This document shows, piece after piece, positions 1-64,000 of a stretch of DNA of 64,000 nt. The stretch spans positions 2,644 to 66,643 of the forward strand of contig CAZYBE010000007.1 in the NCBI GenBank assembly GCA_964645765.1, given 5' to 3'. How positions within the stretch are numbered: the stretch's first letter is position 1; each line of letters begins with the position of its first letter. This stretch comes from an uncultured Eubacteriales bacterium (GTDB lineage Bacteria > Acidobacteriota > Aminicenantia > Aminicenantales > Aminicenantaceae). Below the pieces are notes generated by a model. The model did not search any database. It was given only the letters and a program-made list of their open reading frames with translations, and was not told where the DNA came from. A program made the position numbers and the translations under genes.

Positions 1-151
1 GATAAACTGAAAGCCTGAATTTGACATCGTTTTTTTAAGTGTGCGGAAGGGATTCCCAAGACGCTTCTCCCGCTCAGCTTGCCGAGAAGCCAGAAGGGTT
101 ACAGTGCATTCATTCAAGATTTTCTGAATCTTGAGAAGAATTTTCCCTGGC

Positions 152-889
152 TTATTTTTCCTCTTCTCCATACCTGGAAAGGACATCAGAGTTGACCTTG
201 AGGAAGAGGTCATATCTGATTTTGACTCCCCGCTCTTTTTCCAGTTTCATCAAATAGGATTGGAGAAACTTGTTTCCTTCTGCCTCCAGCAGGTTTTCTT
301 TTTCCTTTTCTTTGGCTTTTTCAAAGTCTTCCTGAGTGACTTCTTTCCTGCTCAGGACCTTTATCAAGGCATAGCCGTCCTTAAACTCAATGGGCTCGCT
401 TCCTTCATTTAGAGGGAGAGAGAAAGCCAGCTCATCAATTTTTGAATTCTCTCCGATGATGCTGAGATACTGCCCCCGCTTATGCTCCTCTCCAGTCTTG
501 TATTCAAGCTTGTACTTTTCAGTCAGCTTTTCGAGTCCTATGGTTTTGAGCTCTGAACTGGCCTTTTTCATCTTTTCCAGAGCCGCTTCTTTTTTTCTAA
601 AGGCCACGAGTTCCACTTTGACCTTATCCTCCACTTCATCAAAATTCGCGAGACGCGGCACCTCGACCTTTTTCAGCTCGACAATTCCCACCCCTCGGTA
701 GGTAAAGATGGGAGAGGAAATCTGCTTCTCTTTGAGTTGGAAAAGGGTGTTGCTGACCATGCCTGAAGAGTCAATGTCTTCAAAGGTATCACCCTCTTTG
801 AGGAGGCCTGTGGTTATGATTTGAGGTCCCGCCAAAACACTCCAGCATTTTTGCGAACTACTGATAGACCAATTGTGTCGCGTTTCCAA
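152..889 (-). pseudogene. Truncated diverged duplicate of the ppiD 3' end (C-terminal ~225 aa) with an unrelated 22-aa N-terminus
   Basis: Translation is ~85% identical to the C-terminus of the 642-aa ORF at 2956..4884. DNA homology covers about 146..826 versus 2950..3630. The N-terminal SurA-like and parvulin region is missing. Confidence 0.55.
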
Positions 890-1001
890 TATACGAAATG
901 AATCGCTTTTAGGGGGTCAGGTCAAGCGGCTGCGCAATATCCAGTTTTATTAAAGTGCATATTTGACTGACTGATTTAAGTTTTTTTGTTATAAGTACTA
1001 T

Positions 1002-2477
1002 TTATTCAACATGCGAATCAATTTTTATATTAGGTTCAATATCCCCGCCTTTCCATTCAAATGCACCTAATTGTGCTCCTCCACCATAAATAGGATCAAA
1101 TACTTTTCTAGGCAAAAGTTCTGTGTCATCATCATAAATGATCAGATGATATGGGGTACAGTTCCCGAAATAGAAATACCTGACTCTTTCATCTTTATGA
1201 TTGATTAGATGGGCTCCTATAGTTACATCAACAGGCATCCAACCATAGGGTTCAAAATATACCTGTGCCCACGAATGTTGAGCATGATCCCTATCAGGTT
1301 GAACTCTCCATCCTCCTTGTGACCTGGCTGGTATTTTATTGATCCGACAAAGAGAAATAAATAGGTTAGACTTTGCACCACAATCCCCACGCTTATATTT
1401 TGCAGTATATTCTGCATTATCTCCCATAACAGGCTTTGGATCAGTCCATATAACATATTTACAAATCCATTCATATATTTTTTTTGCCTTCAGGTAATCG
1501 TTAGTCTCTTTACCAATTATTTCTTTGGACAATTTTTTCAAATACGGTGTAAATAAATTACTCTCTGTTTCTTTTGTATATTTTTTATAATCTTGATCCG
1601 AGACATTGTAAGGTTGAATATTGTTGGGGTCAACATTTTTATAATACCCTTTTGATTCATATTCGAAGATGAATTGACAGATAAAAGTGGAATCGCTGAT
1701 AGACGCAGGATTCTTCATTGGTGCAATCCAACTCTGTGAAGGTTTTGTGAAATAATTTCTCCATTCCGTATTTGAGTTATCCATTTTATCAATTACCTTT
1801 TCGAAATAGATCATTGAAGTCAAATTATCACTTTTTGGAAGTGTTATATTATTGATGCTTGAATGAACTATTCTAATATTCGATTGAAACTTATTTTCCC
1901 GAACATAAGGTATCCATGCTTTTAGTAAAGACTGATCGGGCAAACTTCTAATATCTTGAAAATAGCTGAATCCTACATTTATTTTTTTTGATAATATTGA
2001 ATCGTTCTCGAAAGAAGTAATTGTTTCGAGCGGGTATTTGGAAGCATCATAAACTTTGTCTTCCGGTATTTTTGCACGTCTGGCGGCTTCTTTATTAACC
2101 TGAAAGAGATCAAAAATACAGTTTGAGTAATATTTTTTTTCACCATCGATCAGGTAATATTCAAGGCTATAATCATCCTCCCATTTATTCATATCAACTT
2201 CCGACAAATCGGGGATTTTAGGATTTAATTCTTTATAAACAGAATCATAAGATAACGTGTATTCTCTTTTTACTGCCTGAATATCATTTAAATATTTCTG
2301 TAATATTTTAATCTCATTAACTGAAAGCTTAGTCTTGTTCTGTAGTTTAAGGTCTATTATTTTAATTGCTTCTGAAAACTCACCATTCTGAACTAATCGA
2401 TTCAAATTATCAGCTTCTTTATTACATGAAACAAAAAGTGCTATTATTATCGCAGAAAAAGTCAATAATTTTTTCAT
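1002..2477 (-). CDS. Transglutaminase-like cysteine-protease-domain lipoprotein
   Basis: Classic lipoprotein signal MKKLLTFSAIIIALFVSC. C-terminal transglutaminase core motifs GDCGAKSNLFISLCRINKIPAR and HSWAQVYFEPYGWMPVD. The gene is markedly AT-rich compared with its neighbours. An alternative upstream ATG at 2501 has an AGGGA Shine-Dalgarno. The track ORF runs to 2900 but the upstream part does not look coding. Confidence 0.6.
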   Translation of the reverse strand: MKKLLTFSAIIIALFVSCNKEADNLNRLVQNGEFSEAIKIIDLKLQNKTKLSVNEIKILQKYLNDIQAVKREYTLSYDSVYKELNPKIPDLSEVDMNKWEDDYSLEYYLIDGEKKYYSNCIFDLFQVNKEAARRAKIPEDKVYDASKYPLETITSFENDSILSKKINVGFSYFQDIRSLPDQSLLKAWIPYVRENKFQSNIRIVHSSINNITLPKSDNLTSMIYFEKVIDKMDNSNTEWRNYFTKPSQSWIAPMKNPASISDSTFICQFIFEYESKGYYKNVDPNNIQPYNVSDQDYKKYTKETESNLFTPYLKKLSKEIIGKETNDYLKAKKIYEWICKYVIWTDPKPVMGDNAEYTAKYKRGDCGAKSNLFISLCRINKIPARSQGGWRVQPDRDHAQHSWAQVYFEPYGWMPVDVTIGAHLINHKDERVRYFYFGNCTPYHLIIYDDDTELLPRKVFDPIYGGGAQLGAFEWKGGDIEPNIKIDSHVE

Positions 2478-2955
2478 TAAAGTTACATTTTGATGTGACA
2501 TGGGGATCCCTTTTTTGGAATTACATGGATTAGACAGCCCTATCGACCGTTCGGTTGACGGGCTCTTCAGAATGTCGTACGGCCAGGGAGAGACAAAGTT
2601 GGGACTGCAGAGGAAAGCTTCGCGATCCCCGCGATGACGTGGAGAACCAACACGATCGTCTTGAATCTGGCAGAATATAAGAAATTGGTTTTCGGCTGCG
2701 CTGGCCAAGTGGGCATCTCTGTCTCCGTACGCCCGTTCAATCATCGTGTGGGATTGTAAATCATGACAAAAAAAGATGTCAAGGACAGCTTGGGGGCGCG
2801 GGGTATGTCGGCAAAGCGATCCGAGGCGCCAAAAGTGCCTAAAATCACCCAGACCTCTCCTCCCGAGGAAAGAAAAGGCGATGGACTTCAGATAATCCAT
2901 CCGCTCCTAAAGGATTAAGGCCGATTTTCCGGCTGAGGAGAAGTATTCCCCTGGC

Positions 2956-4884
2956 TTATTTTTCCTCTTCTCCATACCTGGAAAGAACATCAGAGTTGAC
3001 CTTGAGGAAAAGGTCGTATCTGATTTTGACACCCCGCTCTTTTCTCAGTTTCAACAAGTAGGAATGGAGAAACTTGTTACTTTCTGCCTCCAGCAGGTTT
3101 TCTTTTTCCTTTTCCTTGTTTTTTTCAAATTCTTCCCGGCTGACTTCTTTTCTGCTCAGGACTTTTATCAGGACATAGCCGTCTTTAAACTCAATGGGTT
3201 CGCTTCCTTCATTCGGTGGGAGAGAAAAAGCCAGCTCATCGACCTTTGAATTCTCGCCGATGACGCCGAGATATTGCCCCCGCTTGTGCTCCTCTCCGGT
3301 CTTGTATTCAATCTTATACTTCTCAGCCAGCTTTTCGAGCGCTGTTGTCTTGAGTTCTACACTAACGTTTTTCATCTTTTCCAGAGCCGCTTCTTTTTTT
3401 CTCAAGCCGACGAGTTCCACGTTGACCTTATCCTCCACTTCATCAAAATTTGCCAGACGCGACGCCTCGACCTTTTCCAGCTCAACAATTCCCACCCCTC
3501 GGTAAGTAAAGATGGGAGAGGAAATCTGCTTCTCTTTGAGTTGGAAGAGGGTGTTGCTGATCATGCCTGAAGAGTCAACGTCTTCAAAGGTATCACCCTC
3601 TTTGAGGAGGCCTGTGGTTTTGATTTGAAAGCCATCTTTTTTTGCAGCGGCACCGAGGATTTTTTCTTTTCGAGCATCTTTCTCTAAGTCGGAAATCCTC
3701 TGTTCAGCCATCTCTCTTGCTTTCTGGTCTTGGAGGATGCTTTGGACCTTGTCTTTGACCTCCTCAAGGGGCCTGGTGAAAGAAGGCTTTTTTTCTGTAA
3801 CTTTAAGGATGGAGACGCCATCATCGAGTTCTAGAATGTCAGATGTTTCACCCCCGGAAAGCCTTTCAATTTCCTTCTGCTCTTGGGAAGATAAAGTCTT
3901 CCACTCATAAAGCCCCCAGTCTCCATTTTCCATGGCTTTTTTATCCTTGGAGTTTGTCTTTGCCAACGCGGCGAAGTCTTCGCCTTTTCGAATTTTCTCC
4001 AGGATGCTCTTGGCTTCTGCCGCGACGAGTTCCTTTTGTTTGTTTTCATAGGGAAGATAGATTCTGCTGACTCTCACTCTTTCTGGTTCCTGGAATTGAG
4101 ACAGGTTCGCTTTATAGTATTTCTCAATTTCTGACTTGAGGATTTTGACTTCCTTTTTTAGGCCATCCGTATTGAGGAAAACCAGGTTTCCTTCTCTTCT
4201 TTCAGGAATTTTGTAATTCTCTTTGTTCTTGTCAAAATATTCCCTGACTTCACTCTCCTCAGGCTCTTTTTTAATTTCCATCTTGTCTGTTTCGATGACG
4301 GCATATTCGATCTTGGCCGATTCATTATTATTTTTATAGCTTTTCCAGACCTCTTCCGGAGTGACGACGATTCCAGCCGTGACGACCTTGAGGAGCTTAT
4401 TTATAATGATTTCCTTTCTCAGGCTCTCTTCGAATTGATCGGTTGAAAGACGACTCCAATTCAGAATTCTCTTGTATTCTTCAAAGCCGATGAATTTTCC
4501 GTCCCTCTGGAACATAGTTTTTATTCTATCCCGAATTTCATCGTCCGAAGCTTGGATTCCCATAGCTCGAGCCGCCTGAAGGAGGAGATTCTGCTGGATG
4601 ATCTCCTCCAGGACCTGCTGGGGGATGTTGAGCTGTTGGATCAGATTTCTGTTGAGGTCTTTGTATTGTTCTTTTAAAGCTTCAAGCTTATCTCTGAGGG
4701 TTTGGAAGTATAAATCTTTTGAGATTTTTTTCCCGCCGACGCTGGCAAGAGTCGAGGGGCCTGCTCCTTTTCCCAATTGTTGCCCGCCTCCCCAGACAGC
4801 GAATATGGCGATGATGAAGACAGCAATCACTATCCATAAGGCAGGAGCCAAGAGCTTGAAGTGTTTTCTCATTGCTTTTAGCAT
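2956..4884 (-). CDS. ppiD: Periplasmic chaperone PpiD (peptidyl-prolyl isomerase D-like)
   Basis: 642 aa with an N-terminal membrane anchor (MLKAMRKHFKLLAPALWIVIAVFIIAIF), a SurA-like N-domain and a parvulin-like region. Position next to the acyl-CoA dehydrogenase gene in the operon. Confidence 0.8.
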   Translation of the reverse strand: MLKAMRKHFKLLAPALWIVIAVFIIAIFAVWGGGQQLGKGAGPSTLASVGGKKISKDLYFQTLRDKLEALKEQYKDLNRNLIQQLNIPQQVLEEIIQQNLLLQAARAMGIQASDDEIRDRIKTMFQRDGKFIGFEEYKRILNWSRLSTDQFEESLRKEIIINKLLKVVTAGIVVTPEEVWKSYKNNNESAKIEYAVIETDKMEIKKEPEESEVREYFDKNKENYKIPERREGNLVFLNTDGLKKEVKILKSEIEKYYKANLSQFQEPERVRVSRIYLPYENKQKELVAAEAKSILEKIRKGEDFAALAKTNSKDKKAMENGDWGLYEWKTLSSQEQKEIERLSGGETSDILELDDGVSILKVTEKKPSFTRPLEEVKDKVQSILQDQKAREMAEQRISDLEKDARKEKILGAAAKKDGFQIKTTGLLKEGDTFEDVDSSGMISNTLFQLKEKQISSPIFTYRGVGIVELEKVEASRLANFDEVEDKVNVELVGLRKKEAALEKMKNVSVELKTTALEKLAEKYKIEYKTGEEHKRGQYLGVIGENSKVDELAFSLPPNEGSEPIEFKDGYVLIKVLSRKEVSREEFEKNKEKEKENLLEAESNKFLHSYLLKLRKERGVKIRYDLFLKVNSDVLSRYGEEEK

Positions 4885-4967
4885 CGTATCACCTCAAATT
4901 TATTTATATTGCAGCGCGCATTTTGAGCAAAACAGCTTTCTCCTTAATTCATTATATCGCGCGTCGT

Positions 4968-6113
4968 TTATTGCTCTTGGAGAAGATGTCGGGATATGAC
5001 AAGTCTTTGAATTTCAGAAGTCCCTTCATAGATGGTTAAGACTCGGGCGTCCCTGTAGAGCTGTTCGATCAAGAATTCTTTGGAGTAGCCGTAACCTCCG
5101 TGAATTTGGAGAGCCAGGTAAGCGATTCTGTTAGCCGCTTCTGAAGCAAAGAGCTTGGCCATAGAAGCCTCTTTGGTAAAGGGCTTCCCGCGTTCATTTA
5201 AATCAGCAGCCTTATAGGCCAGGAGCCGTGACGCATCGGTGAGTGTGGACATGTCGGCAATCATGAACTGAATGGCCTGAAACTCGGAAATTTTTTTGCC
5301 GAACGCCTCCCTTTGCCGGGCAAATTTTACGGCTTCTTCTAAGGCTTGCTCGGCGAGGCCTACCGCCTGAGCAGCGATGCCGATTCTCGAGCAGTCGAGG
5401 CAGTGAAAGGCGACTGTTGTCCCCTTTCCTTCTTCTCCTAAGAGATTTTCTGCAGGAACCTGACAGTCTTCCAGGGCAAACTCTGCCGTGAGCGAGGAAT
5501 GGAGGCCCATCTTATCCTCAATCTTGGAAACCCGGAATCCTGGAGAATTTCTTTCAACGATAAATGCACTCGGCTTTGACACTCCGGCTGAAACTTCGCT
5601 CAGAGCAAAAATAATGGAAGCACCGGCCTCGCTTCCGCTGGTGACCCAGGCCTTTGTTCCGTTTAAAAGATAAACATCGCCTTTCTTTATAGCTTTTGTC
5701 TTCAAGTTTGCGGCATCCGACCCTGCGCCTGGCTCTGTTAGGGAAAAGGCTCCGAGTATCTCCCCCGTGGCCGCTTGGGGAAGGTATTTCTCCTTTTGCC
5801 TTTTGGTTCCAAACTTGAGGATGGAATAACAGAAGAGGGAACAGTGGACGCTGACGATGACCGCCAGCGAGGGAAAAGCCCGGCTGATTTCTTCCAGGGC
5901 AATGAGGAAAGAAAGATAGTCACTTTTTGTCCCCCCGTATTCAGGAGGAACAGTCATGCCCAGGATTCCAAGTTTCGCCAGCTCTTTTAAGAGTTCCCGG
6001 GGAAATTGGTGATTTTGCTCCAAAATCTTCGCTTTGGGGGCGATCTCTTTCTGGGCGAATTCGCTGATCATTTCCCGCAATAGCTTCTGGTCTTCTGTAA
6101 GCTCAAAATTCAC
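4968..6113 (-). CDS. Acyl-CoA dehydrogenase (short-chain/butyryl-CoA type)
   Basis: 381 aa with typical ACAD N-, middle and C-domain signatures (TEDQKLLREMISEFAQKEIAP, GAFSLTEPGAGSD, QIHGGYGYSKEF, YEGTSEIQ). Confidence 0.9.
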   Translation of the reverse strand: MNFELTEDQKLLREMISEFAQKEIAPKAKILEQNHQFPRELLKELAKLGILGMTVPPEYGGTKSDYLSFLIALEEISRAFPSLAVIVSVHCSLFCYSILKFGTKRQKEKYLPQAATGEILGAFSLTEPGAGSDAANLKTKAIKKGDVYLLNGTKAWVTSGSEAGASIIFALSEVSAGVSKPSAFIVERNSPGFRVSKIEDKMGLHSSLTAEFALEDCQVPAENLLGEEGKGTTVAFHCLDCSRIGIAAQAVGLAEQALEEAVKFARQREAFGKKISEFQAIQFMIADMSTLTDASRLLAYKAADLNERGKPFTKEASMAKLFASEAANRIAYLALQIHGGYGYSKEFLIEQLYRDARVLTIYEGTSEIQRLVISRHLLQEQ

Positions 6114-6185
6114 TTTTCTTCTCTTCCATGAGATTTGAAGCCTCTTGGCTCATTAAGGAGATTTGCGAGGAGCTAATTTTTCACC

Positions 6186-6677
6186 TCATTTTATCTTCTG
6201 AAAAAAAGGAAAGAGACGGTCATAGCTTGTTTTAAGGTCCTCGAGCATCACCTTTGTCTTGCCGACAATGGGCATGAAATTTGAGTCGCCTGTCCAGCGC
6301 AAGATGACGTGGAGGTGATAATGGTCGGCGACTCCTGCTCCTGCGCTTTGGCCCAAGTTCATGCCGGTGTTGAAGCCATGGGGTCGGTATACTTTTTTTA
6401 GAACTTTCAAGCTCAACTTGAGGAGGTCTGTCATTTCATCTGTCAAAGGTTTCTTTGCCTTCTCAAACGAAGCCACGTGTTTGTAAGGAGCGATTAAGAG
6501 ATGGGCCGTCGTGTAAGGATATTTATTCAGAAGGATGAAGTTGTGGGCGCCCCTGAAGAGGATGAAAGCCTCTCGGTCAGATTTGGCTTTGAGCGCTTGG
6601 CAAAAAATGCATCTGTTCATTTTCACAATTTTTCGGACATATTCCTCTCTCCAGGGAGCTGAGATATACTGCATCAT
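6186..6677 (-). CDS. HIT-family hydrolase/nucleotidyltransferase
   Basis: 163 aa with the histidine triad HYHLHVI near the C-terminus. 4-nt overlap with the upstream ihf-like gene. Confidence 0.7.
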   Translation of the reverse strand: MMQYISAPWREEYVRKIVKMNRCIFCQALKAKSDREAFILFRGAHNFILLNKYPYTTAHLLIAPYKHVASFEKAKKPLTDEMTDLLKLSLKVLKKVYRPHGFNTGMNLGQSAGAGVADHYHLHVILRWTGDSNFMPIVGKTKVMLEDLKTSYDRLFPFFQKIK

Positions 6678-6952
6678 TTGGTGTTGATCATGTTCTTTAG
6701 AATCTTACTCGGCTTGAAGTACAAGACCTTCTTGGAGGGGACATGAACTGGCTCCCCAGTCCGAGGGTTTCTCCCTGCTCTCGAATTTCTCTGCCTGAAG
6801 CGAAAGCTCCCAAAACCCCTCAATTCTATCTCTTCCCCCTTTAGGATGGCTTCTTTAATTGTTTCAAAGAAGAGATTCACTCCGCTTTCTGCTTCCTGTC
6901 TGGGAATGTTCATCTCTTTGGAAATTTTGTTGATTAGGTCGGCTTTAATCAT
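6674..6952 (-). CDS. HU/IHF-family DNA-binding protein (IHF beta-like)
   Basis: 92 aa. GFGSFRFRQRNSRAGRNPRTGEPVHVP arm motif typical of the HU/IHF family. Confidence 0.85.
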   Translation of the reverse strand: MIKADLINKISKEMNIPRQEAESGVNLFFETIKEAILKGEEIELRGFGSFRFRQRNSRAGRNPRTGEPVHVPSKKVLYFKPSKILKNMINTK

Positions 6953-8690
6953 CTTTTCCCTCCTTTTTTATCGCTTTTTGTGGAGAGCGGATTTGCTTGA
7001 GTTGCTCCTTAAAGACATCGCCGAGAGTCAGCCTTTTCTGGCTCTGAATATATTTTTGATACTCCAACTTCTGCAGATCGAACTGGGCCTGTCTGAAGCT
7101 GAGTGAAATTTTTTTCTCTCTGGGGCTCATCTTGATAATTTTGGCCAAGCGCTCTTCCCCCACAGAGAAAGCCTCTTTAGGATTTTCGATCCTGTTCTCG
7201 TCGAGCTCAGAGAGGAAGACAATGCCCTCGATTCCAGGAGTGATTTCAACGAAGACCCCAAAATCTGTCAGGCGGACAACCTTCACCTTGACCAGGTCTC
7301 CGACCTTCTGCCGCTCGAAGAAATCCTCCCAAATATCTCCCTCAAGCTGTTTAATGCCCAATGATAATTTTTGCTTTTCGACATCGATGTTCAAAATTAT
7401 GGCCTCTGTCTCCTGGCCAACCTTCAGTATCTGGGATGAATGTTTAATTCTTTCCCAGCTGATATCAGAAATGTGAATCAGCCCCTCCACCCCGGGCTCG
7501 ACTTCCATGAAGGCTCCAAAATCCGTTATGCTGGTTATGGTGCCTTTGACCCTCGAACCTGGGCTGTACTTCTGCTTGAGAATCTCAAGGGGATGAGGCG
7601 TCACCTGCTTAAGACCCAACGAGATTCTTTTTGCTGAAGAGTTGATATCCAGGACAGAAACCAAAACCTCTTCTCCTGGGCTGAGGACTTTTTTGGGATG
7701 GACGAGTTTTCTCGACCAGGTTAGGTCTGAAACATGGACCAAGCCTTCCACACCCTTTTCGAGCTCGATAAAAGCTCCGAAGTCTGTGAGACTTACCACC
7801 CTCCCCTTGTATTTTTGTCCGATTTTATATTTTTCCTCGATTTTTTCCCATGGATCAGGAGTTAATTGTTTATAACCGAGAGAGATTTTTTCCTCTTTTT
7901 CATTGAAGTCGAGCACCGTAACTTCAACTTCATCACCCACTTTGAAAAGCTCAGCGGGGTGATTAAGCTTCCCCCACGACATATCTGAGACGTGAAGCAG
8001 GCCTTCCACTCCTCCGATATCTATAAAAGCCCCGAAGTTTGTCAGGGATTTGACTTCTCCTTTTATCTTTTGCCCTCGGCTGAGCTGGCTGAACAGCCGC
8101 CTTTTTCTCTTTTCCTTTTCATCCTGGAGGAAAAGTTTTCGAGAGAGAACCGCATTCTCGGTCCTCCTGTCGAATTTTATGACTTTAAATTTAAAGTTGT
8201 TTCCTATGAGTTTCTCTGGCTCCTTGACGGCCCTGATGTCGGCATGGGAATCAGGAAGGAATGTGTCGATTCCGACGTTGACGGTGTATCCATTCTTTAT
8301 TTTTCCGGTGATTTTTCCAACGACCCATGTCTTCTGGTTAAAAGCTTTTTCCAGGTTGTTCAGGGCACTCAGGGCGACTGCTTTTTTATGGGAGAGGATG
8401 AGATAGCCGTCTTTTCGGTTGCTGCGCTCGAACATGGCTTCGACCTCATCACCAGGGCGAATGTCTTCGAGCTGCGCGCTTTTATCGAAATCCTCGATGG
8501 GAATGACTCCTTCTGACTTAAAGCCGATATCGAGAAGGACATGGCTGGGTGTGACTTTAATCACTTTTCCTTTGATGATTCTTCCTGGAACCAACTCCTT
8601 GGCGTTGAACTGGTACTTGTCTAGCCACTTTTCATAGTCTTCAGAAGAGTCTTTTTCATCTTTCTGGATGTTTTTCCTTACCTCTGACAT
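6945..8690 (-). CDS. rpsA: 30S ribosomal protein S1
   Basis: 581 aa with six repeated S1 OB-fold domains (GxV..TDFGAFI/V.. repeated). Confidence 0.9.
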   Translation of the reverse strand: MSEVRKNIQKDEKDSSEDYEKWLDKYQFNAKELVPGRIIKGKVIKVTPSHVLLDIGFKSEGVIPIEDFDKSAQLEDIRPGDEVEAMFERSNRKDGYLILSHKKAVALSALNNLEKAFNQKTWVVGKITGKIKNGYTVNVGIDTFLPDSHADIRAVKEPEKLIGNNFKFKVIKFDRRTENAVLSRKLFLQDEKEKRKRRLFSQLSRGQKIKGEVKSLTNFGAFIDIGGVEGLLHVSDMSWGKLNHPAELFKVGDEVEVTVLDFNEKEEKISLGYKQLTPDPWEKIEEKYKIGQKYKGRVVSLTDFGAFIELEKGVEGLVHVSDLTWSRKLVHPKKVLSPGEEVLVSVLDINSSAKRISLGLKQVTPHPLEILKQKYSPGSRVKGTITSITDFGAFMEVEPGVEGLIHISDISWERIKHSSQILKVGQETEAIILNIDVEKQKLSLGIKQLEGDIWEDFFERQKVGDLVKVKVVRLTDFGVFVEITPGIEGIVFLSELDENRIENPKEAFSVGEERLAKIIKMSPREKKISLSFRQAQFDLQKLEYQKYIQSQKRLTLGDVFKEQLKQIRSPQKAIKKEGKDD

Positions 8691-9556
8691 TGGACGATAT
8701 TCTCCCTATGAGATTGGTTTCTGAAGCTCGCCTTGATTTTAGACACAGCTTCTTGGATGGCTTCTGGAGGAGTCGAAGCCCCCCCTGACAGTCCTATTTT
8801 TTTTGCTCCTTCGAGCATTCGAGGAGTGATTTGCCCCGCGCTTTCGATGAAATATGTTTTGGGCAGGATCCTCTTTGAGATTTGGTAAAGCTTGTTGGTG
8901 TTGGAGCTCGACCTTCCGCCAACGATGAGCAAGGCGTCGACCTGAGATGCAAGCTCTGAAGTGGACTTTTGTCGAGTCTGGGTGGAGTGGCAGATGGTGT
9001 TGTAAACCCTCAATTGTTCTGTCTTCTCGATTAAAGCAGCAACAATTTTCTGGAAAAGATAGATGTCTTGAGTGGATTGAGCAAGCACGGCTCTTTTTTT
9101 TCGCTGAGGAAGGGAGCGTGCTTGTTCCTCGTTTTCAACGATGATTCCTTTTGTGCGGCTATATCCGATAAGTCCTTTAATCTCAGGGTGTTCTTTATTT
9201 CCGACGATGATGATTTCTGCTTTTTCCTTGGCCAGGCGCTCGACCAACCTCTGAATTTTTTTGACAATAGGACAGGTGGCATCGATGACTTCTATTTTTT
9301 TCTTGGCCAGGAGGCTATAGACCGCGGGCGAAACTCCATGGCTGCGGATGATGACCGTTCCTCGGCTGAGCTTTTCAAACTCGTCGATGGAATGAATTCC
9401 TTTTTTTTCCAGGTCGGCAATGATCTGAGGATTGTGGATCAGAGCTCCCAGGGTGAAAACTGCACCTTCTCTTTTTTCCCTTGTTTTCCTGACGATGTTC
9501 AAGGCTCTTCTAACTCCATAACAGAGACCAGAGTTTTTGGCGACTATGATTTCCAT
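8678..9556 (-). CDS. ispH: 4-hydroxy-3-methylbut-2-enyl diphosphate reductase
   Basis: 292 aa with N-terminal GLCYGVRRAL and the conserved Cys ligands of LytB/IspH. Overlaps the rpsA start. Confidence 0.9.
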   Translation of the reverse strand: MEIIVAKNSGLCYGVRRALNIVRKTREKREGAVFTLGALIHNPQIIADLEKKGIHSIDEFEKLSRGTVIIRSHGVSPAVYSLLAKKKIEVIDATCPIVKKIQRLVERLAKEKAEIIIVGNKEHPEIKGLIGYSRTKGIIVENEEQARSLPQRKKRAVLAQSTQDIYLFQKIVAALIEKTEQLRVYNTICHSTQTRQKSTSELASQVDALLIVGGRSSSNTNKLYQISKRILPKTYFIESAGQITPRMLEGAKKIGLSGGASTPPEAIQEAVSKIKASFRNQSHRENIVQCQR

Positions 9557-9684
9557 GTCTTTCAGGGTTGGATAATATTGATGAAATATACTATATTAGT
9601 CAAGCCTGTTTGTCAATCTTAACTATAGATAAAATCTTCACTTAGCTTCATTTCGGCGAGTTGAGAAGGGGAAGCCTTCTTCTC

Positions 9685-10233
9685 TTATTCTTCAAGGTCT
9701 GACTGCTCCTCCAAGATTTTCTTGATTTCTTCTGGAGAGGGGAGGTCGTCGAGTCTGTTAAGGCCAAAGTAGGCTAAGAATTTATCCGTCGTCCGGTAGA
9801 GGAGGGGGCTTCCAGGGCTTTTTTTCCTGCCCACGATTCTGATCAACTTTTTTTGGAGGAGAGTTTTCAGAGTGTGAGTAGAATCAACGCCTCTCAGAGC
9901 CGAGATTTCAGAAAGGGTTGTGGGCTGCTTGTAAGCGATGGCTGATAAAGTCTCGAGAGAGGCAGAAGAGAGTTTATTCTTTCTTTCCATCTTGAGAAGG
10001 CGCCTGACCCAGGGGTCATACTCTGGTTTTGTCGATAGAAGATAGCCCCCTGCTCGCTGGATGATTTGAATTCCATGGTCGTTTGAAGCATAGCTTTCTT
10101 GGAGCTCTTTGAAGGCCTGCTCGACCTCTTCCACAGGGAATTCTTGAAGGACCTCTTTCATCCTCTGCAAAGAGAGGGGTTCCTGGGAGATAAAGACCAA
10201 GGATTCAATGATTTCCTTAATCTTCGTGTCCAT
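9685..10233 (-). CDS. scpB: Segregation and condensation protein B
   Basis: 182 aa. ESLVFISQEPLSL and winged-helix repeats typical of ScpB. Lies immediately downstream of scpA. Confidence 0.85.
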   Translation of the reverse strand: MDTKIKEIIESLVFISQEPLSLQRMKEVLQEFPVEEVEQAFKELQESYASNDHGIQIIQRAGGYLLSTKPEYDPWVRRLLKMERKNKLSSASLETLSAIAYKQPTTLSEISALRGVDSTHTLKTLLQKKLIRIVGRKKSPGSPLLYRTTDKFLAYFGLNRLDDLPSPEEIKKILEEQSDLEE

Positions 10234-10973
10234 CAGTTGCTCTTGTAAGCCTTTTTTCTGAGCCAGACTTTAATCGGCTGAAAGTGGCTTTCCTGCGTGG
10301 CGATGATGATTCTTGATTTGATGAGCTCCAGGAGGCTGAAAAAAGCGATAAAGGCTTCTTCGAAGGATTCCTGCCGGTTAAAGTAGTCCAGAAAATCGAG
10401 ATAAGAATTCCTTTTTAATTCTTCGATGATTTCTCTCATCTTCTGTTCGAGAGAAATCTCCTCTCCTTTGATCGTCTTCGCTTCTTCCCTCTTCCTTTGC
10501 TTCATGAGCCTGAAAAAGGACTCTGCCAAATCGAAGAGGGAGACTTCGATGAAATCCATCTCATCGGTTTCAACGAGAGGAGGAAGAAAAGTTCTTCTCC
10601 ACATCTGAAGCTCTTCTTCCTCCTTCTCTTTCAGAAGGAGGCTGGCTGTTTTGATTTTTTGATAATCCACCAGGCGTTCTACGAGGAGTTGACGCAGGTC
10701 TTTTTCTTCCTCCAGGGTTTTCTCTCGGGGAAGAAGCATCTGAGATTTGATGTAGATGAGAAGCGCGGCGATGAGCAGGAATTCGGCTTCACGGTCGAGA
10801 TTCAACCTTTCTTTATGATTGAGGTATTCCAGATACTCTCTGGTGATGACGGCGATAGGGATATCATGGATATCGATTTTTCTTTTCTTGATCAGGAAGA
10901 GGAGAAGGTCAAGCGGGCCTTGAAAAGCTTCCAGCCTGACCTGGTAGGTTTCGGAAGCGTCCATAGTGTCCAA
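10233..10973 (-). CDS. scpA: Segregation and condensation protein A
   Basis: 246 aa. FQGPLDLLLFLIKKRKIDIHDIPIA N-terminal motif of ScpA kleisins. Confidence 0.85.
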   Translation of the reverse strand: MDTMDASETYQVRLEAFQGPLDLLLFLIKKRKIDIHDIPIAVITREYLEYLNHKERLNLDREAEFLLIAALLIYIKSQMLLPREKTLEEEKDLRQLLVERLVDYQKIKTASLLLKEKEEEELQMWRRTFLPPLVETDEMDFIEVSLFDLAESFFRLMKQRKREEAKTIKGEEISLEQKMREIIEELKRNSYLDFLDYFNRQESFEEAFIAFFSLLELIKSRIIIATQESHFQPIKVWLRKKAYKSN

Positions 10974-10981
10974 CTGGTCTT

Positions 10982-11974
10982 TTAAAAGCCGAGCCGAGCC
11001 CTGACTTCCTCCATCGTCTTTTGAGCTGCATCCCTTGCTCGCCTGTTTCCTTCTTCGAGGATATCCCAGACAAGCCGGGGGTTTTTCTTGAAGTTTTTCC
11101 TCTTTTCCCTGTAAGGAGAAAGGATTTCATCCAGCCTCTCGATGACGACATTCTTGCATTCCAAACAGCCAATGCCGGCTGTTCGGCACCCTTGAGCCAA
11201 TTCCTCTCTTTTTTCTTGAGTGACAAAAGCCTTATGCAGAGTAAAGGCTGGACAGTCTTCCGGCTCACCGGGGTCTGTCCTTCGTTTGCGCCTGATGTCG
11301 GTCATCATCGTTTCGATTTTTTGTCGCATGGTCTGCGGAGGATCCTGGAGGAAAATGGCGTTGCCGTAGGATTTACTCATCTTGCGACCGTCTATTCCAG
11401 CAAGCCTCGGAACTTCGCTGAGCAGAGTCTGAGGCTCAGGGAATGTCTTTCCGTAAAGCCGGTTGAAGCGCCTTGCCACTTCTCTGGTGAATTCGAGGTG
11501 ATAAACCTGGTCCTCTCCGACAGGGACGACATCTGCCTTGTAGATCAGGATATCAGCCGCTTGAAGCATGGGATAGCCGAGAAAGCCATAGGTATTGAGC
11601 TCTTTATCCGGGTTCTCCCGCTGCATCTCTTTGAAAGTCGGAACTCTTTCCAGCCAGGGAAGGGGAGTGACCATCGACAGAACGAGGTGCAGCTCAGCGT
11701 GCTCCTTGACCTCGGACTGAATGAAGAGAACAGATTTATTCGGGTCCAATCCGATGCTCATCCAATCCACGGCCAATTCGAGCGTGTATTCTTTGATGAC
11801 CTTCGAATTCTGGTATTCGGAGCTCAGGGCATGCCAAGTGACGATGGTATAAAAGCAGCGATATTCGTCTTGCATTTTAATCCAGTTGCGGAGCGGTCCG
11901 GCCAGATGGCCGAGATGGAGAGGGCCTGTCGGCCTCATCCCGCTGAGAACAACTTTTTTCTTTTTTCCCTTCAT
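10982..11974 (-). CDS. trpS: Tryptophan--tRNA ligase
   Basis: Class I aaRS HIGH (GPLHLGHL) and KMSKS motifs. Start taken at the internal ATG 11972-11974 (MKGKKKK), 1 nt after the upstream M50 protease stop. The track ORF extends to 12010. Confidence 0.9.
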   Translation of the reverse strand: MKGKKKKVVLSGMRPTGPLHLGHLAGPLRNWIKMQDEYRCFYTIVTWHALSSEYQNSKVIKEYTLELAVDWMSIGLDPNKSVLFIQSEVKEHAELHLVLSMVTPLPWLERVPTFKEMQRENPDKELNTYGFLGYPMLQAADILIYKADVVPVGEDQVYHLEFTREVARRFNRLYGKTFPEPQTLLSEVPRLAGIDGRKMSKSYGNAIFLQDPPQTMRQKIETMMTDIRRKRRTDPGEPEDCPAFTLHKAFVTQEKREELAQGCRTAGIGCLECKNVVIERLDEILSPYREKRKNFKKNPRLVWDILEEGNRRARDAAQKTMEEVRARLGF

Positions 11975-11975
11975 T

Positions 11976-12656
11976 TTAAATAAAGATAATGGTGTAAATG
12001 AGAAGCTCAATAGGCCTGATGATGATATTGAGAAGCCCGAGATAAATTAAAGCCAGGACAATGATAAAGCCGAAGGGACGGATCCTCTCATATTTTTGAG
12101 CAGCTTCGTCAGAGAGAAGACCCATCAGGACTCCGCTCCCATCCAGCGGCGGGATAGGAATGAGATTGAAGATTGCCAAGTAGGTATTGATCAATACGGC
12201 GTAGAAGAGGAGTAGAGTCAAGCCTTGAAGAGGATATAAGCCGCGGGGGAGAAAGCCATGGCCGAGGAGAAAAGACCCGAGAAAGGATTTGAGCTCAGGT
12301 TTCATAGTTTTGAAGAGGAGAATTCCAGCCAAAGCGATTGCAGCCGCAGCCAAGTTTGAGGCCGGGCCGGCTGCTGATATCCAGAGGTTGTCCCGCCGCG
12401 GATTTCTCAGGTTTATGGGGTTGACTGGAACTGGCTTAGCCCAGCCAAAAAGCGGAGCTTTGAGGATGAGGAGGATGAGGGGAAAGAGAATTGTGCCTAT
12501 TGGGTCGATGTGGGCTAATGGATTGAGTGAGACTCGGCCCAGATTGTAGGCTGTGGGGTCTCCCATTTTATGTGCTGCCCAGCCGTGAGAGGCTTCGTGG
12601 ATGGTTATGGCAAAGAGAAGGACGAAAACCGAGATGACAATCGAAACGATATTCAT
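11976..12656 (-). CDS. M50-family (site-2 protease-like) membrane metalloprotease
   Basis: 226 aa polytopic membrane protein with HEASHGWAAH (HExxH) in a transmembrane segment. Confidence 0.7.
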   Translation of the reverse strand: MNIVSIVISVFVLLFAITIHEASHGWAAHKMGDPTAYNLGRVSLNPLAHIDPIGTILFPLILLILKAPLFGWAKPVPVNPINLRNPRRDNLWISAAGPASNLAAAAIALAGILLFKTMKPELKSFLGSFLLGHGFLPRGLYPLQGLTLLLFYAVLINTYLAIFNLIPIPPLDGSGVLMGLLSDEAAQKYERIRPFGFIIVLALIYLGLLNIIIRPIELLIYTIIFI

Positions 12657-12704
12657 CTTAAACTAGAGCTATTTATAACATAAGAATGGCTTGGAGTAAA
12701 CTGT

Positions 12705-12925
12705 AAAAGCTGAATGGCTCTAAAACACGCCGCTTTTGCCCCAGCAAGCGAAGGCAGGGTGGTGAGAAAGCCGTGTGAAAGGCTGAGCGGGCATGGTTCC
12801 TCGACCGAAGGGAGAGGAGAGCGAAGCCTTGAACCGAGCCGCTTTTGCCTCGCCGGGGCAAAAGCGGCGTGCTTTCTCACCACCCTGCCTGAGCCATTCA
12901 AACGGTTTTCTCGCCATTCAGCTTT
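12705..12925. repeat. Structured intergenic repeat element, copy A (nested inverted repeats, MITE/REP-like)
   Basis: Terminal inverted repeat AAGCTGAATGGCTC / GAGCCATTCAGCTT. Inner arm CCGCTTTTGCC occurs three times (two direct, one inverted). The core GAAAGGCTGAGCGGGCATGGTTCCTCGACCGAAGGGAGAGGAGAGCGAAGCC is shared with the copies at 21.4, 26.4 and 53.0 kb. Confidence 0.6.
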
Positions 12926-12994
12926 TCCAGTTTATGAGATGAAAAAGGATTATGAAATTTTTTGCAAAAAAAGTTGCCTGTCCTCTTTTTTAGA

Positions 12995-14575
12995 TTAGCT
13001 TTTCAGGATTTTATCGACTTCTTCTCTATCGACTTCAGTTATGTAGGGAATACCGCTTATCTCTGCAGCATCCTTGGTCAAGGCAGCGATATCGTCGCGG
13101 CTGATGTAGCTCAGGTTGAACTTTCTGTTTCCAGCCATGAGCTGGCGCAAGCCTTGGCTGAGCCTCGAGAAATAGCTGAAGAGACCCATAGCACCGGTGG
13201 GTATTTCGCTGTACCTTTCTTGGTATTTCATCTTAAGTTCCGGCGCAGTGACAAAGATTTCTTCAGCCGTGCTGCCGAAGCGCTCGACATAGACCGGAAT
13301 CTGTCCTTCCTGGATTCTGCGGCCTATTGTTTTTCCGACCATGGTCGCTGCCAGAGGAGCTCTGGCCATTCCCACGGTTTTAAAATAAGGAGCTCCCAAG
13401 GCTAATGCTTTGTAAATTTGGTCTTCAAAAGTGATGCCGCCAGCGGCTGCTACATCCGGGATGTACTCTCCTTTTTCGTCGAGCCTGCGCAGGTATTGAT
13501 AGAGGAGGGACCAGATTTCGACGCTCGGAATTCCCCATTCGTTCATCATCCGCCAGGGGCTCATTCCTGTTCCGCCGCCAGCGCCGTCAACTGTTAAAAG
13601 GTCGATCTTGGCTTTTGAGGAGAATTTGACCGCCCTGGCCAAGTCCGCAGGCCTATAAGCTCCGGTCTTGAGGAAGACATATTTTGCACCTGCCTTTCTC
13701 AATTCCTCGACTCTTTTCATGAAGCCTTCCTCCTCGACCATTCCCAGCCTGGAGTGCCTCTCGAACTCCTTGAAGCTTCCCTTTTCAAAGGCCTGGATGA
13801 TACTCGGGTCATCAGGGTCGGGCAGGACAATATAGCCTCTTTTCTTCAATTCCTGGGCCTTCTTGAGGCTCTTGATCTTGACCTCTCCGCCGATGTCCTT
13901 GGCTCCTTGTCCCCATTTCAGCTCCACGGCTTCAACTCCCAATTTCTGGATGGCATACTCATGAACCCCAAGCCTTGTATCCTCGACATTGGCCTGGATG
14001 ACAACTGTTCCATAACGGTCTTCCTGGAAATCTTTGAAAAATTTGACCCTGGACTCCATGTCAGGAGAGCGGACGATCTTCCCATTCTTGATTTCAGATT
14101 CATCATCCATCCCGCAGACATTCTCTCCGATGGTGAGAATCGTCCCGGCTATGGCCGCTCCTTTGGCCAGGCCTTCCCAATTTTGCTTGGCCACGTTTGT
14201 TGAACCCATACCGCAAAGGATGAAGGGAACTTTTAGCTTAATTCCTTTGTCGTGTCCGACCGCGGTCTCGATGCTGACCTTAGGAAAGGTGGCTTTGTCG
14301 CTGTCGGCTTCAACGCCATAGGCTCCGACAGCCGTGCCCATGATGCTGAAGTGAGAAAGGTCCACAGGATACTCTTTCTCCGAGGCGGCGGTGATGATGC
14401 CAAAGGGCTGGGGATAGAGGACTTCGGGGCCGCGATAAGCAGATTTTCCTATTTCGCACATTCCGATGCAGCCGTCGACACAGGTCACGCACATTCCGCT
14501 GAAAGGACTGACCGAGCCTTCTGTTCTGTTCTTGGTCAAAGTGGCTGCGCTTCTGTTGAGTTTTGTATAAGCCAT
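12995..14575 (-). CDS. Glutamate synthase domain-2 (FMN-binding) family protein with N-terminal Cys cluster
   Basis: 526 aa. N-terminal CVTCVDGCIGMCEIG (Cx2Cx3Cx3C). Central GltB-like FMN barrel (DGAGGGTG, GIPSVE) matches the PF01645-type family. No amidotransferase or GXGXG domains. Confidence 0.75.
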   Translation of the reverse strand: MAYTKLNRSAATLTKNRTEGSVSPFSGMCVTCVDGCIGMCEIGKSAYRGPEVLYPQPFGIITAASEKEYPVDLSHFSIMGTAVGAYGVEADSDKATFPKVSIETAVGHDKGIKLKVPFILCGMGSTNVAKQNWEGLAKGAAIAGTILTIGENVCGMDDESEIKNGKIVRSPDMESRVKFFKDFQEDRYGTVVIQANVEDTRLGVHEYAIQKLGVEAVELKWGQGAKDIGGEVKIKSLKKAQELKKRGYIVLPDPDDPSIIQAFEKGSFKEFERHSRLGMVEEEGFMKRVEELRKAGAKYVFLKTGAYRPADLARAVKFSSKAKIDLLTVDGAGGGTGMSPWRMMNEWGIPSVEIWSLLYQYLRRLDEKGEYIPDVAAAGGITFEDQIYKALALGAPYFKTVGMARAPLAATMVGKTIGRRIQEGQIPVYVERFGSTAEEIFVTAPELKMKYQERYSEIPTGAMGLFSYFSRLSQGLRQLMAGNRKFNLSYISRDDIAALTKDAAEISGIPYITEVDREEVDKILKS

Positions 14576-14648
14576 AATGATTACCTCCTTGTTGTCAAAT
14601 TTATTTTATAAGCAGCGAAGAGCAATAAACTCAAAAATATTCTCATTT

Positions 14649-15368
14649 CTATTTGCTCGCTCTTGTCTGCTCCTTCTTTTCTGATTTTTCGCTCTTTTCT
14701 CGAACGCAAGTTCCGCAGCGGCCGACGTCATACATCCAGCACTGAAGCTCATCGTAATGGTCAAGGCAGGTTGGGTCCATGGTCAAACAGGCATTGCAGA
14801 CCGCTGTCTCTGCCTGAGGCCCCTGGCATCTCAACTGGCAAGCCGGACAGATGTACATACAGCCGCCGCAAAGCCGGCATTCCTCAGAGCGGATGTCGAA
14901 AGGAGTGGATATTTTTCTTCTATGGCCTCGCTTTTGAAAGCCAATCGCCCGGCCGTCCATCTGTTCCGCACACATCCGGACGCAGAGGCCGCAGAGGATG
15001 CATTCTTCGTTTCGAATCTTGAACCTGACCTGTTTGACTCCAAATTTAGAGGCTAGGTCTTGGATAATTTTTGAGTTTGGTGCGAGGGAAAGCATGAGCT
15101 CGATCATCATCTTTCGAGTTTCAATGACTCTGCGGGTATCGGTTCTGACCACGAGCCCTTCCTCCACAGGATAGGTGCAAGAAGAGACCAATTTGGACTT
15201 AGGTTCCTGACCTATCTCCACAAGACAAAGACGGCAGCCGCCAAAGCGGCTTAATCCTTCGTGGTAACAGAGGGTTGGTATTTCCATGCCGTAAAATCTA
15301 GCCGCATCTAAAATGGTTTGGCCTTTTTCTGCTTTAACTTCCAAGGCGTTTATATATAGTGTAATCAT
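14649..15368 (-). CDS. NuoG/HydA N-terminal-like Fe-S protein (2Fe-2S plus 4Fe-4S ferredoxin domains)
   Basis: Start taken at MITLYINALEV (ATG 15366-15368). Plant-type 2Fe-2S motif (CYHEGLSRFGGCRLCLVEI) followed by CILCGLCVRMC and CRLCGGCMYICP clusters. No molybdopterin or hydrogenase catalytic domain. Confidence 0.7.
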   Translation of the reverse strand: MITLYINALEVKAEKGQTILDAARFYGMEIPTLCYHEGLSRFGGCRLCLVEIGQEPKSKLVSSCTYPVEEGLVVRTDTRRVIETRKMMIELMLSLAPNSKIIQDLASKFGVKQVRFKIRNEECILCGLCVRMCAEQMDGRAIGFQKRGHRRKISTPFDIRSEECRLCGGCMYICPACQLRCQGPQAETAVCNACLTMDPTCLDHYDELQCWMYDVGRCGTCVREKSEKSEKKEQTRASK

Positions 15369-15375
15369 TTTTTCC

Positions 15376-17226
15376 TCACTCGATTTTAATCGCATCAAAG
15401 TTGCAAGCCTCACAGCAGGCTCCGCATTTAATGCATTTCACTGGATCGATAACATGGACTTTTTTTAATTCCCCAGAAATAGCTCCCTGGGGACAGACCT
15501 TCAGACAGGCTAAGCAGCCTGTGCATTTTTCTTCTATGATAGAGTATTGGATTAATTTTGTACAAACCCCTGCCGGACATTTTTTATCTTTTATGTGAGC
15601 TTCAAATTCATCCCTGAAGTACCGAATCGTGGAAAGGACTGGATTGGCAGCCGTTTGGCCCAGACCACACATGGAAGCATCCCTGGTGGCTTTAGCCAGA
15701 GCCATAAGGAACTCGAGGTCTCCTTCCTTTCCTCTTCCTTCTGAGATATCAGTGACCATTTCCCACATTCTTTGAGTCCCTTCCCGGCAGGAGAGACATT
15801 TGCCACAGGATTCATCTCTTAGAAAATTCAAGAAATATTTAGCCACGTCCACCATGCAGGTATTTTCATCCATAACGATCATCCCCCCAGACCCCATCAT
15901 CGAGCCAACTTCAGCCAGGCTCTCATAATCAATGGGCAGGTCAAGCTTTTCTTTAGGGATGCATCCGCCTGAGGGACCGCCGGTCTGAACAGCCTTGAAT
16001 TCTTTCCCCCCTGGGATTCCTCCGCCGATGTCAAAGATGATTTCTCTCAAGGTGATTCCCATTGGGACTTCCACCAGCCCTGTGTTATTGATTTTTCCGA
16101 CGAGTGAAAATATTTTGGTTCCCTTGCTTTTCTCTGTGCCTATTCTTGAGAACCAATCAGCCCCCCGGTTTATGATCGCAGGAGCATTAGCCCAAGTCTC
16201 GACATTATTAATATTCGTCGGCTTCCCCCAAAGTCCCTCTTGGGCGGGATAGGGAGGCCTCTGTTTGGGGATTCCAATTTTTCCTTCGATACAAGCCAAT
16301 AACGCTGATTCTTCGCCCGAGACAAACGCTCCAGCTCCTTTTGAGATTGAAATATCGAAGCTGAAGTCAGTGCCAAGTATATTTTTTCCGAGTAAGTTAT
16401 ATTCTCTGGCTTGGTCAAGAGCAATGGTGATATTTTCGACGGCAAGCGGATATTCTGCACGGACATAAATAATTCCTTCTTTTGCGCCTATGGCATAGGC
16501 TCCGATGAGCATACCTTCGATGACGCTATGGGGATTTCCCTCCAATAAACTTCTATCCATATAAGCACCTGGGTCACCTTCATCACAATTACAGACGATA
16601 TATTTTTTATCTCCCTTGGCTTTGCTTGTAAATTCCCATTTATATCCAGTGGGAAAACCTGCTCCACCTCGTCCTCTTAATCCAGATTTTTTGATTTCCT
16701 CTAAAACTCCATGGGGGGTCATGGTTTGCAGGGCTTTAGCGATGGCTGAATAGCCATTCACAGCTATGTAATCTTTGATTTCAGTGGGGTCGACGAAACC
16801 ATTGTTTCCAAAAATGATTCGTTTTTGTTCTTTATAGAAAGGGACTTCCTTTTCATACACAATCTTTTCTTCAGTTTGGGGATGAACATAAAGAAGGCGA
16901 TCAATAATTTTTTTCTCTTTAATTGTTTTTGAAATAACTTCTTTAATATCTTTAAGTTGAATTCGCTGGTAGAAAATTCCTTCAGGCTGGATGACGATGA
17001 TCGGCCCTCTTTCACAGAACCCATGACAGCCCGTCGTTCGAACTTCGGCGACATCCTGAAGATTTTGATTTTTAATTTCATCCTTGAAAGCCTGGGCAAC
17101 TTTTTGACATCCATATGCATGACAACCTGTTCCACTGCAGATGGTAATGATGGATTTCCCATTTTTGCGGGATTTTAGAATATCTTTTCTTAGCTCGTCT
17201 AATTTTTTGATATTCATACTTCCCAT
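15376..17226 (-). CDS. NuoF-like NADH-binding flavoprotein subunit (HydB/HndC architecture)
   Basis: 616 aa. N-terminal thioredoxin-like 2Fe-2S domain (CSGTGCHAYGC ... CHGFCERGP). 51-kDa core (GRGGAGFPTGYKWEF, SCGKCLSCREGT). Two C-terminal 4Fe-4S ferredoxin motifs. Confidence 0.85.
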   Translation of the reverse strand: MGSMNIKKLDELRKDILKSRKNGKSIITICSGTGCHAYGCQKVAQAFKDEIKNQNLQDVAEVRTTGCHGFCERGPIIVIQPEGIFYQRIQLKDIKEVISKTIKEKKIIDRLLYVHPQTEEKIVYEKEVPFYKEQKRIIFGNNGFVDPTEIKDYIAVNGYSAIAKALQTMTPHGVLEEIKKSGLRGRGGAGFPTGYKWEFTSKAKGDKKYIVCNCDEGDPGAYMDRSLLEGNPHSVIEGMLIGAYAIGAKEGIIYVRAEYPLAVENITIALDQAREYNLLGKNILGTDFSFDISISKGAGAFVSGEESALLACIEGKIGIPKQRPPYPAQEGLWGKPTNINNVETWANAPAIINRGADWFSRIGTEKSKGTKIFSLVGKINNTGLVEVPMGITLREIIFDIGGGIPGGKEFKAVQTGGPSGGCIPKEKLDLPIDYESLAEVGSMMGSGGMIVMDENTCMVDVAKYFLNFLRDESCGKCLSCREGTQRMWEMVTDISEGRGKEGDLEFLMALAKATRDASMCGLGQTAANPVLSTIRYFRDEFEAHIKDKKCPAGVCTKLIQYSIIEEKCTGCLACLKVCPQGAISGELKKVHVIDPVKCIKCGACCEACNFDAIKIE

Positions 17227-17708
17227 TATTCAGCTTTACTCCTTTTCTCAGGCCTGAATTTTTTAATGAGCTTGTCAACTTTTCTGATTTTCATTTGGCC
17301 GTAATAATCCCCATCGATGACAGCGATGGGTCCCAGAGCGCAGGCCCCTAAACAGTTGACGGTTTCTAATGTAAACAGGTTATCTTTCGTTGTTTCTCCG
17401 ACCTTTATGTTGAGCCTTCTTTTAAACTCTTCTAAGACCAGCGGAGCTCCTCTGACGTGACAAGCCGTGCCCATGCAAATGGTAATCAGATGCTTTCCCC
17501 GAGCGGTGAGGCTGAAAATATTATAGAAGGTGGCGATGCTTATCACATCCATCAGAGGAACTTCTAAAGCTTCTGATACCTTTATCAAAGCATTTTGAGG
17601 AAGATAATTAAATTTAGCCTGAATGTCTTGAAGGATGGGCATTAAGTATTTCTTTTCTTGGGGATGCTTTTTTATTATTGTATCGAATTCAGCGACTTCG
17701 GGTTGCAT
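17226..17708 (-). CDS. NuoE-like 24-kDa thioredoxin-like 2Fe-2S subunit
   Basis: 160 aa. CMGTACHVRG ... CLGACALGP motif. Confidence 0.85.
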   Translation of the reverse strand: MQPEVAEFDTIIKKHPQEKKYLMPILQDIQAKFNYLPQNALIKVSEALEVPLMDVISIATFYNIFSLTARGKHLITICMGTACHVRGAPLVLEEFKRRLNIKVGETTKDNLFTLETVNCLGACALGPIAVIDGDYYGQMKIRKVDKLIKKFRPEKRSKAE

Positions 17709-17972
17709 GAGTCTTCTCCAAATTTGATATTGTCTAAATTAAGGATTCTTTTGAATTGAGGGGAAGATTGATAATTGAATTATGAAATTTATAATTCCTC
17801 CTCTTAACTTTTAATATAAATAATATAAAAAATAAAAATTATTAACACTTTTTTATAACAGATATTCATTATTCTTGTCAAGAATTCGTGTTATTTAAAG
17901 TTGAAAAGTGTTATTTATGTTATTTAAAGTTGAATTCGAGGACGAATTCGAGGACGAGGACAAAAAGAATTC

Positions 17973-18001
17973 TTGACAGTGAATAGGAATTAGCCATAAT
18001 T
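17973..18001 (+). promoter_or_regulatory. Putative sigma-70 promoter for speH (TTGACA-N16-CATAAT)
   Basis: TTGACA at 17973-17978 and CATAAT at 17995-18000, about 30 nt upstream of the speH ATG. Embedded in an AT-rich region with direct and inverted repeats. Confidence 0.35.
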
Positions 18002-18029
18002 ACTTCCAAACTGTCCGAGGAGAAGAAGG

Positions 18030-18485
18030 ATGACAAAAAAGATTCACCGAGCCATAGGCCATCATTATATCGTCGAAGCATCCGGATGCGACCCCGAGGT
18101 GATCAGCAGCGTCGACAAAGTCCAGCAGATCTTGGTCAAAGCTGCAGAAATTGCCGGAGCTCAGGTCTGGTCTATTTCTGTCAACAGGTTTCCTCCTAAG
18201 GGAGTCAGTGGAGTCATCGTCATTTCTGAGTCTCATATTTCCACCCACACCTGGCCAGAATACAGGTATGGAGCTCTGGACTTTTACACCTGCGGCAGTT
18301 CTGTTGATCCAGAGAAGGCGGTGTTCTATGCTGTCGAAGCTTTTGGTGCCACGACTTCTCACGTCACGGAGATCACACGAGGAATTGAGGAAGGAGACAA
18401 AATTTTTTACCACAGCTTTATCACTTGGGAAGAGGATTTTGTCACCGAGAAAAAAAAGAGAATAGATGCCAAGAAGTTAAGCTAA
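18030..18485 (+). CDS. speH: S-adenosylmethionine decarboxylase proenzyme (class 1, SpeH type)
   Basis: 151 aa. ESHISTHTWPE self-cleavage/pyruvoyl motif. Confidence 0.85.
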   Translation: MTKKIHRAIGHHYIVEASGCDPEVISSVDKVQQILVKAAEIAGAQVWSISVNRFPPKGVSGVIVISESHISTHTWPEYRYGALDFYTCGSSVDPEKAVFYAVEAFGATTSHVTEITRGIEEGDKIFYHSFITWEEDFVTEKKKRIDAKKLS

Positions 18486-18762
18486 GATTCCAGAGAATAT
18501 TTCAAAATTCCCGGCTTCCTCCCTTCAGCTCTCTCTGTTAAGTTTCTTTACAATTTACGACTCATCATAATCCAACCTTGAATAAAATTCTGAGGGAATT
18601 CCCCAAAACAGGACGTTCATCTTTTGATTCAAATGGCATAAAAATTGCTATTTTTAGTCGAGGGCCAAAGATGAAGCTTATGGAAGGATGGGAGAAATCG
18701 AAACTTAGATTTCCTATTTTTTTAATAGATTTTCTTAAATTTGATATAATAAAAATAGAACA

Positions 18763-21372
18763 ATGAAAAAAAGATTCATCATTCAAGCCTTTGCTTTTTT
18801 GCTCCTTTTCCTTCTCTTAGCCTTTGAAGCTCGCTCGCAGGAAGATGCTGCGACCGGGCTGGTCGCTCAGATGCAAAAGTCCTTGAACGAGAGAGACATT
18901 CCGGCTTACCTGGAGAATTTCGAAGAGGAGCTCAGGGCCAAAGAGGAGGCAAGCATAAAAAGCAGGTTCGATCAATTCCTGATGGACAGCGTGACTTTGT
19001 ACAAAGCCGGGAAGCTGAGCCAGACCGCAGATGAAACAAAAATATTTCTTCAGGCTCTGTTTCAGAACTCTTTTTCAGTGATTATTGAAAACTGGCGGCT
19101 GAGCCTCATCGAGGTGGATGGACGATGGATGGTCAGCAAAAAGGACATCGTCGGGAGCGTCTCCACCCTTTATAAAATCAAAATCCCCTCTGAAAGGGCT
19201 GAAAGAGTCATGTCGATTGAAATCGAGCACGTGGATATGAAGCTCGTCTTTAAAGATGCCCTCGTCTTTTTTGACAACATTCCTGAGCTGGAAACAGCCT
19301 TGCTCGTCGTCGGTAAAGGTCATGTAACTTTTACTCCTTCAGACCCCGAAGAAAGACACCAGCTTGACCTCATCTATAAAAAAAGCTCTCTTGACGATGA
19401 GCTCTCCTGTGCCTATCTCAGGTTCTCCAGCTATTTTTTTCAGAATAACATCAGGATTGAAAAAGGCAAGGATGACCGCCAGGTTTCTGATTTAGAAAAA
19501 AACAACGCCTATTCTCTTTTTTCCAGGCATTATCCCAATTCCTTCACTATCGAACATTCCCTCAACAAGGAGCTGTATTCGACCTTGCCTCAAGGAGAAG
19601 AGGCTGCCATTGATTTTAATGGAAAGAAGTATGGGAACCTGACCTATATCTATACCCCTTTTTCAGATGAGGAGGTCCATCTTTATCGCTGGAAAGATGA
19701 GAAGATCATCAGCCTCTATTCGCCTTTCGTCGAAGACAAAAAGAAGAGAATGGTTGTGACTTTTGGCGAGATGTTCAATGTCACGAATTATAAAATTGAT
19801 GTTGATTTTAATCCCACGCAGTCTTTTCTTTCTGGAAAAGCAGAAGTTGAGATCAAGCCTAAGGTGGACTCCCTGGAAAGAGTCAAGCTTAAATTGAACT
19901 CCAAATTCGAAATTCTTCGTATCTATGACCAGGAGATGAATGAGCTTTTTTACAGCCGGGATAAATTGAGAGAGCTTCTTTATATTTACTTCATCAACCC
20001 TCCTTCTCGAGAGAGGCCTTGCACGATTGAGATTTTTTATCGAGGGAAAATTTCGCTTCCCGCGCAGGTTGAAGATTCCGTCAACCCCTATCAAGAGCAA
20101 CGCGAATCCCTTGTCTTCATTCCTCCAAAGTTTGACAGTTATCTCTTCACTCGACGCTCCTACTGGTATCCTTCTCCTTCAGATGATGATTATTTTACGG
20201 CAAGGTTGAGAATCATTGTTCCACCCGGATACAGCTGTGTTTCTAATGGTGATTTGATTGAGCAGGGCAAATTGGATAGAGCGGAGAGAGTCGAGGAAGT
20301 GGACAAAGTGGGGAGCTCTGTTTATATCTTCGAGACAAAATATCCTCTGAAATATCTCTCTTTTATTGTCGGAGACATCACCAAAGTCAAAGAAGATTCA
20401 GGCTCTCTCCCGCTCCAACTCTACTCCTCCTCTGAAATCTATTTTCAAAAGAGGGGCCTTGTCGAGGACGCCAAAAGGATTATTCAATTCTATGAAAGCA
20501 AGTTTGGGCCTTTTCCGTATGAGAAGTTGGGAATTGTCCAGAGAAATTGGTCTTCTAGCGGAGGGCACTCCTCCCCTTCCTTTATCGTTCTCAACGAGCT
20601 GCCCCAAGTCGCAGAAGGAGGGCATTATGTCAGTGTCCGGAGCCCCGTCGACCTCTCCCGCTGGAAAGAATATTTCATCGCTCACGAAATCGCCCACCAG
20701 TGGTGGGGGCAAGCTGTCACCTGGAAAACCTATCATGACCAATGGCTGAGCGAGGGATTGGCTCAATTTGCCGCGGCTCTCTATTTGAGAGAAAGCCATG
20801 GCCAGGACGCTTATTCCATTATCCTCAAGAGGTTCTCTCTATGGACGGAAAAATATTCAAAATGGGGTCCCATCAGCCTGGGCTCTCGCCTCAGCCTTTT
20901 TAATTTCAATGCTTACCAGTCCATCATTTATAACAAAGCTTCTCTGGTGTTAAATCTGCTTAAAGATTTTCTGGGCGAGGAAGTTTTCTTTGGGGGATTA
21001 AGAGAATTTTTTGAAAAATACAAATATAACACAGCCGGCACCCGAGATTTTCAGAGAATCATGGAAAATGTTTCAGGAAAAGACCTGACAATTTTCTTCA
21101 AGCATTGGTTTTCGTCCTATCTTCTTCCGGAACTCAAAGTTGCCCATTCTGTGAAAAAGGAAAAGGATGGATTGGTCCTGGAAGTCAGAGTGACCCAGCT
21201 CAGGGAGCAATTTGTTTTTCCGCTGTGGATAGAGTGGATGGAGAAGGGAGAGAAAGTCAGGAAAGTGCTCATTGTTGATGACAAGACTAAGGTTTTTGAG
21301 TTTAGGTTAGGGGAAAAACCGCAGAAGATAAGAGTGAATCCTGATAAAGCCCTGCCAGGAAAATTGTTATAG
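18763..21372 (+). CDS. Secreted M1-family zinc aminopeptidase (aminopeptidase N-like)
   Basis: 869 aa with a signal peptide. HEIAHQWWG ... WLSEGLAQF zinc-binding HExxH-x18-E signature. Confidence 0.8.
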   Translation: MKKRFIIQAFAFLLLFLLLAFEARSQEDAATGLVAQMQKSLNERDIPAYLENFEEELRAKEEASIKSRFDQFLMDSVTLYKAGKLSQTADETKIFLQALFQNSFSVIIENWRLSLIEVDGRWMVSKKDIVGSVSTLYKIKIPSERAERVMSIEIEHVDMKLVFKDALVFFDNIPELETALLVVGKGHVTFTPSDPEERHQLDLIYKKSSLDDELSCAYLRFSSYFFQNNIRIEKGKDDRQVSDLEKNNAYSLFSRHYPNSFTIEHSLNKELYSTLPQGEEAAIDFNGKKYGNLTYIYTPFSDEEVHLYRWKDEKIISLYSPFVEDKKKRMVVTFGEMFNVTNYKIDVDFNPTQSFLSGKAEVEIKPKVDSLERVKLKLNSKFEILRIYDQEMNELFYSRDKLRELLYIYFINPPSRERPCTIEIFYRGKISLPAQVEDSVNPYQEQRESLVFIPPKFDSYLFTRRSYWYPSPSDDDYFTARLRIIVPPGYSCVSNGDLIEQGKLDRAERVEEVDKVGSSVYIFETKYPLKYLSFIVGDITKVKEDSGSLPLQLYSSSEIYFQKRGLVEDAKRIIQFYESKFGPFPYEKLGIVQRNWSSSGGHSSPSFIVLNELPQVAEGGHYVSVRSPVDLSRWKEYFIAHEIAHQWWGQAVTWKTYHDQWLSEGLAQFAAALYLRESHGQDAYSIILKRFSLWTEKYSKWGPISLGSRLSLFNFNAYQSIIYNKASLVLNLLKDFLGEEVFFGGLREFFEKYKYNTAGTRDFQRIMENVSGKDLTIFFKHWFSSYLLPELKVAHSVKKEKDGLVLEVRVTQLREQFVFPLWIEWMEKGEKVRKVLIVDDKTKVFEFRLGEKPQKIRVNPDKALPGKLL

Positions 21373-21414
21373 TTCCCTTTGAGTTAGGCCCTTCCCCCAG
21401 GCTTCGTATTGTAA

Positions 21415-21700
21415 GGCGAAGGCGGATTGCTTCGAGAGCCGTATGAAAGGCTGAGCGGGCATGGTTCCTCGACCGAAGGGAGAGGAGAGACCTTGGAGGG
21501 GGAACCGCTTCGCGTTCCCCCTTCCAACGCTTCTGCTGCCTCCCCTTCTCGGACGCTTAAAAGCGTCCTGCGACCAAGGGGTCATACCCCCTTGGAACCC
21601 CCGCTGCTTTGCCGATGGGCAAAGCAGCGAAGCCTTGAATCGAGCCGCTTTTGCCTCGCTGGGGCAAAAGCGGCGTGCTTTCGAAGCAATCCGCCTGAGC
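21415..21700. repeat. Structured intergenic repeat element, copy B (extended, with four extra hairpin modules)
   Basis: Termini GGCGGATTGCTTCGA / TCGAAGCAATCCGCC. Shares the core GAAAGGCTGAGCGGGCATGGTTCCTCGACCGAAGGGAGAGGAGAG and the GCCGCTTTTGCCTCGCTGGGGCAAAAGCGGCGTG arm hairpin. Internal insert carries the hairpins GGGGGAAC/GTTCCCCC, GGACGC/GCGTCC, CCAAGGGG/CCCCTTGG and GCTGCTTTGCC/GGCAAAGCAGC. Confidence 0.6.
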
Positions 21701-21704
21701 CGAT

Positions 21705-23090
21705 TCAGGAGAGATTGGTGATATCGATATGCAGCCTTTTAATCATCTCATTCAGGGTGGTGGGCTTGACTCCCAAGAGGCTGGCAGCCTTTTTCTGAAC
21801 TCCTTTTGACTTGGCCAAGGCACTGATGATGGCTTTTTTCTGGAGGGATTGAATGTGTTCCCTGAGAGTGTGCTCGTTATCGGCCTGGGAGAATATTTTT
21901 TTCTCATCTTGAGAGGATAAGAGGAAAGGGGGAAGACTCTCTCTGCTGATGATTTTGGACTTGGTCAGGACAACGGCTCTCTCAATCAGGTTTTCCAATT
22001 CTCTGATGTTTCCCGGCCAGTTGTAGTTGATGAAAATTTCCATCACGTCTTCGGTGACACCAGTGATTTCTTTTTTGTTTTCTTTTCCGTAGATCGTGAG
22101 AAAATGTCTGACAAGAAGGGGAATATCCTCTTTTTTTTCCCGGAGCGGCGGGAGCACGATTTTTATGACATTCAGTCGGTAGAAAAGGTCTTGGCGGAAT
22201 CTCTTCTGTCCGATCAGCTCTTCCAGGTCGGCGTTGGTGGCAGCGATGACTCTAGCGTCGACTTTGATCGTTTTTGTCCCTCCCAATCTCATGAACTCTT
22301 TTCCCTGCATCACCCGCAGCAACTTCGCCTGGGTCTCTGGATTGAGGGAGGATATTTCATCAAAAAAGATTGTTCCTCTGTCAGCTGCCTCGAAGAGGCC
22401 CTGTTTATGACTGACAGCTCCGGTGAAGGCTCCTTTGACATGGCCGAAGAGGTGACTTTCCAGAAGGTCCGGCGGAAGGGAGCCGCTGTTGACGATGATG
22501 AAGGGGAATGCGGCCCGGTCGCTGTTTTGGTGGAGGGCTCTTGAAACGAGTTCCTTTCCTGTCCCGCTTTCGCCTTCGAGCAAAATGGTGCTTCGAGTCG
22601 GGGCAACGGCTTTTATCACCTCGAAGACGTCCTGCATGACTTTGCTTTTTCCGATGATATTTTCAAAGCTGAACTTCCTTTTGAGCTCGTCTTTCAAGCG
22701 GAGGTTTTCTTCCTGGAGTTTTTTATGCTCCAATGCTCTTTTGACCGTCAAGAGCAGCTCATCATGCTTGAAAGGCTTCTGGACGTAATCAAAGGCTCCG
22801 CTCTTCATCGCTGAAATGGCTGATTCCACGGAGGCGTAGGCGGTGATGATGATGATGGCGGCCTGGGGGTCAGCCTTCCTCAGATTTTTAAGGACTTCTA
22901 TTCCATCCAGTCCAGGCATGAGCAGGTCCAGAAGAACGAGGTCAAAAGGCTGGGAAGCGTGCTTTTCAAGAGCCACTTCGCCGCTCAGGGATTTTTCAAC
23001 TTCATAGCCTTCAGAGGTTAAGAGCTCTCCCAGAACTTCATGGATGATTTGCTCGTCATCGATGATGTGGATTTTCTCTTTTTTTTCCAT
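21705..23090 (-). CDS. Sigma-54-dependent response regulator (NtrC/PilR-like)
   Basis: 461 aa. Receiver domain, AAA+ sigma-54 interaction domain (GESGTGKE, GAFTGA) and C-terminal Fis-type HTH. Confidence 0.85.
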   Translation of the reverse strand: MEKKEKIHIIDDEQIIHEVLGELLTSEGYEVEKSLSGEVALEKHASQPFDLVLLDLLMPGLDGIEVLKNLRKADPQAAIIIITAYASVESAISAMKSGAFDYVQKPFKHDELLLTVKRALEHKKLQEENLRLKDELKRKFSFENIIGKSKVMQDVFEVIKAVAPTRSTILLEGESGTGKELVSRALHQNSDRAAFPFIIVNSGSLPPDLLESHLFGHVKGAFTGAVSHKQGLFEAADRGTIFFDEISSLNPETQAKLLRVMQGKEFMRLGGTKTIKVDARVIAATNADLEELIGQKRFRQDLFYRLNVIKIVLPPLREKKEDIPLLVRHFLTIYGKENKKEITGVTEDVMEIFINYNWPGNIRELENLIERAVVLTKSKIISRESLPPFLLSSQDEKKIFSQADNEHTLREHIQSLQKKAIISALAKSKGVQKKAASLLGVKPTTLNEMIKRLHIDITNLS

Positions 23091-23092
23091 TT

Positions 23093-25975
23093 TTATGCTG
23101 CCGAAATTTTATTCGTTTTTTTCTTGTCCAGATCCTTTGGAATATATATGGTGAAGAGAGAGCCTTTTCCCCGTTCGCTTTCCACAGTGATCTGTCCTTC
23201 ATGCTCTTTAATGATGGCATAGCTGATGGAAAGGCCGAGGCCAGTCCCTTTCCCCAGTCCTTTGGTGGTAAAGAATGGGTCAAAGATATGTGGCAAGTGC
23301 TGGTCCTTGATCCCGGTTCCTGTGTCCTCAATTTTTATCATGGCCTGGTTTGAATTCTCGCTGAGCGAGATTCTCAGAGTCCCGCCGTTGGGCATGGCAT
23401 CGATGGCGTTGAGGATGATGTTGATGAAGACTTGTTGGAGCTGTTCTCCCTGTGCCCAGAGGGGCCGAAGCTTCTCAAGTTTCAACTCCAGATTGATATT
23501 CATCGTTTTCAGCTTGTATCTAATCAGGGAGACGATCTCCTGCAGGTTGTCCTTGAGGTCAACTTTATGGAAAGATGATTCTGAAGGATTTCGAGCAAAG
23601 TTGAGGAGGTTTTTGATGATGCTGGCCACTCTTTCAGTTTGGGCTTCAATCTTTTCCAGGATTTGGCCATGAGGAGATTTGGAGAGCTTCTTCTGAAGGA
23701 TCTGGACATAGCTTGAAATTCCGGTCAAGGGCGTATTGATTTCATGAGCAACACCAGCAGAGAGGAGACCGATGGAAGCAAGTTTCTCTGAAGTCAGCAG
23801 CTGCTGCTGGAGAGATATTTTTTCTGTTATTTCCTCAAAGACGACGACCGTCCCGTAAGGGTTCATTCTGTTATCGAGGAGTGGAGTCTTGGCGATGTCG
23901 AATATTTTTTTCTCATTGGGTGCTATATCCAGGGTGATTTCGCTCAAGAGGCGAAAATCCTGCTGGCTTTCAAGAGGAAAGAGGGCTGAGAAATTTTTCG
24001 CTCCCAAGACTTCCATCAGAGTTTTGTTCACGACGATTTCTTTTTTCAGAGAAAAAGTTTCCTCAAGCACCCGATTCCAGCCAATGATTCTTCCTTGCTG
24101 GTCAAGGACGGCGACTCCAACAGTCAGGCTTTCGATGATGTTCTCGCTGTAATCTTTGAGCCTTCCCAGTTCCATGGCCCTGATGCTGGCCTGGTCGTAG
24201 AGATAGGCGTTTTCAAGGGCTAACGCCACTGGGGAAGAAATGGTGGTGAGAAGCTCCCAATCTTCGCTGTTGAGAAACCTGTTATCAACTTTCTTGCCCA
24301 TGGCCAGACAGCCGATGATGTTCTCTTCGACTTTCAAAGGCAAGTAATGGAAATAGGTCGAGGAGGAAAGACTTTCAAAATTCTTCTGGAGTTCTTTTCG
24401 CTCGGCAAAAGAATAAGAGGAAAGAAACTCTTTTTCTTTCAGCTCTTGATAGAGAGAGTCGTCAAAAGTAATTTTGTCTTCGCTCGACGACGATTGCCCT
24501 CTGGATTTCAGGATGGAGAATGAATTTTTTTCAGCGTCCACTGGAAGGAGAAGGGCTATGCACTTAAGAGAGAGGGCGTTGGCAATCAATTCCAGGAGAG
24601 ATTGGGAGAGTTTCTGGAGATTTCTCTCTCGACTGAGTTCTTTGCTTATCGAAAGAAGAGTCTTTCGGTATTGATAAGTCCTTTTATAAAAAGCCCTGTC
24701 CAGGATGGACTGGAAAAGTTTTTTCAACGGGGTGAAAAGCGTTGCCCCCAGAATAATGGCCAGGATTCCTAAAAAGAAAGCGTTGAGCTTGTTTTCGAGT
24801 GAAATTTTTGTCTGGGAAGTGGCGATGAAATAGATGATGGCCAAGATCACAGAGGAGGAAACCAGGGTCACGGCCTTCTTGAGAAGGAGCTCAAAATCCA
24901 TCAGCCTGTGCCTGGAAATGGAGTAGGAGAAAGTCAGAGGAATGAGGGCCTGGAGGATGACGGTGAGTTCCGCTGCTCTGGAAGGAATATGATTGAAGAG
25001 GAAAGGAATGATGTAGAAAAGGGTGAAGGGAATGATGCCAAGGCCGAGACCGTAGGCAATCCACCTCAGCTGTTTTTTGACCATCAGGTTTGAAGGCATG
25101 ACCGTGCTGTGGAGGATGGTCAACAAGGTCGCGATGGAAAAGATGGCAAAGTGGAGAAGACCCAGCTTCTCCGATGTGTCATGCAAACCGAGCATGAGGA
25201 CATCACTTGAATTCCGGAACATAGGAAGATGGAAGGATATTTTTAGCAAGAGAAGGGCTAAGCCAGGAAGGTAAAGGAAGAAGATTGAAGACGGCTTGGT
25301 TTTTAAAAATATTTTTCTTTGAGGGAAGATAGTGAAGAAATGAAGGAGTAGAGGAGGGAAGACCAGAAAGGAGATGCTGTCAAGCCAGTAGAAAAGGCTA
25401 TCCAGCTTGTCGAGCCTTCCTGTGGAAGAGAAGACGTCAAAGGAGTAAAAAACCAAAGAGATGAAGTAGAAGAAAACGTAAGGCATGGTAAAGGGCTTCT
25501 TTGAATTGATGAAAACAATCAAGCCTATGACCAGCGTGGTTAAGCCGATGAAAGCCAGAAAGAAGTAGATGACATTGACCCGTTTCTGCGCCAGATAGAA
25601 GGAGGGCGGGATGAGCTCTCCTTCTCTGATAATTTGGTATCTGACTTTTTGATTCGGGCTTGAAGCTTGCCATAGATTCTTTGCCAACTCTATTTTGTTT
25701 TTGACGGGATTGTTGTTGATGGATAAGAGGACGGTTCCTTTCTTGATGCCGTTCAAATAGCCAGGGCTATTGACATCAACTTTAATTGCGGTCAAACCTT
25801 GGGGTCTTTCGTCCCAGATAACGCCATCTGTCGGCTCTGTCCAAGTCGCCTTTTTATAGACATTCAGTCCACCCAATAGGAGAAGGATGAGGACGAAAAG
25901 CATGGCCGTGGAAATTTTGATTTTCTCCAGGAAGTTCTTTCTCCCTTTTTCTGATAATCCAAAAAATTGAATCAT
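23093..25975 (-). CDS. Multi-domain sensor histidine kinase (PilS-like partner of the sigma-54 regulator)
   Basis: 960 aa. N-terminal periplasmic and polytopic membrane region, GAF/PAS-like domains, HisKA (HEINTPLTGI) and HATPase_c (GTGLGLSI). Confidence 0.8.
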   Translation of the reverse strand: MIQFFGLSEKGRKNFLEKIKISTAMLFVLILLLLGGLNVYKKATWTEPTDGVIWDERPQGLTAIKVDVNSPGYLNGIKKGTVLLSINNNPVKNKIELAKNLWQASSPNQKVRYQIIREGELIPPSFYLAQKRVNVIYFFLAFIGLTTLVIGLIVFINSKKPFTMPYVFFYFISLVFYSFDVFSSTGRLDKLDSLFYWLDSISFLVFPPLLLHFFTIFPQRKIFLKTKPSSIFFLYLPGLALLLLKISFHLPMFRNSSDVLMLGLHDTSEKLGLLHFAIFSIATLLTILHSTVMPSNLMVKKQLRWIAYGLGLGIIPFTLFYIIPFLFNHIPSRAAELTVILQALIPLTFSYSISRHRLMDFELLLKKAVTLVSSSVILAIIYFIATSQTKISLENKLNAFFLGILAIILGATLFTPLKKLFQSILDRAFYKRTYQYRKTLLSISKELSRERNLQKLSQSLLELIANALSLKCIALLLPVDAEKNSFSILKSRGQSSSSEDKITFDDSLYQELKEKEFLSSYSFAERKELQKNFESLSSSTYFHYLPLKVEENIIGCLAMGKKVDNRFLNSEDWELLTTISSPVALALENAYLYDQASIRAMELGRLKDYSENIIESLTVGVAVLDQQGRIIGWNRVLEETFSLKKEIVVNKTLMEVLGAKNFSALFPLESQQDFRLLSEITLDIAPNEKKIFDIAKTPLLDNRMNPYGTVVVFEEITEKISLQQQLLTSEKLASIGLLSAGVAHEINTPLTGISSYVQILQKKLSKSPHGQILEKIEAQTERVASIIKNLLNFARNPSESSFHKVDLKDNLQEIVSLIRYKLKTMNINLELKLEKLRPLWAQGEQLQQVFINIILNAIDAMPNGGTLRISLSENSNQAMIKIEDTGTGIKDQHLPHIFDPFFTTKGLGKGTGLGLSISYAIIKEHEGQITVESERGKGSLFTIYIPKDLDKKKTNKISAA

Positions 25976-25999
25976 GTTGGCAAAAAATATATGGATGGC

Positions 26000-26275
26000 T
26001 TAGTCTAAGATATGTCTTTTTCCAGCTCTCACCGCCCATTTTGCGCTGGACTGCTTCAGAAGCTTCTTCAACGTCAAATCTTCTTTTAGCCCCAGAGGGT
26101 TTGTGTTTCTGGAGAGAAAGGTGCTCATATAGTCGTAATTGGGTTTTTTGGCCGGAGCGGTCTGAGGCTCAGGCGCTGAGTTTTTCGAAAGGGATAATCC
26201 CTTTAAGGCCAGGCTCTTATAGAAAAAGGCGAGGAGGAGAAACAGGAGGACAACCACCCAAATCTTTTTTTTCAC
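26000..26275 (-). CDS. Small hypothetical secreted protein
   Basis: 91-aa ORF with a hydrophobic signal-like N-terminus (MKKKIWVVVLLFLLLAFF). No recognisable domain. Confidence 0.3.
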   Translation of the reverse strand: MKKKIWVVVLLFLLLAFFYKSLALKGLSLSKNSAPEPQTAPAKKPNYDYMSTFLSRNTNPLGLKEDLTLKKLLKQSSAKWAVRAGKRHILD

Positions 26276-26341
26276 AGTCTTAAAAATAAATCTTTCAATT
26301 TAAATTGTCAATATATGGGTTAGCATCTTTTTTTCCATGAT

Positions 26342-26586
26342 GGAAAACCGCGTTATGGCTCAGGCTGGGTGTTTCGAAAACACGCAGGCTTTGCATCACC
26401 AAGCTAAGGCAGAGTGGCGAGGAAGCCGTGTGAAAGGCGGAGCGGGCACGGTTCCTCGACCGAAGGGAGAGGAGAGCGAAGCCTTGAACCGAGTCGCTTT
26501 TGCCTCGCTGGGGCAAAAGCGGCGTGCCTTCGAATCACTCTGCCGGAGCCATTCAAACGGTTTTCTTAAACACCCAGCCTGAGCCT
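26342..26586. repeat. Structured intergenic repeat element, copy C
   Basis: Termini GGCTCAGGCTGGGTGTTT / AAACACCCAGCCTGAGCC and GAAAACCG / CGGTTTTC. Same core and CCGCTTTTGCC arm hairpin as copies A, B and D. Confidence 0.6.
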
Positions 26587-26804
26587 TTCACATCACGGAT
26601 TCGTGGATGGTTCCAATATATGGCAGCAAGTGACTTTTTTGATTGGGCAGAAAAAATAAACAATAAGGTTCATTTTAAATTAAATATCACCTCTTTAGAG
26701 TATATAAAACTCACCTTAAAAGCTGATTGACTTATTCTATATATATTTAATAAAATTACATTTAAAATAGATAAAAATACAGAGTTTTTGAAAATAGCCG
26801 CGGG

Positions 26805-26892
26805 AAAAAAGGGGACAGTCCCTTTTTTTCGTCGCGGTGTCGTGTCATTGTAGCGACCATATATAAAAAAGGGGACTGTCCCCTTTTCTGAG
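26805..26892. terminator. Two tandem A-run/GC-palindrome/T-run hairpins (AAAAAAGGGGACAGTCCCTTTTTTT and AAAAAAGGGGACTGTCCCCTTTT)
   Basis: Palindromes flanked by A and T tracts in the AT-rich region upstream of pilC. They have the form of bidirectional intrinsic terminators. A related GGGGACAGC..GCTGTCCCC hairpin occurs at 52214. Confidence 0.35.
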
Positions 26893-26934
26893 CGGAAGAG
26901 GAAATGCTCACTGACAGATCATCGACTTAAAAAG

Positions 26935-28143
26935 ATGCCTTATTATTTTTGTCGCTTGGCCGGTGAAGATGGAAAGGTATTCAGCGAATCCTATCTTTCC
27001 TCTTCCCGGGATGAATGCCGAAAGCATTTCGAGCAGCGGGGTTTCTGCATCCTGTCTGTCAAAAAAGACTGGAAGAAACTCACGATTCCCACTCAGGTTT
27101 TTGGAAAGAAGATTAAAGACAAGGATATCATCATGTTTAACCAGGAGCTTGTGGCTCTCATCCGAGCAGGCTATCCTGTGCTCCGCTCGATTGAAATCAT
27201 CGGCAGCCGGGTGAAGAGCATCCATCTCCAAGAGCTATTGGTGAAGGTCGAGAATGAGATTAGACAAGGAAAATCCCTGTCAGAAGCCTTTGCTCCCTTT
27301 GAGAGAGTTTTTACTCCGGTTTACACGGCCTCTCTTATGGCTGGAGAGCGAAGCGGAAACTTGGTCGGCACGATCAGCCGCTATATCGATTATGCCAAGA
27401 ATATTTCCCAGACAAAATCCAGGGTGAAGTCTGCTCTGACTTATCCGGCCCTTCTCCTCATCTTTGCTCTTATTCTTATCGGCATTTTAGTCAATTTTAT
27501 CCTTCCTCGGTTTTCCGAGTTTTATGCCGATTTTCAATCTCAACTTCCGGGCATAACCCGGGGGCTTGTCTCTTTTTCTTTGGCCGCAAGGAAAAATATT
27601 TTTTTCTTGCTCGGTTTTGTCATTTTACTTGTCTTAATCTATCTTCGGCTCAAAAAGAGTGAGAGATTCCTTGCCTTTCGAGATAAACTCAAGATTAAAT
27701 CCCCTTACGGAGGGCCAATCTGGCTAGAAGGCGGGATTGCCCTTTTCAATCGGACGCTGAGCCTTCTTCTCGGAGCAGGAATCACGCTCCTCCAGTCCAT
27801 CGGCATTGCCATTCAAGCTGTTCCTAATAAATTTCTCATCCAAAGAATGAGAAATCTGCCTGACCATATCAAGGACGGGAATAGCCTATCGGATTCCCTC
27901 TCCAAGGCAGGAGTTTTTCCTACGCTTTCCATAGACATGATTCGAATCGGGGAGACATCCGCCAACCTGGAAGGCATGCTGAGAGATGTGGCCGAGCTCT
28001 ATGAGGAGAGGATAAGAGCAAAAATCGATAATTTTGTTTCCCTCATTCAGCCCGTCATCATCATTTTCATGGGTCTCGTTGTGGCCGCCATGCTCCTCTC
28101 GGTTTATCTCCCTATTTTTAATATAATAAGAGTTGTACGATGA
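26935..28143 (+). CDS. pilC: Type IV pilus inner-membrane platform protein PilC (GspF family)
   Basis: 402 aa with two GspF-type repeats and three transmembrane segments. Confidence 0.85.
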   Translation: MPYYFCRLAGEDGKVFSESYLSSSRDECRKHFEQRGFCILSVKKDWKKLTIPTQVFGKKIKDKDIIMFNQELVALIRAGYPVLRSIEIIGSRVKSIHLQELLVKVENEIRQGKSLSEAFAPFERVFTPVYTASLMAGERSGNLVGTISRYIDYAKNISQTKSRVKSALTYPALLLIFALILIGILVNFILPRFSEFYADFQSQLPGITRGLVSFSLAARKNIFFLLGFVILLVLIYLRLKKSERFLAFRDKLKIKSPYGGPIWLEGGIALFNRTLSLLLGAGITLLQSIGIAIQAVPNKFLIQRMRNLPDHIKDGNSLSDSLSKAGVFPTLSIDMIRIGETSANLEGMLRDVAELYEERIRAKIDNFVSLIQPVIIIFMGLVVAAMLLSVYLPIFNIIRVVR

Positions 28144-29759
28144 ACAAGACAAAAAAAGAAGAACAAGAGAAAGCGTCTATCTCTGAAGAAGAGAAAACAA
28201 AAAAAATAGCAGCCCGGTACAACATTCCTTATGTTGACCTTTCAGCCCGCAGTTTGAGCCGGGAACTCGTCCAGTCCTTCCCCCCTGATTTTCTCTACCG
28301 CTCGAACTTCATTCCTTTTGAAGACAACGAGAATGTGCTGAAAATTGCCATCGCCGACCCTTCTGATATCGCTACCATCGACGCCATCGAATCTTATATT
28401 GGAAAGAAGGTGGAAGTCTATGCGGCCCCGTTGAGGGCTATCCATGAAGCGCTGCGAAAGAGCGAGACTGCGCTTCAGGTCCTCAAAGATGCAACAGAAG
28501 GATTCATCACCCAGGTTGTGGAGAAGGAAGGAGGCGAAGAGAAGGAAGTCATCTCGGTGGAGACGCTGGCTGACCAGGACGGCTCAATCATCAAGCTGGT
28601 GAACTCGATCATCTTCACCGCTGTCCAGAAAAGGGCCAGTGATATCCATATCGAATCCAAAGAAGAAGGCGTGATCATCAAATTCCGCATCGACGGTGTT
28701 CTGGGCGAAGCCATGGAGGCGATTAACAAGAAATTTCAGGCTTCGATTATCTCCAGAATCAAGGTCATGTCTGACCTTGATATTGCTGAGCGAAGAGTCC
28801 CTCAGGATGGAAGGTTCAGGCTGAAGATCAGGGATAAGACCATCGATTTTCGTATCTCGATCATGCCCTCCATCTACGGCGAGGATGCTGTCATCCGCAT
28901 CCTCGACAAAGAGATGATCACTGAGGCCATCTCGGAGTTGAGGCTGGATCTCCTCGGTTTTTCCGACGAAGTTCTGGCAAAGTTCAGAAGATATATCACC
29001 CAGCCCTACGGAATGGTGCTCGTAACCGGCCCGACAGGAAGCGGAAAGACGACCACCCTGTACGCCGCTTTGACCGAGATCAAATCTCCTGAGGATAAAA
29101 TCATCACCATCGAAGACCCTGTCGAATACCAGATCGAGGAAATAACCCAGATTCCTGTCAATGAGAAGAAAGGCCTGACCTTTGCCCGCGGCTTGCGCTC
29201 CATCTTGAGGCATGACCCGGACAAAATCATGGTGGGAGAGATCAGGGACCCGGAAACAGCCCAGATCGCCATTCAATCAGCCTTGACCGGACACCTTGTT
29301 TTCACCACTGTCCATGCCAACAACGTCTTCGATGTCATCGGGCGCTTCCTCCATATGCAGGTCGACCCTTACAGTTTCATCTCAGCTCTGAATTGTATCC
29401 TGGCTCAAAGGCTGGTCAGGGTCCTCTGCCCGAAATGCAAGAGCCCTGTCCATTATGGACCGGACCAATTGCGTGAGTCAGGGCTCGACCCGAAAAGATT
29501 CGCAGAAAAAACTTTCTATGAGGTTCGGGGGTGCGGCGACTGCTTCTACACCGGCTTCAAAGGGAGAACAGCCATTGCCGAGCTCCTCGAGCTTTCTGAC
29601 CCGATCCGGGTGATGATTCTGGAGAAAAAGCCCCTTTCCGAGGTGAAGAAGAGGGCCAAGAGTGAAGGCGTGGTTTTCTTGAGAGAGGTGGGGATGCAGA
29701 AAGTCTTAAAAGGCGTAACGAGCCTCAAAGAATTGAACAAAGTCACTTTTGTCGAGTAA
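28140..29759 (+). CDS. pilB: Type IV pilus assembly ATPase PilB (GspE family)
   Basis: 539 aa. N-terminal GspII_E domain, Walker A VTGPTGSGKTTTLYAAL, Asp/His boxes and a tetracysteine CPKC..CGDC zinc motif. Confidence 0.9.
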   Translation: MNKTKKEEQEKASISEEEKTKKIAARYNIPYVDLSARSLSRELVQSFPPDFLYRSNFIPFEDNENVLKIAIADPSDIATIDAIESYIGKKVEVYAAPLRAIHEALRKSETALQVLKDATEGFITQVVEKEGGEEKEVISVETLADQDGSIIKLVNSIIFTAVQKRASDIHIESKEEGVIIKFRIDGVLGEAMEAINKKFQASIISRIKVMSDLDIAERRVPQDGRFRLKIRDKTIDFRISIMPSIYGEDAVIRILDKEMITEAISELRLDLLGFSDEVLAKFRRYITQPYGMVLVTGPTGSGKTTTLYAALTEIKSPEDKIITIEDPVEYQIEEITQIPVNEKKGLTFARGLRSILRHDPDKIMVGEIRDPETAQIAIQSALTGHLVFTTVHANNVFDVIGRFLHMQVDPYSFISALNCILAQRLVRVLCPKCKSPVHYGPDQLRESGLDPKRFAEKTFYEVRGCGDCFYTGFKGRTAIAELLELSDPIRVMILEKKPLSEVKKRAKSEGVVFLREVGMQKVLKGVTSLKELNKVTFVE

Positions 29760-30702
29760 GAAAATGTCTTTGCTTCTGGAGCGAGTGAAAAATTATTTCA
29801 TCCAAGAACCTCTTCCCCACTCGGCTATTCAACTTGCTTCCTCTTACATCAGCGGCATTCGTGTTTCAGCTAAGGAAAAAAAGGTCAAGAGCTATTTTAT
29901 CCTTCCCCTGGAGAAAGGGGTGATCGAGCCCTCCTTCAACCAAAAGAATATCAAAGACCCTTCGCTTCTTGAAAGAAGAGTTAAAGAAGGGCTGGACAGG
30001 CTTCATCTTTCCGAGCGGCGCGTGGCTTGTCTCATTCCGGAGCTATCTCTCAAGGTCTTTGTTTTTTCCTTTGATTCTCTTCCTCCATCCCGTAAGGAAA
30101 GAGAGCAGCTCATCCGCTTCCGGGTGAAAAAGCAGCTTCCCTTGCTTCCTGATGATGCCCGCTTTTCTTTTGATGTCGTTCGCTCCTCGAATTCTCTGAG
30201 AGTTTTGGCTGCAGTCGCCCGCTCGGCTACTATCGGCGAATACGAAGATTTCTTCGCTCGCTTCAATCTAAAAGTCAGAACCCTTGGAATCCCCTCCTTA
30301 AGCCTGAGCCATTTGATGGCCAAGCACAGTGAAGAAGACTTTTTGCTGGTCAACATCGAAGAGGATTTTTTCAGCCTCCTCGCCATACTGGACTCTGGAG
30401 TTTCGCTCTACCGCTCGAAGTCTTTTATGGCCGAGTCTCAGAGAAATTTTTCGGAGCTTCAGAGAGTTGAGCATATCATTAAAGAAGTGGAGAATACTGT
30501 CAATTTCGTCGAGGACAGAGAGAAGAAGAGAGTCAGGTCTTTTTGGGTCCGTCTTGGGCTCTTGGAGAAAGCGACAGAGTCGGCCTCTCTCCTTCGAGAA
30601 AAATCCCCTTTTGCCCTGATGGAGATGGATGCCGCGAAAACTTCGGGGCTGGGTGAAAAAGAAAGGAAGATGTTGTCTCCTCTCATCGGACAAATTCTAT
30701 GA
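29749..30702 (+). CDS. pilM: PilM-like pilus assembly protein
   Basis: 317 aa. Position between pilB and the pilNOPQ genes, with translational coupling. Actin-like PilM is the expected gene here. TTG start at 29749, or ATG at 29764. Confidence 0.5.
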   Translation: MSSKKMSLLLERVKNYFIQEPLPHSAIQLASSYISGIRVSAKEKKVKSYFILPLEKGVIEPSFNQKNIKDPSLLERRVKEGLDRLHLSERRVACLIPELSLKVFVFSFDSLPPSRKEREQLIRFRVKKQLPLLPDDARFSFDVVRSSNSLRVLAAVARSATIGEYEDFFARFNLKVRTLGIPSLSLSHLMAKHSEEDFLLVNIEEDFFSLLAILDSGVSLYRSKSFMAESQRNFSELQRVEHIIKEVENTVNFVEDREKKRVRSFWVRLGLLEKATESASLLREKSPFALMEMDAAKTSGLGEKERKMLSPLIGQIL

Positions 30703-31262
30703 TGGCCGCTAAAAGACTAAGCTTGAATTTAGCCACATATCCCTTGCGGAACAGGAGATTCTTTTTTTTGCTCCTCTCTGTTATGGCCGCTACACTTCTC
30801 CTCATCAGCTATCTGGCCGCAAGAAATTATATTAAATATCGGAGCGAGGCTCAAAAGGTCAGAGCCTCCATCGACAACATCGACCAACTGATTATGGTTG
30901 CCGGAACTGAGGAAAAGAATTTTCGCCGGAAAGTCGAGGAGGCGGTGCGTCAAGATAAGAATAAAATCGATTTGGTTAACAGCATCATCTTGAGAAAAGT
31001 TTTTTCCTGGACAGAGCTTCTCTCCACTCTCGAAAACTCCCTTCCCGACTCAAGCTACATTCTTTCTCTGGCACCGACTCTCACTGAGGATTCAAGGCTG
31101 CAGTTGAGGTTGAGAGTCGTCTCGCAGGATTTGGATAAGCTTTTGGAGTTCTTGACCAAATTAAAAGCCTTAAAGTTCAGGATTAGAATAGAAGGAGAAA
31201 TGGAGAGCGAAAGAGGATTGCTCATTTCTGAGGTTTCTTTGAGCTATGAAAGAGGTATTTGA
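30699..31262 (+). CDS. pilN: PilN-like protein
   Basis: 187 aa with an N-terminal TM anchor followed by a coiled-coil. Synteny within pilMNOPQ. Confidence 0.5.
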   Translation: MMAAKRLSLNLATYPLRNRRFFFLLLSVMAATLLLISYLAARNYIKYRSEAQKVRASIDNIDQLIMVAGTEEKNFRRKVEEAVRQDKNKIDLVNSIILRKVFSWTELLSTLENSLPDSSYILSLAPTLTEDSRLQLRLRVVSQDLDKLLEFLTKLKALKFRIRIEGEMESERGLLISEVSLSYERGI

Positions 31263-31803
31263 TTTATTGGACAGACGGGAAAAGAGAATAACAATCCTTC
31301 TCTGCTCGCTGCTTGGAGTGGCCCTTATCTTCTTCTTGCTCGGCTCCCTGCCGCAGATAAGGCATTATTCCAAGCTGGCCTCTTCCCTCCGCTCCAAAGA
31401 GAAGAGTTACCAGACTGCCGGCCAGAAGACTTCGGAAAGAAGAGAGGAATGGCTGAGGTGGCAACAGGCTCAAAAAGACCTGGAGGATTTAAGAAAAAAA
31501 TATTTTTATGATAAGGACGTTCAGCCCAAGCTCCGGCTTGACCTGGAGCGAATCTTCAGTGAGGCTGGCGTTCGTGTTTCCTCGATAGAATTTACCTATT
31601 TTGAACTGAAGAAGGAAAAAACAAACAGAATCAACATCACCTTCAACCTGAGAAGCTCTTATCCATCCTTGAAAAAGTTCATCCATTTGGTCGAGAAATT
31701 TCCAAAATTTCTGGTTATAGAAAAAATCGATTTCCTGAGCAGCGAGAGTAGCCAGGAAGTCTTGGAGTTAAGGGTTATTTTGGCAGGCTATTATGAGAGC
31801 TAA
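31246..31803 (+). CDS. pilO: PilO-like protein
   Basis: 185 aa with an N-terminal TM anchor and a coiled-coil. Synteny. Confidence 0.5.
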   Translation: MKEVFDLLDRREKRITILLCSLLGVALIFFLLGSLPQIRHYSKLASSLRSKEKSYQTAGQKTSERREEWLRWQQAQKDLEDLRKKYFYDKDVQPKLRLDLERIFSEAGVRVSSIEFTYFELKKEKTNRINITFNLRSSYPSLKKFIHLVEKFPKFLVIEKIDFLSSESSQEVLELRVILAGYYES

Positions 31804-32275
31804 AACTCCGCTCGTTTGTCTTGCGCTCTTTCTTTTCGCCGCTTCTCTTTTGTGCGGGCAGGAAGAGACATCCAAGAAAAAAGATGTTGGGGAAGGAGAA
31901 GGGAAGAGCCTTATCCGGAAAGAGTTATTGTTGAAAGAGAAAAAAGGGCTTCCACTACCGCGACGAAACATCTTCTCCCCCCGAAGAACAGGATTGAGTC
32001 CGTCGGAGCCAAAAGGACCGGCCCTTCAAAAGAATCCAGGTACCGTTGAGCCGGAGCCTTCCCGCGCTTCTTTAAACCTGAGCTACATCGGATACATCGT
32101 TTCCGGGGAGAAGATCATTGCCCTGATTGTTCTTGAAGGGGATATTCTCTACGTGGAGAAGGGAGACATGATTCAAGAGGGAATCAGAATTGGAGAGATT
32201 ACGGCCTCGGAAATAGAAGTCATCGGCCCAGGCTCTGAAAAAAAGAAATTTATGATACAAGGAGACTCGGAATGA
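31793..32275 (+). CDS. pilP: PilP-like lipoprotein
   Basis: 160 aa. Lipobox (LLCGQ). Small periplasmic protein immediately upstream of the secretin gene. Confidence 0.45.
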   Translation: MRAKTPLVCLALFLFAASLLCGQEETSKKKDVGEGEGKSLIRKELLLKEKKGLPLPRRNIFSPRRTGLSPSEPKGPALQKNPGTVEPEPSRASLNLSYIGYIVSGEKIIALIVLEGDILYVEKGDMIQEGIRIGEITASEIEVIGPGSEKKKFMIQGDSE

Positions 32276-34422
32276 AAAAAGCAGTCCTTTTGGCGATAAT
32301 CGCTTTGATCGGCTGGGGATGCGCCACATTCAGCGCAAGTTATAAATTGGGGACCAAGGCTGCACTCAATAAAGATTGGGATAAGGCCATTCGCTATTAT
32401 GAAAGGGCTGTCCGGGATAACCCCGACAATCCTATTTACACGACATCTCTGCTAAGGGCCAAAGTTGCTGCCTCTTATTTTCACCTCAATAAAGCCCGGG
32501 AGCTCGCCTCTCGCCAGAAGATTGAGGAGGCGCGGGCTGAGTATGAAAAAACTCTCTCCTACGGCGTTTTGAACAAGTCTGTGGCCGATGAGGCGGAGGC
32601 TCTGGGCAAGGAGAAAGCCAAGGAAGAGATAGTGAAGGAAGTCAGGATCGAGCCTCCGGTCAAGCTTAAAGTCGACAAACAAAAGATCGAGCTGAGGTTC
32701 CCTGTCCAGGCTCCTCTCAAATCGATTTTTGAAGCCTTGGGAAAGCAAGCTCGAATAAATGTTCTCTTTGATGATCAATTCAGGGATATTCCCAATTTTA
32801 CCTTCAACCTCGCTGATGTGACTTTCGAGGAGGCTCTCAGTCACCTCTGCCTTTCTTCCAGGAATTTTTATGCTATTATCGATGAGAAGACGGTCATGAT
32901 TGCTCCTGACAATCCTCAGAAGAGAGTTCAGTATGAGCTGAATGTCATCAAGACCTTCTATCTCTCCAACGTCAACGCTGATGAGGTTCGTGTCAGCCTG
33001 CAGCAGATGCTCCGCAGCCAGTACAGGCAGCCCCAGGTCACTGTTGATAAGAATTTAAACTCGGTCACTATCAGAGATATTCCGGCTGTAGTCGAGCTGG
33101 CCGAGAAGATTCTCCGCTCCTGGGACAAGGCCAGAGGCGAGGTCTACATCGACCTGGAAATAATGGAAATCTCAAGAATTAGGGTGAGACAGATCGGTGT
33201 GGACCTGGCGCTGGCGACCCAGGCGGTTGGGTTGAAATACATCGGGCCGACGGCTCCCAGTGATAGCTGGTTCAACCTGAAGGGTATTGATTTTTCCAAA
33301 AAGGAATATTTTCAGATCACGCTTCCCACGGCTTATCTGCAGTTTCTGGAATCTGATTCAGACACCAGGATCATCGCCCAGCCCCGGCTTCGAGGAATTG
33401 AGGGTGAGGATATAACCTATCTGGTCGGAGATAAGGTCCCTGTTCCCAGAACGACTTTCTACCCTATCGCCGCCGGAGGCCAGGGCTCGCAACCGATGGT
33501 GAGCTACGATTACCAGGATGTGGGCATCGATGTCAAGATCAAGCCCAGGATACATTCTGAGAAGGAAGTGACTCTGGAGCTGGAGATAAAAATAAAGTCT
33601 TTGTCAGGAACAGGCGTAGCCGACATTCCCATCATCTCCACCAGAGAAGTGAAGAACATCATCAGGCTCAAGGACGGCGAGACAAACCTTCTGGCCGGGC
33701 TGTTAAGGGATGAAGAGAGGAAAACAAAGACCGGGATAGCCGCCCTGAAGGACATTCCTATCCTGGGAGGGCTTTTCTCGAGCACAGACCAGACCATCCA
33801 GCAGACAGATGTCATCCTGACCATTACTCCCCATATCGTCCGCTCGATTTCTCTCGGCGAGCAAGACCTGAAGCCCATCTGGGTTGGACCTGAGGGAGTG
33901 TCAACCGGTGAGAGGGTGAGCGAAGCCGTTTCCGAAGAGGCGTCTGCGGAGAGAAGGGCAAGGCAGAGGGCAGAGCAGGAAGAGACAGCGAGGAGAGAGG
34001 AAAGAGGCCAGAACCGCATTGCCCTCACTCCTTCCAATATTCCGGTTGCCCAGAACCAAGAATTCAGGGTCAATATCAACCTGGCCACCCAGGAGGAGAT
34101 TTCGTCTCTTTCTCTGAGCATAAGCTTTGATTCAAGGCTGGCAAAGTTAAAGGAAGTTGCAAAAGGCGGCCTGCTCGCTCAGCTCGGGGAAGAGGCGCCT
34201 TTCTTGAAGAGCATTGATAATTCTTCCGGCTCCTGCACCATCGGCTTTACCAGCCCTGCCACAGGCAAAGGGATTAGAGGCGTTGGAGTTTTAGCCACCC
34301 TCATCTTTCAAGCCCAGGAAAAAGGTGAGGGCCTGGTCTCAGTCACGGACTCTACGGCCAGCAGTCCATCAGGAAAACCTCTGGCCTTCGAATCCACCCC
34401 CTCTCGGCTCAACGTGAGATAA
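32272..34422 (+). CDS. pilQ: Type IV pilus secretin PilQ with N-terminal lipobox/TPR-like region and C-terminal cohesin-like domain
   Basis: 716 aa. Lipoprotein signal (LIGWGCA). Secretin core (GETNLLAGLLRDEERKTKTGIAALKDIPILGGLFS ... VILTITPHIV). A ~170-aa C-terminal extension resembles a cohesin domain. Confidence 0.85.
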   Translation: MKKAVLLAIIALIGWGCATFSASYKLGTKAALNKDWDKAIRYYERAVRDNPDNPIYTTSLLRAKVAASYFHLNKARELASRQKIEEARAEYEKTLSYGVLNKSVADEAEALGKEKAKEEIVKEVRIEPPVKLKVDKQKIELRFPVQAPLKSIFEALGKQARINVLFDDQFRDIPNFTFNLADVTFEEALSHLCLSSRNFYAIIDEKTVMIAPDNPQKRVQYELNVIKTFYLSNVNADEVRVSLQQMLRSQYRQPQVTVDKNLNSVTIRDIPAVVELAEKILRSWDKARGEVYIDLEIMEISRIRVRQIGVDLALATQAVGLKYIGPTAPSDSWFNLKGIDFSKKEYFQITLPTAYLQFLESDSDTRIIAQPRLRGIEGEDITYLVGDKVPVPRTTFYPIAAGGQGSQPMVSYDYQDVGIDVKIKPRIHSEKEVTLELEIKIKSLSGTGVADIPIISTREVKNIIRLKDGETNLLAGLLRDEERKTKTGIAALKDIPILGGLFSSTDQTIQQTDVILTITPHIVRSISLGEQDLKPIWVGPEGVSTGERVSEAVSEEASAERRARQRAEQEETARREERGQNRIALTPSNIPVAQNQEFRVNINLATQEEISSLSLSISFDSRLAKLKEVAKGGLLAQLGEEAPFLKSIDNSSGSCTIGFTSPATGKGIRGVGVLATLIFQAQEKGEGLVSVTDSTASSPSGKPLAFESTPSRLNVR

Positions 34423-34462
34423 ATTGACTTCACCCTGGCGTTCGACTAAAATCTAACCCGCT

Positions 34463-34536
34463 GGCGGTGTAGCTCAGTTGGTCAGAGCATGCGGCTCATA
34501 TCCGCAGAGTCGGGGGTTCAAATCCCTCCACCGCCA
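34463..34536 (+). tRNA. tRNA with CAT anticodon (elongator Met, or Ile2 if lysidinylated)
   Basis: Cloverleaf with a 7-bp acceptor stem GGCGGTG/CACCGCC, D-arm GCTC..GAGC, anticodon stem TGCGG/CCGCA with loop CTCATAT, and T-arm GGGGG-TTCAAAT-CCCTC. G1-C72 argues against an initiator. tilS lies 90 bp downstream. Confidence 0.85.
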
Positions 34537-34625
34537 CTCCAAAGCTGCCATTGCCAACCAAAGAAAATTCCGTGTTGGGATGATGCGAATTCTTCCTCCA
34601 AAAAAATCTAAGAAGAGCCGCTGAG

Positions 34626-35990
34626 ATGATTTTAGAGAAAGTCAGACAAACGATTGAAGATTACAAGCTCCTCCGAAAAAAAGATAAGATTCTCATTGCC
34701 TGTTCAGGCGGGCCGGATTCCACAGGCTTGCTCCACCTGCTCCTTGAGCTTCGTCAGGAATGGTCTTTTGAGCTTTTCTTAGCCCTTTTTAACCACAGGC
34801 TTCGCCCCTCTTCAGAAGAGGATGAGAAGTTTGTTAAGAGCATGGCTGGCTACCTATCCCTTCCCATTTTTACTGGAAGCAAGGATGTTCGCTCCTATGC
34901 CTGCCAGAAGCGAATGAACATCGAAGAAGCAGGGAGAGAACTCCGCTATGATTTCCTGAAAAGAACCGCGCTTGAAGTTGGCGCAGACAAGATTGCCACC
35001 GGCCACACCATGACCGACCAGGCCGAGACTTTTCTGATGAGACTTTTAAGGGGAAGCGGCCTGAGAGGGCTGGCAGGAATCTTTCCTGCAGTCGAAGGAA
35101 AAATTGTCAGGCCCCTCATCCAGGTCGAGCGCGAAGAAGTCAGGGTTTATCTCGAAGAGAAGGGAATAGAGTTCCGAGTTGACGAGACCAACCTTGACCG
35201 CCGCTTCCTCCGGAATAGAATCAGGCTGGACCTTATTCCTTATGTTAAAGAACATTTTGAGCCCAGAATCATTCTTCATCTCGGCCGACTGGCTTCCATT
35301 GTTCGCGAAGATGATAGGCTTCTTGAAACTGTAGCCCGAGAGAAAAGCCGCCAGGGAATCTTAAAAATGGATGACCGTCTCTCGCTGGATTATAATTTTC
35401 TCTCCTCCCTTCTCCCCGGCTTAGCGAGGCGGGTGGTAAGGGAGTTCATCCTGCAGCTGAGAGGCGACCTGAGAGGGGTCTCCTTTAGAGATGTTGATTC
35501 TATTTTAAATATCAGGGAGGGGAAGGAATACCCTTTGAGAAAAGGCATGATCTTGCGGCGAGAACATGGTCGGCTATTCTTGAAAGAGAAGGCTCCGGCA
35601 AGGGTTCGCTATGAATACACCTGGAATGCGCAAGAGCCTCTTGAGATAAAAGAGACTGACTTGAAATTCATCGGAAAAAAAATCAAGAGAGGTGATTTTC
35701 TCCCTGATTTCGACGACCAGAGAAGAGTTTTCCTCGATTTGGGAAAGCTTAATTTTCCTCTATGGGTTCGAAATCGCCGAGAAGGAGACCGGTATCAGCC
35801 AATAGGAGCTCCCGGAAGAAAGAAGCTCAGAGAGATAATGAGAGCCAAGCGTCTTCCTCTGCGTCAGCGAGAAAAGCAGCCGGTCTTTCTTTCAGGACGT
35901 GAGATAGTCTGGGTTCTGGGCTTCCCGGTCTCCGAGCGCTTTAAAGTCAATGAAGGAACAGGCGAGATTTTTGTGATAGAAAGGCTCTAA
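34626..35990 (+). CDS. tilS: tRNA(Ile)-lysidine synthetase
   Basis: 454 aa. PP-loop SGGPDS near the N-terminus and C-terminal TilS substrate-binding domains. Confidence 0.85.
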   Translation: MILEKVRQTIEDYKLLRKKDKILIACSGGPDSTGLLHLLLELRQEWSFELFLALFNHRLRPSSEEDEKFVKSMAGYLSLPIFTGSKDVRSYACQKRMNIEEAGRELRYDFLKRTALEVGADKIATGHTMTDQAETFLMRLLRGSGLRGLAGIFPAVEGKIVRPLIQVEREEVRVYLEEKGIEFRVDETNLDRRFLRNRIRLDLIPYVKEHFEPRIILHLGRLASIVREDDRLLETVAREKSRQGILKMDDRLSLDYNFLSSLLPGLARRVVREFILQLRGDLRGVSFRDVDSILNIREGKEYPLRKGMILRREHGRLFLKEKAPARVRYEYTWNAQEPLEIKETDLKFIGKKIKRGDFLPDFDDQRRVFLDLGKLNFPLWVRNRREGDRYQPIGAPGRKKLREIMRAKRLPLRQREKQPVFLSGREIVWVLGFPVSERFKVNEGTGEIFVIERL

Positions 35991-36216
35991 ATGTTATTAA
36001 CCCTTTAAGGTGAGAAAAATCCCCCTTAAAAGACTGCAAGAGGGAGAAAAAACCACCTGGGAATTCATCCTTTGCGGCTATTGACGGGAGCAGAGCAAAC
36101 GATTATTAATTAATTGCTTATTATATATTATTAAGAGGGACAAATTTAGGCATAAACTGTCTAAAATATTTAAAAATGAAAAAATCCTTGAGATTAAAAA
36201 GAGGATTTCCAAGGTT

Positions 36217-36231
36217 TGGAAAGGAAGGGGC
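36217..36231 (+). promoter_or_regulatory. Candidate sigma-54 (-24/-12) promoter upstream of the minor-pilin operon
   Basis: TGGaaaggaagGGGC has GG-N10-GC spacing, about 27 nt upstream of the GTG start at 36258. It overlaps the palindrome TTCCAAGGTTTGGAA at 36207-36221. A sigma-54 activator and kinase pair lies at 21.7-26.0 kb. Confidence 0.25.
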
Positions 36232-36257
36232 CCAGATTTTTTTAGGCGAGGAGTAAG

Positions 36258-36806
36258 GTGAGTAAAAAAATAATCGCTTCTTCTTCAAACAATCAAAAGG
36301 CCAGATTTTCATCGGCTGAAAAAGGCTTGACCCTGGTCGAGATTGTGGTCGTTATGGCCATCATGGGCGTTTTGGCCATGGTCTTATACTCCAACTTCAG
36401 AAGCACCACGGTGTTAAGAGAGCTGGAGGGCTCGGCAAGGGACATTCAGACAACTTTGCAGAGAGCCAGATTCCAGGCTGTCAGAATGCGTATGAATCAC
36501 CGAGTGACCTTCGTCGAGCAAAATAACACCTGGTATTTCAATATAGAGAGAGAAGATAGCCCGGGTGGCTGGAACGCTATACCAGGTTCCATAAAAAAAG
36601 CCATACCCACGAAATTCAACGTGACCGTGAACTTTCCCAATCAGACGGTCATGTTCTCGCCCCTCGGCTTCATCTCGAACTTTAATTCCTCTCAAAACGG
36701 CATCAGTCTTCAGTCTGCTGAGCTGCTGCGCAATAAACAGCCTGACCTGAGAGTGATCAATATTTATGCCGGAGGGGCTATTAAATACGCCAAAACAGCC
36801 AGTTAG
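36258..36806 (+). CDS. FimT/GspH-like minor (pseudo)pilin
   Basis: 182 aa. Prepilin motif KG|LTLVEIVVVMAIMGVLA after a 22-aa leader. FimT-like ARDIQTTLQRARFQAVR segment. Confidence 0.7.
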   Translation: MSKKIIASSSNNQKARFSSAEKGLTLVEIVVVMAIMGVLAMVLYSNFRSTTVLRELEGSARDIQTTLQRARFQAVRMRMNHRVTFVEQNNTWYFNIEREDSPGGWNAIPGSIKKAIPTKFNVTVNFPNQTVMFSPLGFISNFNSSQNGISLQSAELLRNKQPDLRVINIYAGGAIKYAKTAS

Positions 36807-36817
36807 GGAGTGAGGAG

Positions 36818-37309
36818 ATGAGTCAAAGAATAAAATTTGGATTTTTGCGGTTTCAAAATAATAAGAGGTCTTTGAAAAAGACTAAATCCAAAGGCACAGA
36901 AGAGAAGGGCTTTTCCTTGATAGAGGTTCTAATCGGAATTGCTCTTATCGGAATTGGCTTGTTAAGCCTGGCCCAGATGTTCTATTTGGGGGTGATGAAC
37001 AATACCAAGTCTGATAGGTTGACTCAGGCTACTTTTTTGGCCCAGCAGCAGATTGATTTTCTGCGCGGCCTCAACGCACAAGAGCTGAATGACCTGGCCG
37101 CCAACAGGATTGACGAAAATATAGATGTCAACGGCGATGGAGTCATCGATGCCAGAAGAATAACCCAGATTGTGCCTGCTGGATTTAGCTACAATGTGAC
37201 TGTTCTTGTTTTCTCAAGAGAGCGGAAAGATGATGACATCAATAACCTCGCTGCTGACCCAGTCAGATACCGTGTCCGAGCAGCCATCAATACAATTATC
37301 AGCAGGTGA
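36818..37309 (+). CDS. pilV: PilV-like minor pilin
   Basis: 163 aa. Prepilin motif KG|FSLIEVLIGIALIGIGLL after an unusually long (~31 aa) basic leader. Confidence 0.65.
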   Translation: MSQRIKFGFLRFQNNKRSLKKTKSKGTEEKGFSLIEVLIGIALIGIGLLSLAQMFYLGVMNNTKSDRLTQATFLAQQQIDFLRGLNAQELNDLAANRIDENIDVNGDGVIDARRITQIVPAGFSYNVTVLVFSRERKDDDINNLAADPVRYRVRAAINTIISR

Positions 37310-38478
37310 TAAATATGAACAAGCCTAAAAAACAGAAAAACGGGTTTACTATAGTGGAACTTTTAGCGGGGAGCGTCATCATGCTGGCCATCATCCTGAT
37401 GACTCTGACTCTTTATTCAAGGAGCAACAAGTTATCGGTTGACCAGCAGCAGCTTTCCGATGTTCAGCATGAGATTCGTTTTGCCATGTATTATATTTCT
37501 AGGGATATCAAGAACGCGGGAGCCGGCTTGCCCGACCAGTTTGCCGGGTATTTTCTTCAGGGAGTCAACAATGACGAGAATCAGATAAGCGGCGATCCCG
37601 ATAAGCCTGGCTATCAGTTTCAACCCGACAAGTTGACGATACTCGGGAACTCAGACCCATTAAGGCTTCTCATCCAGAGCTACAATCCAGGCTCAGGGCT
37701 TGTTCAACTGGAGGCAGCCCAATTGAGCCTCTATCCTTATAACGCCCACTCCTACCCGACTGACGCTCTTGGCTATATCAACAGACTCATCCTCATTCTT
37801 CCCAACCCGGAGTTGAACACCCTAAACGGGGAGCTGGGCCAAATCACGAACGTCGATTTCGGCACAAACCAGGTCTCATTCAATCGAATCGATGTGCCTC
37901 TGCCCAATAACTTGCAGCCAGGCGGAAATTCAGACGCCTACAATAAGGGCACTGTGAATTTTATCGAGCTCAGAACATACTGGCTGGATATCAACGGCAG
38001 TACCACCGGTCTTGTTGCCGGACAGGATGGCTATCTTGGAGTGCCCGGTGTTTTCTATCTCTCCCAGTATAATACCCTGACCAACGGCTTTGAGCACATG
38101 GCTCTGGCTCAGGGGGTTGAGGATTTCCAGGTTCAGTACCTTGGCGACCTCGACCATGACGGGAATCTGGACGACAATAACACCGATGGAGTCATCAATA
38201 ATCAAGACTACCAGAACTGGGATGAGACCAACTGGACAAATAACCCTGGAGTGGTCTCTGGAATTCGCAGCTTAAGATTCTGGGTTCTGGGAAAAACAGA
38301 GAGAGCCTTTACCAGCATTTCAGGGCTCACTCCGGACCAGATGAGGAATGTCTTCGGCAAGCCGAGCTTGGCTGATTCCCCTGCCGGGTCTCAAGCAGAC
38401 AAGCACCGAAGGTTTCTGCTGGAGTCAACAGTCAACATAAGGAATATGTCTTTGAGCCTCTACAATCTGGGAAGATAA
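37306..38478 (+). CDS. pilW: PilW-like minor pilin
   Basis: 390 aa. Prepilin motif NG|FTIVELLAGSVIM. Size and position fit PilW. Confidence 0.65.
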   Translation: MINMNKPKKQKNGFTIVELLAGSVIMLAIILMTLTLYSRSNKLSVDQQQLSDVQHEIRFAMYYISRDIKNAGAGLPDQFAGYFLQGVNNDENQISGDPDKPGYQFQPDKLTILGNSDPLRLLIQSYNPGSGLVQLEAAQLSLYPYNAHSYPTDALGYINRLILILPNPELNTLNGELGQITNVDFGTNQVSFNRIDVPLPNNLQPGGNSDAYNKGTVNFIELRTYWLDINGSTTGLVAGQDGYLGVPGVFYLSQYNTLTNGFEHMALAQGVEDFQVQYLGDLDHDGNLDDNNTDGVINNQDYQNWDETNWTNNPGVVSGIRSLRFWVLGKTERAFTSISGLTPDQMRNVFGKPSLADSPAGSQADKHRRFLLESTVNIRNMSLSLYNLGR

Positions 38479-38482
38479 GGAG

Positions 38483-39076
38483 TTGGCGATGAGAAAAAAG
38501 ATGGGATTCGATGGAAAAAAGGAGAAGGGGTCGGCTCTGGTCGTTGTGCTCCTTGTTCTTGCCTTTTTACAGATTGTCGGAATTGTGCTTTTAACGGTGA
38601 CGAGCAGTGGACCGAAAGTCGCTGAGAACGTGCGGGCACAGCAGCAGGCATCCAATGCGGCTGAGGCAGGTTTTGATGCTGTCTGGGCAAGCATTGAGGA
38701 GCTTTTTGCCCTGGGCACATGGGTCAACTTTGACGGACATTATTTCGTTGAGCCGACAGGCATCGACAATCCTCAGTCGAGCAATTACTTCAGAAAGTTA
38801 ACCGATGCAGAAATTTTGAGCCTGATCGACCCTGACGGAGACAAGAATCCTAATTTAAACAATGTCTATTGCTTTCGCCAGTCTTTCATTCAAAAGACTG
38901 ACGGCTCAGCGGATACCCGATTTTCCTTCACTGCCTTTTTTATCGATGACGAGGCCGGAGGCGGTGTGTCCGAGCCTGAGGATGCTCTTCTAGTCTGCAT
39001 CGGGGTTGTCGAGATGGGGAAAAACATCACAACGACAAGGATTGAAGTTGAGGTTGTCCTTGAATCAGGGACATGA
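38483..39076 (+). CDS. pilX: PilX-like minor pilin
   Basis: 197 aa. N-terminal hydrophobic helix (GSALVVVLLVLAFLQIVGIVLL). Position between pilW and pilY1. Confidence 0.5.
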   Translation: MAMRKKMGFDGKKEKGSALVVVLLVLAFLQIVGIVLLTVTSSGPKVAENVRAQQQASNAAEAGFDAVWASIEELFALGTWVNFDGHYFVEPTGIDNPQSSNYFRKLTDAEILSLIDPDGDKNPNLNNVYCFRQSFIQKTDGSADTRFSFTAFFIDDEAGGGVSEPEDALLVCIGVVEMGKNITTTRIEVEVVLESGT

Positions 39077-39098
39077 GCTATAGATAAAGAGGTGAAAG

Positions 39099-42000
39099 AT
39101 GAGTAAAAAAACAAAAACTTTTATGCTGTCCATTCCTTTAATTATAATTCTCTTCATCGCTATCTGCGTCTTCAGCCCGAGATTCTGGGCTCAAGAGACG
39201 TGCACTGAATACACCTCCACCTTCACCGAGGATTTTCACAACGACGCCTACAAGGACAAAACATACTCCTCTGTATCCTTCTGGCCGCCCGGACCAGTGA
39301 CTCTTGGCTGGCTTGGCGGACAATTAGCAATCTCCCAGCCGGCGGGGATGGGAGCCAAGATTCTGGTCTGTGATAGCGGTGACTTTACCGGCGACGGCTT
39401 GCCTGATTTAATAGGCTATGATATCAGCTTGCATACCGAATTGGACAAAACGAAAGGAAGATTAGTCCTTGTCAGGAATAAATTTGTGGATGCTAATAAA
39501 GATGGAGCCGACGATGATGGAGTCATTTTTCAAATCGATACAACAAAAATTTTCGACACGAATATAACAGGCGAGGTCGCTTCCATTACTGTCGGAGATT
39601 ATAACGGCGACGGACTTCTCGATTTTTTCTTTTGCATCAACAATCGAGACGATGCCGTTTTTAGTAGTACTTTTCGTGCTGTCATGTATATTAATTACGG
39701 GTCGGCTACTGACCCGAAATTCAAAGTGTACACCCAATCCCCCAACCTTAATTTCACAACGAAGTTCAAGAATGCCTTTATCTATATCCGCTGGTTGGGT
39801 GACCATATGTCTTCTGTGGACATCGACAAGGACGGAGATAAAGACATCCTCTTTGTCAGCCAGGATAAAATCTTTGTGGTCAGAAACCCGGGTAAAAGTA
39901 ATTGGAGCCTCAACAATTTTACAATCTCTGAGCTCAGTTATAACCAGCGTCCGGGCTTTCCCACCGGCGCACTCATGGGCGGTTCGGCCATCGAAGCCGC
40001 TGACTTCGACCGTGACGGAAACCTGGACGTCGTGGTCGGCTCAGTCGAGTGGGTTGACCATCTTGTTTATTATTCGAATGACGGCACAGGAAACTTTACC
40101 CGCTATGTCATTCCCATTACCGACAGCAGCTGTATCGGCACGACCGGCATTACTGCTGGAGACTTCAATAACGACGGCCTAATGGACCTCATGTGCTCGA
40201 ACGACCAATGGCGCACTCTCAATCTGGCCAGGCTTTACATGTACAAGAATAAAGGGAATATTGGAGGAGGCGGCATTCCTGTCAATTTCGAGTTTAAGTG
40301 CTGGAACGACTGTAACCCGATCAATCCCCCCATATACGATGATGACGTTATCGTTGCCGTTGATGTTGACAGTGACGGTGATATGGACATAATCACCGCA
40401 GATGCCAACGACTCTGGCAACTATTTCATGTTCACCAACGGATTATCTAACGTTTACACCCTGTTTGGCGAAGCCCGCTCGACCAACATCAGGGCCGGAC
40501 TGGATGAGAATCTCTATGCCGTGACCAAGGCCAAGATTAAAAACCTTCGCCAGGGAATCAAGGGGGGGTCTAGTTCCGGGCTTAAGATCACCTTCTACCT
40601 GTCGAATAACGGCTTGGATTGGGAGCTTTTCGCCACTTACGAAGGCTCTAATATCCATGATTACTCAGACCTTCCCGTCCACAAATTCGAGCACTTCGGC
40701 TCGAAGCTTTTCTGGAAGGCGGTGATGAGCGCTCCCGAAGACCCGATGTCAGACTTCGACAGTGCTTCCTATGATTCCCCTTGCATTTCCTCGATTGAGT
40801 TTGAGTGTATTCATGTCGAGCGGAAAGAGTATTCTCGGACATCAGCGGCGGCAACATATGTCGATTATAGAGGAAGCACCAGGAACTGTGTCATCGGCAG
40901 CTCATTCTACTACCCTGGCTGGCAGGGTCATTTAAGGGCCTACGATGTCTCCGCGATGACTCCTGAGAATTCGCCGTATTCTGTGCTGCGGACGGTCACC
41001 CAGTCAAACTTCTCTTCTCCGACAGGGAGAGAGATCCTGGTCGAGGGAGTTGAGATTCTATGGGATGCCGGGCAGCTTTTGAATCTCCGCTCGGCTGACG
41101 ATAGAAAAATCTACACCGCTATTCCTTCAGGGGAAAGATTGACGAGAGTCGATTTCACTGAGAGCTATGTCGATACTTTAGGGCCGATCATAAAGGATGT
41201 GAACAACGATAATGCGGCGCTGATCAACTTTGTCCGGGGCGCAGGCCGCAACTGGAAGTTGGGGGACAGCAACCACTCCACTCCGGTGGTCGTCGGCCCT
41301 CCGGAAGAGAATGCTTCGATGATGGGGAGCGGATACCAGAAGTTCAAGGATGACTTGAAGGAGCGGCACAAAGTCCTTTACCTCGGCGCCAACGACGGAA
41401 TGCTTCACTGCTTTGATATCGTCACTGGTGAAGAATTGTGGGCCTTCATACCCTACAACCTGCTGCCCAAATTGAGGAACATGTGCGACATTATTCCCGA
41501 TACTGGAGAGAGAACGTACATCAGGGATACTTATGTCGACGGCAGCCCGACTGCTGCCGATGTTTATGTCGACGCCACTGGAGACGGTATAAAAGAATGG
41601 ATTACTATTCTTGTCTGCGGTCAAGCTCAGGGTAAAGGAAGCACACTTGGCGGTGGATTGAACTATTATTTTGCTCTTGATGTCACCGACCCCAATATCC
41701 CCAAGCCTCTCTGGGAGTTTAAAGATAGCGCGATGGGTGAGACCTGGTCAGTTCCAGAGATCGGCAAAGTCCTCAAGGGAGGCAACATCACCTGGGCGGG
41801 CTTTGTCGGCTCAGGCTACGATAACGACAGCGACCATGTTGTCGGCAATCGATTCTATGTTGTTGACCTGGAGACCGGCAGCTCCTTCTGGAGTTTTACC
41901 GATTCTGGAGTCGATACCAGGACAAAACACGGCTTCACCTGGGATATTCAGAATGCCTTTGTGAGCTCTCCCTCCATAATGGACGTTGACCAGGATGGCC

Positions 42001-42716
42001 GTGTCGACCGCGTCTATTTTGCCGACCTTGACGGCCGAGTCTGGAGAGCAAATGTGAGCGCAGATTTTCAAAACGAAAGCTCCTGGTCGGCAACAAAAAT
42101 CTATGAAGATGCAAAGAATTTCCCGATTTCGAGCAAGCCTGCGGCCTTGATGAAATCCGGCGGATATCCCAGGATTTATTTCGGGACAGGCGGGGATGAT
42201 ACGGCTCCGAGCGATGTCAAATATTCCTTTGTCGCCCTTATCGATAAGGCGACTCCTGAAGTGGAGTGGTATCTCGGCGACCCGCTGCTCCTCAATCTTC
42301 CTGTCAGCAAACGTTCGGGCGTTTTAGACGCTGGCGAGAAAGTGTGGGGTGACCCGGTTATAGCCAATTCCGTCTGCTATTTCAACACCTTGAAAGGAAA
42401 CATAGAGAGCGTGGACCCCTGCGAAAACATCATCGGAGTCGGGAAACTTTACGCCAGGTATGTCGAGTCAATCGCAGGAGCGATTTTCGGAGCAACCGCT
42501 CTCAAAATTGAAACAGGGCCTACTGAGTCTCTTCAGCTTGAGATCAAAACCAGGGCTGCTGTGACTCTGGGTGAAAGGCAGACAACAGGGAGCGGGGTCA
42601 GGAAGAGGGCAGTCTACATTCAAGAATACAATTCGACCATCCAGAAGATGGAGCAGGCGGTCCTTTCTTCATTGAAAATCAGGTCGTGGAGAGAGATTTT
42701 CAGGATTATGAAATAA
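39099..42716 (+). CDS. pilY1: PilY1-like pilus tip adhesin, paralog 1 (N-terminal FG-GAP repeats plus C-terminal PilY1/PilC beta-propeller)
   Basis: 1205 aa with a signal peptide. Repeated FG-GAP/integrin-alpha-like motifs (TVGDYNGDGLLDFFF, ADFDRDGNLDVVVGS, AGDFNNDGLMDLMCS, DVDSDGDMDIITAD). C-terminal hallmark VLYLGANDGMLHCFDIVTGEELWAFIPYN and a Ca-binding-type loop DVDQDGRVD. Confidence 0.75.
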   Translation: MSKKTKTFMLSIPLIIILFIAICVFSPRFWAQETCTEYTSTFTEDFHNDAYKDKTYSSVSFWPPGPVTLGWLGGQLAISQPAGMGAKILVCDSGDFTGDGLPDLIGYDISLHTELDKTKGRLVLVRNKFVDANKDGADDDGVIFQIDTTKIFDTNITGEVASITVGDYNGDGLLDFFFCINNRDDAVFSSTFRAVMYINYGSATDPKFKVYTQSPNLNFTTKFKNAFIYIRWLGDHMSSVDIDKDGDKDILFVSQDKIFVVRNPGKSNWSLNNFTISELSYNQRPGFPTGALMGGSAIEAADFDRDGNLDVVVGSVEWVDHLVYYSNDGTGNFTRYVIPITDSSCIGTTGITAGDFNNDGLMDLMCSNDQWRTLNLARLYMYKNKGNIGGGGIPVNFEFKCWNDCNPINPPIYDDDVIVAVDVDSDGDMDIITADANDSGNYFMFTNGLSNVYTLFGEARSTNIRAGLDENLYAVTKAKIKNLRQGIKGGSSSGLKITFYLSNNGLDWELFATYEGSNIHDYSDLPVHKFEHFGSKLFWKAVMSAPEDPMSDFDSASYDSPCISSIEFECIHVERKEYSRTSAAATYVDYRGSTRNCVIGSSFYYPGWQGHLRAYDVSAMTPENSPYSVLRTVTQSNFSSPTGREILVEGVEILWDAGQLLNLRSADDRKIYTAIPSGERLTRVDFTESYVDTLGPIIKDVNNDNAALINFVRGAGRNWKLGDSNHSTPVVVGPPEENASMMGSGYQKFKDDLKERHKVLYLGANDGMLHCFDIVTGEELWAFIPYNLLPKLRNMCDIIPDTGERTYIRDTYVDGSPTAADVYVDATGDGIKEWITILVCGQAQGKGSTLGGGLNYYFALDVTDPNIPKPLWEFKDSAMGETWSVPEIGKVLKGGNITWAGFVGSGYDNDSDHVVGNRFYVVDLETGSSFWSFTDSGVDTRTKHGFTWDIQNAFVSSPSIMDVDQDGRVDRVYFADLDGRVWRANVSADFQNESSWSATKIYEDAKNFPISSKPAALMKSGGYPRIYFGTGGDDTAPSDVKYSFVALIDKATPEVEWYLGDPLLLNLPVSKRSGVLDAGEKVWGDPVIANSVCYFNTLKGNIESVDPCENIIGVGKLYARYVESIAGAIFGATALKIETGPTESLQLEIKTRAAVTLGERQTTGSGVRKRAVYIQEYNSTIQKMEQAVLSSLKIRSWREIFRIMK

Positions 42717-42843
42717 GAATGTCTTCTTCGTTGCCCATTCTAGGCCGTTTTTTTTGCCAAAGCAAAGAGTCGTCAAAAATCAAGATTAAAAGTCTGGGTT
42801 GTGCTTGAACGAGGGATGCGAGTTATAGTAAAAGAGGTAAAAA

Positions 42844-45800
42844 ATGAGTAAAAAAACAAAAAATTTTATCCTGTCTATTCCTTTAATTATAATCCTCTTC
42901 ATCGCTATCTCCGTCTTCGGCCCGAGATTCTGGGCTCAAGAGATGTGCACCGAATTCACGTCCCTCTTTACCGAGAATTTTCACAGCGAGGACTATAAGG
43001 ACAAAACATACTCTTCTGTATCCTTCTGGCCGCCCGGGCCAGTGACTCTCAGCTGGCTTGGCGGACAATTAAACATCTCCCAGCCGGTCGGGATGGGAGC
43101 TATGATTTATGTCTGCGATAAGGGTGACTTTGACAGCGACGGCTTGCCTGATTTGATAGGTTATGATATCAGCGCAGGCTACGCGAATGGACAATTGGTC
43201 CTTGTCAGGAATAAGTTTGTGGATGCTAACCATGACGGAATCGACGATGACGGAATCATTTTTCAAGTCGATACCTCAAAAATTTTCGAGCAGAATATAG
43301 CAGGCCAGGTCCCTTCCATTACTGTCGGAGATTATAACGGCGACGGGCTTCTCGATTTTTTCTTCTGCGTCAACAATCAAGACGTGGCAATATACGATCA
43401 ATTTCGCGCCCACATGTATATTAATACTGGAACAGCGACTAACCCGAATTTCAACACCTACACCTCAGCCCCCAACCTCGACTTCACATCAAAGTTCCAG
43501 AGCAAGCCTATTTATATCCGCTGGGCAGGTGACCATATGTGCTCTGTGGACATCGATAAGGACGGGGATACAGACATTCTCTTTATGGGCCAGAATAAGA
43601 TTTGGCTGGTAAGAAACCCGGGTCCGGGTAATTTCAGTCTTGCCAATTTTACAATCGCTGAAGTGAGCTATAACACGCGTCCGGGCTTTCCCACCTACTC
43701 ATACATGGGCGGTTCGGCCATCGATGCTGCTGACTTCGACCGTGACGGAGACCTGGACATCGTTGTCGGCTCAGTCGAGTGGGTCGACCACCTTGTTTAT
43801 TATTCGAACGACGGCACGGGAAACTTCACCCGCTATGATATTCCCATTTCCAACAGCAGCTGTATCGGCACCACTGCCATTTCTTCTGGAGACTTCGATA
43901 ACGATGGCCGAATGGACCTCATGTGCTCAAACGACAGCCACCGCACTGGGAATCTGGCCAAGATTTATATGTTCAAGAATAAAGGAAATAATGAAGGAGG
44001 CGGCATTCCTGTCAATTTCGAGTTTAAGTGCTTAAACGACTGCAACCCGATCAACCCCCCAGAAAACGATGATGACGTTCTCGTTGCCATTGATTACGAC
44101 CAAGACGGCGATATGGATGTCATCACCGCTGATGCTAACGATTCAGGCGACTATTTCATGCTCACCAACGGGTTAGCCGACGTTTACACCCTCTATGGCG
44201 AAGCCTGCTCAACCAACGTCCTGACTGGAATGGACGAGAGTCTCTATGCCGTGACCAAGGTCGGGATTAAAACCCTTCAGCAGGGAATAAGGGGAGGGAC
44301 CAGTTACGGGCTTACAATCACCTACTACCTGTCGAATAACGGGATAGATTGGGAGCTTTTCGCCACTTACGAGGGCTCTAATATCCATGACTACTCCAAC
44401 CTTCCCCCCCACACCTTCGAGCACTATGGCTCGAAGCTTTTCTGGAAGGCGGTGATGAACGCCCCTGAAGACCAGATGTCAGACTTCACCAGTGCTTCCT
44501 ATGACACTCCTTACATTTCCTCGATTCAGTTTGAATGCTTTCATGTTGAGCGGAAAGAGTATTCTCGGACGTCAGCGGCGGCAACATTTGTCAGTCATGA
44601 AGGCAGCCTCAGGACCTACATCATCGGCAGCTCATTCTACTATCCGGGCTGGCAGGGCCATTTAAGGGCCTATGATATGTCCGCGATGACTCCTGAGAAT
44701 TCGCCGTATTCTGTGCTGCGGACCATCACCCAGTCAAACTTCTCCTCTCCGACAGGGAGGAACATCCTGGTCGAAGGAGTCGAGATCGTGTGGGATGCCG
44801 GGCAGCTTTTGAGTCTCCGCTCGGCTGACGACAGAAAAATCTACACCGCTATTCCTTCAGAGACAAGATTGATAAGAGTCGATTTCACCGCGAGCAATGC
44901 CGAAACTTTAGGGCCGATAATAAAGGATGTGAACAACGATAATGCTGCGCTGATCAACTTTGTCCGGGGCGCAGGCCGCGACTGGAAGTTGGGGGACAGC
45001 AACCACTCCACTCCGGTGGTCGTCGGCCCTCCGGAAGAGAATGCTTCGATGATGGGGAGCGGATACCAGAAGTTCAAGGATGACTTGAAGGAGCGGCACA
45101 AAGTCCTTTACCTCGGCGCCAACGACGGAATGCTTCACTGCTTTGATATCGTCACTGGTGAAGAATTGTGGGCCTTCATACCCTACAACCTGCTGCCCAA
45201 ATTGAGGAACATGTGCAACATTGATCCCGATACCGGAGAGAGGACTTACACCAGGGATACCTATGTCGACGGCAGCCCGACTGCTGCCGATGTTTATATC
45301 GACGCCAATGGAGACGGTATAAAAGAATGGATTACTATTCTTGTCTGCGGTCAAGCGCAGGGTAAAGGAAGCACACTTGGCGGCGGATTGAACTATTATT
45401 TTGCTCTTGATGTCACCGACCCCAATAGCCCCCAGCCTCTCTGGGAGTTTACAGATAGCGCAATGGGAGAGACCTGGTCGGTGCCGGCTATTGGAAAAAT
45501 CGTTAAAAACGGCAGTGAGGCCTGGGTAGGCTTTATCGGCTCGGGCTATGACAATGATCCCGACAATGTTGCCGGCAATCGATTCTATGCTGTTGACCTT
45601 GAGACTGGCAGCTCCTTCTGGAGTTTTACCGATTCTGGGGTCGATACCAGGACAGAACACGGCTTCACCTGGGATATTCAGAACGCCTTTGTGGGTTCTC
45701 CTTCCACAATTGATATTGACCAGGACGGCCGTGTCGACCGGGTCTATTTTGTCGACCTTGACGGCCGAGTCTGGAGAGCGTATGTGAGTCTGAATTTTCA

Positions 45801-46446
45801 AGATGAAAGCTCCTGGCCGGTGACAAAAATCTATGAGGATGCAAAGAATTTCCCTATCTTGAGCAAGCCTGCGGTCTGGATGAAATCCGGCGGATATCCC
45901 AGGATATACTTCGGGACAGGAGGAGATGAGAGGGCTCCGGCCGATGTCAAATATTCCTTTGTCTCCCTTATCGATAAGCCGACTCCTGAAGTGGAGTGGT
46001 ATCTCGGCGACCCAGCAGTCCTTGACCTTCCTGTCAACAAAGATCTTGGCGATTTGGAGGTTGGGGAGAAAGTGTGGGTTGACCCGGTCATAGCCAATTA
46101 CATCTGCTATTTCAACACCTTGAAAGGAAATATAGAGAGCGTAGACCCCTGCGAAAATATCATCGGAATCGGGAGGCTTTATGCCAGGTATGTCGAGTCA
46201 GTCGCAGGAGCGATTTTCGGAGCAACGGCCCTGAGAACTGAAACTGGAGCTGTGGAGTCTCTTCAGCTTGAGATCAAGACCAGGGGCGCTGGGACTCTGG
46301 CTGAAAGACAGACAACAGGCACCAGCGGCAGGAAGAGGGCGGTCTATATTCAGGAATACAATTCGACCATCCAGAAGATGGAGCAGACTGTTCTTGCGAC
46401 TCTGAAAATAAAGTCCTGGAGAGAGATTTTCAGGATTATGAAATAA
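42844..46446 (+). CDS. pilY1: PilY1-like pilus tip adhesin, paralog 2 (tandem diverged duplicate)
   Basis: 1200 aa, about 80% identical to paralog 1 with the same domain order. Substitutions cluster in the N-terminal FG-GAP region and in surface loops. The RBS region is duplicated (GAGTTATAGTAAAAGAGGTAAAAAATG versus GAGCTATAGATAAAGAGGTGAAAGATG). Confidence 0.75.
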   Translation: MSKKTKNFILSIPLIIILFIAISVFGPRFWAQEMCTEFTSLFTENFHSEDYKDKTYSSVSFWPPGPVTLSWLGGQLNISQPVGMGAMIYVCDKGDFDSDGLPDLIGYDISAGYANGQLVLVRNKFVDANHDGIDDDGIIFQVDTSKIFEQNIAGQVPSITVGDYNGDGLLDFFFCVNNQDVAIYDQFRAHMYINTGTATNPNFNTYTSAPNLDFTSKFQSKPIYIRWAGDHMCSVDIDKDGDTDILFMGQNKIWLVRNPGPGNFSLANFTIAEVSYNTRPGFPTYSYMGGSAIDAADFDRDGDLDIVVGSVEWVDHLVYYSNDGTGNFTRYDIPISNSSCIGTTAISSGDFDNDGRMDLMCSNDSHRTGNLAKIYMFKNKGNNEGGGIPVNFEFKCLNDCNPINPPENDDDVLVAIDYDQDGDMDVITADANDSGDYFMLTNGLADVYTLYGEACSTNVLTGMDESLYAVTKVGIKTLQQGIRGGTSYGLTITYYLSNNGIDWELFATYEGSNIHDYSNLPPHTFEHYGSKLFWKAVMNAPEDQMSDFTSASYDTPYISSIQFECFHVERKEYSRTSAAATFVSHEGSLRTYIIGSSFYYPGWQGHLRAYDMSAMTPENSPYSVLRTITQSNFSSPTGRNILVEGVEIVWDAGQLLSLRSADDRKIYTAIPSETRLIRVDFTASNAETLGPIIKDVNNDNAALINFVRGAGRDWKLGDSNHSTPVVVGPPEENASMMGSGYQKFKDDLKERHKVLYLGANDGMLHCFDIVTGEELWAFIPYNLLPKLRNMCNIDPDTGERTYTRDTYVDGSPTAADVYIDANGDGIKEWITILVCGQAQGKGSTLGGGLNYYFALDVTDPNSPQPLWEFTDSAMGETWSVPAIGKIVKNGSEAWVGFIGSGYDNDPDNVAGNRFYAVDLETGSSFWSFTDSGVDTRTEHGFTWDIQNAFVGSPSTIDIDQDGRVDRVYFVDLDGRVWRAYVSLNFQDESSWPVTKIYEDAKNFPILSKPAVWMKSGGYPRIYFGTGGDERAPADVKYSFVSLIDKPTPEVEWYLGDPAVLDLPVNKDLGDLEVGEKVWVDPVIANYICYFNTLKGNIESVDPCENIIGIGRLYARYVESVAGAIFGATALRTETGAVESLQLEIKTRGAGTLAERQTTGTSGRKRAVYIQEYNSTIQKMEQTVLATLKIKSWREIFRIMK

Positions 46447-46462
46447 GAACAAAGAAAAGCCA

Positions 46463-47239
46463 TCAGTAAGTCAGCCCCCGGAACAGTCCGAGATAAGCCG
46501 TGATCAGCTCTTTTCCCCAGACAAGGGAGACAAAAGCCGAGGGCGCTAAAAAGGTTCCGAAGGGAAGAGAGTACTGGAAGCTTTTTTTTCTGAAGATGAT
46601 GAAGAAAACGCCGACTATCGCCCCGGCGAAAGAGGCGATAATCAGGGTTAAAAAAGCCTGCTTCCAGCCAAGATAAGCGCCTATCATCAGCATCAAAGTC
46701 ACATCGCCCATTCCCAGACCCTCTTTTTTTCTTAAGAAATAATAGGCGGCGTAGATGAAAAGCAGGAATCCCGCTCCGGCCACTGCCCCGACCAGAGCTT
46801 GAGTCAGATTTAAATCTTTGCGGAAAAAGGAGTAGATGACGGCCAGAACAAGCCCTGGCAGGGTTATCTCATCGGGCAAAACCTGGTGGCCATAATCGAT
46901 GAAGGCCAGGACGACGAGTGCGCTGGAGAAGAGGCAGGAGGCAAAGAAGAAGAAACTCAAGGAATGATGAGCATAGAGGAGAATAAAGCTCGAGGGGGTT
47001 AAGAATTCGACCAGCGGATAAGTGAAGGATATTCTTTCCCGGCAATAGCGGCACCTTCCTCGCAGGACCAGGAAAGAGATAAGGGGAATGTTGTCATAGA
47101 ACTTTATCCTCTGCCTGCAGCGAGGGCAGGAGGATGGAGGCTTGATGATGCTCATTCCCAGCGGAAGCCTGTAGATCACGACATTGAGGAAACTTCCCCA
47201 GGCAAGTCCAAACAGGATGATGAAGACTATCTCTTCCAT
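46463..47239 (-). CDS. pilD: Prepilin peptidase PilD (A24 family)
   Basis: 258 aa. N-terminal zinc-ribbon CPRCRQ..CRYC and polytopic membrane peptidase domain. Convergent with pilY1. Confidence 0.85.
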   Translation of the reverse strand: MEEIVFIILFGLAWGSFLNVVIYRLPLGMSIIKPPSSCPRCRQRIKFYDNIPLISFLVLRGRCRYCRERISFTYPLVEFLTPSSFILLYAHHSLSFFFFASCLFSSALVVLAFIDYGHQVLPDEITLPGLVLAVIYSFFRKDLNLTQALVGAVAGAGFLLFIYAAYYFLRKKEGLGMGDVTLMLMIGAYLGWKQAFLTLIIASFAGAIVGVFFIIFRKKSFQYSLPFGTFLAPSAFVSLVWGKELITAYLGLFRGLTY

Positions 47240-48102
47240 GGAATTGTCGGAGCCTTCGCTTCCCCGCTCTTCGGGTCATAAAGGTAGTCTTTTCCGTCCA
47301 GGTCCTTGGGCAGGGAGCTGAGAAACCCGGCCCTGACCAGTTGGCTCAGGTCCATCGGGTTTCGCCCAAATTTACCCTTGAATTTTTCCACAGCCTCCTT
47401 GATCTTCTGGGTATCGATGGTGGCTTTGGCCCGGTAGAGATGATTGGAGGCAATTTTCTTGATTCTGTCGTCTGTTGCTGTCTGGTAAATCTCAAGCCAG
47501 GCCTGCAAGGCACTTTGGTAGTCCATGGCCTTGTAGAGAGAGTCAGCATAAAGCCGCCGGACAATGTCCGGAGCGCCTTTGACCTCCATCGCCTTCTTGT
47601 AATATTCCTGAGCCAGCTTCTGGTCCTTTTTTACCCTCTGGGCATAATGTCCGCCTGTGTAAGGGAAAAGCCACTGGTCTGGATTATTCTCCAGGCCCTT
47701 GTCCAGAATTTTTAAAGCTAAATTTACGTCCCTGGCCTCGTAGGCGGCGATCAAAGCTCCGATATCATAGGGGTCAAGATAGTGCGGGTCCAGCTCAGAG
47801 ATGACGGAAAAGATATGGTCAAGATACTCGAACCTGTTAGGGATGTTGTAATCGCTGTAATACTGGATGGCCCAGACGTAGATGATGTCTGCCAAGATGG
47901 AAGAGTAGCCGAAGGTCACGAACTTGAGGTATTTTCCCGAAGGAATGTAGATGATGGAAGAGCCGGGGATTTTTTTTCTCAAGATGCTGTCGGTTTCAAC
48001 CTTCAAGGCCATGAAAATGCCGCAGCTCAGGATGAGGAAGAAGGCCAAGAAAATAGTGCTGAAATCTTTATCGACTCTTGATTTTTTTCTTGCAGCCATC
48101 AA
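47227..48102 (-). CDS. Membrane-anchored helical-repeat protein (possible PilG-like accessory of the ABC module)
   Basis: 291 aa. N-terminal TM anchor plus TPR-like helical repeats. Translationally coupled between the ABC permease and pilD. Confidence 0.4.
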   Translation of the reverse strand: MMAARKKSRVDKDFSTIFLAFFLILSCGIFMALKVETDSILRKKIPGSSIIYIPSGKYLKFVTFGYSSILADIIYVWAIQYYSDYNIPNRFEYLDHIFSVISELDPHYLDPYDIGALIAAYEARDVNLALKILDKGLENNPDQWLFPYTGGHYAQRVKKDQKLAQEYYKKAMEVKGAPDIVRRLYADSLYKAMDYQSALQAWLEIYQTATDDRIKKIASNHLYRAKATIDTQKIKEAVEKFKGKFGRNPMDLSQLVRAGFLSSLPKDLDGKDYLYDPKSGEAKAPTIPWKR

Positions 48103-48863
48103 ATGAAGTCTCTCTTCCTGAAAACAAGAAGGGCCAAGGTCAGGATAAAGGCGGTGTAGAAAATGCCGTAGAGGGTGGAGAAGAGGTAAATCTTCGGCGG
48201 GATGGGAAGATTTTGCACAATCTCCGTCTTAAAATTGAAATTCTCAAGGTCTGGGACAAAATGGTAGAGGAGCTGAGCCAGGGTCTTTCCCACTCCCGGC
48301 TTGACCTTTTTGATGAGAGTCTCAAGCCCCCAGGAGAAATGGCCGATGAGATAAAAGGCGAGGGAGAAAAGGGAACTCAGGATCGGCGTTGAGAAGCAAG
48401 AGAAGAGAAGGGCGACAGAGGTGATGAGGCAGAGCTCAAGAAAAATGAAGAGGATGGCGACGAGCATCTTCCATTCAATCTTGAAGGTGTGGAGAAAGAT
48501 GACAGCAAGATAGATGAGGCTCATCAGGAGGAGCATGACCAGAAGGGTTAAGACCAGTCCAAAATATTTTCCCAAGAGAAACTGGTAGCGGTGGATGGGC
48601 TTGACCAAAAGGCTGTGAATTGTTTTTTTGTCGATTTCTTTGTAGACCAGCCCCACGCCCATCAATATGGCCATTAAAGCCCCGAAGAGGGAAAGGGAGG
48701 AAAGGCCGACGTCCTTGATGATTTTCACCCGGTCGCCAACTGTGAGCAGGGCTAAGATGCGGGAAAAGACAATGCAAACTGCGGCAAAGAAAAGGAGGAG
48801 GTAGAGGATGCGGTCACGGATGGCTTCTTTGAAGGTGTTGAGAGCAATCGCCGCTATTTTCAT
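48099..48863 (-). CDS. ABC-2 family transporter permease (PilI-like)
   Basis: 254 aa with six predicted TM helices. Start overlaps the stop of the ABC ATPase gene. Confidence 0.7.
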   Translation of the reverse strand: MKIAAIALNTFKEAIRDRILYLLLFFAAVCIVFSRILALLTVGDRVKIIKDVGLSSLSLFGALMAILMGVGLVYKEIDKKTIHSLLVKPIHRYQFLLGKYFGLVLTLLVMLLLMSLIYLAVIFLHTFKIEWKMLVAILFIFLELCLITSVALLFSCFSTPILSSLFSLAFYLIGHFSWGLETLIKKVKPGVGKTLAQLLYHFVPDLENFNFKTEIVQNLPIPPKIYLFSTLYGIFYTAFILTLALLVFRKRDFI

Positions 48864-49777
48864 CTTTGCTTGACCACCTCCACAAATATATCCTCGAGGG
48901 TTTCAGTCCTTGGGGTAATGCTGTGGATTTTTCCTTTTTGAGACCAGACAAGCTCCAGGATTTTCTCCAGGTTTTCTTCCCTCAAGACTCTGAGCAGTAT
49001 TCTCCCCCCCTTCACCGAAAAGCTCTCAGCCAGGCCCTTGAGCTTGTTCTCCTCGATGCCGGAAAGGATGACTTCTGTAAAATAGATTTTTTCAGAGACA
49101 AGCTCGTGAAGGGCTCCTTGGCTAACGACCTCTCCGCTGACGATGATGGCCACCCTGTCACAGACCATCTCGATGTCCTGGAGGATGTGGGAGGAGAGAA
49201 AAACGGTCTTTCTTTCTTCTTTGAGCCGGACGATAATGTCCCTTACTTCTTTCCTTCCCAGCGGGTCAAGGCCTCCAAGCGGCTCATCGAGGATAACCAA
49301 GGAAGGGCTGTTAAGAAGGGCTTGGGCCAGGCCTACTCTCTGCAGCATGCCGCGAGAGAACTTTCGAAGCTGGAGGTCTAAAGCATTTTCCAGGCCGACA
49401 AGCTGAAGAAGTTCTTTGACCCTCTCCTCTCTCTCCTTTTTTCCCATGAGAAAGAGCTGGCTACAAAAATCGAGAAATTCTGAAGCAGTCAGATAATCAT
49501 AGAAATAGGGATTCTCAGGAAGGTATCCGATTTTTTCTTTGGCCTGGAGGGAAAAAGGGTGAAGGCCGAAAATCTCTATGTTTCCTTTCTCAGGGCGGAC
49601 GAGGCCAAGGATGCACTTGATGGTTGTGGTTTTGCCTGCTCCATTCGGGCCGAGGTAACCAAAGATTTCTCCCTCCTCGACGGAGAGCGATATGCCCTTG
49701 AGGATTTTCTTTGTTTTTGGAATAAAGCCGAGCTTGAAGGATTTATGGAGGTCTTCAACTTTTAATACGACAGCCAT
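48860..49777 (-). CDS. ABC transporter ATP-binding protein (PilH-like)
   Basis: 305 aa. Walker A GPNGAGKTTT, ABC signature LSRGMLQRVGLA, and Walker B ILDEP. Confidence 0.85.
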   Translation of the reverse strand: MAVVLKVEDLHKSFKLGFIPKTKKILKGISLSVEEGEIFGYLGPNGAGKTTTIKCILGLVRPEKGNIEIFGLHPFSLQAKEKIGYLPENPYFYDYLTASEFLDFCSQLFLMGKKEREERVKELLQLVGLENALDLQLRKFSRGMLQRVGLAQALLNSPSLVILDEPLGGLDPLGRKEVRDIIVRLKEERKTVFLSSHILQDIEMVCDRVAIIVSGEVVSQGALHELVSEKIYFTEVILSGIEENKLKGLAESFSVKGGRILLRVLREENLEKILELVWSQKGKIHSITPRTETLEDIFVEVVKQR

Positions 49778-49810
49778 GAAAACTCGTCCCTATTATACGG
49801 AAATCAGCAA

Positions 49811-52186
49811 TTATTTCAAATTCTCTTCAAACAGCTTGAAGATTCGCTTGTATTCATCCGCCCAGGAGGAGCTGTTATGAAAGGTATGATTTTCTACTGG
49901 ATAGAATGCCACCTCCCAGTTTTCTTTCTTGAGTTCTATCAGGCGCTGGACGAGCCTCGCCGTATCCTGAAAATGGACGTTGGTGTCGACCATGCCGTGG
50001 CAGATGAGCAGAGCGCCTTTGAGCCCTTCGGCAAAATAAATGGGAGAGCTCTGTTTATAGGCTTCGCTGTCCTTCTGGGGAAGGTTAAGAATATCGACCG
50101 TGTAGCCTGGATGGTAGTGAGCCCAGTCGCTGACAGGCCTCAGGGCAGCTCCTGCCTTGAACTTTTCTGGAGTCTTGAACATGGCCATCAGCGTCAGAAA
50201 GCCTCCATAGCTCCCGCCATAGAGCCCGATTCTCTCCGGATTGACGTTCAATTCCTTGACCAGGTAGCTCGAAGCATCGACGATATCGTCAAGGTCCTTT
50301 CCTCCCATGTGGCGGTAGATGGCTACGCGGCAGTCTCGTCCGTAGCCGGCGCTTCCTCTGTAATCGACTTCCAGGACAAGATATCCATTTTTAATCAAAA
50401 AATTATGGAACAGGTATTCCCTGAAGTAAGTGCTGCTCCAGCCCTTGTGCGCATTCTGGAGGTAGCCGGCACCGTGGATGAAGATAACCGCCGGCCTTTG
50501 GGGATGCCAGTTTTTCGGTCTGTAAAGCCGGCAATAGACATCAAATCCGTCGCGGGCCTTGAAGGAGAGGACCTCAGGCTCATACCAGGGATAAGAGCGG
50601 AATTCTTCTGTTGTCGACAGGGTCAGCTTGCGGGCCTCAGCGCCGGACTTGTTTGCCTGGATGTAGAGTTCAGGAGGCTTGTTGCTCGAAGAGTAGAGAA
50701 TGGCAAGATGCGATTCGTCAGGTGAGAGAAAGACTTCGTTGTGGCCGGTCATCGAAGTGATTTTCGTCCTCTTCCCTCCTTCCACAGGCATGGAATAGAA
50801 ATGATGCTCGCCTGGGTGCTCTTCATTGGAGGCGAGATACCATCGCTTTCCGTCCTTGGAGAGCTGGGCTACGTAGACTTCAAACTTGCCATCAATGAGC
50901 TTCGTCTTCTCTTTTCCGTCAAGCGATGCCCTGTAGAGATGGGCAAAGCCATCTTTCTCAGAGATGTAATAGATGGATTGGCTCGAAGGCGCCCAAATAA
51001 TATCTGTCAGCCCCAAATCGCCAATCCAGGCGTCGTCATGAACATTCTCGATAACGGTTGTTTTTCCGCTCTCCAGCTCAAGAAGCAGAAGCCATTCATC
51101 TTTGCGGTCTTCGGAGTTGGCAGTCAGAGCACATTTTTTCCCATCCGGAGACCAGTAGAAACTCGAGGGAAAGATTTTTCTTTCCCCTTGATTGTAATCG
51201 AGCCATTTCACCTCGCCATTTGAGACAGACATAATCCCGGCCTTGTATTCATTAGAGGATTGAGCAGCCTTGGTGTGCGATTCAATCGTTTCAGTGAATC
51301 CGGTTCTGGTGACGTAGTTGGGGACAATCGTCGTCTTGGCCTGGGGCACTTTTTCTGAGATTCTGAAGATGACATACTTTTCATCCGGGGAAAGGTCGAG
51401 AGAGACAACATCCTGCTCCTCGCTCAGAAAAAAGGGCTTTCTTCGAGTCTGGCTGCCAAAAAAGGGAAACATCCCCCTCTGGCCCGTTCTCTGTTCAGCT
51501 CTGCTGAATTCTTGAAAAAGCTCCCGCTGCTGGTCTGTGTACCATTTTTCGACTTCATCCGGTTTCTTTGCCGGAGGAGGAGCCTTTTTCGAGAAAGATG
51601 TCATCTGGCGCAGGCCTCGGTCCTGAAGAGAAAGCAGGAAGAGGTTGCCTTGGCTGGTAAAATAGATTTTTTCCTGGTCAAAGGTGAAATTGACGTTTGT
51701 CTCCCTTTCATCGGTGGTGATGAGCTCAGTCATTTTTCCTGAAGGAATGTCGAGAAGGCTGATGTCGCCTCCCCGGACCAAAAGGGCTCTTTTTTGCTCT
51801 CTATCGAATTTAATCTCTATGCCAGGAAAGCCGAAGCCCGAAAAGCGGGAGAAGAAAGAGGAGGGCGCGGGCGGGAGCTTGAGAATGTCATCCAGAGTAA
51901 CTTTCTGGGGGATTAACTCTGTCTTTGATAGTGCGTAGAACTCTGCACTTTTTTCTCCAGGTTTTTGCCAGCGGAAGTAGAGCTTTTTTCCGTCCACAGA
52001 CCAGAGAATGCTTGAGGGAGAATTGCCGACGAGCTCCGGGCCTTCCATGATGCCATCGATGGTCAGTTTAAATTCTTTTGGCTTTTCTTTTTTCTCCTGA
52101 GCTTGAGCGCCTCTAAAAATGATCAGAGGAATAAGGATTAAGAGAAAAAGATGTTTTTTTGTAAATTGTTTCATTTCGTCCTCCAT
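49811..52186 (-). CDS. Secreted S9-family serine peptidase with N-terminal beta-propeller (prolyl oligopeptidase/DPP-like)
   Basis: 791 aa with a signal peptide. TolB/WD-like propeller repeats. C-terminal alpha/beta hydrolase with GGSYGG nucleophile motif, Asp and His. Confidence 0.8.
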   Translation of the reverse strand: MEDEMKQFTKKHLFLLILIPLIIFRGAQAQEKKEKPKEFKLTIDGIMEGPELVGNSPSSILWSVDGKKLYFRWQKPGEKSAEFYALSKTELIPQKVTLDDILKLPPAPSSFFSRFSGFGFPGIEIKFDREQKRALLVRGGDISLLDIPSGKMTELITTDERETNVNFTFDQEKIYFTSQGNLFLLSLQDRGLRQMTSFSKKAPPPAKKPDEVEKWYTDQQRELFQEFSRAEQRTGQRGMFPFFGSQTRRKPFFLSEEQDVVSLDLSPDEKYVIFRISEKVPQAKTTIVPNYVTRTGFTETIESHTKAAQSSNEYKAGIMSVSNGEVKWLDYNQGERKIFPSSFYWSPDGKKCALTANSEDRKDEWLLLLELESGKTTVIENVHDDAWIGDLGLTDIIWAPSSQSIYYISEKDGFAHLYRASLDGKEKTKLIDGKFEVYVAQLSKDGKRWYLASNEEHPGEHHFYSMPVEGGKRTKITSMTGHNEVFLSPDESHLAILYSSSNKPPELYIQANKSGAEARKLTLSTTEEFRSYPWYEPEVLSFKARDGFDVYCRLYRPKNWHPQRPAVIFIHGAGYLQNAHKGWSSTYFREYLFHNFLIKNGYLVLEVDYRGSAGYGRDCRVAIYRHMGGKDLDDIVDASSYLVKELNVNPERIGLYGGSYGGFLTLMAMFKTPEKFKAGAALRPVSDWAHYHPGYTVDILNLPQKDSEAYKQSSPIYFAEGLKGALLICHGMVDTNVHFQDTARLVQRLIELKKENWEVAFYPVENHTFHNSSSWADEYKRIFKLFEENLK

Positions 52187-52213
52187 TTTTTATTAATCAC
52201 ACAAAATCGGGGA

Positions 52214-52246
52214 ACTGTAAAAAGGGGACAGCAGGCTGTCCCCTTT
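52214..52246 (-). terminator. Intrinsic terminator hairpin downstream of the flavin reductase gene
   Basis: GGGGACAGC-AGG-GCTGTCCCC 9-bp stem followed by a T-run on the minus strand (and an A-run on the other side, so potentially bidirectional). Confidence 0.45.
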
Positions 52247-52358
52247 TTCTCCAAAATGAGGGAACTGTCTCTATTTTTTAAAGTCCCTATTTTTTAATCT
52301 TGTCATCGATTTTCATCGCAAGAGAAGGCTTATTGAGACATGTCTTTCACTTGAAAGC

Positions 52359-52919
52359 TCAGTCAGGAAGAACATGTTTGAGACTGTGCGAGTTGATGGT
52401 GATGTAGAAATCGCTTCCGAGATAAAGAAGAGGATGAATTTTTCTTGTGTTGAGGACTCCCTCTTCGCTGAAACTCTTCTCTTCTTCGTGGATGGCCAAG
52501 ACTTGACCGACAAAAAGGTCATGATCTCCGTAGGGTCTCGTTTCCACCAATTTGCATTCAAAAGAGACATAGGCCTCTTCCAGAATAGGGGATTTGATAA
52601 TTTTTGAAGGTGAAAGCTTGACCTGGAATTCTTTGATTTTATCCACATCGTGCCCGGACCTTCTCCCCATTTGGGCTGAGAGTTTCACCCGTCTGCAATC
52701 GATGAAATTAACAGTAAATTCTTTCGCCTCAGAAATGACATGATGGGTGAATCTCTTTTTGGAGATGAGGATGCCAAAGAGAGGAGGGTCAAAGGAAAGG
52801 GCCGTGTGCCAGGCGCAGGACATGTAGTTGACTTGATTCCTTGAAGAAGCGCCGACAATGGCCGCAGTGTAGGGATAAAAATGCTGGAATTTTTTGATTT
52901 GAGTGCTTACTTTTTTCAA
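52359..52919 (-). CDS. Flavin reductase-like (FMN-binding split-barrel) protein
   Basis: 186 aa. YTAAIVGASSRNQVNYMSCAWHTALSFDPPLFGILI matches the flavin reductase-like domain. Confidence 0.7.
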   Translation of the reverse strand: MKKVSTQIKKFQHFYPYTAAIVGASSRNQVNYMSCAWHTALSFDPPLFGILISKKRFTHHVISEAKEFTVNFIDCRRVKLSAQMGRRSGHDVDKIKEFQVKLSPSKIIKSPILEEAYVSFECKLVETRPYGDHDLFVGQVLAIHEEEKSFSEEGVLNTRKIHPLLYLGSDFYITINSHSLKHVLPD

Positions 52920-52977
52920 TCACATCTCCTCACGGTTTTTTTGAATTATAGTTATTTTTCGAGCAAAAGCAAAATTG

Positions 52978-53122
52978 GAGGCTCAGGCTGAGTAGTTAGA
53001 AAACACGCCGCTTTTGCCCCAGCGAGGCAAAAGCGGCTCGGTTTCAGGCTTCGCTCTCCTCTCCCTTCGGTCGAGGAACCATGCCCGCTCAGCCTTCAAA
53101 CGGTTTTCTAACTACTCAGCCT
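52978..53122. repeat. Structured intergenic repeat element, copy D (short form, inverted orientation)
   Basis: Termini GGCTCAGGCTGAGTAGTTAGAAAAC / GTTTTCTAACTACTCAGCC. Contains the CCGCTTTTGCC arm hairpin and the core in reverse complement. Confidence 0.6.
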
Positions 53123-53231
53123 TCGCCTTAAAGAGTCCATAGCTTTTGTCCTTATAATTTTTCCTGTATAATCCTCTTGCCTTTCTGCGCGAGGGCAGAG
53201 ATATCTTTTTAAATTCCTTAGGAGAAAACAA

Positions 53232-54095
53232 ATGACAGACTTTGGAGGGGCGATAAAGCAGAGTCAGGATTACAACATTGCTATCATCGGAATTCCCTTT
53301 GATGAGAAGTCGTGCTACCTGAGAGGAGCGTCGAAAGGGCCGCAGGCTATCCGCGCTGCTTCAACCGGAAAAGCGATCAATGCCTGGACCGAGCTCGGTC
53401 GAAACTTGGAGGTCGATGGAGTTTTGGTTGACCTGGGGGATGTTGATGCAACAGGAAATTTCGAACAGGTTTTTTCTCGAATTGAAAGAAGCATTCTCGA
53501 GATACTGGAGAAAAAGGCCGTGCCTGTTGTCTTGGGTGGTGACCATTCTATCAGCTACCCGGTGGTCAAAGCCTTTGCCAAAAAATTCAAGCCCTTGGAC
53601 ATCCTTCATTTCGACGCCCATCCGGATTTGTACGAGGAGCTCTACGGCGACCGCTTTTCCCACGCCTGCCCTTTTGCCCGGATCATGGAACAGGGCTTGG
53701 CTGAGAATCTCGTCCAAGTCGGGATTAGGGCAGCCACGGGCGAGCACAGGGCGAAGGCCCGCGAGCACGGAATCCGGATGATCGAGATGAAGGATATCAA
53801 TGATAACCTTTCTCTTGAGTTTTCCAACCCCCTCTACATCTCCTTTGACTTGGATTCGCTTGACCCTGCCTTTGCTCCTGGAGTCTCCCACCACGAGCCA
53901 GGGGGCCTTTCCACCCGTCAGGCACTGGGCATCCTTCAGACACTCAAAGCCAGAATCGTTGGCCTGGATGTGGTCGAGCTCAACCCAGAGAGGGATGTCT
54001 CAGGAATAACAGCCGCAGCTGCGGTGAAGCTCATCAAGGAAGTGGCGGGAAAAATTATCATCGGCAACAGGTCGGAATCGAAGGAGGAATCATAA
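53232..54095 (+). CDS. speB: Agmatinase / ureohydrolase (arginase family)
   Basis: 287 aa. GGDHSISYP, HFDAHPDL and SFDLDSLDPAFAPGVSHHEPGG manganese-binding motifs. Confidence 0.85.
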   Translation: MTDFGGAIKQSQDYNIAIIGIPFDEKSCYLRGASKGPQAIRAASTGKAINAWTELGRNLEVDGVLVDLGDVDATGNFEQVFSRIERSILEILEKKAVPVVLGGDHSISYPVVKAFAKKFKPLDILHFDAHPDLYEELYGDRFSHACPFARIMEQGLAENLVQVGIRAATGEHRAKAREHGIRMIEMKDINDNLSLEFSNPLYISFDLDSLDPAFAPGVSHHEPGGLSTRQALGILQTLKARIVGLDVVELNPERDVSGITAAAAVKLIKEVAGKIIIGNRSESKEES

Positions 54096-54143
54096 AGCTC
54101 ATTTTTTCCAACTGGAGCATATAAAAAAAATCGATGAGGACCT

Positions 54144-54601
54144 TTAGATCAATCTTATAATTTTCTCCAGCCACTCTTTATCAACTTCTGAAAAAGCATC
54201 GAATTTTCTGCTGTCGATATCGAGCACGGCCCAGACTTGGTTGCCCTTATCGAAAAGGGGAATGACTATCTCTGAGTTAGAGCGGCTGTCACAGGCAATG
54301 TGGTCCGGGAATTCATGGACATCAGGGACGATGATTGTTTTTTTGCCTCTGACTCCAGCCCAGCAGACTCCCTTGTTTTTCTCCAGCACCTGGCAGGCCA
54401 GCGGGCCTTGGTAAGGACCGACAATCAGTTCTCCTTCGACGAGAATATAAAATCCTGTCCAGAAGAACCAGGGCATCTTGTGGTGAAGGAGTGCGGCGAC
54501 AGTGGCCATGCGCGCAATCTTGTTTCGAGTTTTGGACAAGAGTGCCTGGAGTTGCCTGTAAATTCTTTTGTACCTTTCTTCAATTTTTTTCTCGTCGGAC
54601 A
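54144..54601 (-). CDS. GAF-domain protein (free methionine-R-sulfoxide reductase-like)
   Basis: Start taken at MSDEKK (ATG 54599-54601). ~150-aa single GAF domain with conserved Cys residues, as in the fRMsr/YebR family. The track ORF extends 33 codons upstream. Confidence 0.65.
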
Positions 54602-55065
54602 TGGGCACTCTCCATAGAGAGAGAGTGCGGGCTGTTGTCAGCAAAAGGGGGGTTGATGATGGGAACCAAAAAGGTGGGGATTCTCTCCAGCCCGCCAAAG
54701 AGAACCGTTCTTAATATACAGGAAAAGAAATCAATTGTAAAGAGGGAAATTAAAAAAATTTTTATTTTTTTAACATGAACAAAAACAAGGACTTAGCTCA
54801 GAAAAATAAATATTTCTTCAATTTTCATTCCCTCTGCTTATTTTGAATTTAAGAAAATCAGAAGCTCTTTTGGTCTTCAAAAACACTTGCTGAGCAGAGG
54901 AGATTGACTTTCGAGCTCTAAGGAAGAGTTGAGATTTTTTTGACAAATTTATCTTGACAATGGCCTCTATTTCTTATAAATACTTGAGACAGACTTAAGA
55001 GGTGATTTGAAACACCCAAACTAAAGATCCAAAAAAAGGAGGAATTAATTATTAGGAAGGAGGCT

Positions 55066-56406
55066 TTGATGAAAAGAAAAGTTTTTCTAATAACATTGTC
55101 TTTTCTGGTTTTTTTAGGTGTTAGCTCCTTGGTTCGTGGCGGTGGTTTTCTCATCTATGAGCATGGAGCAGCAGCCATGGCCATGGGAGGTGCTTTTGTT
55201 GCCATCGCCAACAATCCCACGGCTGTCTTCCACAACCCTGCTGGCATTGCCTGGCTGGAGGGAACACAGGTTTCCGTGGGCACAACTTTGATCATGCCCA
55301 AGGCAACCTTAGACATGCCCTACGCCCCTCTCATCAATCCTGCCTATTCTAATTCTTACGAGGCAAAAAAGCAGCTTTTCTATCCCTCAACGGCTTATAT
55401 CACGCATAAATTAAGCGATAAAATCGTTGCTGGCTTCGGATTCTTTTCTCCTTACGGCTTGGGAACCAAATGGTCTGATCCTGATGAGGTTACATTTCCC
55501 TTAAGATTTCTCTCCACCAGGGATGATATGAAAACATTTGTCTTCAATCCGGTTATCGCCTACAAGGTCAGCGATAAATTCTCTTTAGGCGTTGGCGCCT
55601 TCTATGTCCGTTCAACAATAAAGTTTGATCTCGTTCAAGCTGTAGACCTCAGACTTTATGGTGGAAGCATATACGAAGTGCCGACTTCGATAACAGACGG
55701 TAAGGGCAGTGGCTGGGGATGGAATGCTGGCGCACTTTTCAAGGGAGAGAAAGTTTCCTTAGGCCTCAATTTCCGCAGTGGCTTCAAGCTCGATTTCGAA
55801 GGAAATATCACACTTGATAGATCAAATGTTCCTACTACGCCTGTTACACCTTCTCTAACTTTACGGGACTTGGTTCCAACCGGAGGCCCTGTTGCCACGT
55901 CTTTTAATTTTCCAAATATTTTCTGTGCGGGCGTTGCTTTCAATTTAACTCCAAAGCTTCTCCTTTCGGCAGATATCAACTATGTCTTCTGGAATACCTA
56001 TGATAAATTCGACATCGCCATCGATTTTCCCGCTCCCTATCCTGACCAAGTTCAAACGTTTGAGGAAAACTGGGATATTTCCTTCCTCTTTCGAGCAGGC
56101 GTGCAGTATCAATTGAACGAAAAATTTTCCCTGAGGGGAGGATTCCTTTATGACCAAACTCCCCAGCCAACCGATACCATGGACCCCATTCTTCCTGATG
56201 CAGACCGCATGGCGTTCACTGCAGGCTTTGGCTATAAGGTTGGTAAGTTTGTTATTGATGTCGCGGGTCAGTACGAGATTTTCTCTGACAGGATGAGTCC
56301 AAATAGGAAGATAGCCGCTTATCAAGTCGGCGGAATGAACCTTGGAGAGGGCACTTACTCGACAAAGGCCCTGCTTATCGGTATCAGCTTAGGCTTTGTT
56401 TTCTAG
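55066..56406 (+). CDS. FadL/TodX-family outer-membrane hydrophobic-compound transporter
   Basis: 446 aa with a signal peptide. N-terminal GGGFLIYEHGAAAMAMGGAFVA...NPAG hatch motif. Beta-barrel pattern ending in the aromatic terminal F. Confidence 0.75.
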   Translation: MMKRKVFLITLSFLVFLGVSSLVRGGGFLIYEHGAAAMAMGGAFVAIANNPTAVFHNPAGIAWLEGTQVSVGTTLIMPKATLDMPYAPLINPAYSNSYEAKKQLFYPSTAYITHKLSDKIVAGFGFFSPYGLGTKWSDPDEVTFPLRFLSTRDDMKTFVFNPVIAYKVSDKFSLGVGAFYVRSTIKFDLVQAVDLRLYGGSIYEVPTSITDGKGSGWGWNAGALFKGEKVSLGLNFRSGFKLDFEGNITLDRSNVPTTPVTPSLTLRDLVPTGGPVATSFNFPNIFCAGVAFNLTPKLLLSADINYVFWNTYDKFDIAIDFPAPYPDQVQTFEENWDISFLFRAGVQYQLNEKFSLRGGFLYDQTPQPTDTMDPILPDADRMAFTAGFGYKVGKFVIDVAGQYEIFSDRMSPNRKIAAYQVGGMNLGEGTYSTKALLIGISLGFVF

Positions 56407-56435
56407 CCAATAAATTCATTCTGGAGGTAAAATAA

Positions 56436-56633
56436 ATGGCTTATGAATTCACTAATTCCAAAGGGGTTAAGTACTATCTCCATTTCAAGGATGTCAATCT
56501 GAAAGGCGGTCGTATTCAGAGAATCTATTTTTTTGCTCGAGATGTCAGGCAAGGGGCACTTAATTCTGTTCCTGCTGGCTATAAAGTCGTAGAGACAAAG
56601 AAGACAGGAATGCCCATCCTGAAGAAGGCTTAG
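56436..56633 (+). CDS. Small hypothetical protein
   Basis: 65-aa ORF with an RBS-like GGAGG 8 nt upstream. No recognisable domain. Confidence 0.3.
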   Translation: MAYEFTNSKGVKYYLHFKDVNLKGGRIQRIYFFARDVRQGALNSVPAGYKVVETKKTGMPILKKA

Positions 56634-56809
56634 GCTTATAAAAATTTAAGAATTTTTATTCATTTTCTTATCGAGAGGATTGCTCCGAGAAGAGTTTTCC
56701 CTCTTATATTATTTATTTTTAAACCTTCTCTTTTCTTGTCGCCGGCGAAGCCAAGGATTTATTATTTTTGTTGTCTAACTAATCATAGAGCTTAGATAGG
56801 AGGTTTAAG

Positions 56810-57373
56810 ATGAGAAAATATGCACTCTTTGTAACTATCGCCTGCGCCATCTTGAGTTTCACTTTTTTCTCTGCCAGTCTTCTTGGCCAGGCAGAACGGA
56901 GTCCTTTATTTAAAAAGAAAGCGGCAAAGGAAGAATCGAAAGGGTATCCTCCTCAGAGGAGCTTCCTTGATTTAGGCGCTGAGCAGAAATCGAAATTGGA
57001 AGAATTCAGAAAGATTCGTCAGGAGGAGATGAAACAATTCCAGGAAAAGATGAAGCCGCTCCGCGAAAAGCTCCAAACCCTGCTCCGTGACCCCAATTCT
57101 GACCTGAAAGAAATCAATGCTCTCATCGACCAGACATCCAATCTTGGTGCGGATCATCAGAAGAAAGTTATCGCCCAGAGAAGGGAGATAAGAAAGATTT
57201 TCACTCCTGAACAGCTGGAAAAATTGGAAAGATTCAGGAGATTTGCCGGAGCCAGGTTCTTTGGAAGGAGAGGATTTGGGATGTTTCCTCCAATGGGCAG
57301 AATGGGCTTCTTTGGGGGAAGAGGCGGTCCCGGAAGAGGCTTTCCTTTTATGATGAGGCGCTGGCGCTGGTAA
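56810..57373 (+). CDS. Periplasmic Spy/CpxP-like (LTxxQ-motif) protein with Gly/Arg-rich tail
   Basis: 187 aa with a signal peptide. LxxEQ/LTxxQ-type motifs (LGAEQKSKLEEF, FTPEQLEKLERF). C-terminal RGG/FG-rich low-complexity tail. Confidence 0.5.
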   Translation: MRKYALFVTIACAILSFTFFSASLLGQAERSPLFKKKAAKEESKGYPPQRSFLDLGAEQKSKLEEFRKIRQEEMKQFQEKMKPLREKLQTLLRDPNSDLKEINALIDQTSNLGADHQKKVIAQRREIRKIFTPEQLEKLERFRRFAGARFFGRRGFGMFPPMGRMGFFGGRGGPGRGFPFMMRRWRW

Positions 57374-57633
57374 AGCATAAGCTTCAAGAAACAAAGCTTA
57401 GACAGCTCAGAATTTTTTGGCCCGATTCAAATCGGGCCATTTTTTTATTTATGGCACGAATGACAAGGAAAGACAGTCATAAGGCAAGGGGAGGTTCAAT
57501 CAGCATTCGGCTGACTCAATAAGTTGTCAACTGTCCTTTAACCAGGACAGGATTGACTTTTCTTTCCTCACCCGCTACGAAAAAAATTCTGGCATGATTT
57601 TTGCTGCTTTTTTTGAGCAGAAGAGGAAATAAA

Positions 57634-59574
57634 ATGAAAAAGACATTATTTTTCATTGTTTTTGCTGCCTTTTTTGTTTCCTCCGGCTTTTCCTATGGCC
57701 AGGAAGATTATTCAGACTATGCTTTTGCTCGGTTGAGCTACGTCAAGGGAGATGTCTATATCCAGAGGGCAGCTGATTTGGGCTATGAAGAAGGAGTTGT
57801 GAACTTGCTTATCGTCGAAGGCGACAAGCTGGGAACTCGAGAGGGCCGGGCAGAAGTTCATTTTGGAAAAAGAAACTATCTCCGCATCGATAGCGACACT
57901 CAGGTCGATTTTGTCAAGCTTCCTCAAAATGGCGAAGGGGAAGTGAAGCTTCATCTGCTTTCAGGAAAGATTTACTTGAGGATAAACTTTTTGGATGGGG
58001 AAAGAAGCTTTGAGGTTCATTCTCCTGATGCCTCTTTCTATATTATCGAAGAGGGGCTTTGTCGACTCGAGGCCAGGGAGGGCGGAGAGACTGAGCTTTT
58101 TGTCTTCGAGGGTAAAGTGGAGGCTGCAGGAGAAGATAGTTCCTTGGAGGTGGAGAGCGAGGAGAAGGTCGTCTCTTCCAACGGGTATTTCCTTTCAGAA
58201 CCTGTTCTTTTTTATGAAAGCCGGGATGACAGCTTCGCTCAATGGAATGACTCCAGAGATTCACTCCACCAGCGCGTTATCAGCCGAAGATACCTTCCCT
58301 CTGAACTCGAGGATTACGAAGTTGAGTTGGTTGACAGCGGGCGCTGGGTCTATGAACAGCCTTATGGCTATGTCTGGACTCCCTACGTTTCTTATAGCGA
58401 CTGGAGGCCCTACTATTATGGGAGATGGGTCTGGTATCCTCTTTCGGGCTGGACATGGGTTTCCTACGAACCTTGGGGATGGTGCGTTTACCACTATGGC
58501 AGATGGCACTGGAGGTTAGGCCTGGGCTGGTACTGGATACCTCAACGCGTTTGGAGCCCTGCATGGGTTCATTGGTACTGGGGTTACGATTATATTGGCT
58601 GGTGCCCTTTAAGTTATTTCGGATATCCGGTGGTCATCATCAACAACAATTTTTACGGACATGACTACGGCCGCTATTATCCTTCCCATTCACGCGCTCT
58701 AACTGTGGTTCGCAAAGACCAATTGCGGTCCAGGACTATCTCCCAAATGGCGTTGAGCCAGGATAAAATCCTTCGTCTTGGAAAAATCTCTCTCTCATCC
58801 AAGCAGCCTGATTATCGGCCAGCTTTGAAACAGCTCAGCGCGGAAGACATTAAAGCAGCCCAAGTCCTTTCGAGGTCAAATCTTCGTCCGGTGAGCAAAA
58901 GCTACAGCTCAGGGAAGAATCTTTCCCACACTCAGTTGAAGTCATTGCCTTCCAGGAAGTCATCCAACGATATTTCTCGTTCAATCTCTGAATCTAGGGC
59001 CGAAGGCGCGTCGGATAAAATTCGAAGAGTTGCAAATTCAAGGATATCCCCCCGAATCTTCGAGAGCCGCTTATCCAGCTCATCACCGAGAAAATCTGAG
59101 GCCGTTCGTCGCGGCCAGGCCAGTTCCGACCGAAGCGGAAGCGCTGTCTCGGCACCGAGGGTCTACCCTTCGAGGATGTCTCGGCCATCGCCCCGTTCAA
59201 TTTCCCCTCCTCCGTCTTCGTCAAGGGAAGAGCGGCCTTTTTCCTTTAGAATCGAAAGGGAGCGTTCCAACCCGCCTTCCTCCAACACTTTTTCCCCCAG
59301 GTTAGATGCAAGACCTCATTCTGAAAAAATTCGGCCTTCTTTATCCTTCAGGTCAGGGTCTTCCTCGCCTTCCTCTTCATTCCGTTCGTCTTCATCAAGT
59401 TCCATTCCTTCTCGAAGCGAAAGAAGCTTTTCATCAAGGGCACACTCAGCTCCTGGCTCGAGGAGTTCGACTCCAAGCTCCAGAAGCTCAACTTCAGGCT
59501 CTGCTGTGAGTCACTCCTCAACTCGGAGCTCCTCTTCGAATTCCCCATCGGGCAAGAACATAAAGAAAAATTAG
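57634..59574 (+). CDS. FecR-domain protein with Trp/Tyr-rich WXXGXW-type repeats and long Ser/Arg/Pro-rich disordered tail
   Basis: Start at MKKTLFF (ATG 57634, RBS GAGGAAAT). Signal peptide, FecR-like beta region, W/Y-rich block (GWTWVSYEPWGWCVYHYGRWHW...), then ~270 aa of S/R/P low complexity. Confidence 0.6.
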   Translation: MKKTLFFIVFAAFFVSSGFSYGQEDYSDYAFARLSYVKGDVYIQRAADLGYEEGVVNLLIVEGDKLGTREGRAEVHFGKRNYLRIDSDTQVDFVKLPQNGEGEVKLHLLSGKIYLRINFLDGERSFEVHSPDASFYIIEEGLCRLEAREGGETELFVFEGKVEAAGEDSSLEVESEEKVVSSNGYFLSEPVLFYESRDDSFAQWNDSRDSLHQRVISRRYLPSELEDYEVELVDSGRWVYEQPYGYVWTPYVSYSDWRPYYYGRWVWYPLSGWTWVSYEPWGWCVYHYGRWHWRLGLGWYWIPQRVWSPAWVHWYWGYDYIGWCPLSYFGYPVVIINNNFYGHDYGRYYPSHSRALTVVRKDQLRSRTISQMALSQDKILRLGKISLSSKQPDYRPALKQLSAEDIKAAQVLSRSNLRPVSKSYSSGKNLSHTQLKSLPSRKSSNDISRSISESRAEGASDKIRRVANSRISPRIFESRLSSSSPRKSEAVRRGQASSDRSGSAVSAPRVYPSRMSRPSPRSISPPPSSSREERPFSFRIERERSNPPSSNTFSPRLDARPHSEKIRPSLSFRSGSSSPSSSFRSSSSSSIPSRSERSFSSRAHSAPGSRSSTPSSRSSTSGSAVSHSSTRSSSSNSPSGKNIKKN

Positions 59575-59734
59575 CTCTGTCTTCTCCTGTCTGCGCCAAC
59601 CCTAATTTCTTCTTTACTTTTATTTTTTTCAGTGGTATAAAAAAAGTTCGAAGAAATGGGATATTTACCAAGAAGAGAGAGGATTCATTTCCCCGATGAA
59701 TATTTGAATGATTAAAGTTTTGGAGGTATGCGCC

Positions 59735-60541
59735 ATGGCTTTTAGAGCATTCATTTCAAACAGAGAAAAAAATCCGGCTGAAAAGATCGTTCGGCTTCTG
59801 GGATTGAGTCTGTTCGTCATTTGGCTTGCGGTTGGAGGGTCAATTTCCTGCAAGAAAAAAGCAGCAGCACCAGAGGCAGCAGCTCAGGAGAAGAAAGGAT
59901 TTGAAATCAAAGAAGGCATAAATGATTTTGAAGGTGTGGTCAAGGTTGCCCTTGGGAAATATCTTTATATACCTTCTGTCCAGGGATTTGATGTTATTGT
60001 CCAGGGTCAGATAGAATCAGGAGATACGAGCACGCTGGTCGACAAAGAGGTTAGAGGAAAAGGAGAGTTCACTCCTGACAAACCCTCCATTTTAGTGGCT
60101 GACAGCATCGAGGTTAAAGAAGAGAACAAAGCTTGGAAAACCGTTTTTACAAGAAGCGGGGAAGCTGTGCTTGATGACTACCTGGACTTACGAGCAAGAG
60201 ATGAATTTCAGACTTTAAAAGACGTGGCTTATGATAAACCAGAAAGCTGGGAAGGGAAAGGCAAGGTGAAGGTTTTTGGCAAGCTGGTCACAGAGACGGT
60301 TACCGAAGGCGGGCAGCAGAAAGAGGTCAGCAAGATCATTATTCTTGACAAGGAAAATAAGGCCGTGGGCAATGTCGTTGTTGACCGCATGACAGATTTT
60401 GCTCAGTACTACCTGAAAAAATTGAGGCTTTTTGATAATTTATGGTTTTATGTGACCATTAAGGATACAGTCGATTGGAAGACAAGACGGGTGACTGACG
60501 ACCTCTTCCATGCCGACGCTCTTTATTGCGGGCTTTTCTGA
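59735..60541 (+). CDS. Hypothetical lipoprotein
   Basis: Start at MAFRAF (ATG 59735, GGAGG 8 nt upstream). Hydrophobic signal ending in a SISC lipobox-like motif. No recognisable domain. The track ORF begins at 59708. Confidence 0.45.
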   Translation: MAFRAFISNREKNPAEKIVRLLGLSLFVIWLAVGGSISCKKKAAAPEAAAQEKKGFEIKEGINDFEGVVKVALGKYLYIPSVQGFDVIVQGQIESGDTSTLVDKEVRGKGEFTPDKPSILVADSIEVKEENKAWKTVFTRSGEAVLDDYLDLRARDEFQTLKDVAYDKPESWEGKGKVKVFGKLVTETVTEGGQQKEVSKIIILDKENKAVGNVVVDRMTDFAQYYLKKLRLFDNLWFYVTIKDTVDWKTRRVTDDLFHADALYCGLF

Positions 60542-60556
60542 TTCAAAAGAAGGAAT

Positions 60557-62254
60557 TCAGAGCAGAGAAGCAATTTTTTTCAATCCCGCAGAAATATCCT
60601 GATGAAGGTGAAAGCGGACGACTCTCCTCCCTGCTTCCTTTAATGCTTCCCAATCTCCCCTTTCCTGGGCTTTTTTGAGGATTCCGAATGAGAGCGAGGA
60701 GAAGGCGGCGCCGGCCTCATCGGGAATGGGAGCATCTTCCAGGTCATCGGCTGTCAGTTGGATGAAAAGTCCATTGCCCCTGTCTCCTTTGTGAAGCTGT
60801 CCTGTGGAATGGAGGTAGCGGGGCCCATAGCCTGTCGTTACAGGGAGCTTCGCCTTCTTCTCCAGAGTCTTCCTTAATTCCCTGAGATGTTTTTCTGTTT
60901 CCGATGCAGGCTGAAGAAAGGCCTGGATGGCGATGTAATCTCCTTCTCGGGCTTCACCAAGGAAGGCTTGAATGCTTTCTCTGAGGGAAGAGGCAGAAAA
61001 GTCTGAAAAAAGAGAAATGTCCTTTTGAGAGAGCTTTGGAATTTCAAGAGGCAGGCGCTTTTTTTCTCTAAAGCCTTGAATGAATTCTTGAGCTTTTTTC
61101 TTTGATTGGGCGACGTTCGGCTGGTCAAAAGGATTAATCTTTAAGAAGAATCCGGTGATAGCCGTGGCCATCTCCCAGAGGAAAAATTGACTTCCGAGCG
61201 AATAGAAATCTTTAAGGTTGAGCTTGAGATAAGGCTGCCCAGCTCTTTTGAGAGCCTCGATTAAGGAATAACGGCTTTTGTCGCTGTCAAGCAAGATGAA
61301 GATGAAAAATCGGTCGCCAAGCTCAGAGTCGAGGACCGTCTCGTCTGCTCCCAAAACAGGAAGAATGCCCTTGCCTTCTTTGCCTGTGCTTTCAGCAAGG
61401 AGCTGTTCCAGCCAGGAAGCGAAGCCTTCTATCTGTGGTGAGAGAATAAGAGTCGCCTTGTCTCGGCCAGATTGAGCCATCAAGGCCAGTATCGTCCCTA
61501 AAAGAATTCCTGGGTTGTCTTCTGGAGCTTGCCGGCAGGAACGAGCCGTTTCCTGGCCTCTTTCCAGCAACCTTTTGATTTCAACTCCGCTGAAAGCTGC
61601 TGGGACCAGACCAAAGGATGAGAGAGCGGAAAACCGACCGCCGACATCAGGGTCGCCGGCAATCATTTGACGGAAGCGATGCTGGCGAGCCAATTTCTCT
61701 AAAGGAGTTCCTGGGTCGGTGATGGCGATAAAGTAGTCGCCAGCAAGCTCTTTTCCAAGGGATTCGCAAACCCGGTTGAAAAAGTACTTGAAGAGCGAGA
61801 TTGTTTCTAAGGTTGTTCCGGATTTGGAAGAGACGATGAAGAGTGTTTTTTCCGGTCGAAGCTTATTTTTAAACGATAAAACAGAAGCCGGGACTGTGCT
61901 ATCCGAAATTTCGAGTTTGAGATGCCCTTTGGCTGTGCCGAACACCTTGACAAGAACCTCAGGAGCCAGACTTGAGCCGCCCATGCCAAGAAGAAGCGCA
62001 TGCCTGTAGCCTGCAGCTCGGACTTGATGGACCAGTTTATCAACCTCGGGCAGGGCCTTGACCATTTGCTCCGCTGAAGTCAACCAACCCAGCCGGTTAG
62101 ATATCTCCTTGTCCTCTTCCTTCCAGATTGTGAAATCTTTATTCCAGATTCGCTCCACGACTTTTTCTTCTGAGATTCTCTGAATTGCCGCTTTCAGAGC
62201 TCTTCCGTAGCTTTCCATGTTCGCGGTTTGGATCACTTCATTTTTCTCTTCCAT
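60557..62254 (-). CDS. pgi: Glucose-6-phosphate isomerase
   Basis: 565 aa. SIS-domain motifs GMGGSSL and SKSGTTLET characteristic of PGI. Confidence 0.85.
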   Translation of the reverse strand: MEEKNEVIQTANMESYGRALKAAIQRISEEKVVERIWNKDFTIWKEEDKEISNRLGWLTSAEQMVKALPEVDKLVHQVRAAGYRHALLLGMGGSSLAPEVLVKVFGTAKGHLKLEISDSTVPASVLSFKNKLRPEKTLFIVSSKSGTTLETISLFKYFFNRVCESLGKELAGDYFIAITDPGTPLEKLARQHRFRQMIAGDPDVGGRFSALSSFGLVPAAFSGVEIKRLLERGQETARSCRQAPEDNPGILLGTILALMAQSGRDKATLILSPQIEGFASWLEQLLAESTGKEGKGILPVLGADETVLDSELGDRFFIFILLDSDKSRYSLIEALKRAGQPYLKLNLKDFYSLGSQFFLWEMATAITGFFLKINPFDQPNVAQSKKKAQEFIQGFREKKRLPLEIPKLSQKDISLFSDFSASSLRESIQAFLGEAREGDYIAIQAFLQPASETEKHLRELRKTLEKKAKLPVTTGYGPRYLHSTGQLHKGDRGNGLFIQLTADDLEDAPIPDEAGAAFSSLSFGILKKAQERGDWEALKEAGRRVVRFHLHQDISAGLKKIASLL

Positions 62255-62415
62255 AGAAGTTTCGCTCCTGAATTTTTTTTAAAAAAATCTTGTTTGAAAT
62301 CATCTTAAATCGCAAACTCTATTTGTCAAGCTTCTCTTCCACAAAATTATAATCATAGATTAATCTTTCTTTTTTTGCTATTATCTCATCTTCAAGCGAA
62401 GATGGAGGTTTATAA

Positions 62416-62835
62416 ATGACGGCTAAATGGTCAACAGTCTCTGCATTGGGTCTCTTCCTCGTTATTTCGCTTTCTTCTCCAGCGGCACAAAATCAGGCAG
62501 CTCCGGATTATGGAAAAATCCTTGGAACCTGGGACGTTGAAGTCAATGCCAATGGGGAATATTATTATCTTACCGTGAACATCGAGAAGTCAGAGGAGGG
62601 TCTGAAAGGAAAGGTCAGCGAATCGACAGGAGCTTTCAGTGACGTTCCACTCAAGGAAATTCAGTATGACGGCCAGACCTTGAAATTCCAATTTACATCC
62701 CCCACTCCGCCCGATGGTTTAGAGCGGCTGGTGAAAGCGGATTTTAAAGTCGGCGATAACAAGCTTGAAGGGACAGTGGCCGTGGAAGACATGGGAATTT
62801 CTGTTCCAGCCACTGCTACCAAAAAAGTTAAATAA
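62416..62835 (+). CDS. Hypothetical secreted protein
   Basis: 139 aa with a signal peptide (LGLFLVISLSSPAAQ). Beta-rich. No recognisable domain. Confidence 0.4.
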   Translation: MTAKWSTVSALGLFLVISLSSPAAQNQAAPDYGKILGTWDVEVNANGEYYYLTVNIEKSEEGLKGKVSESTGAFSDVPLKEIQYDGQTLKFQFTSPTPPDGLERLVKADFKVGDNKLEGTVAVEDMGISVPATATKKVK

Positions 62836-63128
62836 AAAGGTTCTCTTCCATTCTGTGTGGGTTCTATGAACACCCTATTCGGAATGGCCTCGCTCCCAAT
62901 CAGGTTTTTAACGCCGTTCCCTCACCGCCCTTCTCGGCGGCTGCGGAACTCGCTCCGCTCAGACATCCTCGCCGCCCGGCAAGGCCGGGTTCCCTCGAAG
63001 GACAGCTCGGGAAGGCTAAACCTTCAATGGTCGCTACGGCCATTTCGAATAGGTGTTTTTAATGGCTCGCCACATATTCTTCACCCAGACAACTTGGAAG
63101 AGATTCAATAAAAAAAATAGATATATTT

Positions 63129-64000
63129 TTAAGCTGCTCTGGATTCAAGGTCAATCTTTTCCAAGATGCCGCCTTCACGCTTGTCTGCTTTTTTGAGAAG
63201 CACAGCGAAGATGAGTCCCAAGAATCCCAGGCTGGCGAACATGAGCATGCTGCTGGTGTAGGTTTTAGTCAAATCACGAAGCACACCGTTGGCATACGCG
63301 AAGAAGCCAAGCCCAAAGTTCTGGATGGCTGTCATCAGCCCGAAGGCCATTCCCACCCGCTCTTTACGCACAATAAGCGGAATTGAAGGCCACATCGCAG
63401 CTGGAACCAGGACGAAAGAGGCTCCAAGAACGATCATCGGGTAGGCAGGATAAATCTTGGTCAGCCCCATGAGCGCATGGCTGGGAATCATGAGCAATGA
63501 ACCGATAATCATCAGAGTTGCCCTTTTCCCAATCCTGTCCACCATCCGGCCGGCAAAAGGAGCGAGGACCATCGAAGCGAAGATGATGATCGAAGAGATT
63601 CCTCCCGCAGTGCTGAACATATGGAGGAGATTGCTGAAAACTCTGTAGAGAAATCCTCCGCTCCCTTCAGCCACTCGGGCGATTCCCCACTTATCCACAA
63701 AAAAGTCAGTAGAAAGGGCAGTGAAGGGGAAAATGGCTGAATAGAAGGTGAGGCAAAGCATTGTCACGTACCAGAAGGTCGGTTTAAATTCTTTAATATC
63801 CCTGAGCACAATCTTCTCCGCAGCGCTTTCATCTTTCAGTTTGAGAACGCGTTCACCACGGCGGTCCAGTATTATATAAACGATGTTGGCGACAAGCGAG
63901 ACGAGGCAGAAGACCGCAGCTGCAAAAAGGGCATAGCGAAAGCTTCCAAAATAACTAGTTATCAGTTCTCCTGTGTTAAAGGCAAAGAGAGTTCCAAGGC
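63129..64000 (-). CDS. MFS transporter (5' part continues beyond the window end)
   Basis: Multiple TM helices and an MFS-like loop (GRMVDRIGKR). The reading frame stays open upstream of the listed GTG through to position 64000. Confidence 0.6.
   Translation of the reverse strand, partial: LGTLFAFNTGELITSYFGSFRYALFAAAVFCLVSLVANIVYIILDRRGERVLKLKDESAAEKIVLRDIKEFKPTFWYVTMLCLTFYSAIFPFTALSTDFFVDKWGIARVAEGSGGFLYRVFSNLLHMFSTAGGISSIIIFASMVLAPFAGRMVDRIGKRATLMIIGSLLMIPSHALMGLTKIYPAYPMIVLGASFVLVPAAMWPSIPLIVRKERVGMAFGLMTAIQNFGLGFFAYANGVLRDLTKTYTSSMLMFASLGFLGLIFAVLLKKADKREGGILEKIDLESRAA

Follow-up and report, generated by a model that had tools for sequence, protein, structure and literature searches.

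What fills the intergenic spacer near 21.4 kb, and whether its hairpins serve the two genes on either side, is the question raised by this locus. In the window, which is the whole stretch of 64,000 nucleotides that was analysed, a Peptidase_M1 gene (18763-21372, + strand) and a sigma-54 response-regulator gene (21705-23090, - strand) run towards each other, the first with its stop at 21372 and the second with its end at 21705. The spacer between them measures 332 nt and is occupied almost completely by one repeat, termed copy B (21412-21701). The preliminary description had placed this repeat between convergent aminopeptidase and pilR-like genes, in accordance with the annotation above, and had likened it to BIME/REP mosaics, as an array of hairpin modules that could act as a bidirectional terminator or stability element. 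The present analysis revealed that 21412-21701 is a member of a ~145-nt repeat family, H, interrupted by a block of a second family, M (21490-21627, 138 nt), which holds four perfect hairpins. The best explanation of copy B is a nested insertion of a 138-nt, non-autonomous and site-specific M element within a different ~145-nt H element; this explanation, the spread of the elements as single strands included, is considered probable.

The architecture of copy B was resolved by an inverted-repeat scan. All four extra hairpins that had been described were present with arms 100% complementary. Hairpin 1 is formed by AGGGGGAAC/GTTCCCCCT (21497-21505 / 21514-21522) and is extended to TTGGAGGGGGAAC...GTTCCCCCTTCCAA with one bulged T; its arms had been given as GGGGGAACC/GGTTCCCCC, and the actual arms are GGGGGAAC/GTTCCCCC. 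Hairpin 2 is formed by GGACGCTT/AAGCGTCC (21551-21558 / 21561-21568), hairpin 3 by CCAAGGGG/CCCCTTGG (21574-21581 / 21588-21595) and hairpin 4 by CGCTGCTTTGCC/GGCAAAGCAGCG (21602-21613 / 21618-21629). The same scan detected the hairpin shared with other H copies, GCCGCTTTTGCC/GGCAAAAGCGGC (21644-21655 / 21663-21674), and the terminal stem P1 of 25 nt with 88% complementarity (21415-21439 / 21677-21701). The predicted fold of the whole element was far more stable than that of shuffled sequence (z = -11.25 for the + strand, -10.4 for the - strand), and the insert alone gave z = -7.6 and -6.6 for the two strands.

Read along the + strand, H begins with the 5' arm of P1 (21412..21439), which includes the base motif GGCGAAGGC and whose columns covary in 62 copies. 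It continues with the 5' core CGTATGAAAGGCTGAGCGGGCATGGTTCCTCGACCGAAGGGAGAGGAGAG (21440..21489), invariant in the same 62 copies, those of GC-rich MAGs included, and containing the invariant hairpin P3 (UUCCUC-GA-CC-GAA-GG-GA-GAGGAG). The M element follows at 21490..21627, the favoured strand of its family being the - strand here. In + strand order it comprises part H1 (21493-21527), the linker CTGCCTCCCCTTCTCGG (21536-21552), part H2 (21551-21568), the linker CCTGCGACC (21567-21575), part H3 (21574-21595) and then AACCCCC, and part H4 (21602-21629), the last 2 nt of which are shared with H. The H element resumes on the + strand with the 3' strand of P2 and the junction (CGAAGCCTTGAATCGA, 21628..21643), defined by comparison with a sister genome and by covariation of helix 3. 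The 3' hairpin GCCGCTTTTGCC-TCGCTGG-GGCAAAAGCGGC comes next (21644..21674, +; helix 5, compensatory changes in 10 of 12 pairs), its loop being the second M insertion site in other H copies, and the 3' arm of P1 (21677..21701, +), identified from the inverted-repeat scan and covariation, ends the element in GCCTGAGCC. The insertion target of M, GAGAGCGAAGCC, is formed by 21485-21489 together with 21628..21643. Since M sits in a junction of H, both elements can still fold in copy B.

The boundaries of the insert were obtained from a sister MAG (locus L010), which is syntenic with window positions 17963-26070 over 8 kb at 82-87% identity. The orthologous spacer, again between that convergent gene pair, carries the H sub-variant of copy B (CGTATGAAAGG...TTGAATCG); exactly 138 nt are absent from it, and the core to either side is identical. 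The insert is therefore assigned to 21490-21627; a 2-nt AG ambiguity in this comparison makes 21488-21625 equally possible. The composite nature of copy B, with extra DNA inside the repeat core, is thereby confirmed, and the extra DNA earlier put at ~150 bp is real with a size of 138 bp. M is nested in H, and the orthologous site is empty. The polarity of the event is taken from one sister genome together with parsimony, as most H copies are without M; given two genomes, the alternative may be that the L010 lineage lost M by an exact deletion. On the insertion reading, H would have occupied the 21.4-kb spacer before the split between the lineage of the window and the sister lineage, and M would have integrated later.

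The behaviour of M as one unit was also evident from its recurrence. A mismatch-tolerant search and an nhmmer profile of the block found no single hairpin of M alone in the window and 600 kb of related genome loci, and the whole block occurred six times there, always inside H copies. When metagenomes were scanned for the two invariant linkers set 6-20 nt apart (CTGCCTCCCCTTCTCGG and CCTGCGACC), at least 120 loci were obtained, in which the hairpins always stood together, in fixed order and with the linkers unchanged. The hairpins had been described as modules of a mosaic, a view that was to fall if no single module occurred elsewhere in the genome, and it is not sustained: the block recurs as a whole. 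Two related loci (L031 and L052) carry M at the host position and in the orientation of copy B, and these insertions are suggested by sequence comparison to be independent of that in copy B, because the H copies that host them differ in P1 stem and junction variant. In the metagenomes, loci L175 and L182 have M placed as in copy B, and in L019, L041 and L073 a diverged M lies in the loop of the H 3' hairpin in the opposite orientation.

M ranges from 138 to 190 nt with four or five hairpins in the order H1, (H1b), linker, H2, CCTGCGACC, H3, AWCCCC, H4. Among the matches listed, 121 copies could be evaluated, and 39 of them were free-standing elements of ~170-190 nt, 22 lay in the H 3'-hairpin loop in the opposite orientation, four were in the H core as in copy B, and 56 were elsewhere, including diverged H-like and K-like repeats. 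M thus exists independently of H and recurs at two defined H sites. Free-standing copies have a constant left flank GTCAA(C) and a right end ...CGTCAA(C), read by eye as ...GATCGTCAA with its CGTC paired within H4, and they form tandem arrays in L197, L128, L137, L157 and L089. No match to free-standing M was obtained in Rfam, nor was the M linker matched in the collection of viral contigs. M lacks inverted termini: its two ends, formed by H1 and by H4, are not inverted copies of each other.

Comparison of the nested copies indicated a common target which, on the favoured strand of M, reads GGCTTYGC^TC. H contains this motif twice, in the core (GGAGAGCGA^AGCC) on one strand and in the 3'-hairpin loop on the other, and this accounts for two nested positions of M with opposite orientations. 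On the favoured strand of M, the core site lies on the H minus strand and is flanked as GGCTTCGC^TCTCC (reverse complement of GGAGAGCGAAGCC), and the 3'-hairpin site lies on the H plus strand and is flanked as GGCTTTGC(C)^TCGCTGG. The flanks are constant in each setting, AGCGA/GGCTTYGC for nested copies and GTCAA/TTGAC for free-standing ones. AGCGA was seen on both sides of M in L031 and L052, and GTCAA on both sides of free-standing M; such repeated pentamers could be target duplications or an element end that mimics the target, and the latter would explain the tandem arrays. Judged from these alignments, the integration of M appears to be sequence- and orientation-specific.

The host element H was characterised from its other copies. 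Three further copies in the window share the 5' and 3' parts of copy B (four matches, against 0.03 expected by chance), so the membership of a repeat family that had been assigned to copy B is borne out. Copy A (12697..12934, +) consists of an inner H (12748-12892, +) nested in the remains of an inverted outer H with arms at 12697-12726 / 12905-12934. Copy C (26355..26590, +) likewise has an inner H (26403-26547, +) within an inverted outer copy, and about 20 related loci show this 'double' architecture, in which an inner + H lies inside an inverted outer H. Copy D (52983..53126, -) is the simplest, with ~145 nt and a fold z of -8.5. A core 20-mer of H was found at 81 loci in a species-representative genome collection. 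Three related MAGs under the label 'uncultured Eubacteriales' each hold ~20-30 copies with the exact core, and several MAGs under the label Candidatus Aminicenantes, GC-rich ones among them, contribute further copies; the taxonomy is that of the MAG labels. Many H copies lie at contig ends, and for this reason the repeats are a likely cause of assembly breaks; H, M and K, a third family, may also be useful as markers in binning and population genomics.

An alignment of 62 uninterrupted copies (A1) described H as a long imperfect hairpin of ~145 nt with four helices. It contains a near-invariant 40-nt stretch, GAGCGGGCAyGGTTCCTCGACCGAAGGGAGAGGAGAGCGAAGC, retained even where the remainder had drifted fully and kept in both GC-rich and AT-rich genomes. 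Selfish repeats are not usually conserved to this degree, which hints at a role in the host. The terminal stem P1 (19-25 bp) varies in sequence from copy to copy with its complementarity kept, and a covarying 3' hairpin and recurrent tandem G.A mismatches were also present. The 5' flanks are variable, and repeats in the flanks were no longer than in re-paired controls, giving no indication of target-site duplications around H. Scans of the window, copy B and copy D against Rfam at gathering and permissive thresholds matched no family for H: the sole match in the whole window was one tRNA, and the best hit for copy B scored 26.4 bits against a gathering score of 40, with nothing credible. Local alignment scores between H and M were no better than for shuffled sequence, giving no indication of common ancestry.

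At least three previously undescribed families of structured intergenic repeats (H, M and K) occur in Aminicenantes-like bacteria of an uncultured phylum, and those of H and M are large. The locus orthologous to that of copy D (L060) holds a chimeric, differently nested H. At L049 an H copy has long extra flanks, and the orthologous spacer in L031, of 17 nt, is without that H; these flanks belong to family K, which occurs without H in the window at ~62850-63050 (-). Metagenome loci also show M beside K-like sequence. Window copy A and L021 were considered as an orthologous pair and found not to be orthologous. The mosaics observed were H in inverted H, H in K, and M in H in either orientation, and composites of K with H, like the H 'doubles', exist in multiple copies. 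In these genomes structured repeats form layers, one element lying within another and the resulting composite spreading in turn. The BIME/REP comparison made earlier therefore retains its general part, that mosaics of palindromic units are built, and loses the mosaic of separate hairpins.

The conservation of pairing was then analysed. The covariation of H was tested on a hand-drawn structure, with which RNAalifold agrees. Pairing was found in 90% of cells, as against 33-48% with the 3' partners slid, and 31 of the 51 pairs were changed on both sides (18 of 22 in P1, helix 1), values reached by none of 500 shuffles. A tertiary pairing of AGCGA in the core with UCGCU in the 3' loop is proposed as a candidate addition to this structure. 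For M, 93% of cells were paired and 12 of 26 pairs were changed on both sides, again with none of 500 shuffles reaching the observed values. Compensatory examples came from H1 and H3 of M (U-A 78 / C-G 18 and G-C 58 / A-U 36), and in H2 and H4 the sequence was wholly replaced and the hairpin retained. The structures of both H and M are thus maintained by covariation.

Both families are also asymmetric between strands. Folds were more stable on the + strand for all 59 H copies compared, and on the complement of the TTGGAGG... strand for 97 of 100 M copies. Mismatch counts, which include related sequences and do not represent independent events, were G.U 72 (plus 62 invariant), A.C 45, purine-purine 192 (G.A) and pyrimidine-pyrimidine 35 in the conserved helices of H(+), and G.U 26, A.C 70, purine-purine 13 and pyrimidine-pyrimidine 85 in the helices of M in the TTGGAGG orientation; for M the complementary strand is therefore the favoured one, carrying the benign mismatches. 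The motif GCGNAGC occurred 66 times on H(+) and never on H(-), and for M it was absent in the TTGGAGG orientation and present 82 times on the complement. C-GNA-G triloops numbered 190 on H(+) against 23, and 208 on the favoured strand of M against 24. The favoured strands carry the mini-hairpin sequences GCGNAGC, CCGAAGG and GCGAAGGC; GCGAAGC, GCGGAGC, GCGAAGGC and CCGAAGG are documented as unusually stable DNA mini-hairpins, known from single-stranded DNA priming signals, those of phage G4 and RSF1010 (ssiA), and from the promoter hairpin of phage N4 (PMC13037366). Single-stranded DNA is a somewhat better candidate than RNA for the acting molecule of H and M, because these mini-hairpins lie on the favoured strands and because promoters, terminators and orientation bias were not found. 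In copy B the favoured strand of M is antisense to that of H, as would be expected if the target and not the function sets the orientation of M.

Several other identities for H and M were considered and rejected. For a cis-regulatory RNA, the neighbours of H in GC-rich MAGs proved unrelated (YchF, SIS domain, proton antiporter, peroxiredoxin). A 12-codon ORF within the H core (ATGGTT...TGA) was discarded, since many copies have ACG or AAG in place of its ATG. A likeness of copy B to group II intron domain V (GAGCCGTATG...ATGGTTC) involves bases that vary among copies, and hammerhead or other ribozyme cores were absent by inspection. A phage origin was rejected, as the H core and the M linker were not in the viral contig collection. 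So too were integron attC sites, the copies being scattered among housekeeping genes in both orientations without cassette arrays.

The remaining explanations were weighed against the nested insertion. The first reading of the locus, in which a BIME/REP-like mosaic of separate modules is a bidirectional terminator or an mRNA stabiliser for the convergent genes, draws on the position between two convergent stop codons in a spacer almost filled by the repeat, on hairpins that are very stable on both strands, on the fact that these genomes do build mosaics of palindromic units and on the known stabilisation of upstream mRNA by REPs (PMC3733652). Against it, no terminator-like site was found in 21200-21900 on either strand, with no T-run after any hairpin, and canonical terminator-like hairpins in the window look different (AAAAAAGGGGACAGTCCCCTTTT at 26805-26890). 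Promoter-like sites were likewise not found at the locus. In the sister genome M is missing from between the same two genes, the four hairpins were never found apart in the loci searched, and units of 138-190 nt with several hairpins are not the 20-40-bp units of REPs. Among 45 H copies with both neighbours known, 15 had divergent neighbours, 10 convergent ones and 20 tandem ones (8 sense, 12 antisense), so that H occurs in all contexts and between divergent genes as often as between convergent ones. The terminator role is thus unsupported for copy B, and a roadblock or RNA-stability role at 21.4-21.7 kb is conceivable, with nothing found in its favour; the local effect of M there is probably neutral. 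This explanation as a whole is regarded as very unlikely, and the annotation of the spacer is corrected to two nested repeat elements in place of a terminator array.

A functional RNA is judged unlikely. On this reading H would be a multi-copy structured non-coding RNA and M an optional expansion domain or a second RNA, with copy B a variant RNA gene, for example a protein-binding scaffold with the purine-rich GAAGGGAGAGGAG tract. The strong covariation and the invariant 40-nt core across distant genomes would agree with this, as would the strand-specific G.U and tandem G.A pairs, the complementarity of the M linker CCUCCCCUUCUC to the H core, with which it pairs in the predicted fold of copy B, and, in the most frequent nested type, a favoured strand common to H and M. 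In copy B itself the favoured strands are opposed, however, and M, unlike an RNA domain, occurs at two positions of H, in both orientations and without H. Further, no Rfam family matched, the variable 5' flanks hold no conserved promoter or terminator, the orientation of H relative to neighbouring genes showed no bias in the 45 copies, no consistent neighbour of H was found, and orthologous loci hold differently rearranged copies. The loops are GNA triloops and GCGNAGC, a stable DNA hairpin type, and not GNRA or UNCG tetraloops. The same mini-hairpins, with their counterparts in the G4, RSF1010 ssiA and N4 hairpins (PMC13037366), and a core invariant across a phylum would accord with H, perhaps with M, as domesticated single-stranded DNA signals used by the host for priming or primosome loading, or as sites of replication or repair proteins, and dispersed along the chromosome because of that use. 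Neither GC skew nor gene direction showed a bias of the repeats, though, copy number and position differ between sister genomes, and the nesting and chimeras resemble selfish spread more than functional placement; such a host role is accordingly held to be improbable. A wider scheme is entertained as a doubtful possibility. It would place H, M and K in a layered single-stranded DNA (or RNA) system peculiar to Aminicenantes-like bacteria, in which an ancient, phylum-wide H, its invariant 40-nt core made of tandem G.A pairs and DNA mini-hairpin motifs, is kept for a host or enzyme function and M is a 'parasite of the parasite' that homes to GGCTTYGC^TC, moved by a hairpin-recognising enzyme new to repeat families; or H(+) would be a new class of chromosomal single-stranded DNA signal resembling a priming site.

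In the preferred reading, the nested insertion, the single strand seems to be the form in which H and M are selected and, probably, move, and they would be mobilised in trans by a single-stranded DNA enzyme that recognises hairpins, as for REPIN/RAYT and IS200/IS605-derived elements; the movement through single-stranded DNA and the nature of the enzyme are both what we infer from the comparison. A search for recurring ORF families near H and near M gave only spurious ORFs reading through the repeats, and no autonomous relative of M with tnpA/tnpB was found within 2.5 kb of 125 M copies. A tblastn search with RAYT and IS200 TnpA queries, a weak test made with approximate sequences, gave no hits in 1.5 Mb of loci. 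If the mobilising enzyme is found, the model of REPIN/RAYT and IS200/IS605 would extend to much larger, multi-hairpin elements without cargo. The locus provides a natural example of site-specific nesting of structured repeats, with an empty orthologous site, two targets that share sequence, and free-standing copies, and the strand-specific features of H, M and K point to single-stranded DNA biology.

Known systems offer partial counterparts. Like nested MITEs and the pneumococcal BOX, ERIC and Correia/NEMIS repeats, the families are small, structured and intergenic, insert into one another or are modular, and spread as composites. Classical MITEs, with their target-site duplications and conserved terminal inverted repeats, differ from H, with its variable terminal stem and no duplication found, and from M, which is without inverted termini. 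The closest analogues are REPIN/REP-BIME elements and the miniature derivatives of IS200/IS605 elements. M is like the latter in several respects: it lacks terminal inverted repeats and has hairpins at both ends, it stands in one orientation beside a constant pentamer (GTCAA, AGCGA), the repetition of which in some copies may or may not be a target duplication, it forms tandem arrays as expected if the element end recreates the target, and it is asymmetric between strands. A replication-strand bias is known for IS200/IS605 elements, and for the present repeats the bias estimated from the GC skew of the flanks was not significant. The hairpins of M abut the ends and do not lie 10-20 nt inside them, so that the geometry does not match IS608 closely, the flank that is conserved best has an ambiguous position relative to the favoured strand, and the conserved middle (linkers, H2 and H3) is without counterpart in known family members.

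The likeness to REPIN, REP and BIME sequences is that H and M are non-coding, extragenic and of high copy number, that H, M and K units are combined in alternating orientation, and that H and M show signs of selection at the single-strand level. A REP unit is a single imperfect palindrome of 20-40 bp, in contrast to ~145 nt and four helices in H and 138-190 nt and four or five hairpins in M. REPs and BIMEs lie mainly downstream of genes, between unidirectional or convergent ORFs, and H has no preference for sites downstream of genes. The gene of a RAYT (Y1 transposase) is usually flanked by its cognate REP repeats. The conserved part of H is a central asymmetric core with short base motifs, and that of a REPIN is two terminal inverted REPs of 20-40 bp. 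One end of a REP bears an unpaired tag, GTAG or CGTC (PMC3733652), and the two ends of H, as read by eye, are GGCGAAGGC...GCCTGAGCC with no such tag seen. REPINs form a long hairpin with frequent compensatory changes and a random extragenic distribution (PMC3116915), and the long hairpin arms of H similarly keep their pairing by compensatory changes. H and M are accordingly filed as structured, non-autonomous interspersed repeats that stand outside the named families.

The terminal stem of H, the intergenic repeat family of ~145 nt, was compared between copy B of the window (21412-21701) and its orthologue in the sister genome, L010, which is without the four-hairpin unit M. The stem (21415-21439 / 21677-21701) was found to be only ~60% identical between the two copies, while the spacer flanks are ~80% identical and the H core is 100% identical. 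The stem still pairs in both copies. This divergence reflects either rapid compensatory evolution or gene conversion, by which H would have been replaced by another member of the family.

The relation between the H core and the linker of M, the 138-nt repeat unit inserted in H at copy B, was also analysed. The invariant purine tract of H, GAAGGGAGAGGAG (core, 21470-21489), is complementary to the invariant pyrimidine tract of M, CCTCCCCTTCTC (linker, 21536-21552), save for a 1-nt bulge, and the fold predicted for copy B pairs the two tracts with each other. The best-conserved segments of the two families (CCTCGACCGAAGGG for H, CCTGCGACCAAGGG for M) are also alike, with an alignment that was not significant.

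Copies A (12697-12934) and C (26355-26590) revealed a 'double' H architecture, in which an inverted H copy survives only as its 5' and 3' parts, with a complete plus-strand H copy between them. The inverted outer H has its own terminal stem, which covaries too. The same architecture occurs at ~20 related loci; therefore, the composite as such has multiplied. A third structured repeat family besides H and M is K, of which a member lies on the minus strand at 62850-63050 (GGCCGTAGCGACCATTGAAGGTTTAGCCTTCCCGAGCTG...TCCGCAGCCGCCGAGAAGGGCGGTGAGGGAACGGCGTTAAAAACCTGATTGGGAGCGAGGCCATT). An H copy is present in the middle of a K-family repeat at locus L049 and at many loci of the MAG CAZJYC, and K-like sequence adjoins some M copies in metagenomes.

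In the MAG assemblies, contig ends coincide exactly with many H copies (L002, L011, L017, L020, L024, L036, L068 and others); short-read assemblies are probably broken by H repeats. Duplication within the window was also seen among genes. A gene of ~3.7 kb is duplicated in tandem at 39036-46446, giving ORFs 39099-42716 and 42844-46446 of ~1200 aa each with 84-87% nucleotide identity (repeat families D2, D3 and D5). The second adjacent paralogous pair, ORFs 1002-2900 and 2956-4884 on the minus strand, showed 89% identity in the 3' regions (142-441 versus 2946-3245; repeat family D1), and the related locus L012 seems to carry only one copy of this pair.

The motif AAAAAAGGGGAC(A/T)GTCCC(C)TTTTT was observed in two copies 60 nt apart (26805-26830 and 26865-26890), each forming a short perfect hairpin with an A-run on one side and a T-run on the other. 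Similar GGGGACAGTCCCC motifs occur in the unrelated metagenome loci L162 and L183. The hairpins are placed upstream of the T2SS-F gene (26935, plus strand), although each is shaped like a bidirectional intrinsic terminator.

Follow-up and report, generated by a model that had tools for sequence, protein, structure and literature searches.

Secretins assemble as 12-15-mers and normally need separate accessory proteins: pilotins, S-domain partners, or peptidoglycan-binding rings of the AMIN or TsaP type. PilQ is not a lipoprotein and needs a separate TPR pilotin, and many PilQ proteins, though not all, carry one or more AMIN domains. To our knowledge, every characterised cohesin acts outside the cell. 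Pilotins are lipoprotein chaperones and the S-domain is the element of the secretin that they bind (PMC10499894); in RcpA, the last four residues are bound in the TPR groove of the TPR-like pilotin TadD (PMC10499894), and Tgl, PilF and PilW are superhelices of about six TPRs (PMC10653833). Some secretins carry a lipid anchor themselves: BfpB is a lipoprotein secretin (PMC12531336), and HxcQ is described, in the part of PMC12475490 that cites Viarre et al. 2009, as self-piloted through its lipid anchor.

Here we describe, in a 64,000-nucleotide stretch of Aminicenantes DNA (the window), a secretin in which one polypeptide apparently brings its own lipid anchor together with a TPR module and a cohesin. 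The Acidobacteriota, to which it belongs, are an abundant and poorly studied phylum.

Results

Table 1. Features of the secretin and of its neighbouring genes, with positions in the window.
Feature	Position	Strand	Basis
TPR-secretin-cohesin protein, whole gene	32272..34422 (stop codon 34420-34422)	+	ORF list, translation, Pfam
Signal peptide with a putative SPase II lipobox (residues 1-17, MKKAVLLAIIALIGWGC; Cys17 is the last residue)	32272..32322	+	Cys invariance, lipoboxes of divergent species
TPR-like helical module (residues 22-112)	32335..32607	+	Pfam TPR_2, AF2 helices, profile search
Lys/Glu-rich disordered linker (residues 113-135)	32608..32676	+	AF2 block-mean pLDDT 40-44 over 111-130, no secondary structure
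N0-like periplasmic domain (residues 139-212)	32686..32907	+	AF2 alpha/beta pattern; PF16344 FecR_C (precomputed) in homologues; aligns to the N-terminal region of PilQ from V. cholerae (6w6m)
Secretin_N (N3-like) domain (residues 215-288)	32914..33135	+	Pfam PF03958
Secretin beta-barrel core (residues 290-524)	33139..33843	+	Pfam PF00263; aligns to GspD, RcpA, pIV and PilQ chains up to ~525
Conserved post-barrel tail (residues 525-545), invariant D532, P535, W537	33844..33906	+	Alignment columns
Arg/Glu-rich linker (residues 546-580), helix predicted at 555-576	33907..34011	+	Composition, conservation, AF2 (low confidence)
C-terminal cohesin domain (residues 581-716)	34012..34419	+	
GspF/PilC-like	26935-28143	+	Pfam, NCBIfam
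MshEN-GspE/PilB-like ATPase	28140-29759	+	Pfam, NCBIfam
PilM/N/O/P-position small genes (four)	29749-30702, 30699-31262, 31246-31803, 31793-32275	+	Position; Pfam, NCBIfam
Minor-pilin block downstream of secretin: GspH/FimT-, PilV-, PilW-, PilX-like and two PilY1-like (about 1,200 aa, FG-GAP repeats)	36258..46446	+	Pfam, NCBIfam
Prepilin peptidase (PilD-like)	46463..47239	-	Pfam A24_N_bact and Peptidase_A24

The ORF is real, as judged from the ORF list and its translation, and encodes a 716-aa protein whose domains follow the order signal peptide, TPR-like module, N0-like domain, Secretin_N, secretin core, linker and cohesin (Table 1). Pfam Secretin_N was matched at residues 227-288 (E 1e-9, 39.0 bits against 28.2) and Pfam Secretin at residues 359-524 (E 3e-35, 121.7 bits against a gathering score of 27.5). 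With a barrel domain and at least one Secretin_N domain above the gathering score, and with an alignment to 19 solved secretins, the protein belongs to the secretin superfamily, in agreement with the secretin core named in a preliminary description of this DNA. No NCBIfam secretin model matched the 716-aa protein at its cutoff; GspD (TIGR02517) scored 143.4 bits against 351.35 and PilQ (TIGR02515) 99.2 bits against 284.35. The core is nearer in sequence to solved GspD than to PilQ (best solved match 6i1y, 72 bits), and a Pfam search at E<=1 gave no AMIN domain in the secretin. The earlier designation as PilQ is weakened on these three counts, PilQ cutoff, AMIN domain and core; the genomic context is pilMNOP-like, with PilV/W/X/Y1 genes. 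Global confidence in the full-length AF2 model was low (pTM 0.34).

The upstream genes, co-oriented with the secretin, occur in the same order in the Aminicenantes chromosome CP070825.1. Only the third of the four genes in PilM/N/O/P position matches PilO/GspM, and does so weakly, and the protein in the PilM position has no Pfam or NCBIfam match.

The TPR-secretin-cohesin architecture was present in the genomes of 41 Aminicenantes species and in those Terriglobales/Acidobacteriia homologues that were listed, of which 7,073 have E<=1e-10; some have been automatically named 'cohesin domain-containing protein' by NCBI. The cohesin is at the extreme C-terminus of every full-length homologue (116/116 in Aminicenantes, 120/120 in Terriglobales) and within one ORF in 39 of the 41 Aminicenantes species loci. 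Judged from these sequences, the architecture is not peculiar to the window and is conserved in at least two Acidobacteriota classes. Because the fusion of secretin and cohesin is common to two classes, we consider it ancient. The GC content is 0.515 in the secretin gene, 0.528 in its C-terminal part and 0.469 in the window; recent horizontal acquisition of the C-terminal domain was considered and rejected, since the GC shift is mild and the fusion is shared between the classes. A full-text literature search returned no paper on a secretin-cohesin fusion, and such names as this combination has come from automated annotation alone.

The N-terminal sequence has a K/R n-region, an h-region and Cys17. 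This Cys is invariant in the 116 full-length Aminicenantes homologues and is found also in 41 related species loci, and the residues that follow it differ among homologues (A, T, V, S), leaving the Cys as the sole constant feature at that position. The strict PROSITE lipobox pattern fails on the window protein (G-W-G-C, with W at -2) and is passed by 13 of the 116 homologues, while divergent Aminicenantes species have canonical lipoboxes, among them LSGC, VSSC, YIGC and LGGC. Of the lipoprotein signal proposed earlier, a lipobox-type Cys is present, and we treat the lipobox as putative. Terriglobales relatives have ordinary signal peptides, mostly without the lipobox Cys, so the lipid anchor is presumably not essential to the architecture; the lipobox Cys is, as far as sequence can indicate, restricted to the Aminicenantes clade.

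Behind the lipobox lie the TPR-like helices that had been described there. The module, about 90 aa with five helices, consists of one canonical TPR (residues 23-53; Pfam TPR_2, 28.6 bits against a cutoff of 27) and two TPR-like helical hairpins, with AF2 placing helices at 22-32, 36-49, 54-80, 84-96 and 101-112 (block-mean pLDDT 81-90). Its profile matched consensus TPR, HOP, RPAP3 and SGTA in the PDB, and 3-TPR domains weakly. None of the solved pilotins PilF, PilW and TadD was among the 60 PDB profile matches listed, and a specific kinship to pilotins was rejected on this basis. The notion of a fused pilotin like Tgl is weakened, as the module is far smaller than Tgl or PilF and those 60 matches hold no pilotin. 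NCBIfam also gave a weak match, far under cutoff (E 6e-6), to the N-terminal end of TraC, a Myxococcus lipoprotein. Mean identity of the module to the query across homologues was 0.58, and Terriglobales relatives keep the module though the lipobox is mostly absent, which points to a conserved TPR role independent of the lipid anchor.

The linker at residues 546-580 is rich in Arg and Glu, as had been noted (23% and 29%, against 6% and 8% in the whole protein). It is the most variable segment (mean identity to the query 0.40), and in the divergent homologue P0269 it is Pro/Ala/Gln-rich instead. The domain that follows is a cohesin: Pfam Cohesin (PF00963) was matched at residues 597-695 (E 1.4e-9; 38.7 bits, cutoff 24.1) and is present, as a precomputed assignment, in 119 of the 120 closest homologues, and the domain has the nine-stranded flattened beta-sandwich (jelly-roll) of the cohesin fold. 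The cohesin-like pattern reported earlier is borne out by these results, and the analysis pointed neither to a low-complexity C-terminus without a cohesin fold nor to an ordinary signal peptide. In the homologue alignment the cohesin is gap-free with a mean identity to the query of 0.53, like that of the TPR module and above that of the linker, which indicates purifying selection on the cohesin. Its best-conserved part within each clade is the beta5-beta6 hairpin (residues 643-661), which differs between clades; this pattern would fit co-evolution with a partner and makes the hairpin a possible interface. A Cys193-Cys655 disulfide joining N0 to the cohesin was rejected as an obligatory feature, as homologues in which Cys655 has been lost still retain Cys193.

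When the last 171 aa by themselves were used as query, a word-indexed search matched one fragment, and an exhaustive profile search was used instead. Related cohesins were found in surface or scaffoldin-type proteins, with dockerins also in 54 of 150 representatives, and the closest relatives outside secretins belong to proteins that bear T9SS sorting tails or dockerins. Pfam Dockerin was absent from the 41 scanned window proteins, and a custom dockerin HMM, for which the 54 of 150 cohesin representatives served as positive control, found no full dockerin in 3,061 ORFs from the window and 42 related loci; the preliminary description had suggested looking for dockerin-bearing proteins in the genome, and neither set yielded one. 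The HMM gave half-model matches only (8-15 bits), to one Ca loop in the window's PilV-like minor pilin and to its counterparts in four other loci, and we take these for Ca sites of the usual pilin kind, not for dockerins. A regular expression for Ca-loops matched, within the window, the PilW-like ORF only.

When aligned to the query, solved chains of PilQ stop at residue about 523-525, and those of GspD run about 60 residues further, as the S-domain. Because the extension of the window protein starts at this S-domain position of T2SS secretins, a periplasmic location of the cohesin would, by analogy with solved secretins, be more likely than a surface location. As the characterised cohesins known to us all act outside the cell, a periplasmic cohesin would be unprecedented. 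In solved secretins, the S-domain position lies on the periplasmic side, where lipoprotein pilotins bind to it (PMC10499894).

Discussion

We put at about even the chances that this protein is a self-contained liposecretin of a type IV filament machine, with a periplasmic ring of cohesin docking modules for some partner. The 716-aa protein would be the outer-membrane secretin of an Aminicenantes machine of the type IV filament class, either a type IV pilus or a system like type II secretion, with three accessory modules built into the single secretin polypeptide. Lipidation of Cys17 would bring the secretin to the outer membrane, at its inner leaflet, much as in the self-piloting HxcQ. Beside the lipid anchor, the TPR module, with its fold of about three hairpins, may present a protein-protein interaction surface. 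Past the barrel, at the S-domain position, a charged and probably flexible linker leads to the cohesin domain; since secretins form 12-15-mers, there would be a peripheral ring of 12-15 cohesins on the periplasmic side, just below the outer membrane. These could act as docking modules, recruiting a partner or bridging neighbouring subunits or TPR modules. A bolder version, which we regard as improbable, is that here, for the first time on an envelope machine of a diderm, cohesins form a docking ring, which captures one particular partner at the pore of the pilus or secretion system and couples cellulosome-type assembly to a type IV filament machine across the Acidobacteriota; candidate partners would be Ca2+-loop elements of the adjacent PilV-/PilW-like pilins, or dockerin-bearing enzymes or adhesins encoded elsewhere.

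The shared position with the S-domain would also suit a cohesin that is a purely structural staple, packing on neighbouring protomers or on its own TPR module and so stabilising the multimer like an S-domain, with no external partner, a reading that we think unlikely. The TPR and C-terminal modules do lie in one chain, as a comparison with the RcpA C-terminus in the TadD TPR groove would require, and the conserved post-barrel tail with D532, P535 and W537 could be such a staple. However, the linker varies from 35 to >80 residues and is disordered or weakly helical, which would be unusual for a rigid staple, and its composition is wholly different between clades, yet the cohesin is kept.

Distinctly unlikely, in our view, is that the cohesin-fold domain is an envelope anchor that takes the place of PilQ's AMIN domains and fastens the secretin to the cell wall by binding peptidoglycan or some other glycan of the envelope. 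The AMIN domains of PilQ bind peptidoglycan (PMC10653833) and are absent from the window secretin, and the presumed site of the domain, under the outer membrane and at the end of a flexible linker, would allow contact with the wall. The best sequence and structure matches of the domain are, however, cohesins and not carbohydrate-binding modules, and the conserved hairpin residues differ between clades, which would be unexpected for a conserved ligand like peptidoglycan. The cohesin beta-sandwich does resemble carbohydrate-binding modules, but we know of no glycan-binding cohesin. The preliminary description proposed that the domain might tether partners on the cell surface. On that model the cohesins would lie outside, around the mouth of the pilus pore, as a cellulosome-like anchor for dockerin-bearing extracellular proteins, which seems quite improbable to us: the domain is a bona fide cohesin with relatives in surface and scaffoldin-type proteins, over a third of the representatives having dockerins, and the linkers are long and flexible, but the extension sits at a periplasm-facing position, neither the window nor the 42 related loci yielded a dockerin, and we know of no route for a secretin C-terminus across the outer membrane.

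If the cohesin of this secretin is periplasmic, cohesin biology would be extended beyond extracellular scaffolds, and if it recruits a defined partner, it would represent a new way to decorate or anchor a secretin. The protein is compact and confidently modelled domain by domain, and homologues occur in many Terriglobales genomes; identification of a cultivable carrier would make these predictions directly testable.

Among described systems, GspD/PulD share with this protein the Secretin_N domain, the secretin core and a C-terminal extension that starts at the same position after the barrel. Their S-domain, a helical pilotin-binding segment, spans about 60 aa, whereas the extension here is 191 aa long, the last 136 aa forming a cohesin beta-sandwich; in further contrast to GspD/PulD, the minor pilin and PilY1 genes of the window are of the type IV pilus type. 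With PilQ of P. aeruginosa, M. xanthus, N. meningitidis and V. cholerae, the secretin appears to share its operon position, as it follows four small genes placed like pilMNOP and has PilD and PilV/W/X/Y1-like genes in its neighbourhood, and its residues 128-523, spanning N0, N3 and the secretin domain, align to V. cholerae PilQ (6w6m); PilQ chains stop directly past the barrel, whereas the window secretin continues and has no AMIN domains. The liposecretins HxcQ (P. aeruginosa) and BfpB have, as is predicted here, an N-terminal lipoprotein-type signal with a Cys on the secretin itself, and we know of none with a TPR module behind the anchor or a C-terminal cohesin. The TPR lipoprotein pilotins PilF, PilW, Tgl and TadD are separate proteins, whereas the TPR module described here lies in cis within the secretin. 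About six TPRs make up PilF, PilW and Tgl, against a module of ~90 aa with one canonical TPR and without detectable specific similarity to them. Cohesin modules, whether cellulosomal (type I/II) or non-cellulosomal (Archaeoglobus fulgidus 2xdh), are 9-18% identical to the secretin's domain, which here belongs to an outer-membrane secretin in a diderm and is probably on the periplasmic side.

Results

The reading frame at 32272..34422 (+) is open throughout and encodes a 716-aa product (ORF list, translation), in which Pfam made four matches above curated cutoffs. The preliminary description had proposed a lipobox, TPR-like helices, a secretin core, an Arg/Glu-rich linker and a C-terminal cohesin-like domain, and each element was found in its place, the domains by Pfam and AlphaFold2 (AF2) and the linker by composition; the C-terminal domain, thought to span ~150 aa, is 136 aa long. 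That observation is confirmed, and its interpretation is supported in part. The linker at residues 546-580, GERVSEAVSEEASAERRARQRAEQEETARREERGQ, contains 23% Arg and 29% Glu, versus 6% and 8% in the whole protein.

Features of the 716-aa secretin (residues) and of its locus (nucleotides); L004, L006, L012 and L023 are other Aminicenantes loci
Feature	Position	Strand	Basis or placement
TPR_2	23-53		Pfam, 28.6 bits vs cutoff 27
Disordered linker	113-135		Full-length AF2 model
N0-like domain	139-212		
Secretin_N domain	215-288		
Secretin_N	227-288		Pfam, above cutoff
Secretin barrel	290-524		
Secretin	359-524		Pfam, E 3e-35
Cohesin PF00963	597-695		Pfam, E 1.4e-9, 38.7 bits vs cutoff 24.1
PDZ-GAF-PAS histidine kinase and sigma-54-dependent response regulator (PilS/PilR-like pair)	21705..25975	-	Upstream, divergent
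GspF/PilC-like gene, then MshEN-GspE/PilB-like ATPase			Upstream of secretin; Pfam, NCBIfam
Four small genes in PilM/N/O/P positions			Upstream of secretin
PilM-, PilN-, PilP-position genes	29749..30702, 30699..31262, 31793..32275	+	
TilS			After secretin
GspH/FimT-, PilV-, PilW-, PilX-like pilins, two PilY1-like proteins, then PilD			Downstream of TilS
Minor-pilin/PilY1 block	36258..46446		Between TilS and PilD
PilV-like minor pilin with one dockerin/EF-hand-like Ca loop, IDVNGDGVIDARRITQ	36818..37309	+	
PilV-like counterparts	L012 7794-8300, L023 3156-3626, L006 7169-7666, L004 7340-7843		
PilW-like minor pilin, 390 aa	37306..38478	+	
Two tandem PilY1-like proteins, ~1,200 aa each	39099..42716, 42844..46446	+	

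That the C-terminal domain is a real cohesin, as had been suggested, is supported by a predicted structure as well as by Pfam. An AlphaFold2 model of residues 575-716, made with 26 diverse homologues, is confident and all-beta (pLDDT 92.4, pTM 0.85), and all 50 Foldseek matches listed from the PDB are cohesin or cohesin-like modules. The top match among these is 2xdh, a non-cellulosomal cohesin of Archaeoglobus fulgidus (E 4e-11), and type I cohesins among the leading matches reach query-normalised TM-scores of 0.80-0.85. Against PDB sequences the cohesin profile retrieved cohesins only, and weakly (E 0.13-0.28), and the domain therefore represents a divergent cohesin subfamily. It is gap-free across 116 homologues, with a mean identity to the query of 0.53 (TPR module 0.58, secretin core 0.78, linker 0.40); judged by this alignment, the domain is under constraint.

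The N-terminus, MKKAVLLAIIALIGWGC, combines a basic n-region with a hydrophobic h-region, followed by Cys17, which is invariant in the full-length homologues of the first search (116/116), most frequently within F-W-G-C or L-W-G-C. A strict PROSITE-type lipobox does not admit W at -2 and thus rejects the window protein and most relatives, accepting only 13 of the 116; textbook lipoboxes (LSGC, VSSC, YIGC, LGGC, LCGC) occur in more divergent species representatives. The residues after Cys17 vary (A, T, V, S), and the Cys is therefore the sole constant feature there. We regard the Aminicenantes N-terminus as a probable lipoprotein signal. Beyond it, the full-length AF2 model (overall pLDDT 70, pTM 0.34) predicts helices at 22-32, 36-49, 54-80, 84-96 and 101-112 with block-mean pLDDT of 81-90. 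In a profile search with residues 17-128, the first repeat gives strong matches to consensus TPR proteins, and the entire module aligns weakly to 3-TPR domains in the PDB, such as those of RPAP3 and HOP; solved pilotins are absent from the 60 profile matches listed.

The best 120 homologues, at 57-96% identity and 698-723 aa save a few shortened entries, include 119 with precomputed PF00963, and those with a named source are Candidatus Aminicenantes MAGs. A peptide pattern specific to the family, scanned against GTDB species genomes, yielded 41 loci, all Aminicenantes or Acidobacteriota where a taxon is recorded, and in 39 the cohesin ends a ~710-890-codon ORF containing the signal-Cys-TPR start. 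Synteny is kept in CP070825.1, a complete Aminicenantes chromosome of 4.43 Mb. An exhaustive cohesin profile search returned 3,929 cluster representatives at E<=1e-3; within the top 150, a secretin core occurs only in the Aminicenantes type, some fragments and P0269, a divergent 824-aa homologue of the Terriglobales clade. Everything scoring >=76 bits per domain is a confirmed secretin fusion or a short fragment (~70-250 aa), and the best non-secretin proteins, at <=66 bits, carry several cohesins plus T9SS sorting tails or dockerins. Searching with P0269 recovered 7,073 proteins at E<=1e-10 and showed the TPR-Secretin_N-Secretin-Cohesin architecture to be abundant in Terriglobales and Acidobacteriia; among the best 120, PF00963 is precomputed in 118, and all have a C-terminal cohesin according to our own HMM. 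NCBI labels some of them "cohesin domain-containing protein", "secretin N-terminal domain-containing protein" or "type II and III secretion system protein", and the Aminicenantes copies "hypothetical protein". The fusion is thus present in two or more classes of Acidobacteriota, and automated annotation already shows it. Full-text literature searches turned up no description of it; annotation pipelines have caught the architecture and, as far as we could search, nobody has studied it. One Terriglobales contig (L043, 12443-13332) presents it in a different genetic context, with no pilMNOP-like genes before it and two small prepilin-type (N_methyl) genes directly after.

Terriglobales homologues carry ordinary signal peptides (e.g. 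...LWA/DKAG, ...ARA/DR); 116 of 120 lack a lipobox-like Cys and 74 of 120 any Cys. The lipid anchor would therefore be a trait of the Aminicenantes clade, and the TPR, secretin and cohesin parts are ancestral. The N-terminus had been likened to a fused, Tgl-like pilotin: TPR-like helices do follow the Cys, but the limitation of the anchor to Aminicenantes weakens the strict form of that claim. The linker of P0269, the one Terriglobales-clade homologue read for this feature, is long and Pro/Ala/Gln-rich, with no Arg/Glu helix. Gly, Pro and Asp, which are structural, make up most of the cohesin positions invariant in both clades. No cohesin stretch is better conserved inside each clade than the beta5-beta6 hairpin (643-661; PFLKNIDNSSGxCTIGFSS in Aminicenantes), yet it differs between them, a pattern compatible with an interface co-evolving with a partner. 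The dockerin-binding sheet of classical cohesins includes strands 5 and 6.

Terriglobales homologues are mostly Cys-free. In Aminicenantes homologues, Cys193 of the N0-like domain is invariant in a 33-sequence alignment (A2) and Cys655 of cohesin strand 6 is kept in 96%; an obligatory disulfide between them is unlikely, since Cys193 persists where Cys655 is lost.

Among solved structures, T2SS GspD is nearest to the core in sequence (72 bits), followed by RcpA, phage pIV and PilQ (43 bits and below). The NCBIfam secretin models all stayed under their cutoffs (GspD 143/351 bits, PilQ 99/284); gene context makes the name PilQ reasonable, but family thresholds do not establish it. The surrounding genes form a type IV filament cluster (Pfam, NCBIfam) whose ATPase scores are near-tied (GspE 527 bits, PilB 526 bits). 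Weak PilO/GspM matches occur only in the third of the four small genes, and the PilM-, PilN- and PilP-position genes have no Pfam or NCBIfam match; their products may be highly divergent alignment-complex components. Actin-like PilM, normally easy to detect, is missing at its position. In CP070825.1 (L001) the kinase/response-regulator placement upstream is repeated, and an asparagine synthase gene replaces the minor-pilin/PilY1 block, which is therefore a variable insertion. Both PilY1-like proteins combine N-terminal FG-GAP/FG-GAP_3 repeats with a C-terminal PilY1 beta-propeller. A prepilin-motif regex matched the PilV-like and PilW-like ORFs only; the window yielded no major-pilin gene, and the major pilin is presumably encoded elsewhere. 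Our domain scans covered part of the window ORFs, and a retraction ATPase within the window is therefore possible.

Pfam found no Dockerin in 41 window proteins. Applied to 3,061 ORFs from the window and 42 loci, a custom HMM, built from 13 dockerins accompanying related cohesins and matching 54 of 150 representatives as a positive control, detected no full dockerin. Its only matches there were weak (E 0.002-0.14, half of the model) and fell on the single Ca loop of the PilV-like minor pilin, D-V-N-G-D-G-V-I-D...RRITQ, conserved in the window and four other Aminicenantes loci, where the counterparts lie ~3 kb downstream of the secretin. The PilW-like protein carries tandem overlapping DxDxDG-type loops, DLDHDGNLDDNNTDGVINNQD, within its PilW domain, with no Pfam Dockerin even at E<=10. 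The likeliest explanation of these loops is that they are ordinary pilin Ca sites; we keep them as a lead only.

Discussion

Alignments to solved secretins end at query residue ~523-525, about where solved PilQ chains themselves end (6w6m 569/571, 4av2 737/745, 3jc8 894/901), and T2SS GspD chains run ~60 residues further; what follows here, residues 526-716, is therefore an extension placed where the S-domain would be. Pilotins have their anchor in the outer membrane's periplasmic leaflet. Lipoprotein pilotins are bound by S-domains at the C-terminal end of secretins, and in RcpA the four terminal residues bind in the groove of TadD, a TPR-like pilotin (PMC10499894). By analogy, a channel of 12-15 protomers would be ringed by their cohesins on its periplasmic side.

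The most likely reading, to which we give about even odds, is a self-contained, probably lipid-anchored secretin whose subunits would line the periplasmic side, at the S-domain position, with a ring of cohesin docking modules. The clade-specific hairpin is compatible with such docking; the dockerin search of the window and 42 loci yielded no full dockerin and only the pilin loops. That the cohesin is instead an internal staple seems unlikely to us. Still less likely is an envelope or peptidoglycan anchor in place of AMIN, a domain that Pfam did not detect in the 716-aa secretin. The surface tether first proposed, least probable of all, has a genuine cohesin to build on and runs against the S-domain position, periplasmic by analogy, which disfavours the idea and does not disprove it.

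PilQ chains stop right after the barrel, whereas the 716-aa secretin continues as residues 526-716; T2SS GspD has ~60 residues past the barrel, at the position that residues 526-716 occupy here.

Follow-up and report, generated by a model that had tools for sequence, protein, structure and literature searches.

A pilH-pilI-pilG-pilD Gene Cluster in an Aminicenantia Genome and Its Relation to PilGHI of Myxococcus xanthus

Since 1998 the pili of Myxococcus have been known to require PilG, PilH and PilI, proteins that are often regarded as a myxobacterial peculiarity. In Myxococcus xanthus they correspond to MXAN_5782-5780 (TCDB 3.A.1.144.5) and are encoded between pilA and pilD. According to PMC3724824 (with reference to Wu et al. 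1998), PMC3924187 and PMC5544727, mutants in which pilG, pilH or pilI is deleted have neither pili nor S-motility, and pilin export is said to depend on PilGHI; it is in M. xanthus alone that this phenotype is known (PMC3724824, PMC5544727).

Another ABC ATPase encoded in the neighborhood of pilA is XapD (GSU1501) of Geobacter sulfurreducens, whose gene adjoins pilA on its downstream side. In the xapD mutant PilA is undetectable (bioRxiv 10.1101/114900). This phenotype parallels that of pilGHI; the likeness, drawn by analogy, would be one of gene neighborhood and phenotype. XapD has been interpreted as an exopolysaccharide exporter (PMC5585712).

Gene Layout and Relationship to the Myxococcus Proteins

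The DNA analyzed is a 64-kb stretch (the window) from a member of the Acidobacteriota, class Aminicenantia. A minus-strand run from position 49777 to 46463 consists of four overlapping genes (Table 1): one for an ABC ATPase, one for an ABC-2 permease with 6 TM segments, one for a TPR protein anchored in the membrane, and pilD. The initial annotation gave the positions, order and strand of these open reading frames exactly, and both the Pfam matches and the reading of the open reading frames agree with its placement of an ABC-2 exporter and an accessory membrane protein directly upstream of the prepilin peptidase. The overlapping start and stop codons it described are also present in the sequence. 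The ATPase/permease junction is ATGA, a 4-nt overlap; the permease/TPR protein junction is TTGATG, where the overlap is 4 nt if translation begins at TTG and 1 nt if it begins at ATG (48099); and the TPR protein and PilD genes overlap by 13 nt.

Table 1. Positions of the pilH-pilI-pilG-pilD genes, PilG segments and neighboring features in the window.
Feature	Position	Strand	Basis
T4aP gene set, convergent on pilD	26935..46446	+	Pfam
pilD, prepilin peptidase/N-methyltransferase, 258 aa	46463..47239	-	A24_N_bact 1.2e-34; Peptidase_A24 1.2e-21
complete gene of the pilG-like accessory protein (291 aa)	47227..48102	-	homology to Myxococcus PilG
PilG C-terminal pilin-like (GspG-like) domain, residues 209-291	47230..47478	-	
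PilG TPR superhelix, residues about 87-208	47479..47844	-	
PilG juxtamembrane motif, residues 50-83, IIYIPSGKYLK..GY..LADIIYVWAIQYY	47854..47955	-	invariant or nearly invariant columns
PilG hydrophobic signal anchor, residues 17-35	47998..48054	-	hydropathy
pilI-like ABC-2 permease, 254 aa, ~6 TM segments	48099..48863	-	ABC2_membrane_2 4.3e-15
pilH-like ABC ATPase, 305 aa	48860..49777	-	PF00005 1.4e-28; DrrA1-3_C C-terminal domain
sigma-70-like promoter, TTGAAA-16-TATAAT	49792..49819	-	11/12 match to consensus

The -10 box of the sigma-70-like promoter ends 14 nt ahead of the ATPase ATG (49777), and the predicted mRNA is thus nearly leaderless. The promoter is kept upstream of the ATPase gene in relatives (exact motif in 26 of 73, relaxed motif in 48 of 73), independently of which gene stands upstream. 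The four genes are one conserved, overlapping pilH-pilI-pilG-pilD unit with its own promoter, adjoining a T4aP gene set. The gene for an S9/DPP-IV peptidase, 33 nt upstream, was considered as a further member of the operon and rejected; it is directly upstream in just 21 of 73 species, and its membership is also excluded by the conserved promoter between it and the ATPase gene.

The T4aP gene set consists of pilC, pilB, four genes in the pilMNOP positions, a secretin gene, tRNA(CAT) with tilS, FimU/PilV/PilW/PilX-like minor pilin genes and two PilY1-like genes. Prepilin motifs are found in this set at positions 36324 and 36908. A major pilin gene (pilA) was found neither beside the operon nor anywhere in the 64-kb window, and an Rfam search of the window gave nothing relevant.

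The Myxococcus reference was a 13.6-kb pil locus (termed L004), and the searches covered that locus. Its pilA product is 100% identical to what is taken here to be the M. xanthus PilA sequence, and the PilG encoded there matches the protein named PilG in M. xanthus DK 1622 at 99% identity. BLASTP shows the window ATPase to have 39% identity to PilH over 304/305 aa, including the C-terminal domain (E 3e-79). The permease has 31% identity to PilI (255 aa) in a gapless alignment of 250 aa (E 3e-38), and the TPR protein has 25% identity to PilG over 246 aa (E 5e-14). Each protein has one mutual match between the window and L004, in both directions. The chain lengths in the window and in Myxococcus are 305/326 (PilH), 254/255 (PilI) and 291/303 aa (PilG). 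Window PilD has 40% identity to Myxococcus PilD and displays both CxxC pairs and the GxGD motif.

Intermediate sequences such as P0298, P0322, P0323 and P0342 score about 120–130 bits against both the window and the Myxococcus PilG, and a PilG family profile search retrieves “PilG [M. xanthus DK 1622]”. Judged by these scores, the PilG family is a continuum linking the window and Myxococcus proteins. The trio is very probably orthologous to PilGHI, and a role in pilus biogenesis is probable. The initial annotation had drawn the parallel with PilG, PilH and PilI as an analogy and had proposed a BLAST comparison with the three proteins; the alignments, the family profile and the single mutual matches at the reference locus make the relationship one of homology.

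As in Myxococcus, pilD adjoins the trio within a T4aP gene cluster. The ATPase shares with PilH the LPE[NQS] variant of the Q-loop (LPEN in the window) and an identical signature-motif variant. Of the parallel with M. xanthus the pilD linkage holds, but the gene order does not: it is H-I-G-D in the window and A-G-H-I-D in Myxococcus. In addition, the window operon neither adjoins pilA nor is co-transcribed with it, and has its own predicted near-leaderless promoter. Window pilG overlaps pilD, whereas Myxococcus has a pilI-pilD gap of 23 nt. The two systems also belong to different phyla, with identities of 25%–39%.

The Accessory Protein PilG

Window PilG has a single N-terminal hydrophobic segment followed by a helical repeat, and its homologs share a short basic N-terminus and then one hydrophobic stretch. 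A Pfam search of the protein gave nothing above threshold, and T2SSG was not reached either. The hydropathy, together with the signal-peptide-like N-terminus of Myxococcus PilG, suggests a periplasmic topology; the flanking charges are not decisive. The juxtamembrane motif is the best-conserved region of the family, and has low pLDDT in a model of isolated PilG. It is proposed that this motif may be a docking site for PilI.

The C-terminal domain combines a long and a short helix with a beta-hairpin and carries the motif LP.D..G..Y.YD. A GspG-like signal at the C-terminus was found independently in sequence and in structure, the assignment drawing on a profile of the family together with AF2 models from shallow alignments (15 and 26 sequences). 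By these predictions PilG is a membrane-anchored TPR protein with a terminal pilin-fold domain that appears closest to GspG.

PilG has a pilin-like domain but is no pilin. The C-terminal domain resembles the head fold of GspG and type IV pilins; the protein itself does not class with GspG. The major pseudopilins of the T2SS (GspG/PulG/EpsG/XcpT; Pfam T2SSG) and type IV pilins at large carry a class III signal peptide (G/FTLIE) with a hydrophobic alpha1-N. PilG has neither, the prepilin motif being absent from the window protein, and would thus be neither a substrate of PilD nor a polymerizing subunit. The domain also differs from GspG-type pseudopilins in its truncated beta-sheet and in its C-terminal fusion to a TPR domain.

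As a TPR protein encoded with T4P genes, PilG is similar to the pilotins PilF, PilW and Tgl. It could be an inner-membrane assembly factor of this type for the secretin or the alignment complex, with PilHI energizing or regulating it and the pilin-like C-terminus a coincidence. There is a weak NCBIfam match to type_IV_pilW (TIGR02521, E 1.9e-4), and a separate pilotin-like lipoprotein was not seen in the window. With 21.1 bits, however, the match stays far below the cut-off of 154; PilF and PilW do not outrank dozens of unrelated TPR proteins, and the window secretin carries its own N-terminal TPR. PilF, PilW and Tgl are outer-membrane lipoproteins, whereas PilG has a signal anchor and an ABC transporter partner. 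A possible lipobox (ILSC, residue 27) was considered and rejected, since it is non-canonical and its Cys is kept in close relatives only, being absent in more distant homologs. With the GspG-like signal coming from two independent sources, the assembly-factor role is improbable.

The ATPase/Permease Pair and Its Possible Mode of Action

In the ATPase, Walker A reads GPNGAGKTT, the signature motif FSRGMLQR and Walker B LVILDEP, with LPEN at the Q-loop position. Its best curated-family matches are generic ones: TIGR01188 (drrA subfamily) with 208.8 bits and TIGR03522 (GldA equivalog) with 202 bits. These could be taken to mean a generic ABC-2 efflux pump of the NatAB, DrrAB or GldAFG type that stands beside pilD by chance. 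Both scores, however, are far below the family cut-offs (312.45 and 402.6), and no NatA model is among the top NCBIfam matches of the ATPase. A GldG-like or DrrB-like partner is absent, all three proteins match PilH, PilI and PilG specifically, and the pilD linkage, kept without exception in 132 loci, is found again in other phyla. A chance neighbor of this kind is very improbable. The initial annotation would have given up the PilGHI parallel for best hits to generic exporters with no pilD linkage in relatives; the low GldA and DrrA scores and the missing GldG-like partner, as well as the linkage kept in relatives, leave the parallel in place.

The Bacteroidota GldA/GldF/GldG system is comparable in its ABC-2 architecture, its accessory membrane protein and its link to a surface-motility apparatus. 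It differs in that the accessory protein of the window is TPR/pilin-like and not GldG-like, and the context is T4P and not gliding/T9SS.

The solved structure most similar to the window permease/ATPase pair is NosFY. For the ATPase, NosF ranks with the nearest solved matches (7e-45), and the sole PDB match of the PilI family profile is NosY, over the full length but weak (27 bits, E 3e-5). Structural work on NosDFY reportedly points to mechanotransduction rather than transport. NosDFY of Pseudomonas stutzeri (PDB 7O0Y) is an ABC-2 module that matures N2O reductase, and the window trio likewise pairs an ABC-2 engine with a dedicated partner, here presumably periplasmic. Unlike NosDFY, the partner is a TPR and pilin-like protein and not the beta-helix NosD, and the permease similarity is remote. 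Neither a NosD-like partner nor a nos context was found in the window. The resemblance, by analogy, may be confined to the mode of action.

The operon seems rather likely to be the Aminicenantes/Acidobacteriota version of Myxococcus PilGHI, dedicated to type IVa pilus biogenesis. A tentative mechanism, in which PilG mimics a pilin, may be outlined as follows. PilH2-PilI2 would be an ABC-2 engine acting as a mechanotransducer and not as a solute pump, NosFY driving periplasmic NosD being the precedent. PilG would dock on PilI by the conserved juxtamembrane motif, and ATP hydrolysis would move its periplasmic TPR arm. The pilin-like head of the arm could bind the head domains of pilins or minor pilins, or the pilus base, and PilG could in this way stabilize PilD-processed pilins, extract them or pass them on to the assembly platform. 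The tight translational coupling to PilD would set the stoichiometry and co-place both activities in the inner membrane.

PilGHI might then be, speculatively, a second, periplasm-facing ATP-driven T4P motor and no transporter, with a non-polymerizing pilin-mimic arm that grips pilin heads or the pilus base. If so, the motor in Acidobacteriota would be produced in stoichiometric amounts with the prepilin peptidase, both being encoded by a single near-leaderless, fully overlapping mRNA, and a widespread, overlooked accessory engine would act at the step of pilin maturation and hand-over in many non-model phyla. The spread and conservation of the module, its coupling to PilD in Acidobacteriota, an engine closest to NosFY and a pilin-fold accessory domain jointly provide concrete, testable hypotheses on pilin handling at the inner membrane.

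Conservation and Spread

A total of 162 related loci were compared; these are phylogenetically related, and some may be duplicated between two collections. PilD directly follows PilG in all 132 loci with at least 900 nt downstream, and the ATPase and permease genes directly precede PilG in 120 of the 121 with enough upstream room, which bears out the pilD linkage for which the initial annotation had suggested a synteny analysis. Genes H and I overlap by 4 nt in 127 of 132 loci, and G and D by 13 nt in 127 of 153 (some overlap in 142 of 153). The gene order is kept in 80 of 80 GTDB species loci. Because the same order and strand are found across the 162 loci, the arrangement is more than chance.

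Clustered at 50% identity (E<=1e-3), the PilG family comprises 2082 clusters, and its motif is carried by at least 391 GTDB species. The genome scans returned mainly Aminicenantes, and the breadth across phyla is based on nine individually fetched loci (L004, L085-L090, L171, L172). PilGHI(+PilD) clusters are found in genomes labeled Aminicenantes, Acidobacteria, Binatia, Deltaproteobacteria and Bdellovibrionota. The H-I-G-D order is also present in the more distant Acidobacteria-type loci L089 and L090, while L004, L085, L087 and L172 show pilA-pilG-pilH-(..)-pilI-pilD beside pilB/T/C/SR. For Desulfuromonadales and Deferrisoma, a location of pilGHI close to T4aP genes had been reported before (Sharma et al. 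2018, PMC6060248). The view of the initial annotation that the linkage is uncommon outside Myxococcota is thus not sustained. PilGHI is a widespread, tightly conserved module whose PilG component, though represented by thousands of clusters, lacks a Pfam family, and in Acidobacteriota the module is locked to PilD by translational coupling.

Several of the fetched loci bear on another possible function, in which PilHI(G) exports or flips a lipid-linked sugar or polysaccharide for periplasmic O-glycosylation of pilin or for a pilus-associated exopolysaccharide, the loss of pili being secondary. GT-C (TMTC_DUF1736+TPR, PMT/PMT_2), GT2 and Polysacc_synt flippase genes are found amid or directly after pilG-pilH-pilI in L085, L087, L088, L171 and L172, and GT4 and Glycos_transf_4 genes flank H-I-G-D in L089 and L090. 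The interleaving of GT-C/GT2 genes with pilG/H/I in several Binatia-type loci fits glycan export better, and in PMC5585712 and PMC4974642 the product of Geobacter xapD, a gene for an ABC ATPase close to pilA, is held to export exopolysaccharide. On the other hand, a glycosyltransferase gene was not found in or beside the operon, in the window or in the Aminicenantes loci examined, nor is there one in the Myxococcus pilA-G-H-I-D cluster; the partner that never varies is PilD. In the PDB the permease profile finds NosY and no Wzm/TarG-type chains, the PF01061 score of the window permease is below the cut-off, the ATPase is without a Wzt-like carbohydrate-binding domain, and the TPR and pilin-like accessory protein suggests a protein partner. 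Glycan export is therefore considered unlikely, and a module dedicated to pilus biogenesis is preferred.

Two members of the PilG family appear as fusions. P0473, a 633-aa PilG-PilH open reading frame and hence a Rosetta-stone candidate, was rejected as a frameshift artifact because its linker and C-terminus are out-of-frame, Arg/Pro-rich sequence and the contig coverage is 0.24x. P0310, in which PilG seems to run on into the beginning of PilD, is probably a frameshift or a fragment. For annotation, the PilG motif LADxxYxWxIQY together with the C-terminal LPxDPxGxxYxY can serve as a signature for the system.

Homology to the Myxococcus pil genes

The four minus-strand open reading frames of the window lie where the initial annotation had placed them, as confirmed by their ORF coordinates, and are listed with other features in the table.

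Coordinates of the pilH-pilI-pilG-pilD operon, its surroundings and comparable loci (L085, L086, L087, L088, L171 and L172 are individually fetched distant loci)
Feature	Position	Strand	Remarks
ABC ATPase (PilH-like), 305 aa	window 49777..48860	minus	ABC_tran + DrrA1-3_C C-terminal domain
Q-loop site, ATPase residues 86-89	window 49522-49533		
Permease (PilI-like), 254 aa	window 48863..48099	minus	ABC2_membrane_2; about six hydrophobic segments
PilG-like protein, 291 aa	window 48102..47227	minus	no Pfam family; N-terminal hydrophobic segment at residues 17-35, helical remainder
PilD, 258 aa	window 47239..46463	minus	A24_N_bact + Peptidase_A24
Sigma-70-like promoter	window 49792-49819	minus	TTGAAA-16-TATAAT, 11/12 match; within 33-nt gap after S9 peptidase gene
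S9/DPP-IV-type peptidase	window 49811-52186	minus	signal peptide; 33 nt 5' of operon
Stretch between PilS-like kinase gene and pilC	window 26040-26935		about 900 nt
Secretin	window 32272-34422	plus	N-terminal TPR + C-terminal Cohesin domain
tRNA, anticodon CAT	window 34463-34537	plus	89 nt 5' of tilS
tilS	window 34626-35990	plus	
Canonical prepilin motifs	window 36324; 36908		the only two found in the window
PilY1-like tandem paralogues	window 39099-42716; 42844-46446	plus	about 1200 aa, FG-GAP repeats
6TM_PilS-sigma-54-HTH regulator	L085 3702-5813; L086 3722-5755; L087 3330-5309; L172 4064-6160		without recorded kinase domains
Glycosyltransferase/flippase genes	L085 8918-12480; L087 9013-10710; L088 4674-7313; L171 8900-10648 + 11414-14104; L172 9679-14071		

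An M. xanthus PilA sequence was used as a query to find a Myxococcus pil locus. The best match, at 100% identity, is the PilA of Myxococcus sp. AB036A, and the contig (termed L004) carries the classical locus: pilS-pilR-pilA-pilG-pilH-pilI-pilD-pilS2-pilR2-pilMNOPQ. Pairwise BLASTP shows the window ATPase to have 39% identity to Myxococcus PilH over 304 aa (E-value = 3e-79) and the permease 31% identity to PilI over 250 aa, gapless, with chain lengths of 254 and 255 aa (E-value = 3e-38). The TPR protein displays 25% identity to PilG over 246 aa (E-value = 5e-14), and the window PilD 40% identity to its Myxococcus counterpart (E-value = 4e-45). There is one mutual match per protein, in a comparison limited to the Myxococcus locus.

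The PilG family has no Pfam entry; an exhaustive search yielded 2082 clusters at 50% identity with E-values of 1e-3 or less, and 822 with 1e-10 or less. Several of its representatives match the window protein and Myxococcus PilG with equal scores, thus the family is continuous. The nearest homologues of the window PilG are labelled Candidatus Aminicenantes (Acidobacteriota, class Aminicenantia).

The trio had initially been described as analogous to Myxococcus PilGHI, with generic exporters as the result that would speak against this. The curated GldA and DrrA models give window scores of about half their cut-offs, and a generic efflux pump placed beside pilD by chance is poorly supported. The BLASTP matches, the PilG intermediates and the failure of these models bear out the proposed relation in a stronger form: the sequences make it very probable that the trio is homologous to PilGHI, and not merely analogous.

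Conservation of the operon and its occurrence in other lineages

One genome of each GTDB species was scanned for the motif ADx[ILV]Y[LIV]W[AS]IQ of PilG. At least 391 species carry it, and the best 80 of these are all Aminicenantes. These 80, together with 80 metagenome loci and two individual look-ups, form a locus set in which PilG has 37%–87% identity to the window protein. Of 132 loci with a 3′ flank of 900 nt or more, all have pilD directly 3′ of pilG, and the ATPase and permease are directly 5′ of it in 120 of the 121 loci with upstream room; as the loci are phylogenetically related, with possible duplicates between the two collections, these counts represent conservation within one clade and not independent events.

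The junctions are conserved as well. The pilH/pilI junction is ATGA in the window, and its overlap of 4 nt (−4) is kept in 127/132 loci. The 13-nt overlap of pilG with pilD (−13) is kept in 127 of 153 loci, and 142 of the 153 show an overlap of some length. The pilI/pilG junction, TTGATG in the window, is an overlap of 4 nt with a TTG start or of 1 nt with an ATG start; across the loci its median is +3 nt.

The −10 box of the window promoter ends 14 nt 5′ of the ATPase ATG. A promoter-like element is found 5′ of the ATPase gene, independent of the gene upstream, in 26/73 loci by exact match and in 48/73 by relaxed match, and in related species its end is most often 12–14 nt before the ATG. From this spacing the 5′ UTR is predicted to be just a few nucleotides long. 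The mRNA would thus be nearly leaderless; it would span four genes, of which all those after the first overlap. The S9 peptidase gene was considered as an operon member and ruled out; it is directly upstream in only 21 of 73 related species, which shows its association with the operon to be loose and lineage-specific.

Distant PilG-family loci display a second architecture, pilA-pilG-pilH-(inserted genes)-pilI-pilD, adjoining pilB/pilT/pilC and a PilS-PilR fusion. It is found in L085 (labelled Candidatus Binatia), L087, L172 and L171 (“Deltaproteobacteria bacterium”). L086, a Bdellovibrionota-labelled MAG, has pilG-pilH-pilI without an adjacent pilD, and the order pilH-pilI-pilG-pilD appears again in L089 (an “Acidobacteria bacterium” MAG) and L090. 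The presence of pilGHI near type IVa pilus (T4aP) clusters in Desulfuromonadales and Deferrisoma has already been listed (Sharma et al. 2018, PMC6060248). With these Binatia-, Deltaproteobacteria-, Bdellovibrionota- and Acidobacteria-labelled loci and the published list, the view that such a linkage is seldom seen outside Myxococcota finds no support. The window system, which is not rare, is PilGHI in another phylum, with a permuted operon locked to PilD. The analysis adds how widespread and how rigid the PilGHI-PilD unit is, and the predicted near-leaderless promoter is new.

Two apparent fusions in public gene calls, PilG-PilH in P0473 (L088 607-2508) and PilG-PilD in P0310, were rejected, as both look like frameshift or fragment artefacts attributable to the overlap of the reading frames. 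In Binatia/Bdellovibrionota-type loci the regulator beside pilA is a single polypeptide comprising a 6TM_PilS sensor, a sigma-54 activator and an HTH.

Protein features and a possible mechanism

The Walker A, Walker B, signature and H-loop motifs of the window ATPase are all intact. The Q-loop of the PilH clade reads LPE[NQS], vs. the canonical LPQE, in 137/137 aligned sequences, Myxococcus included. Among solved structures the PilI family profile has a single match, full length, to NosY of NosDFY (E-value = 3e-5), a relationship that is new, and the ATPase has NosF among its best matches of solved structure.

PilG begins with a short basic N-terminus followed by one hydrophobic anchor. No region of the family is more conserved than the juxtamembrane motif (residues 50-83), whose model in isolation is poor; the middle region is a TPR superhelix. 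The C-terminal module of about 80 residues was unexpected. Its profile has as top PDB matches only the major pseudopilins of T2SS (GspG, EpsG, PulG, XcpT), with eight distinct sequences at E-values of 1.2e-5 to 5e-4. Foldseek ranks the same pseudopilins first, at non-significant E-values. Pfam T2SSG is the sole non-TPR family matched by several PilG members (7/46), the window PilG by itself being below the threshold. No class III signal peptide was found in PilG. Thus PilG appears to carry a pilin-like head and not to be a pilin. No mention of this domain was found in the literature searched, and it is considered new. A pilotin-like role for PilG is poorly supported.

In M. xanthus, deletions of pilG, pilH and pilI result in loss of pili and of S-motility, and the literature describes PilGHI as required for the export or translocation of pilin (PMC3724824, PMC3924187, PMC5544727). 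For the trio of the window, the analysis shows homology to PilGHI, co-translation with PilD as an invariant feature, a T4aP setting, a NosFY-like engine and an accessory protein with TPR and pilin fold. NosFY couples ATP hydrolysis to motion of a periplasmic partner and does not pump a solute.

From this analogy we infer a tentative mechanism, which as a whole is possible though doubtful. PilH2I2 would act in the manner of NosFY, with ATP hydrolysis moving a periplasmic partner and no solute being pumped. PilG would be this partner, its pilin-like head and TPR surface binding pilin heads or the pilus base; its action may stabilise PilD-processed pilins or pass them to the assembly platform, and co-production would be secured by the overlap of 13 nt between pilG and pilD.

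The main rival, that PilGHI exports or flips a lipid-linked glycan which serves to glycosylate pilins or to build exopolysaccharide, is judged unlikely. It draws on the genes for GT-C, GT2 and a flippase that lie among pilG/H/I in Binatia-type loci and on the literature on Geobacter xapD (PMC5585712), whose product is a possible PilH homologue; a Geobacter xapD mutant has no detectable PilA (bioRxiv 10.1101/114900). However, no glycosyltransferase gene is near the operon in the window or the Aminicenantes loci examined, the invariant neighbour is PilD, and PilG appears to be built for protein contacts.

The glycosyltransferase and flippase genes of the Binatia-type loci, namely GT-C (TMTC_DUF1736+TPR, PMT/PMT_2), a GT2 and a Polysacc_synt gene, are located between or after the genes of pilG-pilH-pilI, directly 3′ of pilA. 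This arrangement is suggestive of an island for O-glycosylation of pilins.

Pilus genes of the window

The operon converges on a plus-strand T4aP gene set consisting of pilC, pilB, four small genes in the pilMNOP position, the secretin gene, tRNA(CAT), tilS, FimU/GspH-, PilV-, PilW- and PilX-like minor pilin genes and two PilY1-like genes. Further upstream are genes for a kinase and a sigma-54 regulator resembling PilS/PilR. No major pilin gene was found within the window. The stretch between the PilS-like kinase gene and pilC shows no convincing ORF and no Rfam match.

The secretin combines TPR and Cohesin domains, an unusual pairing for PilQ that is kept in L002 and L003, two pilus loci of relatives. 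In both of these, three DUF7305 genes replace the PilY1-like paralogues at the same position. tilS is located between the secretin and minor pilin genes in relatives as well. The tRNA(CAT), which sits amid the pilus genes, is plausibly tRNA-Ile2, the TilS substrate, encoded beside its modifying enzyme.
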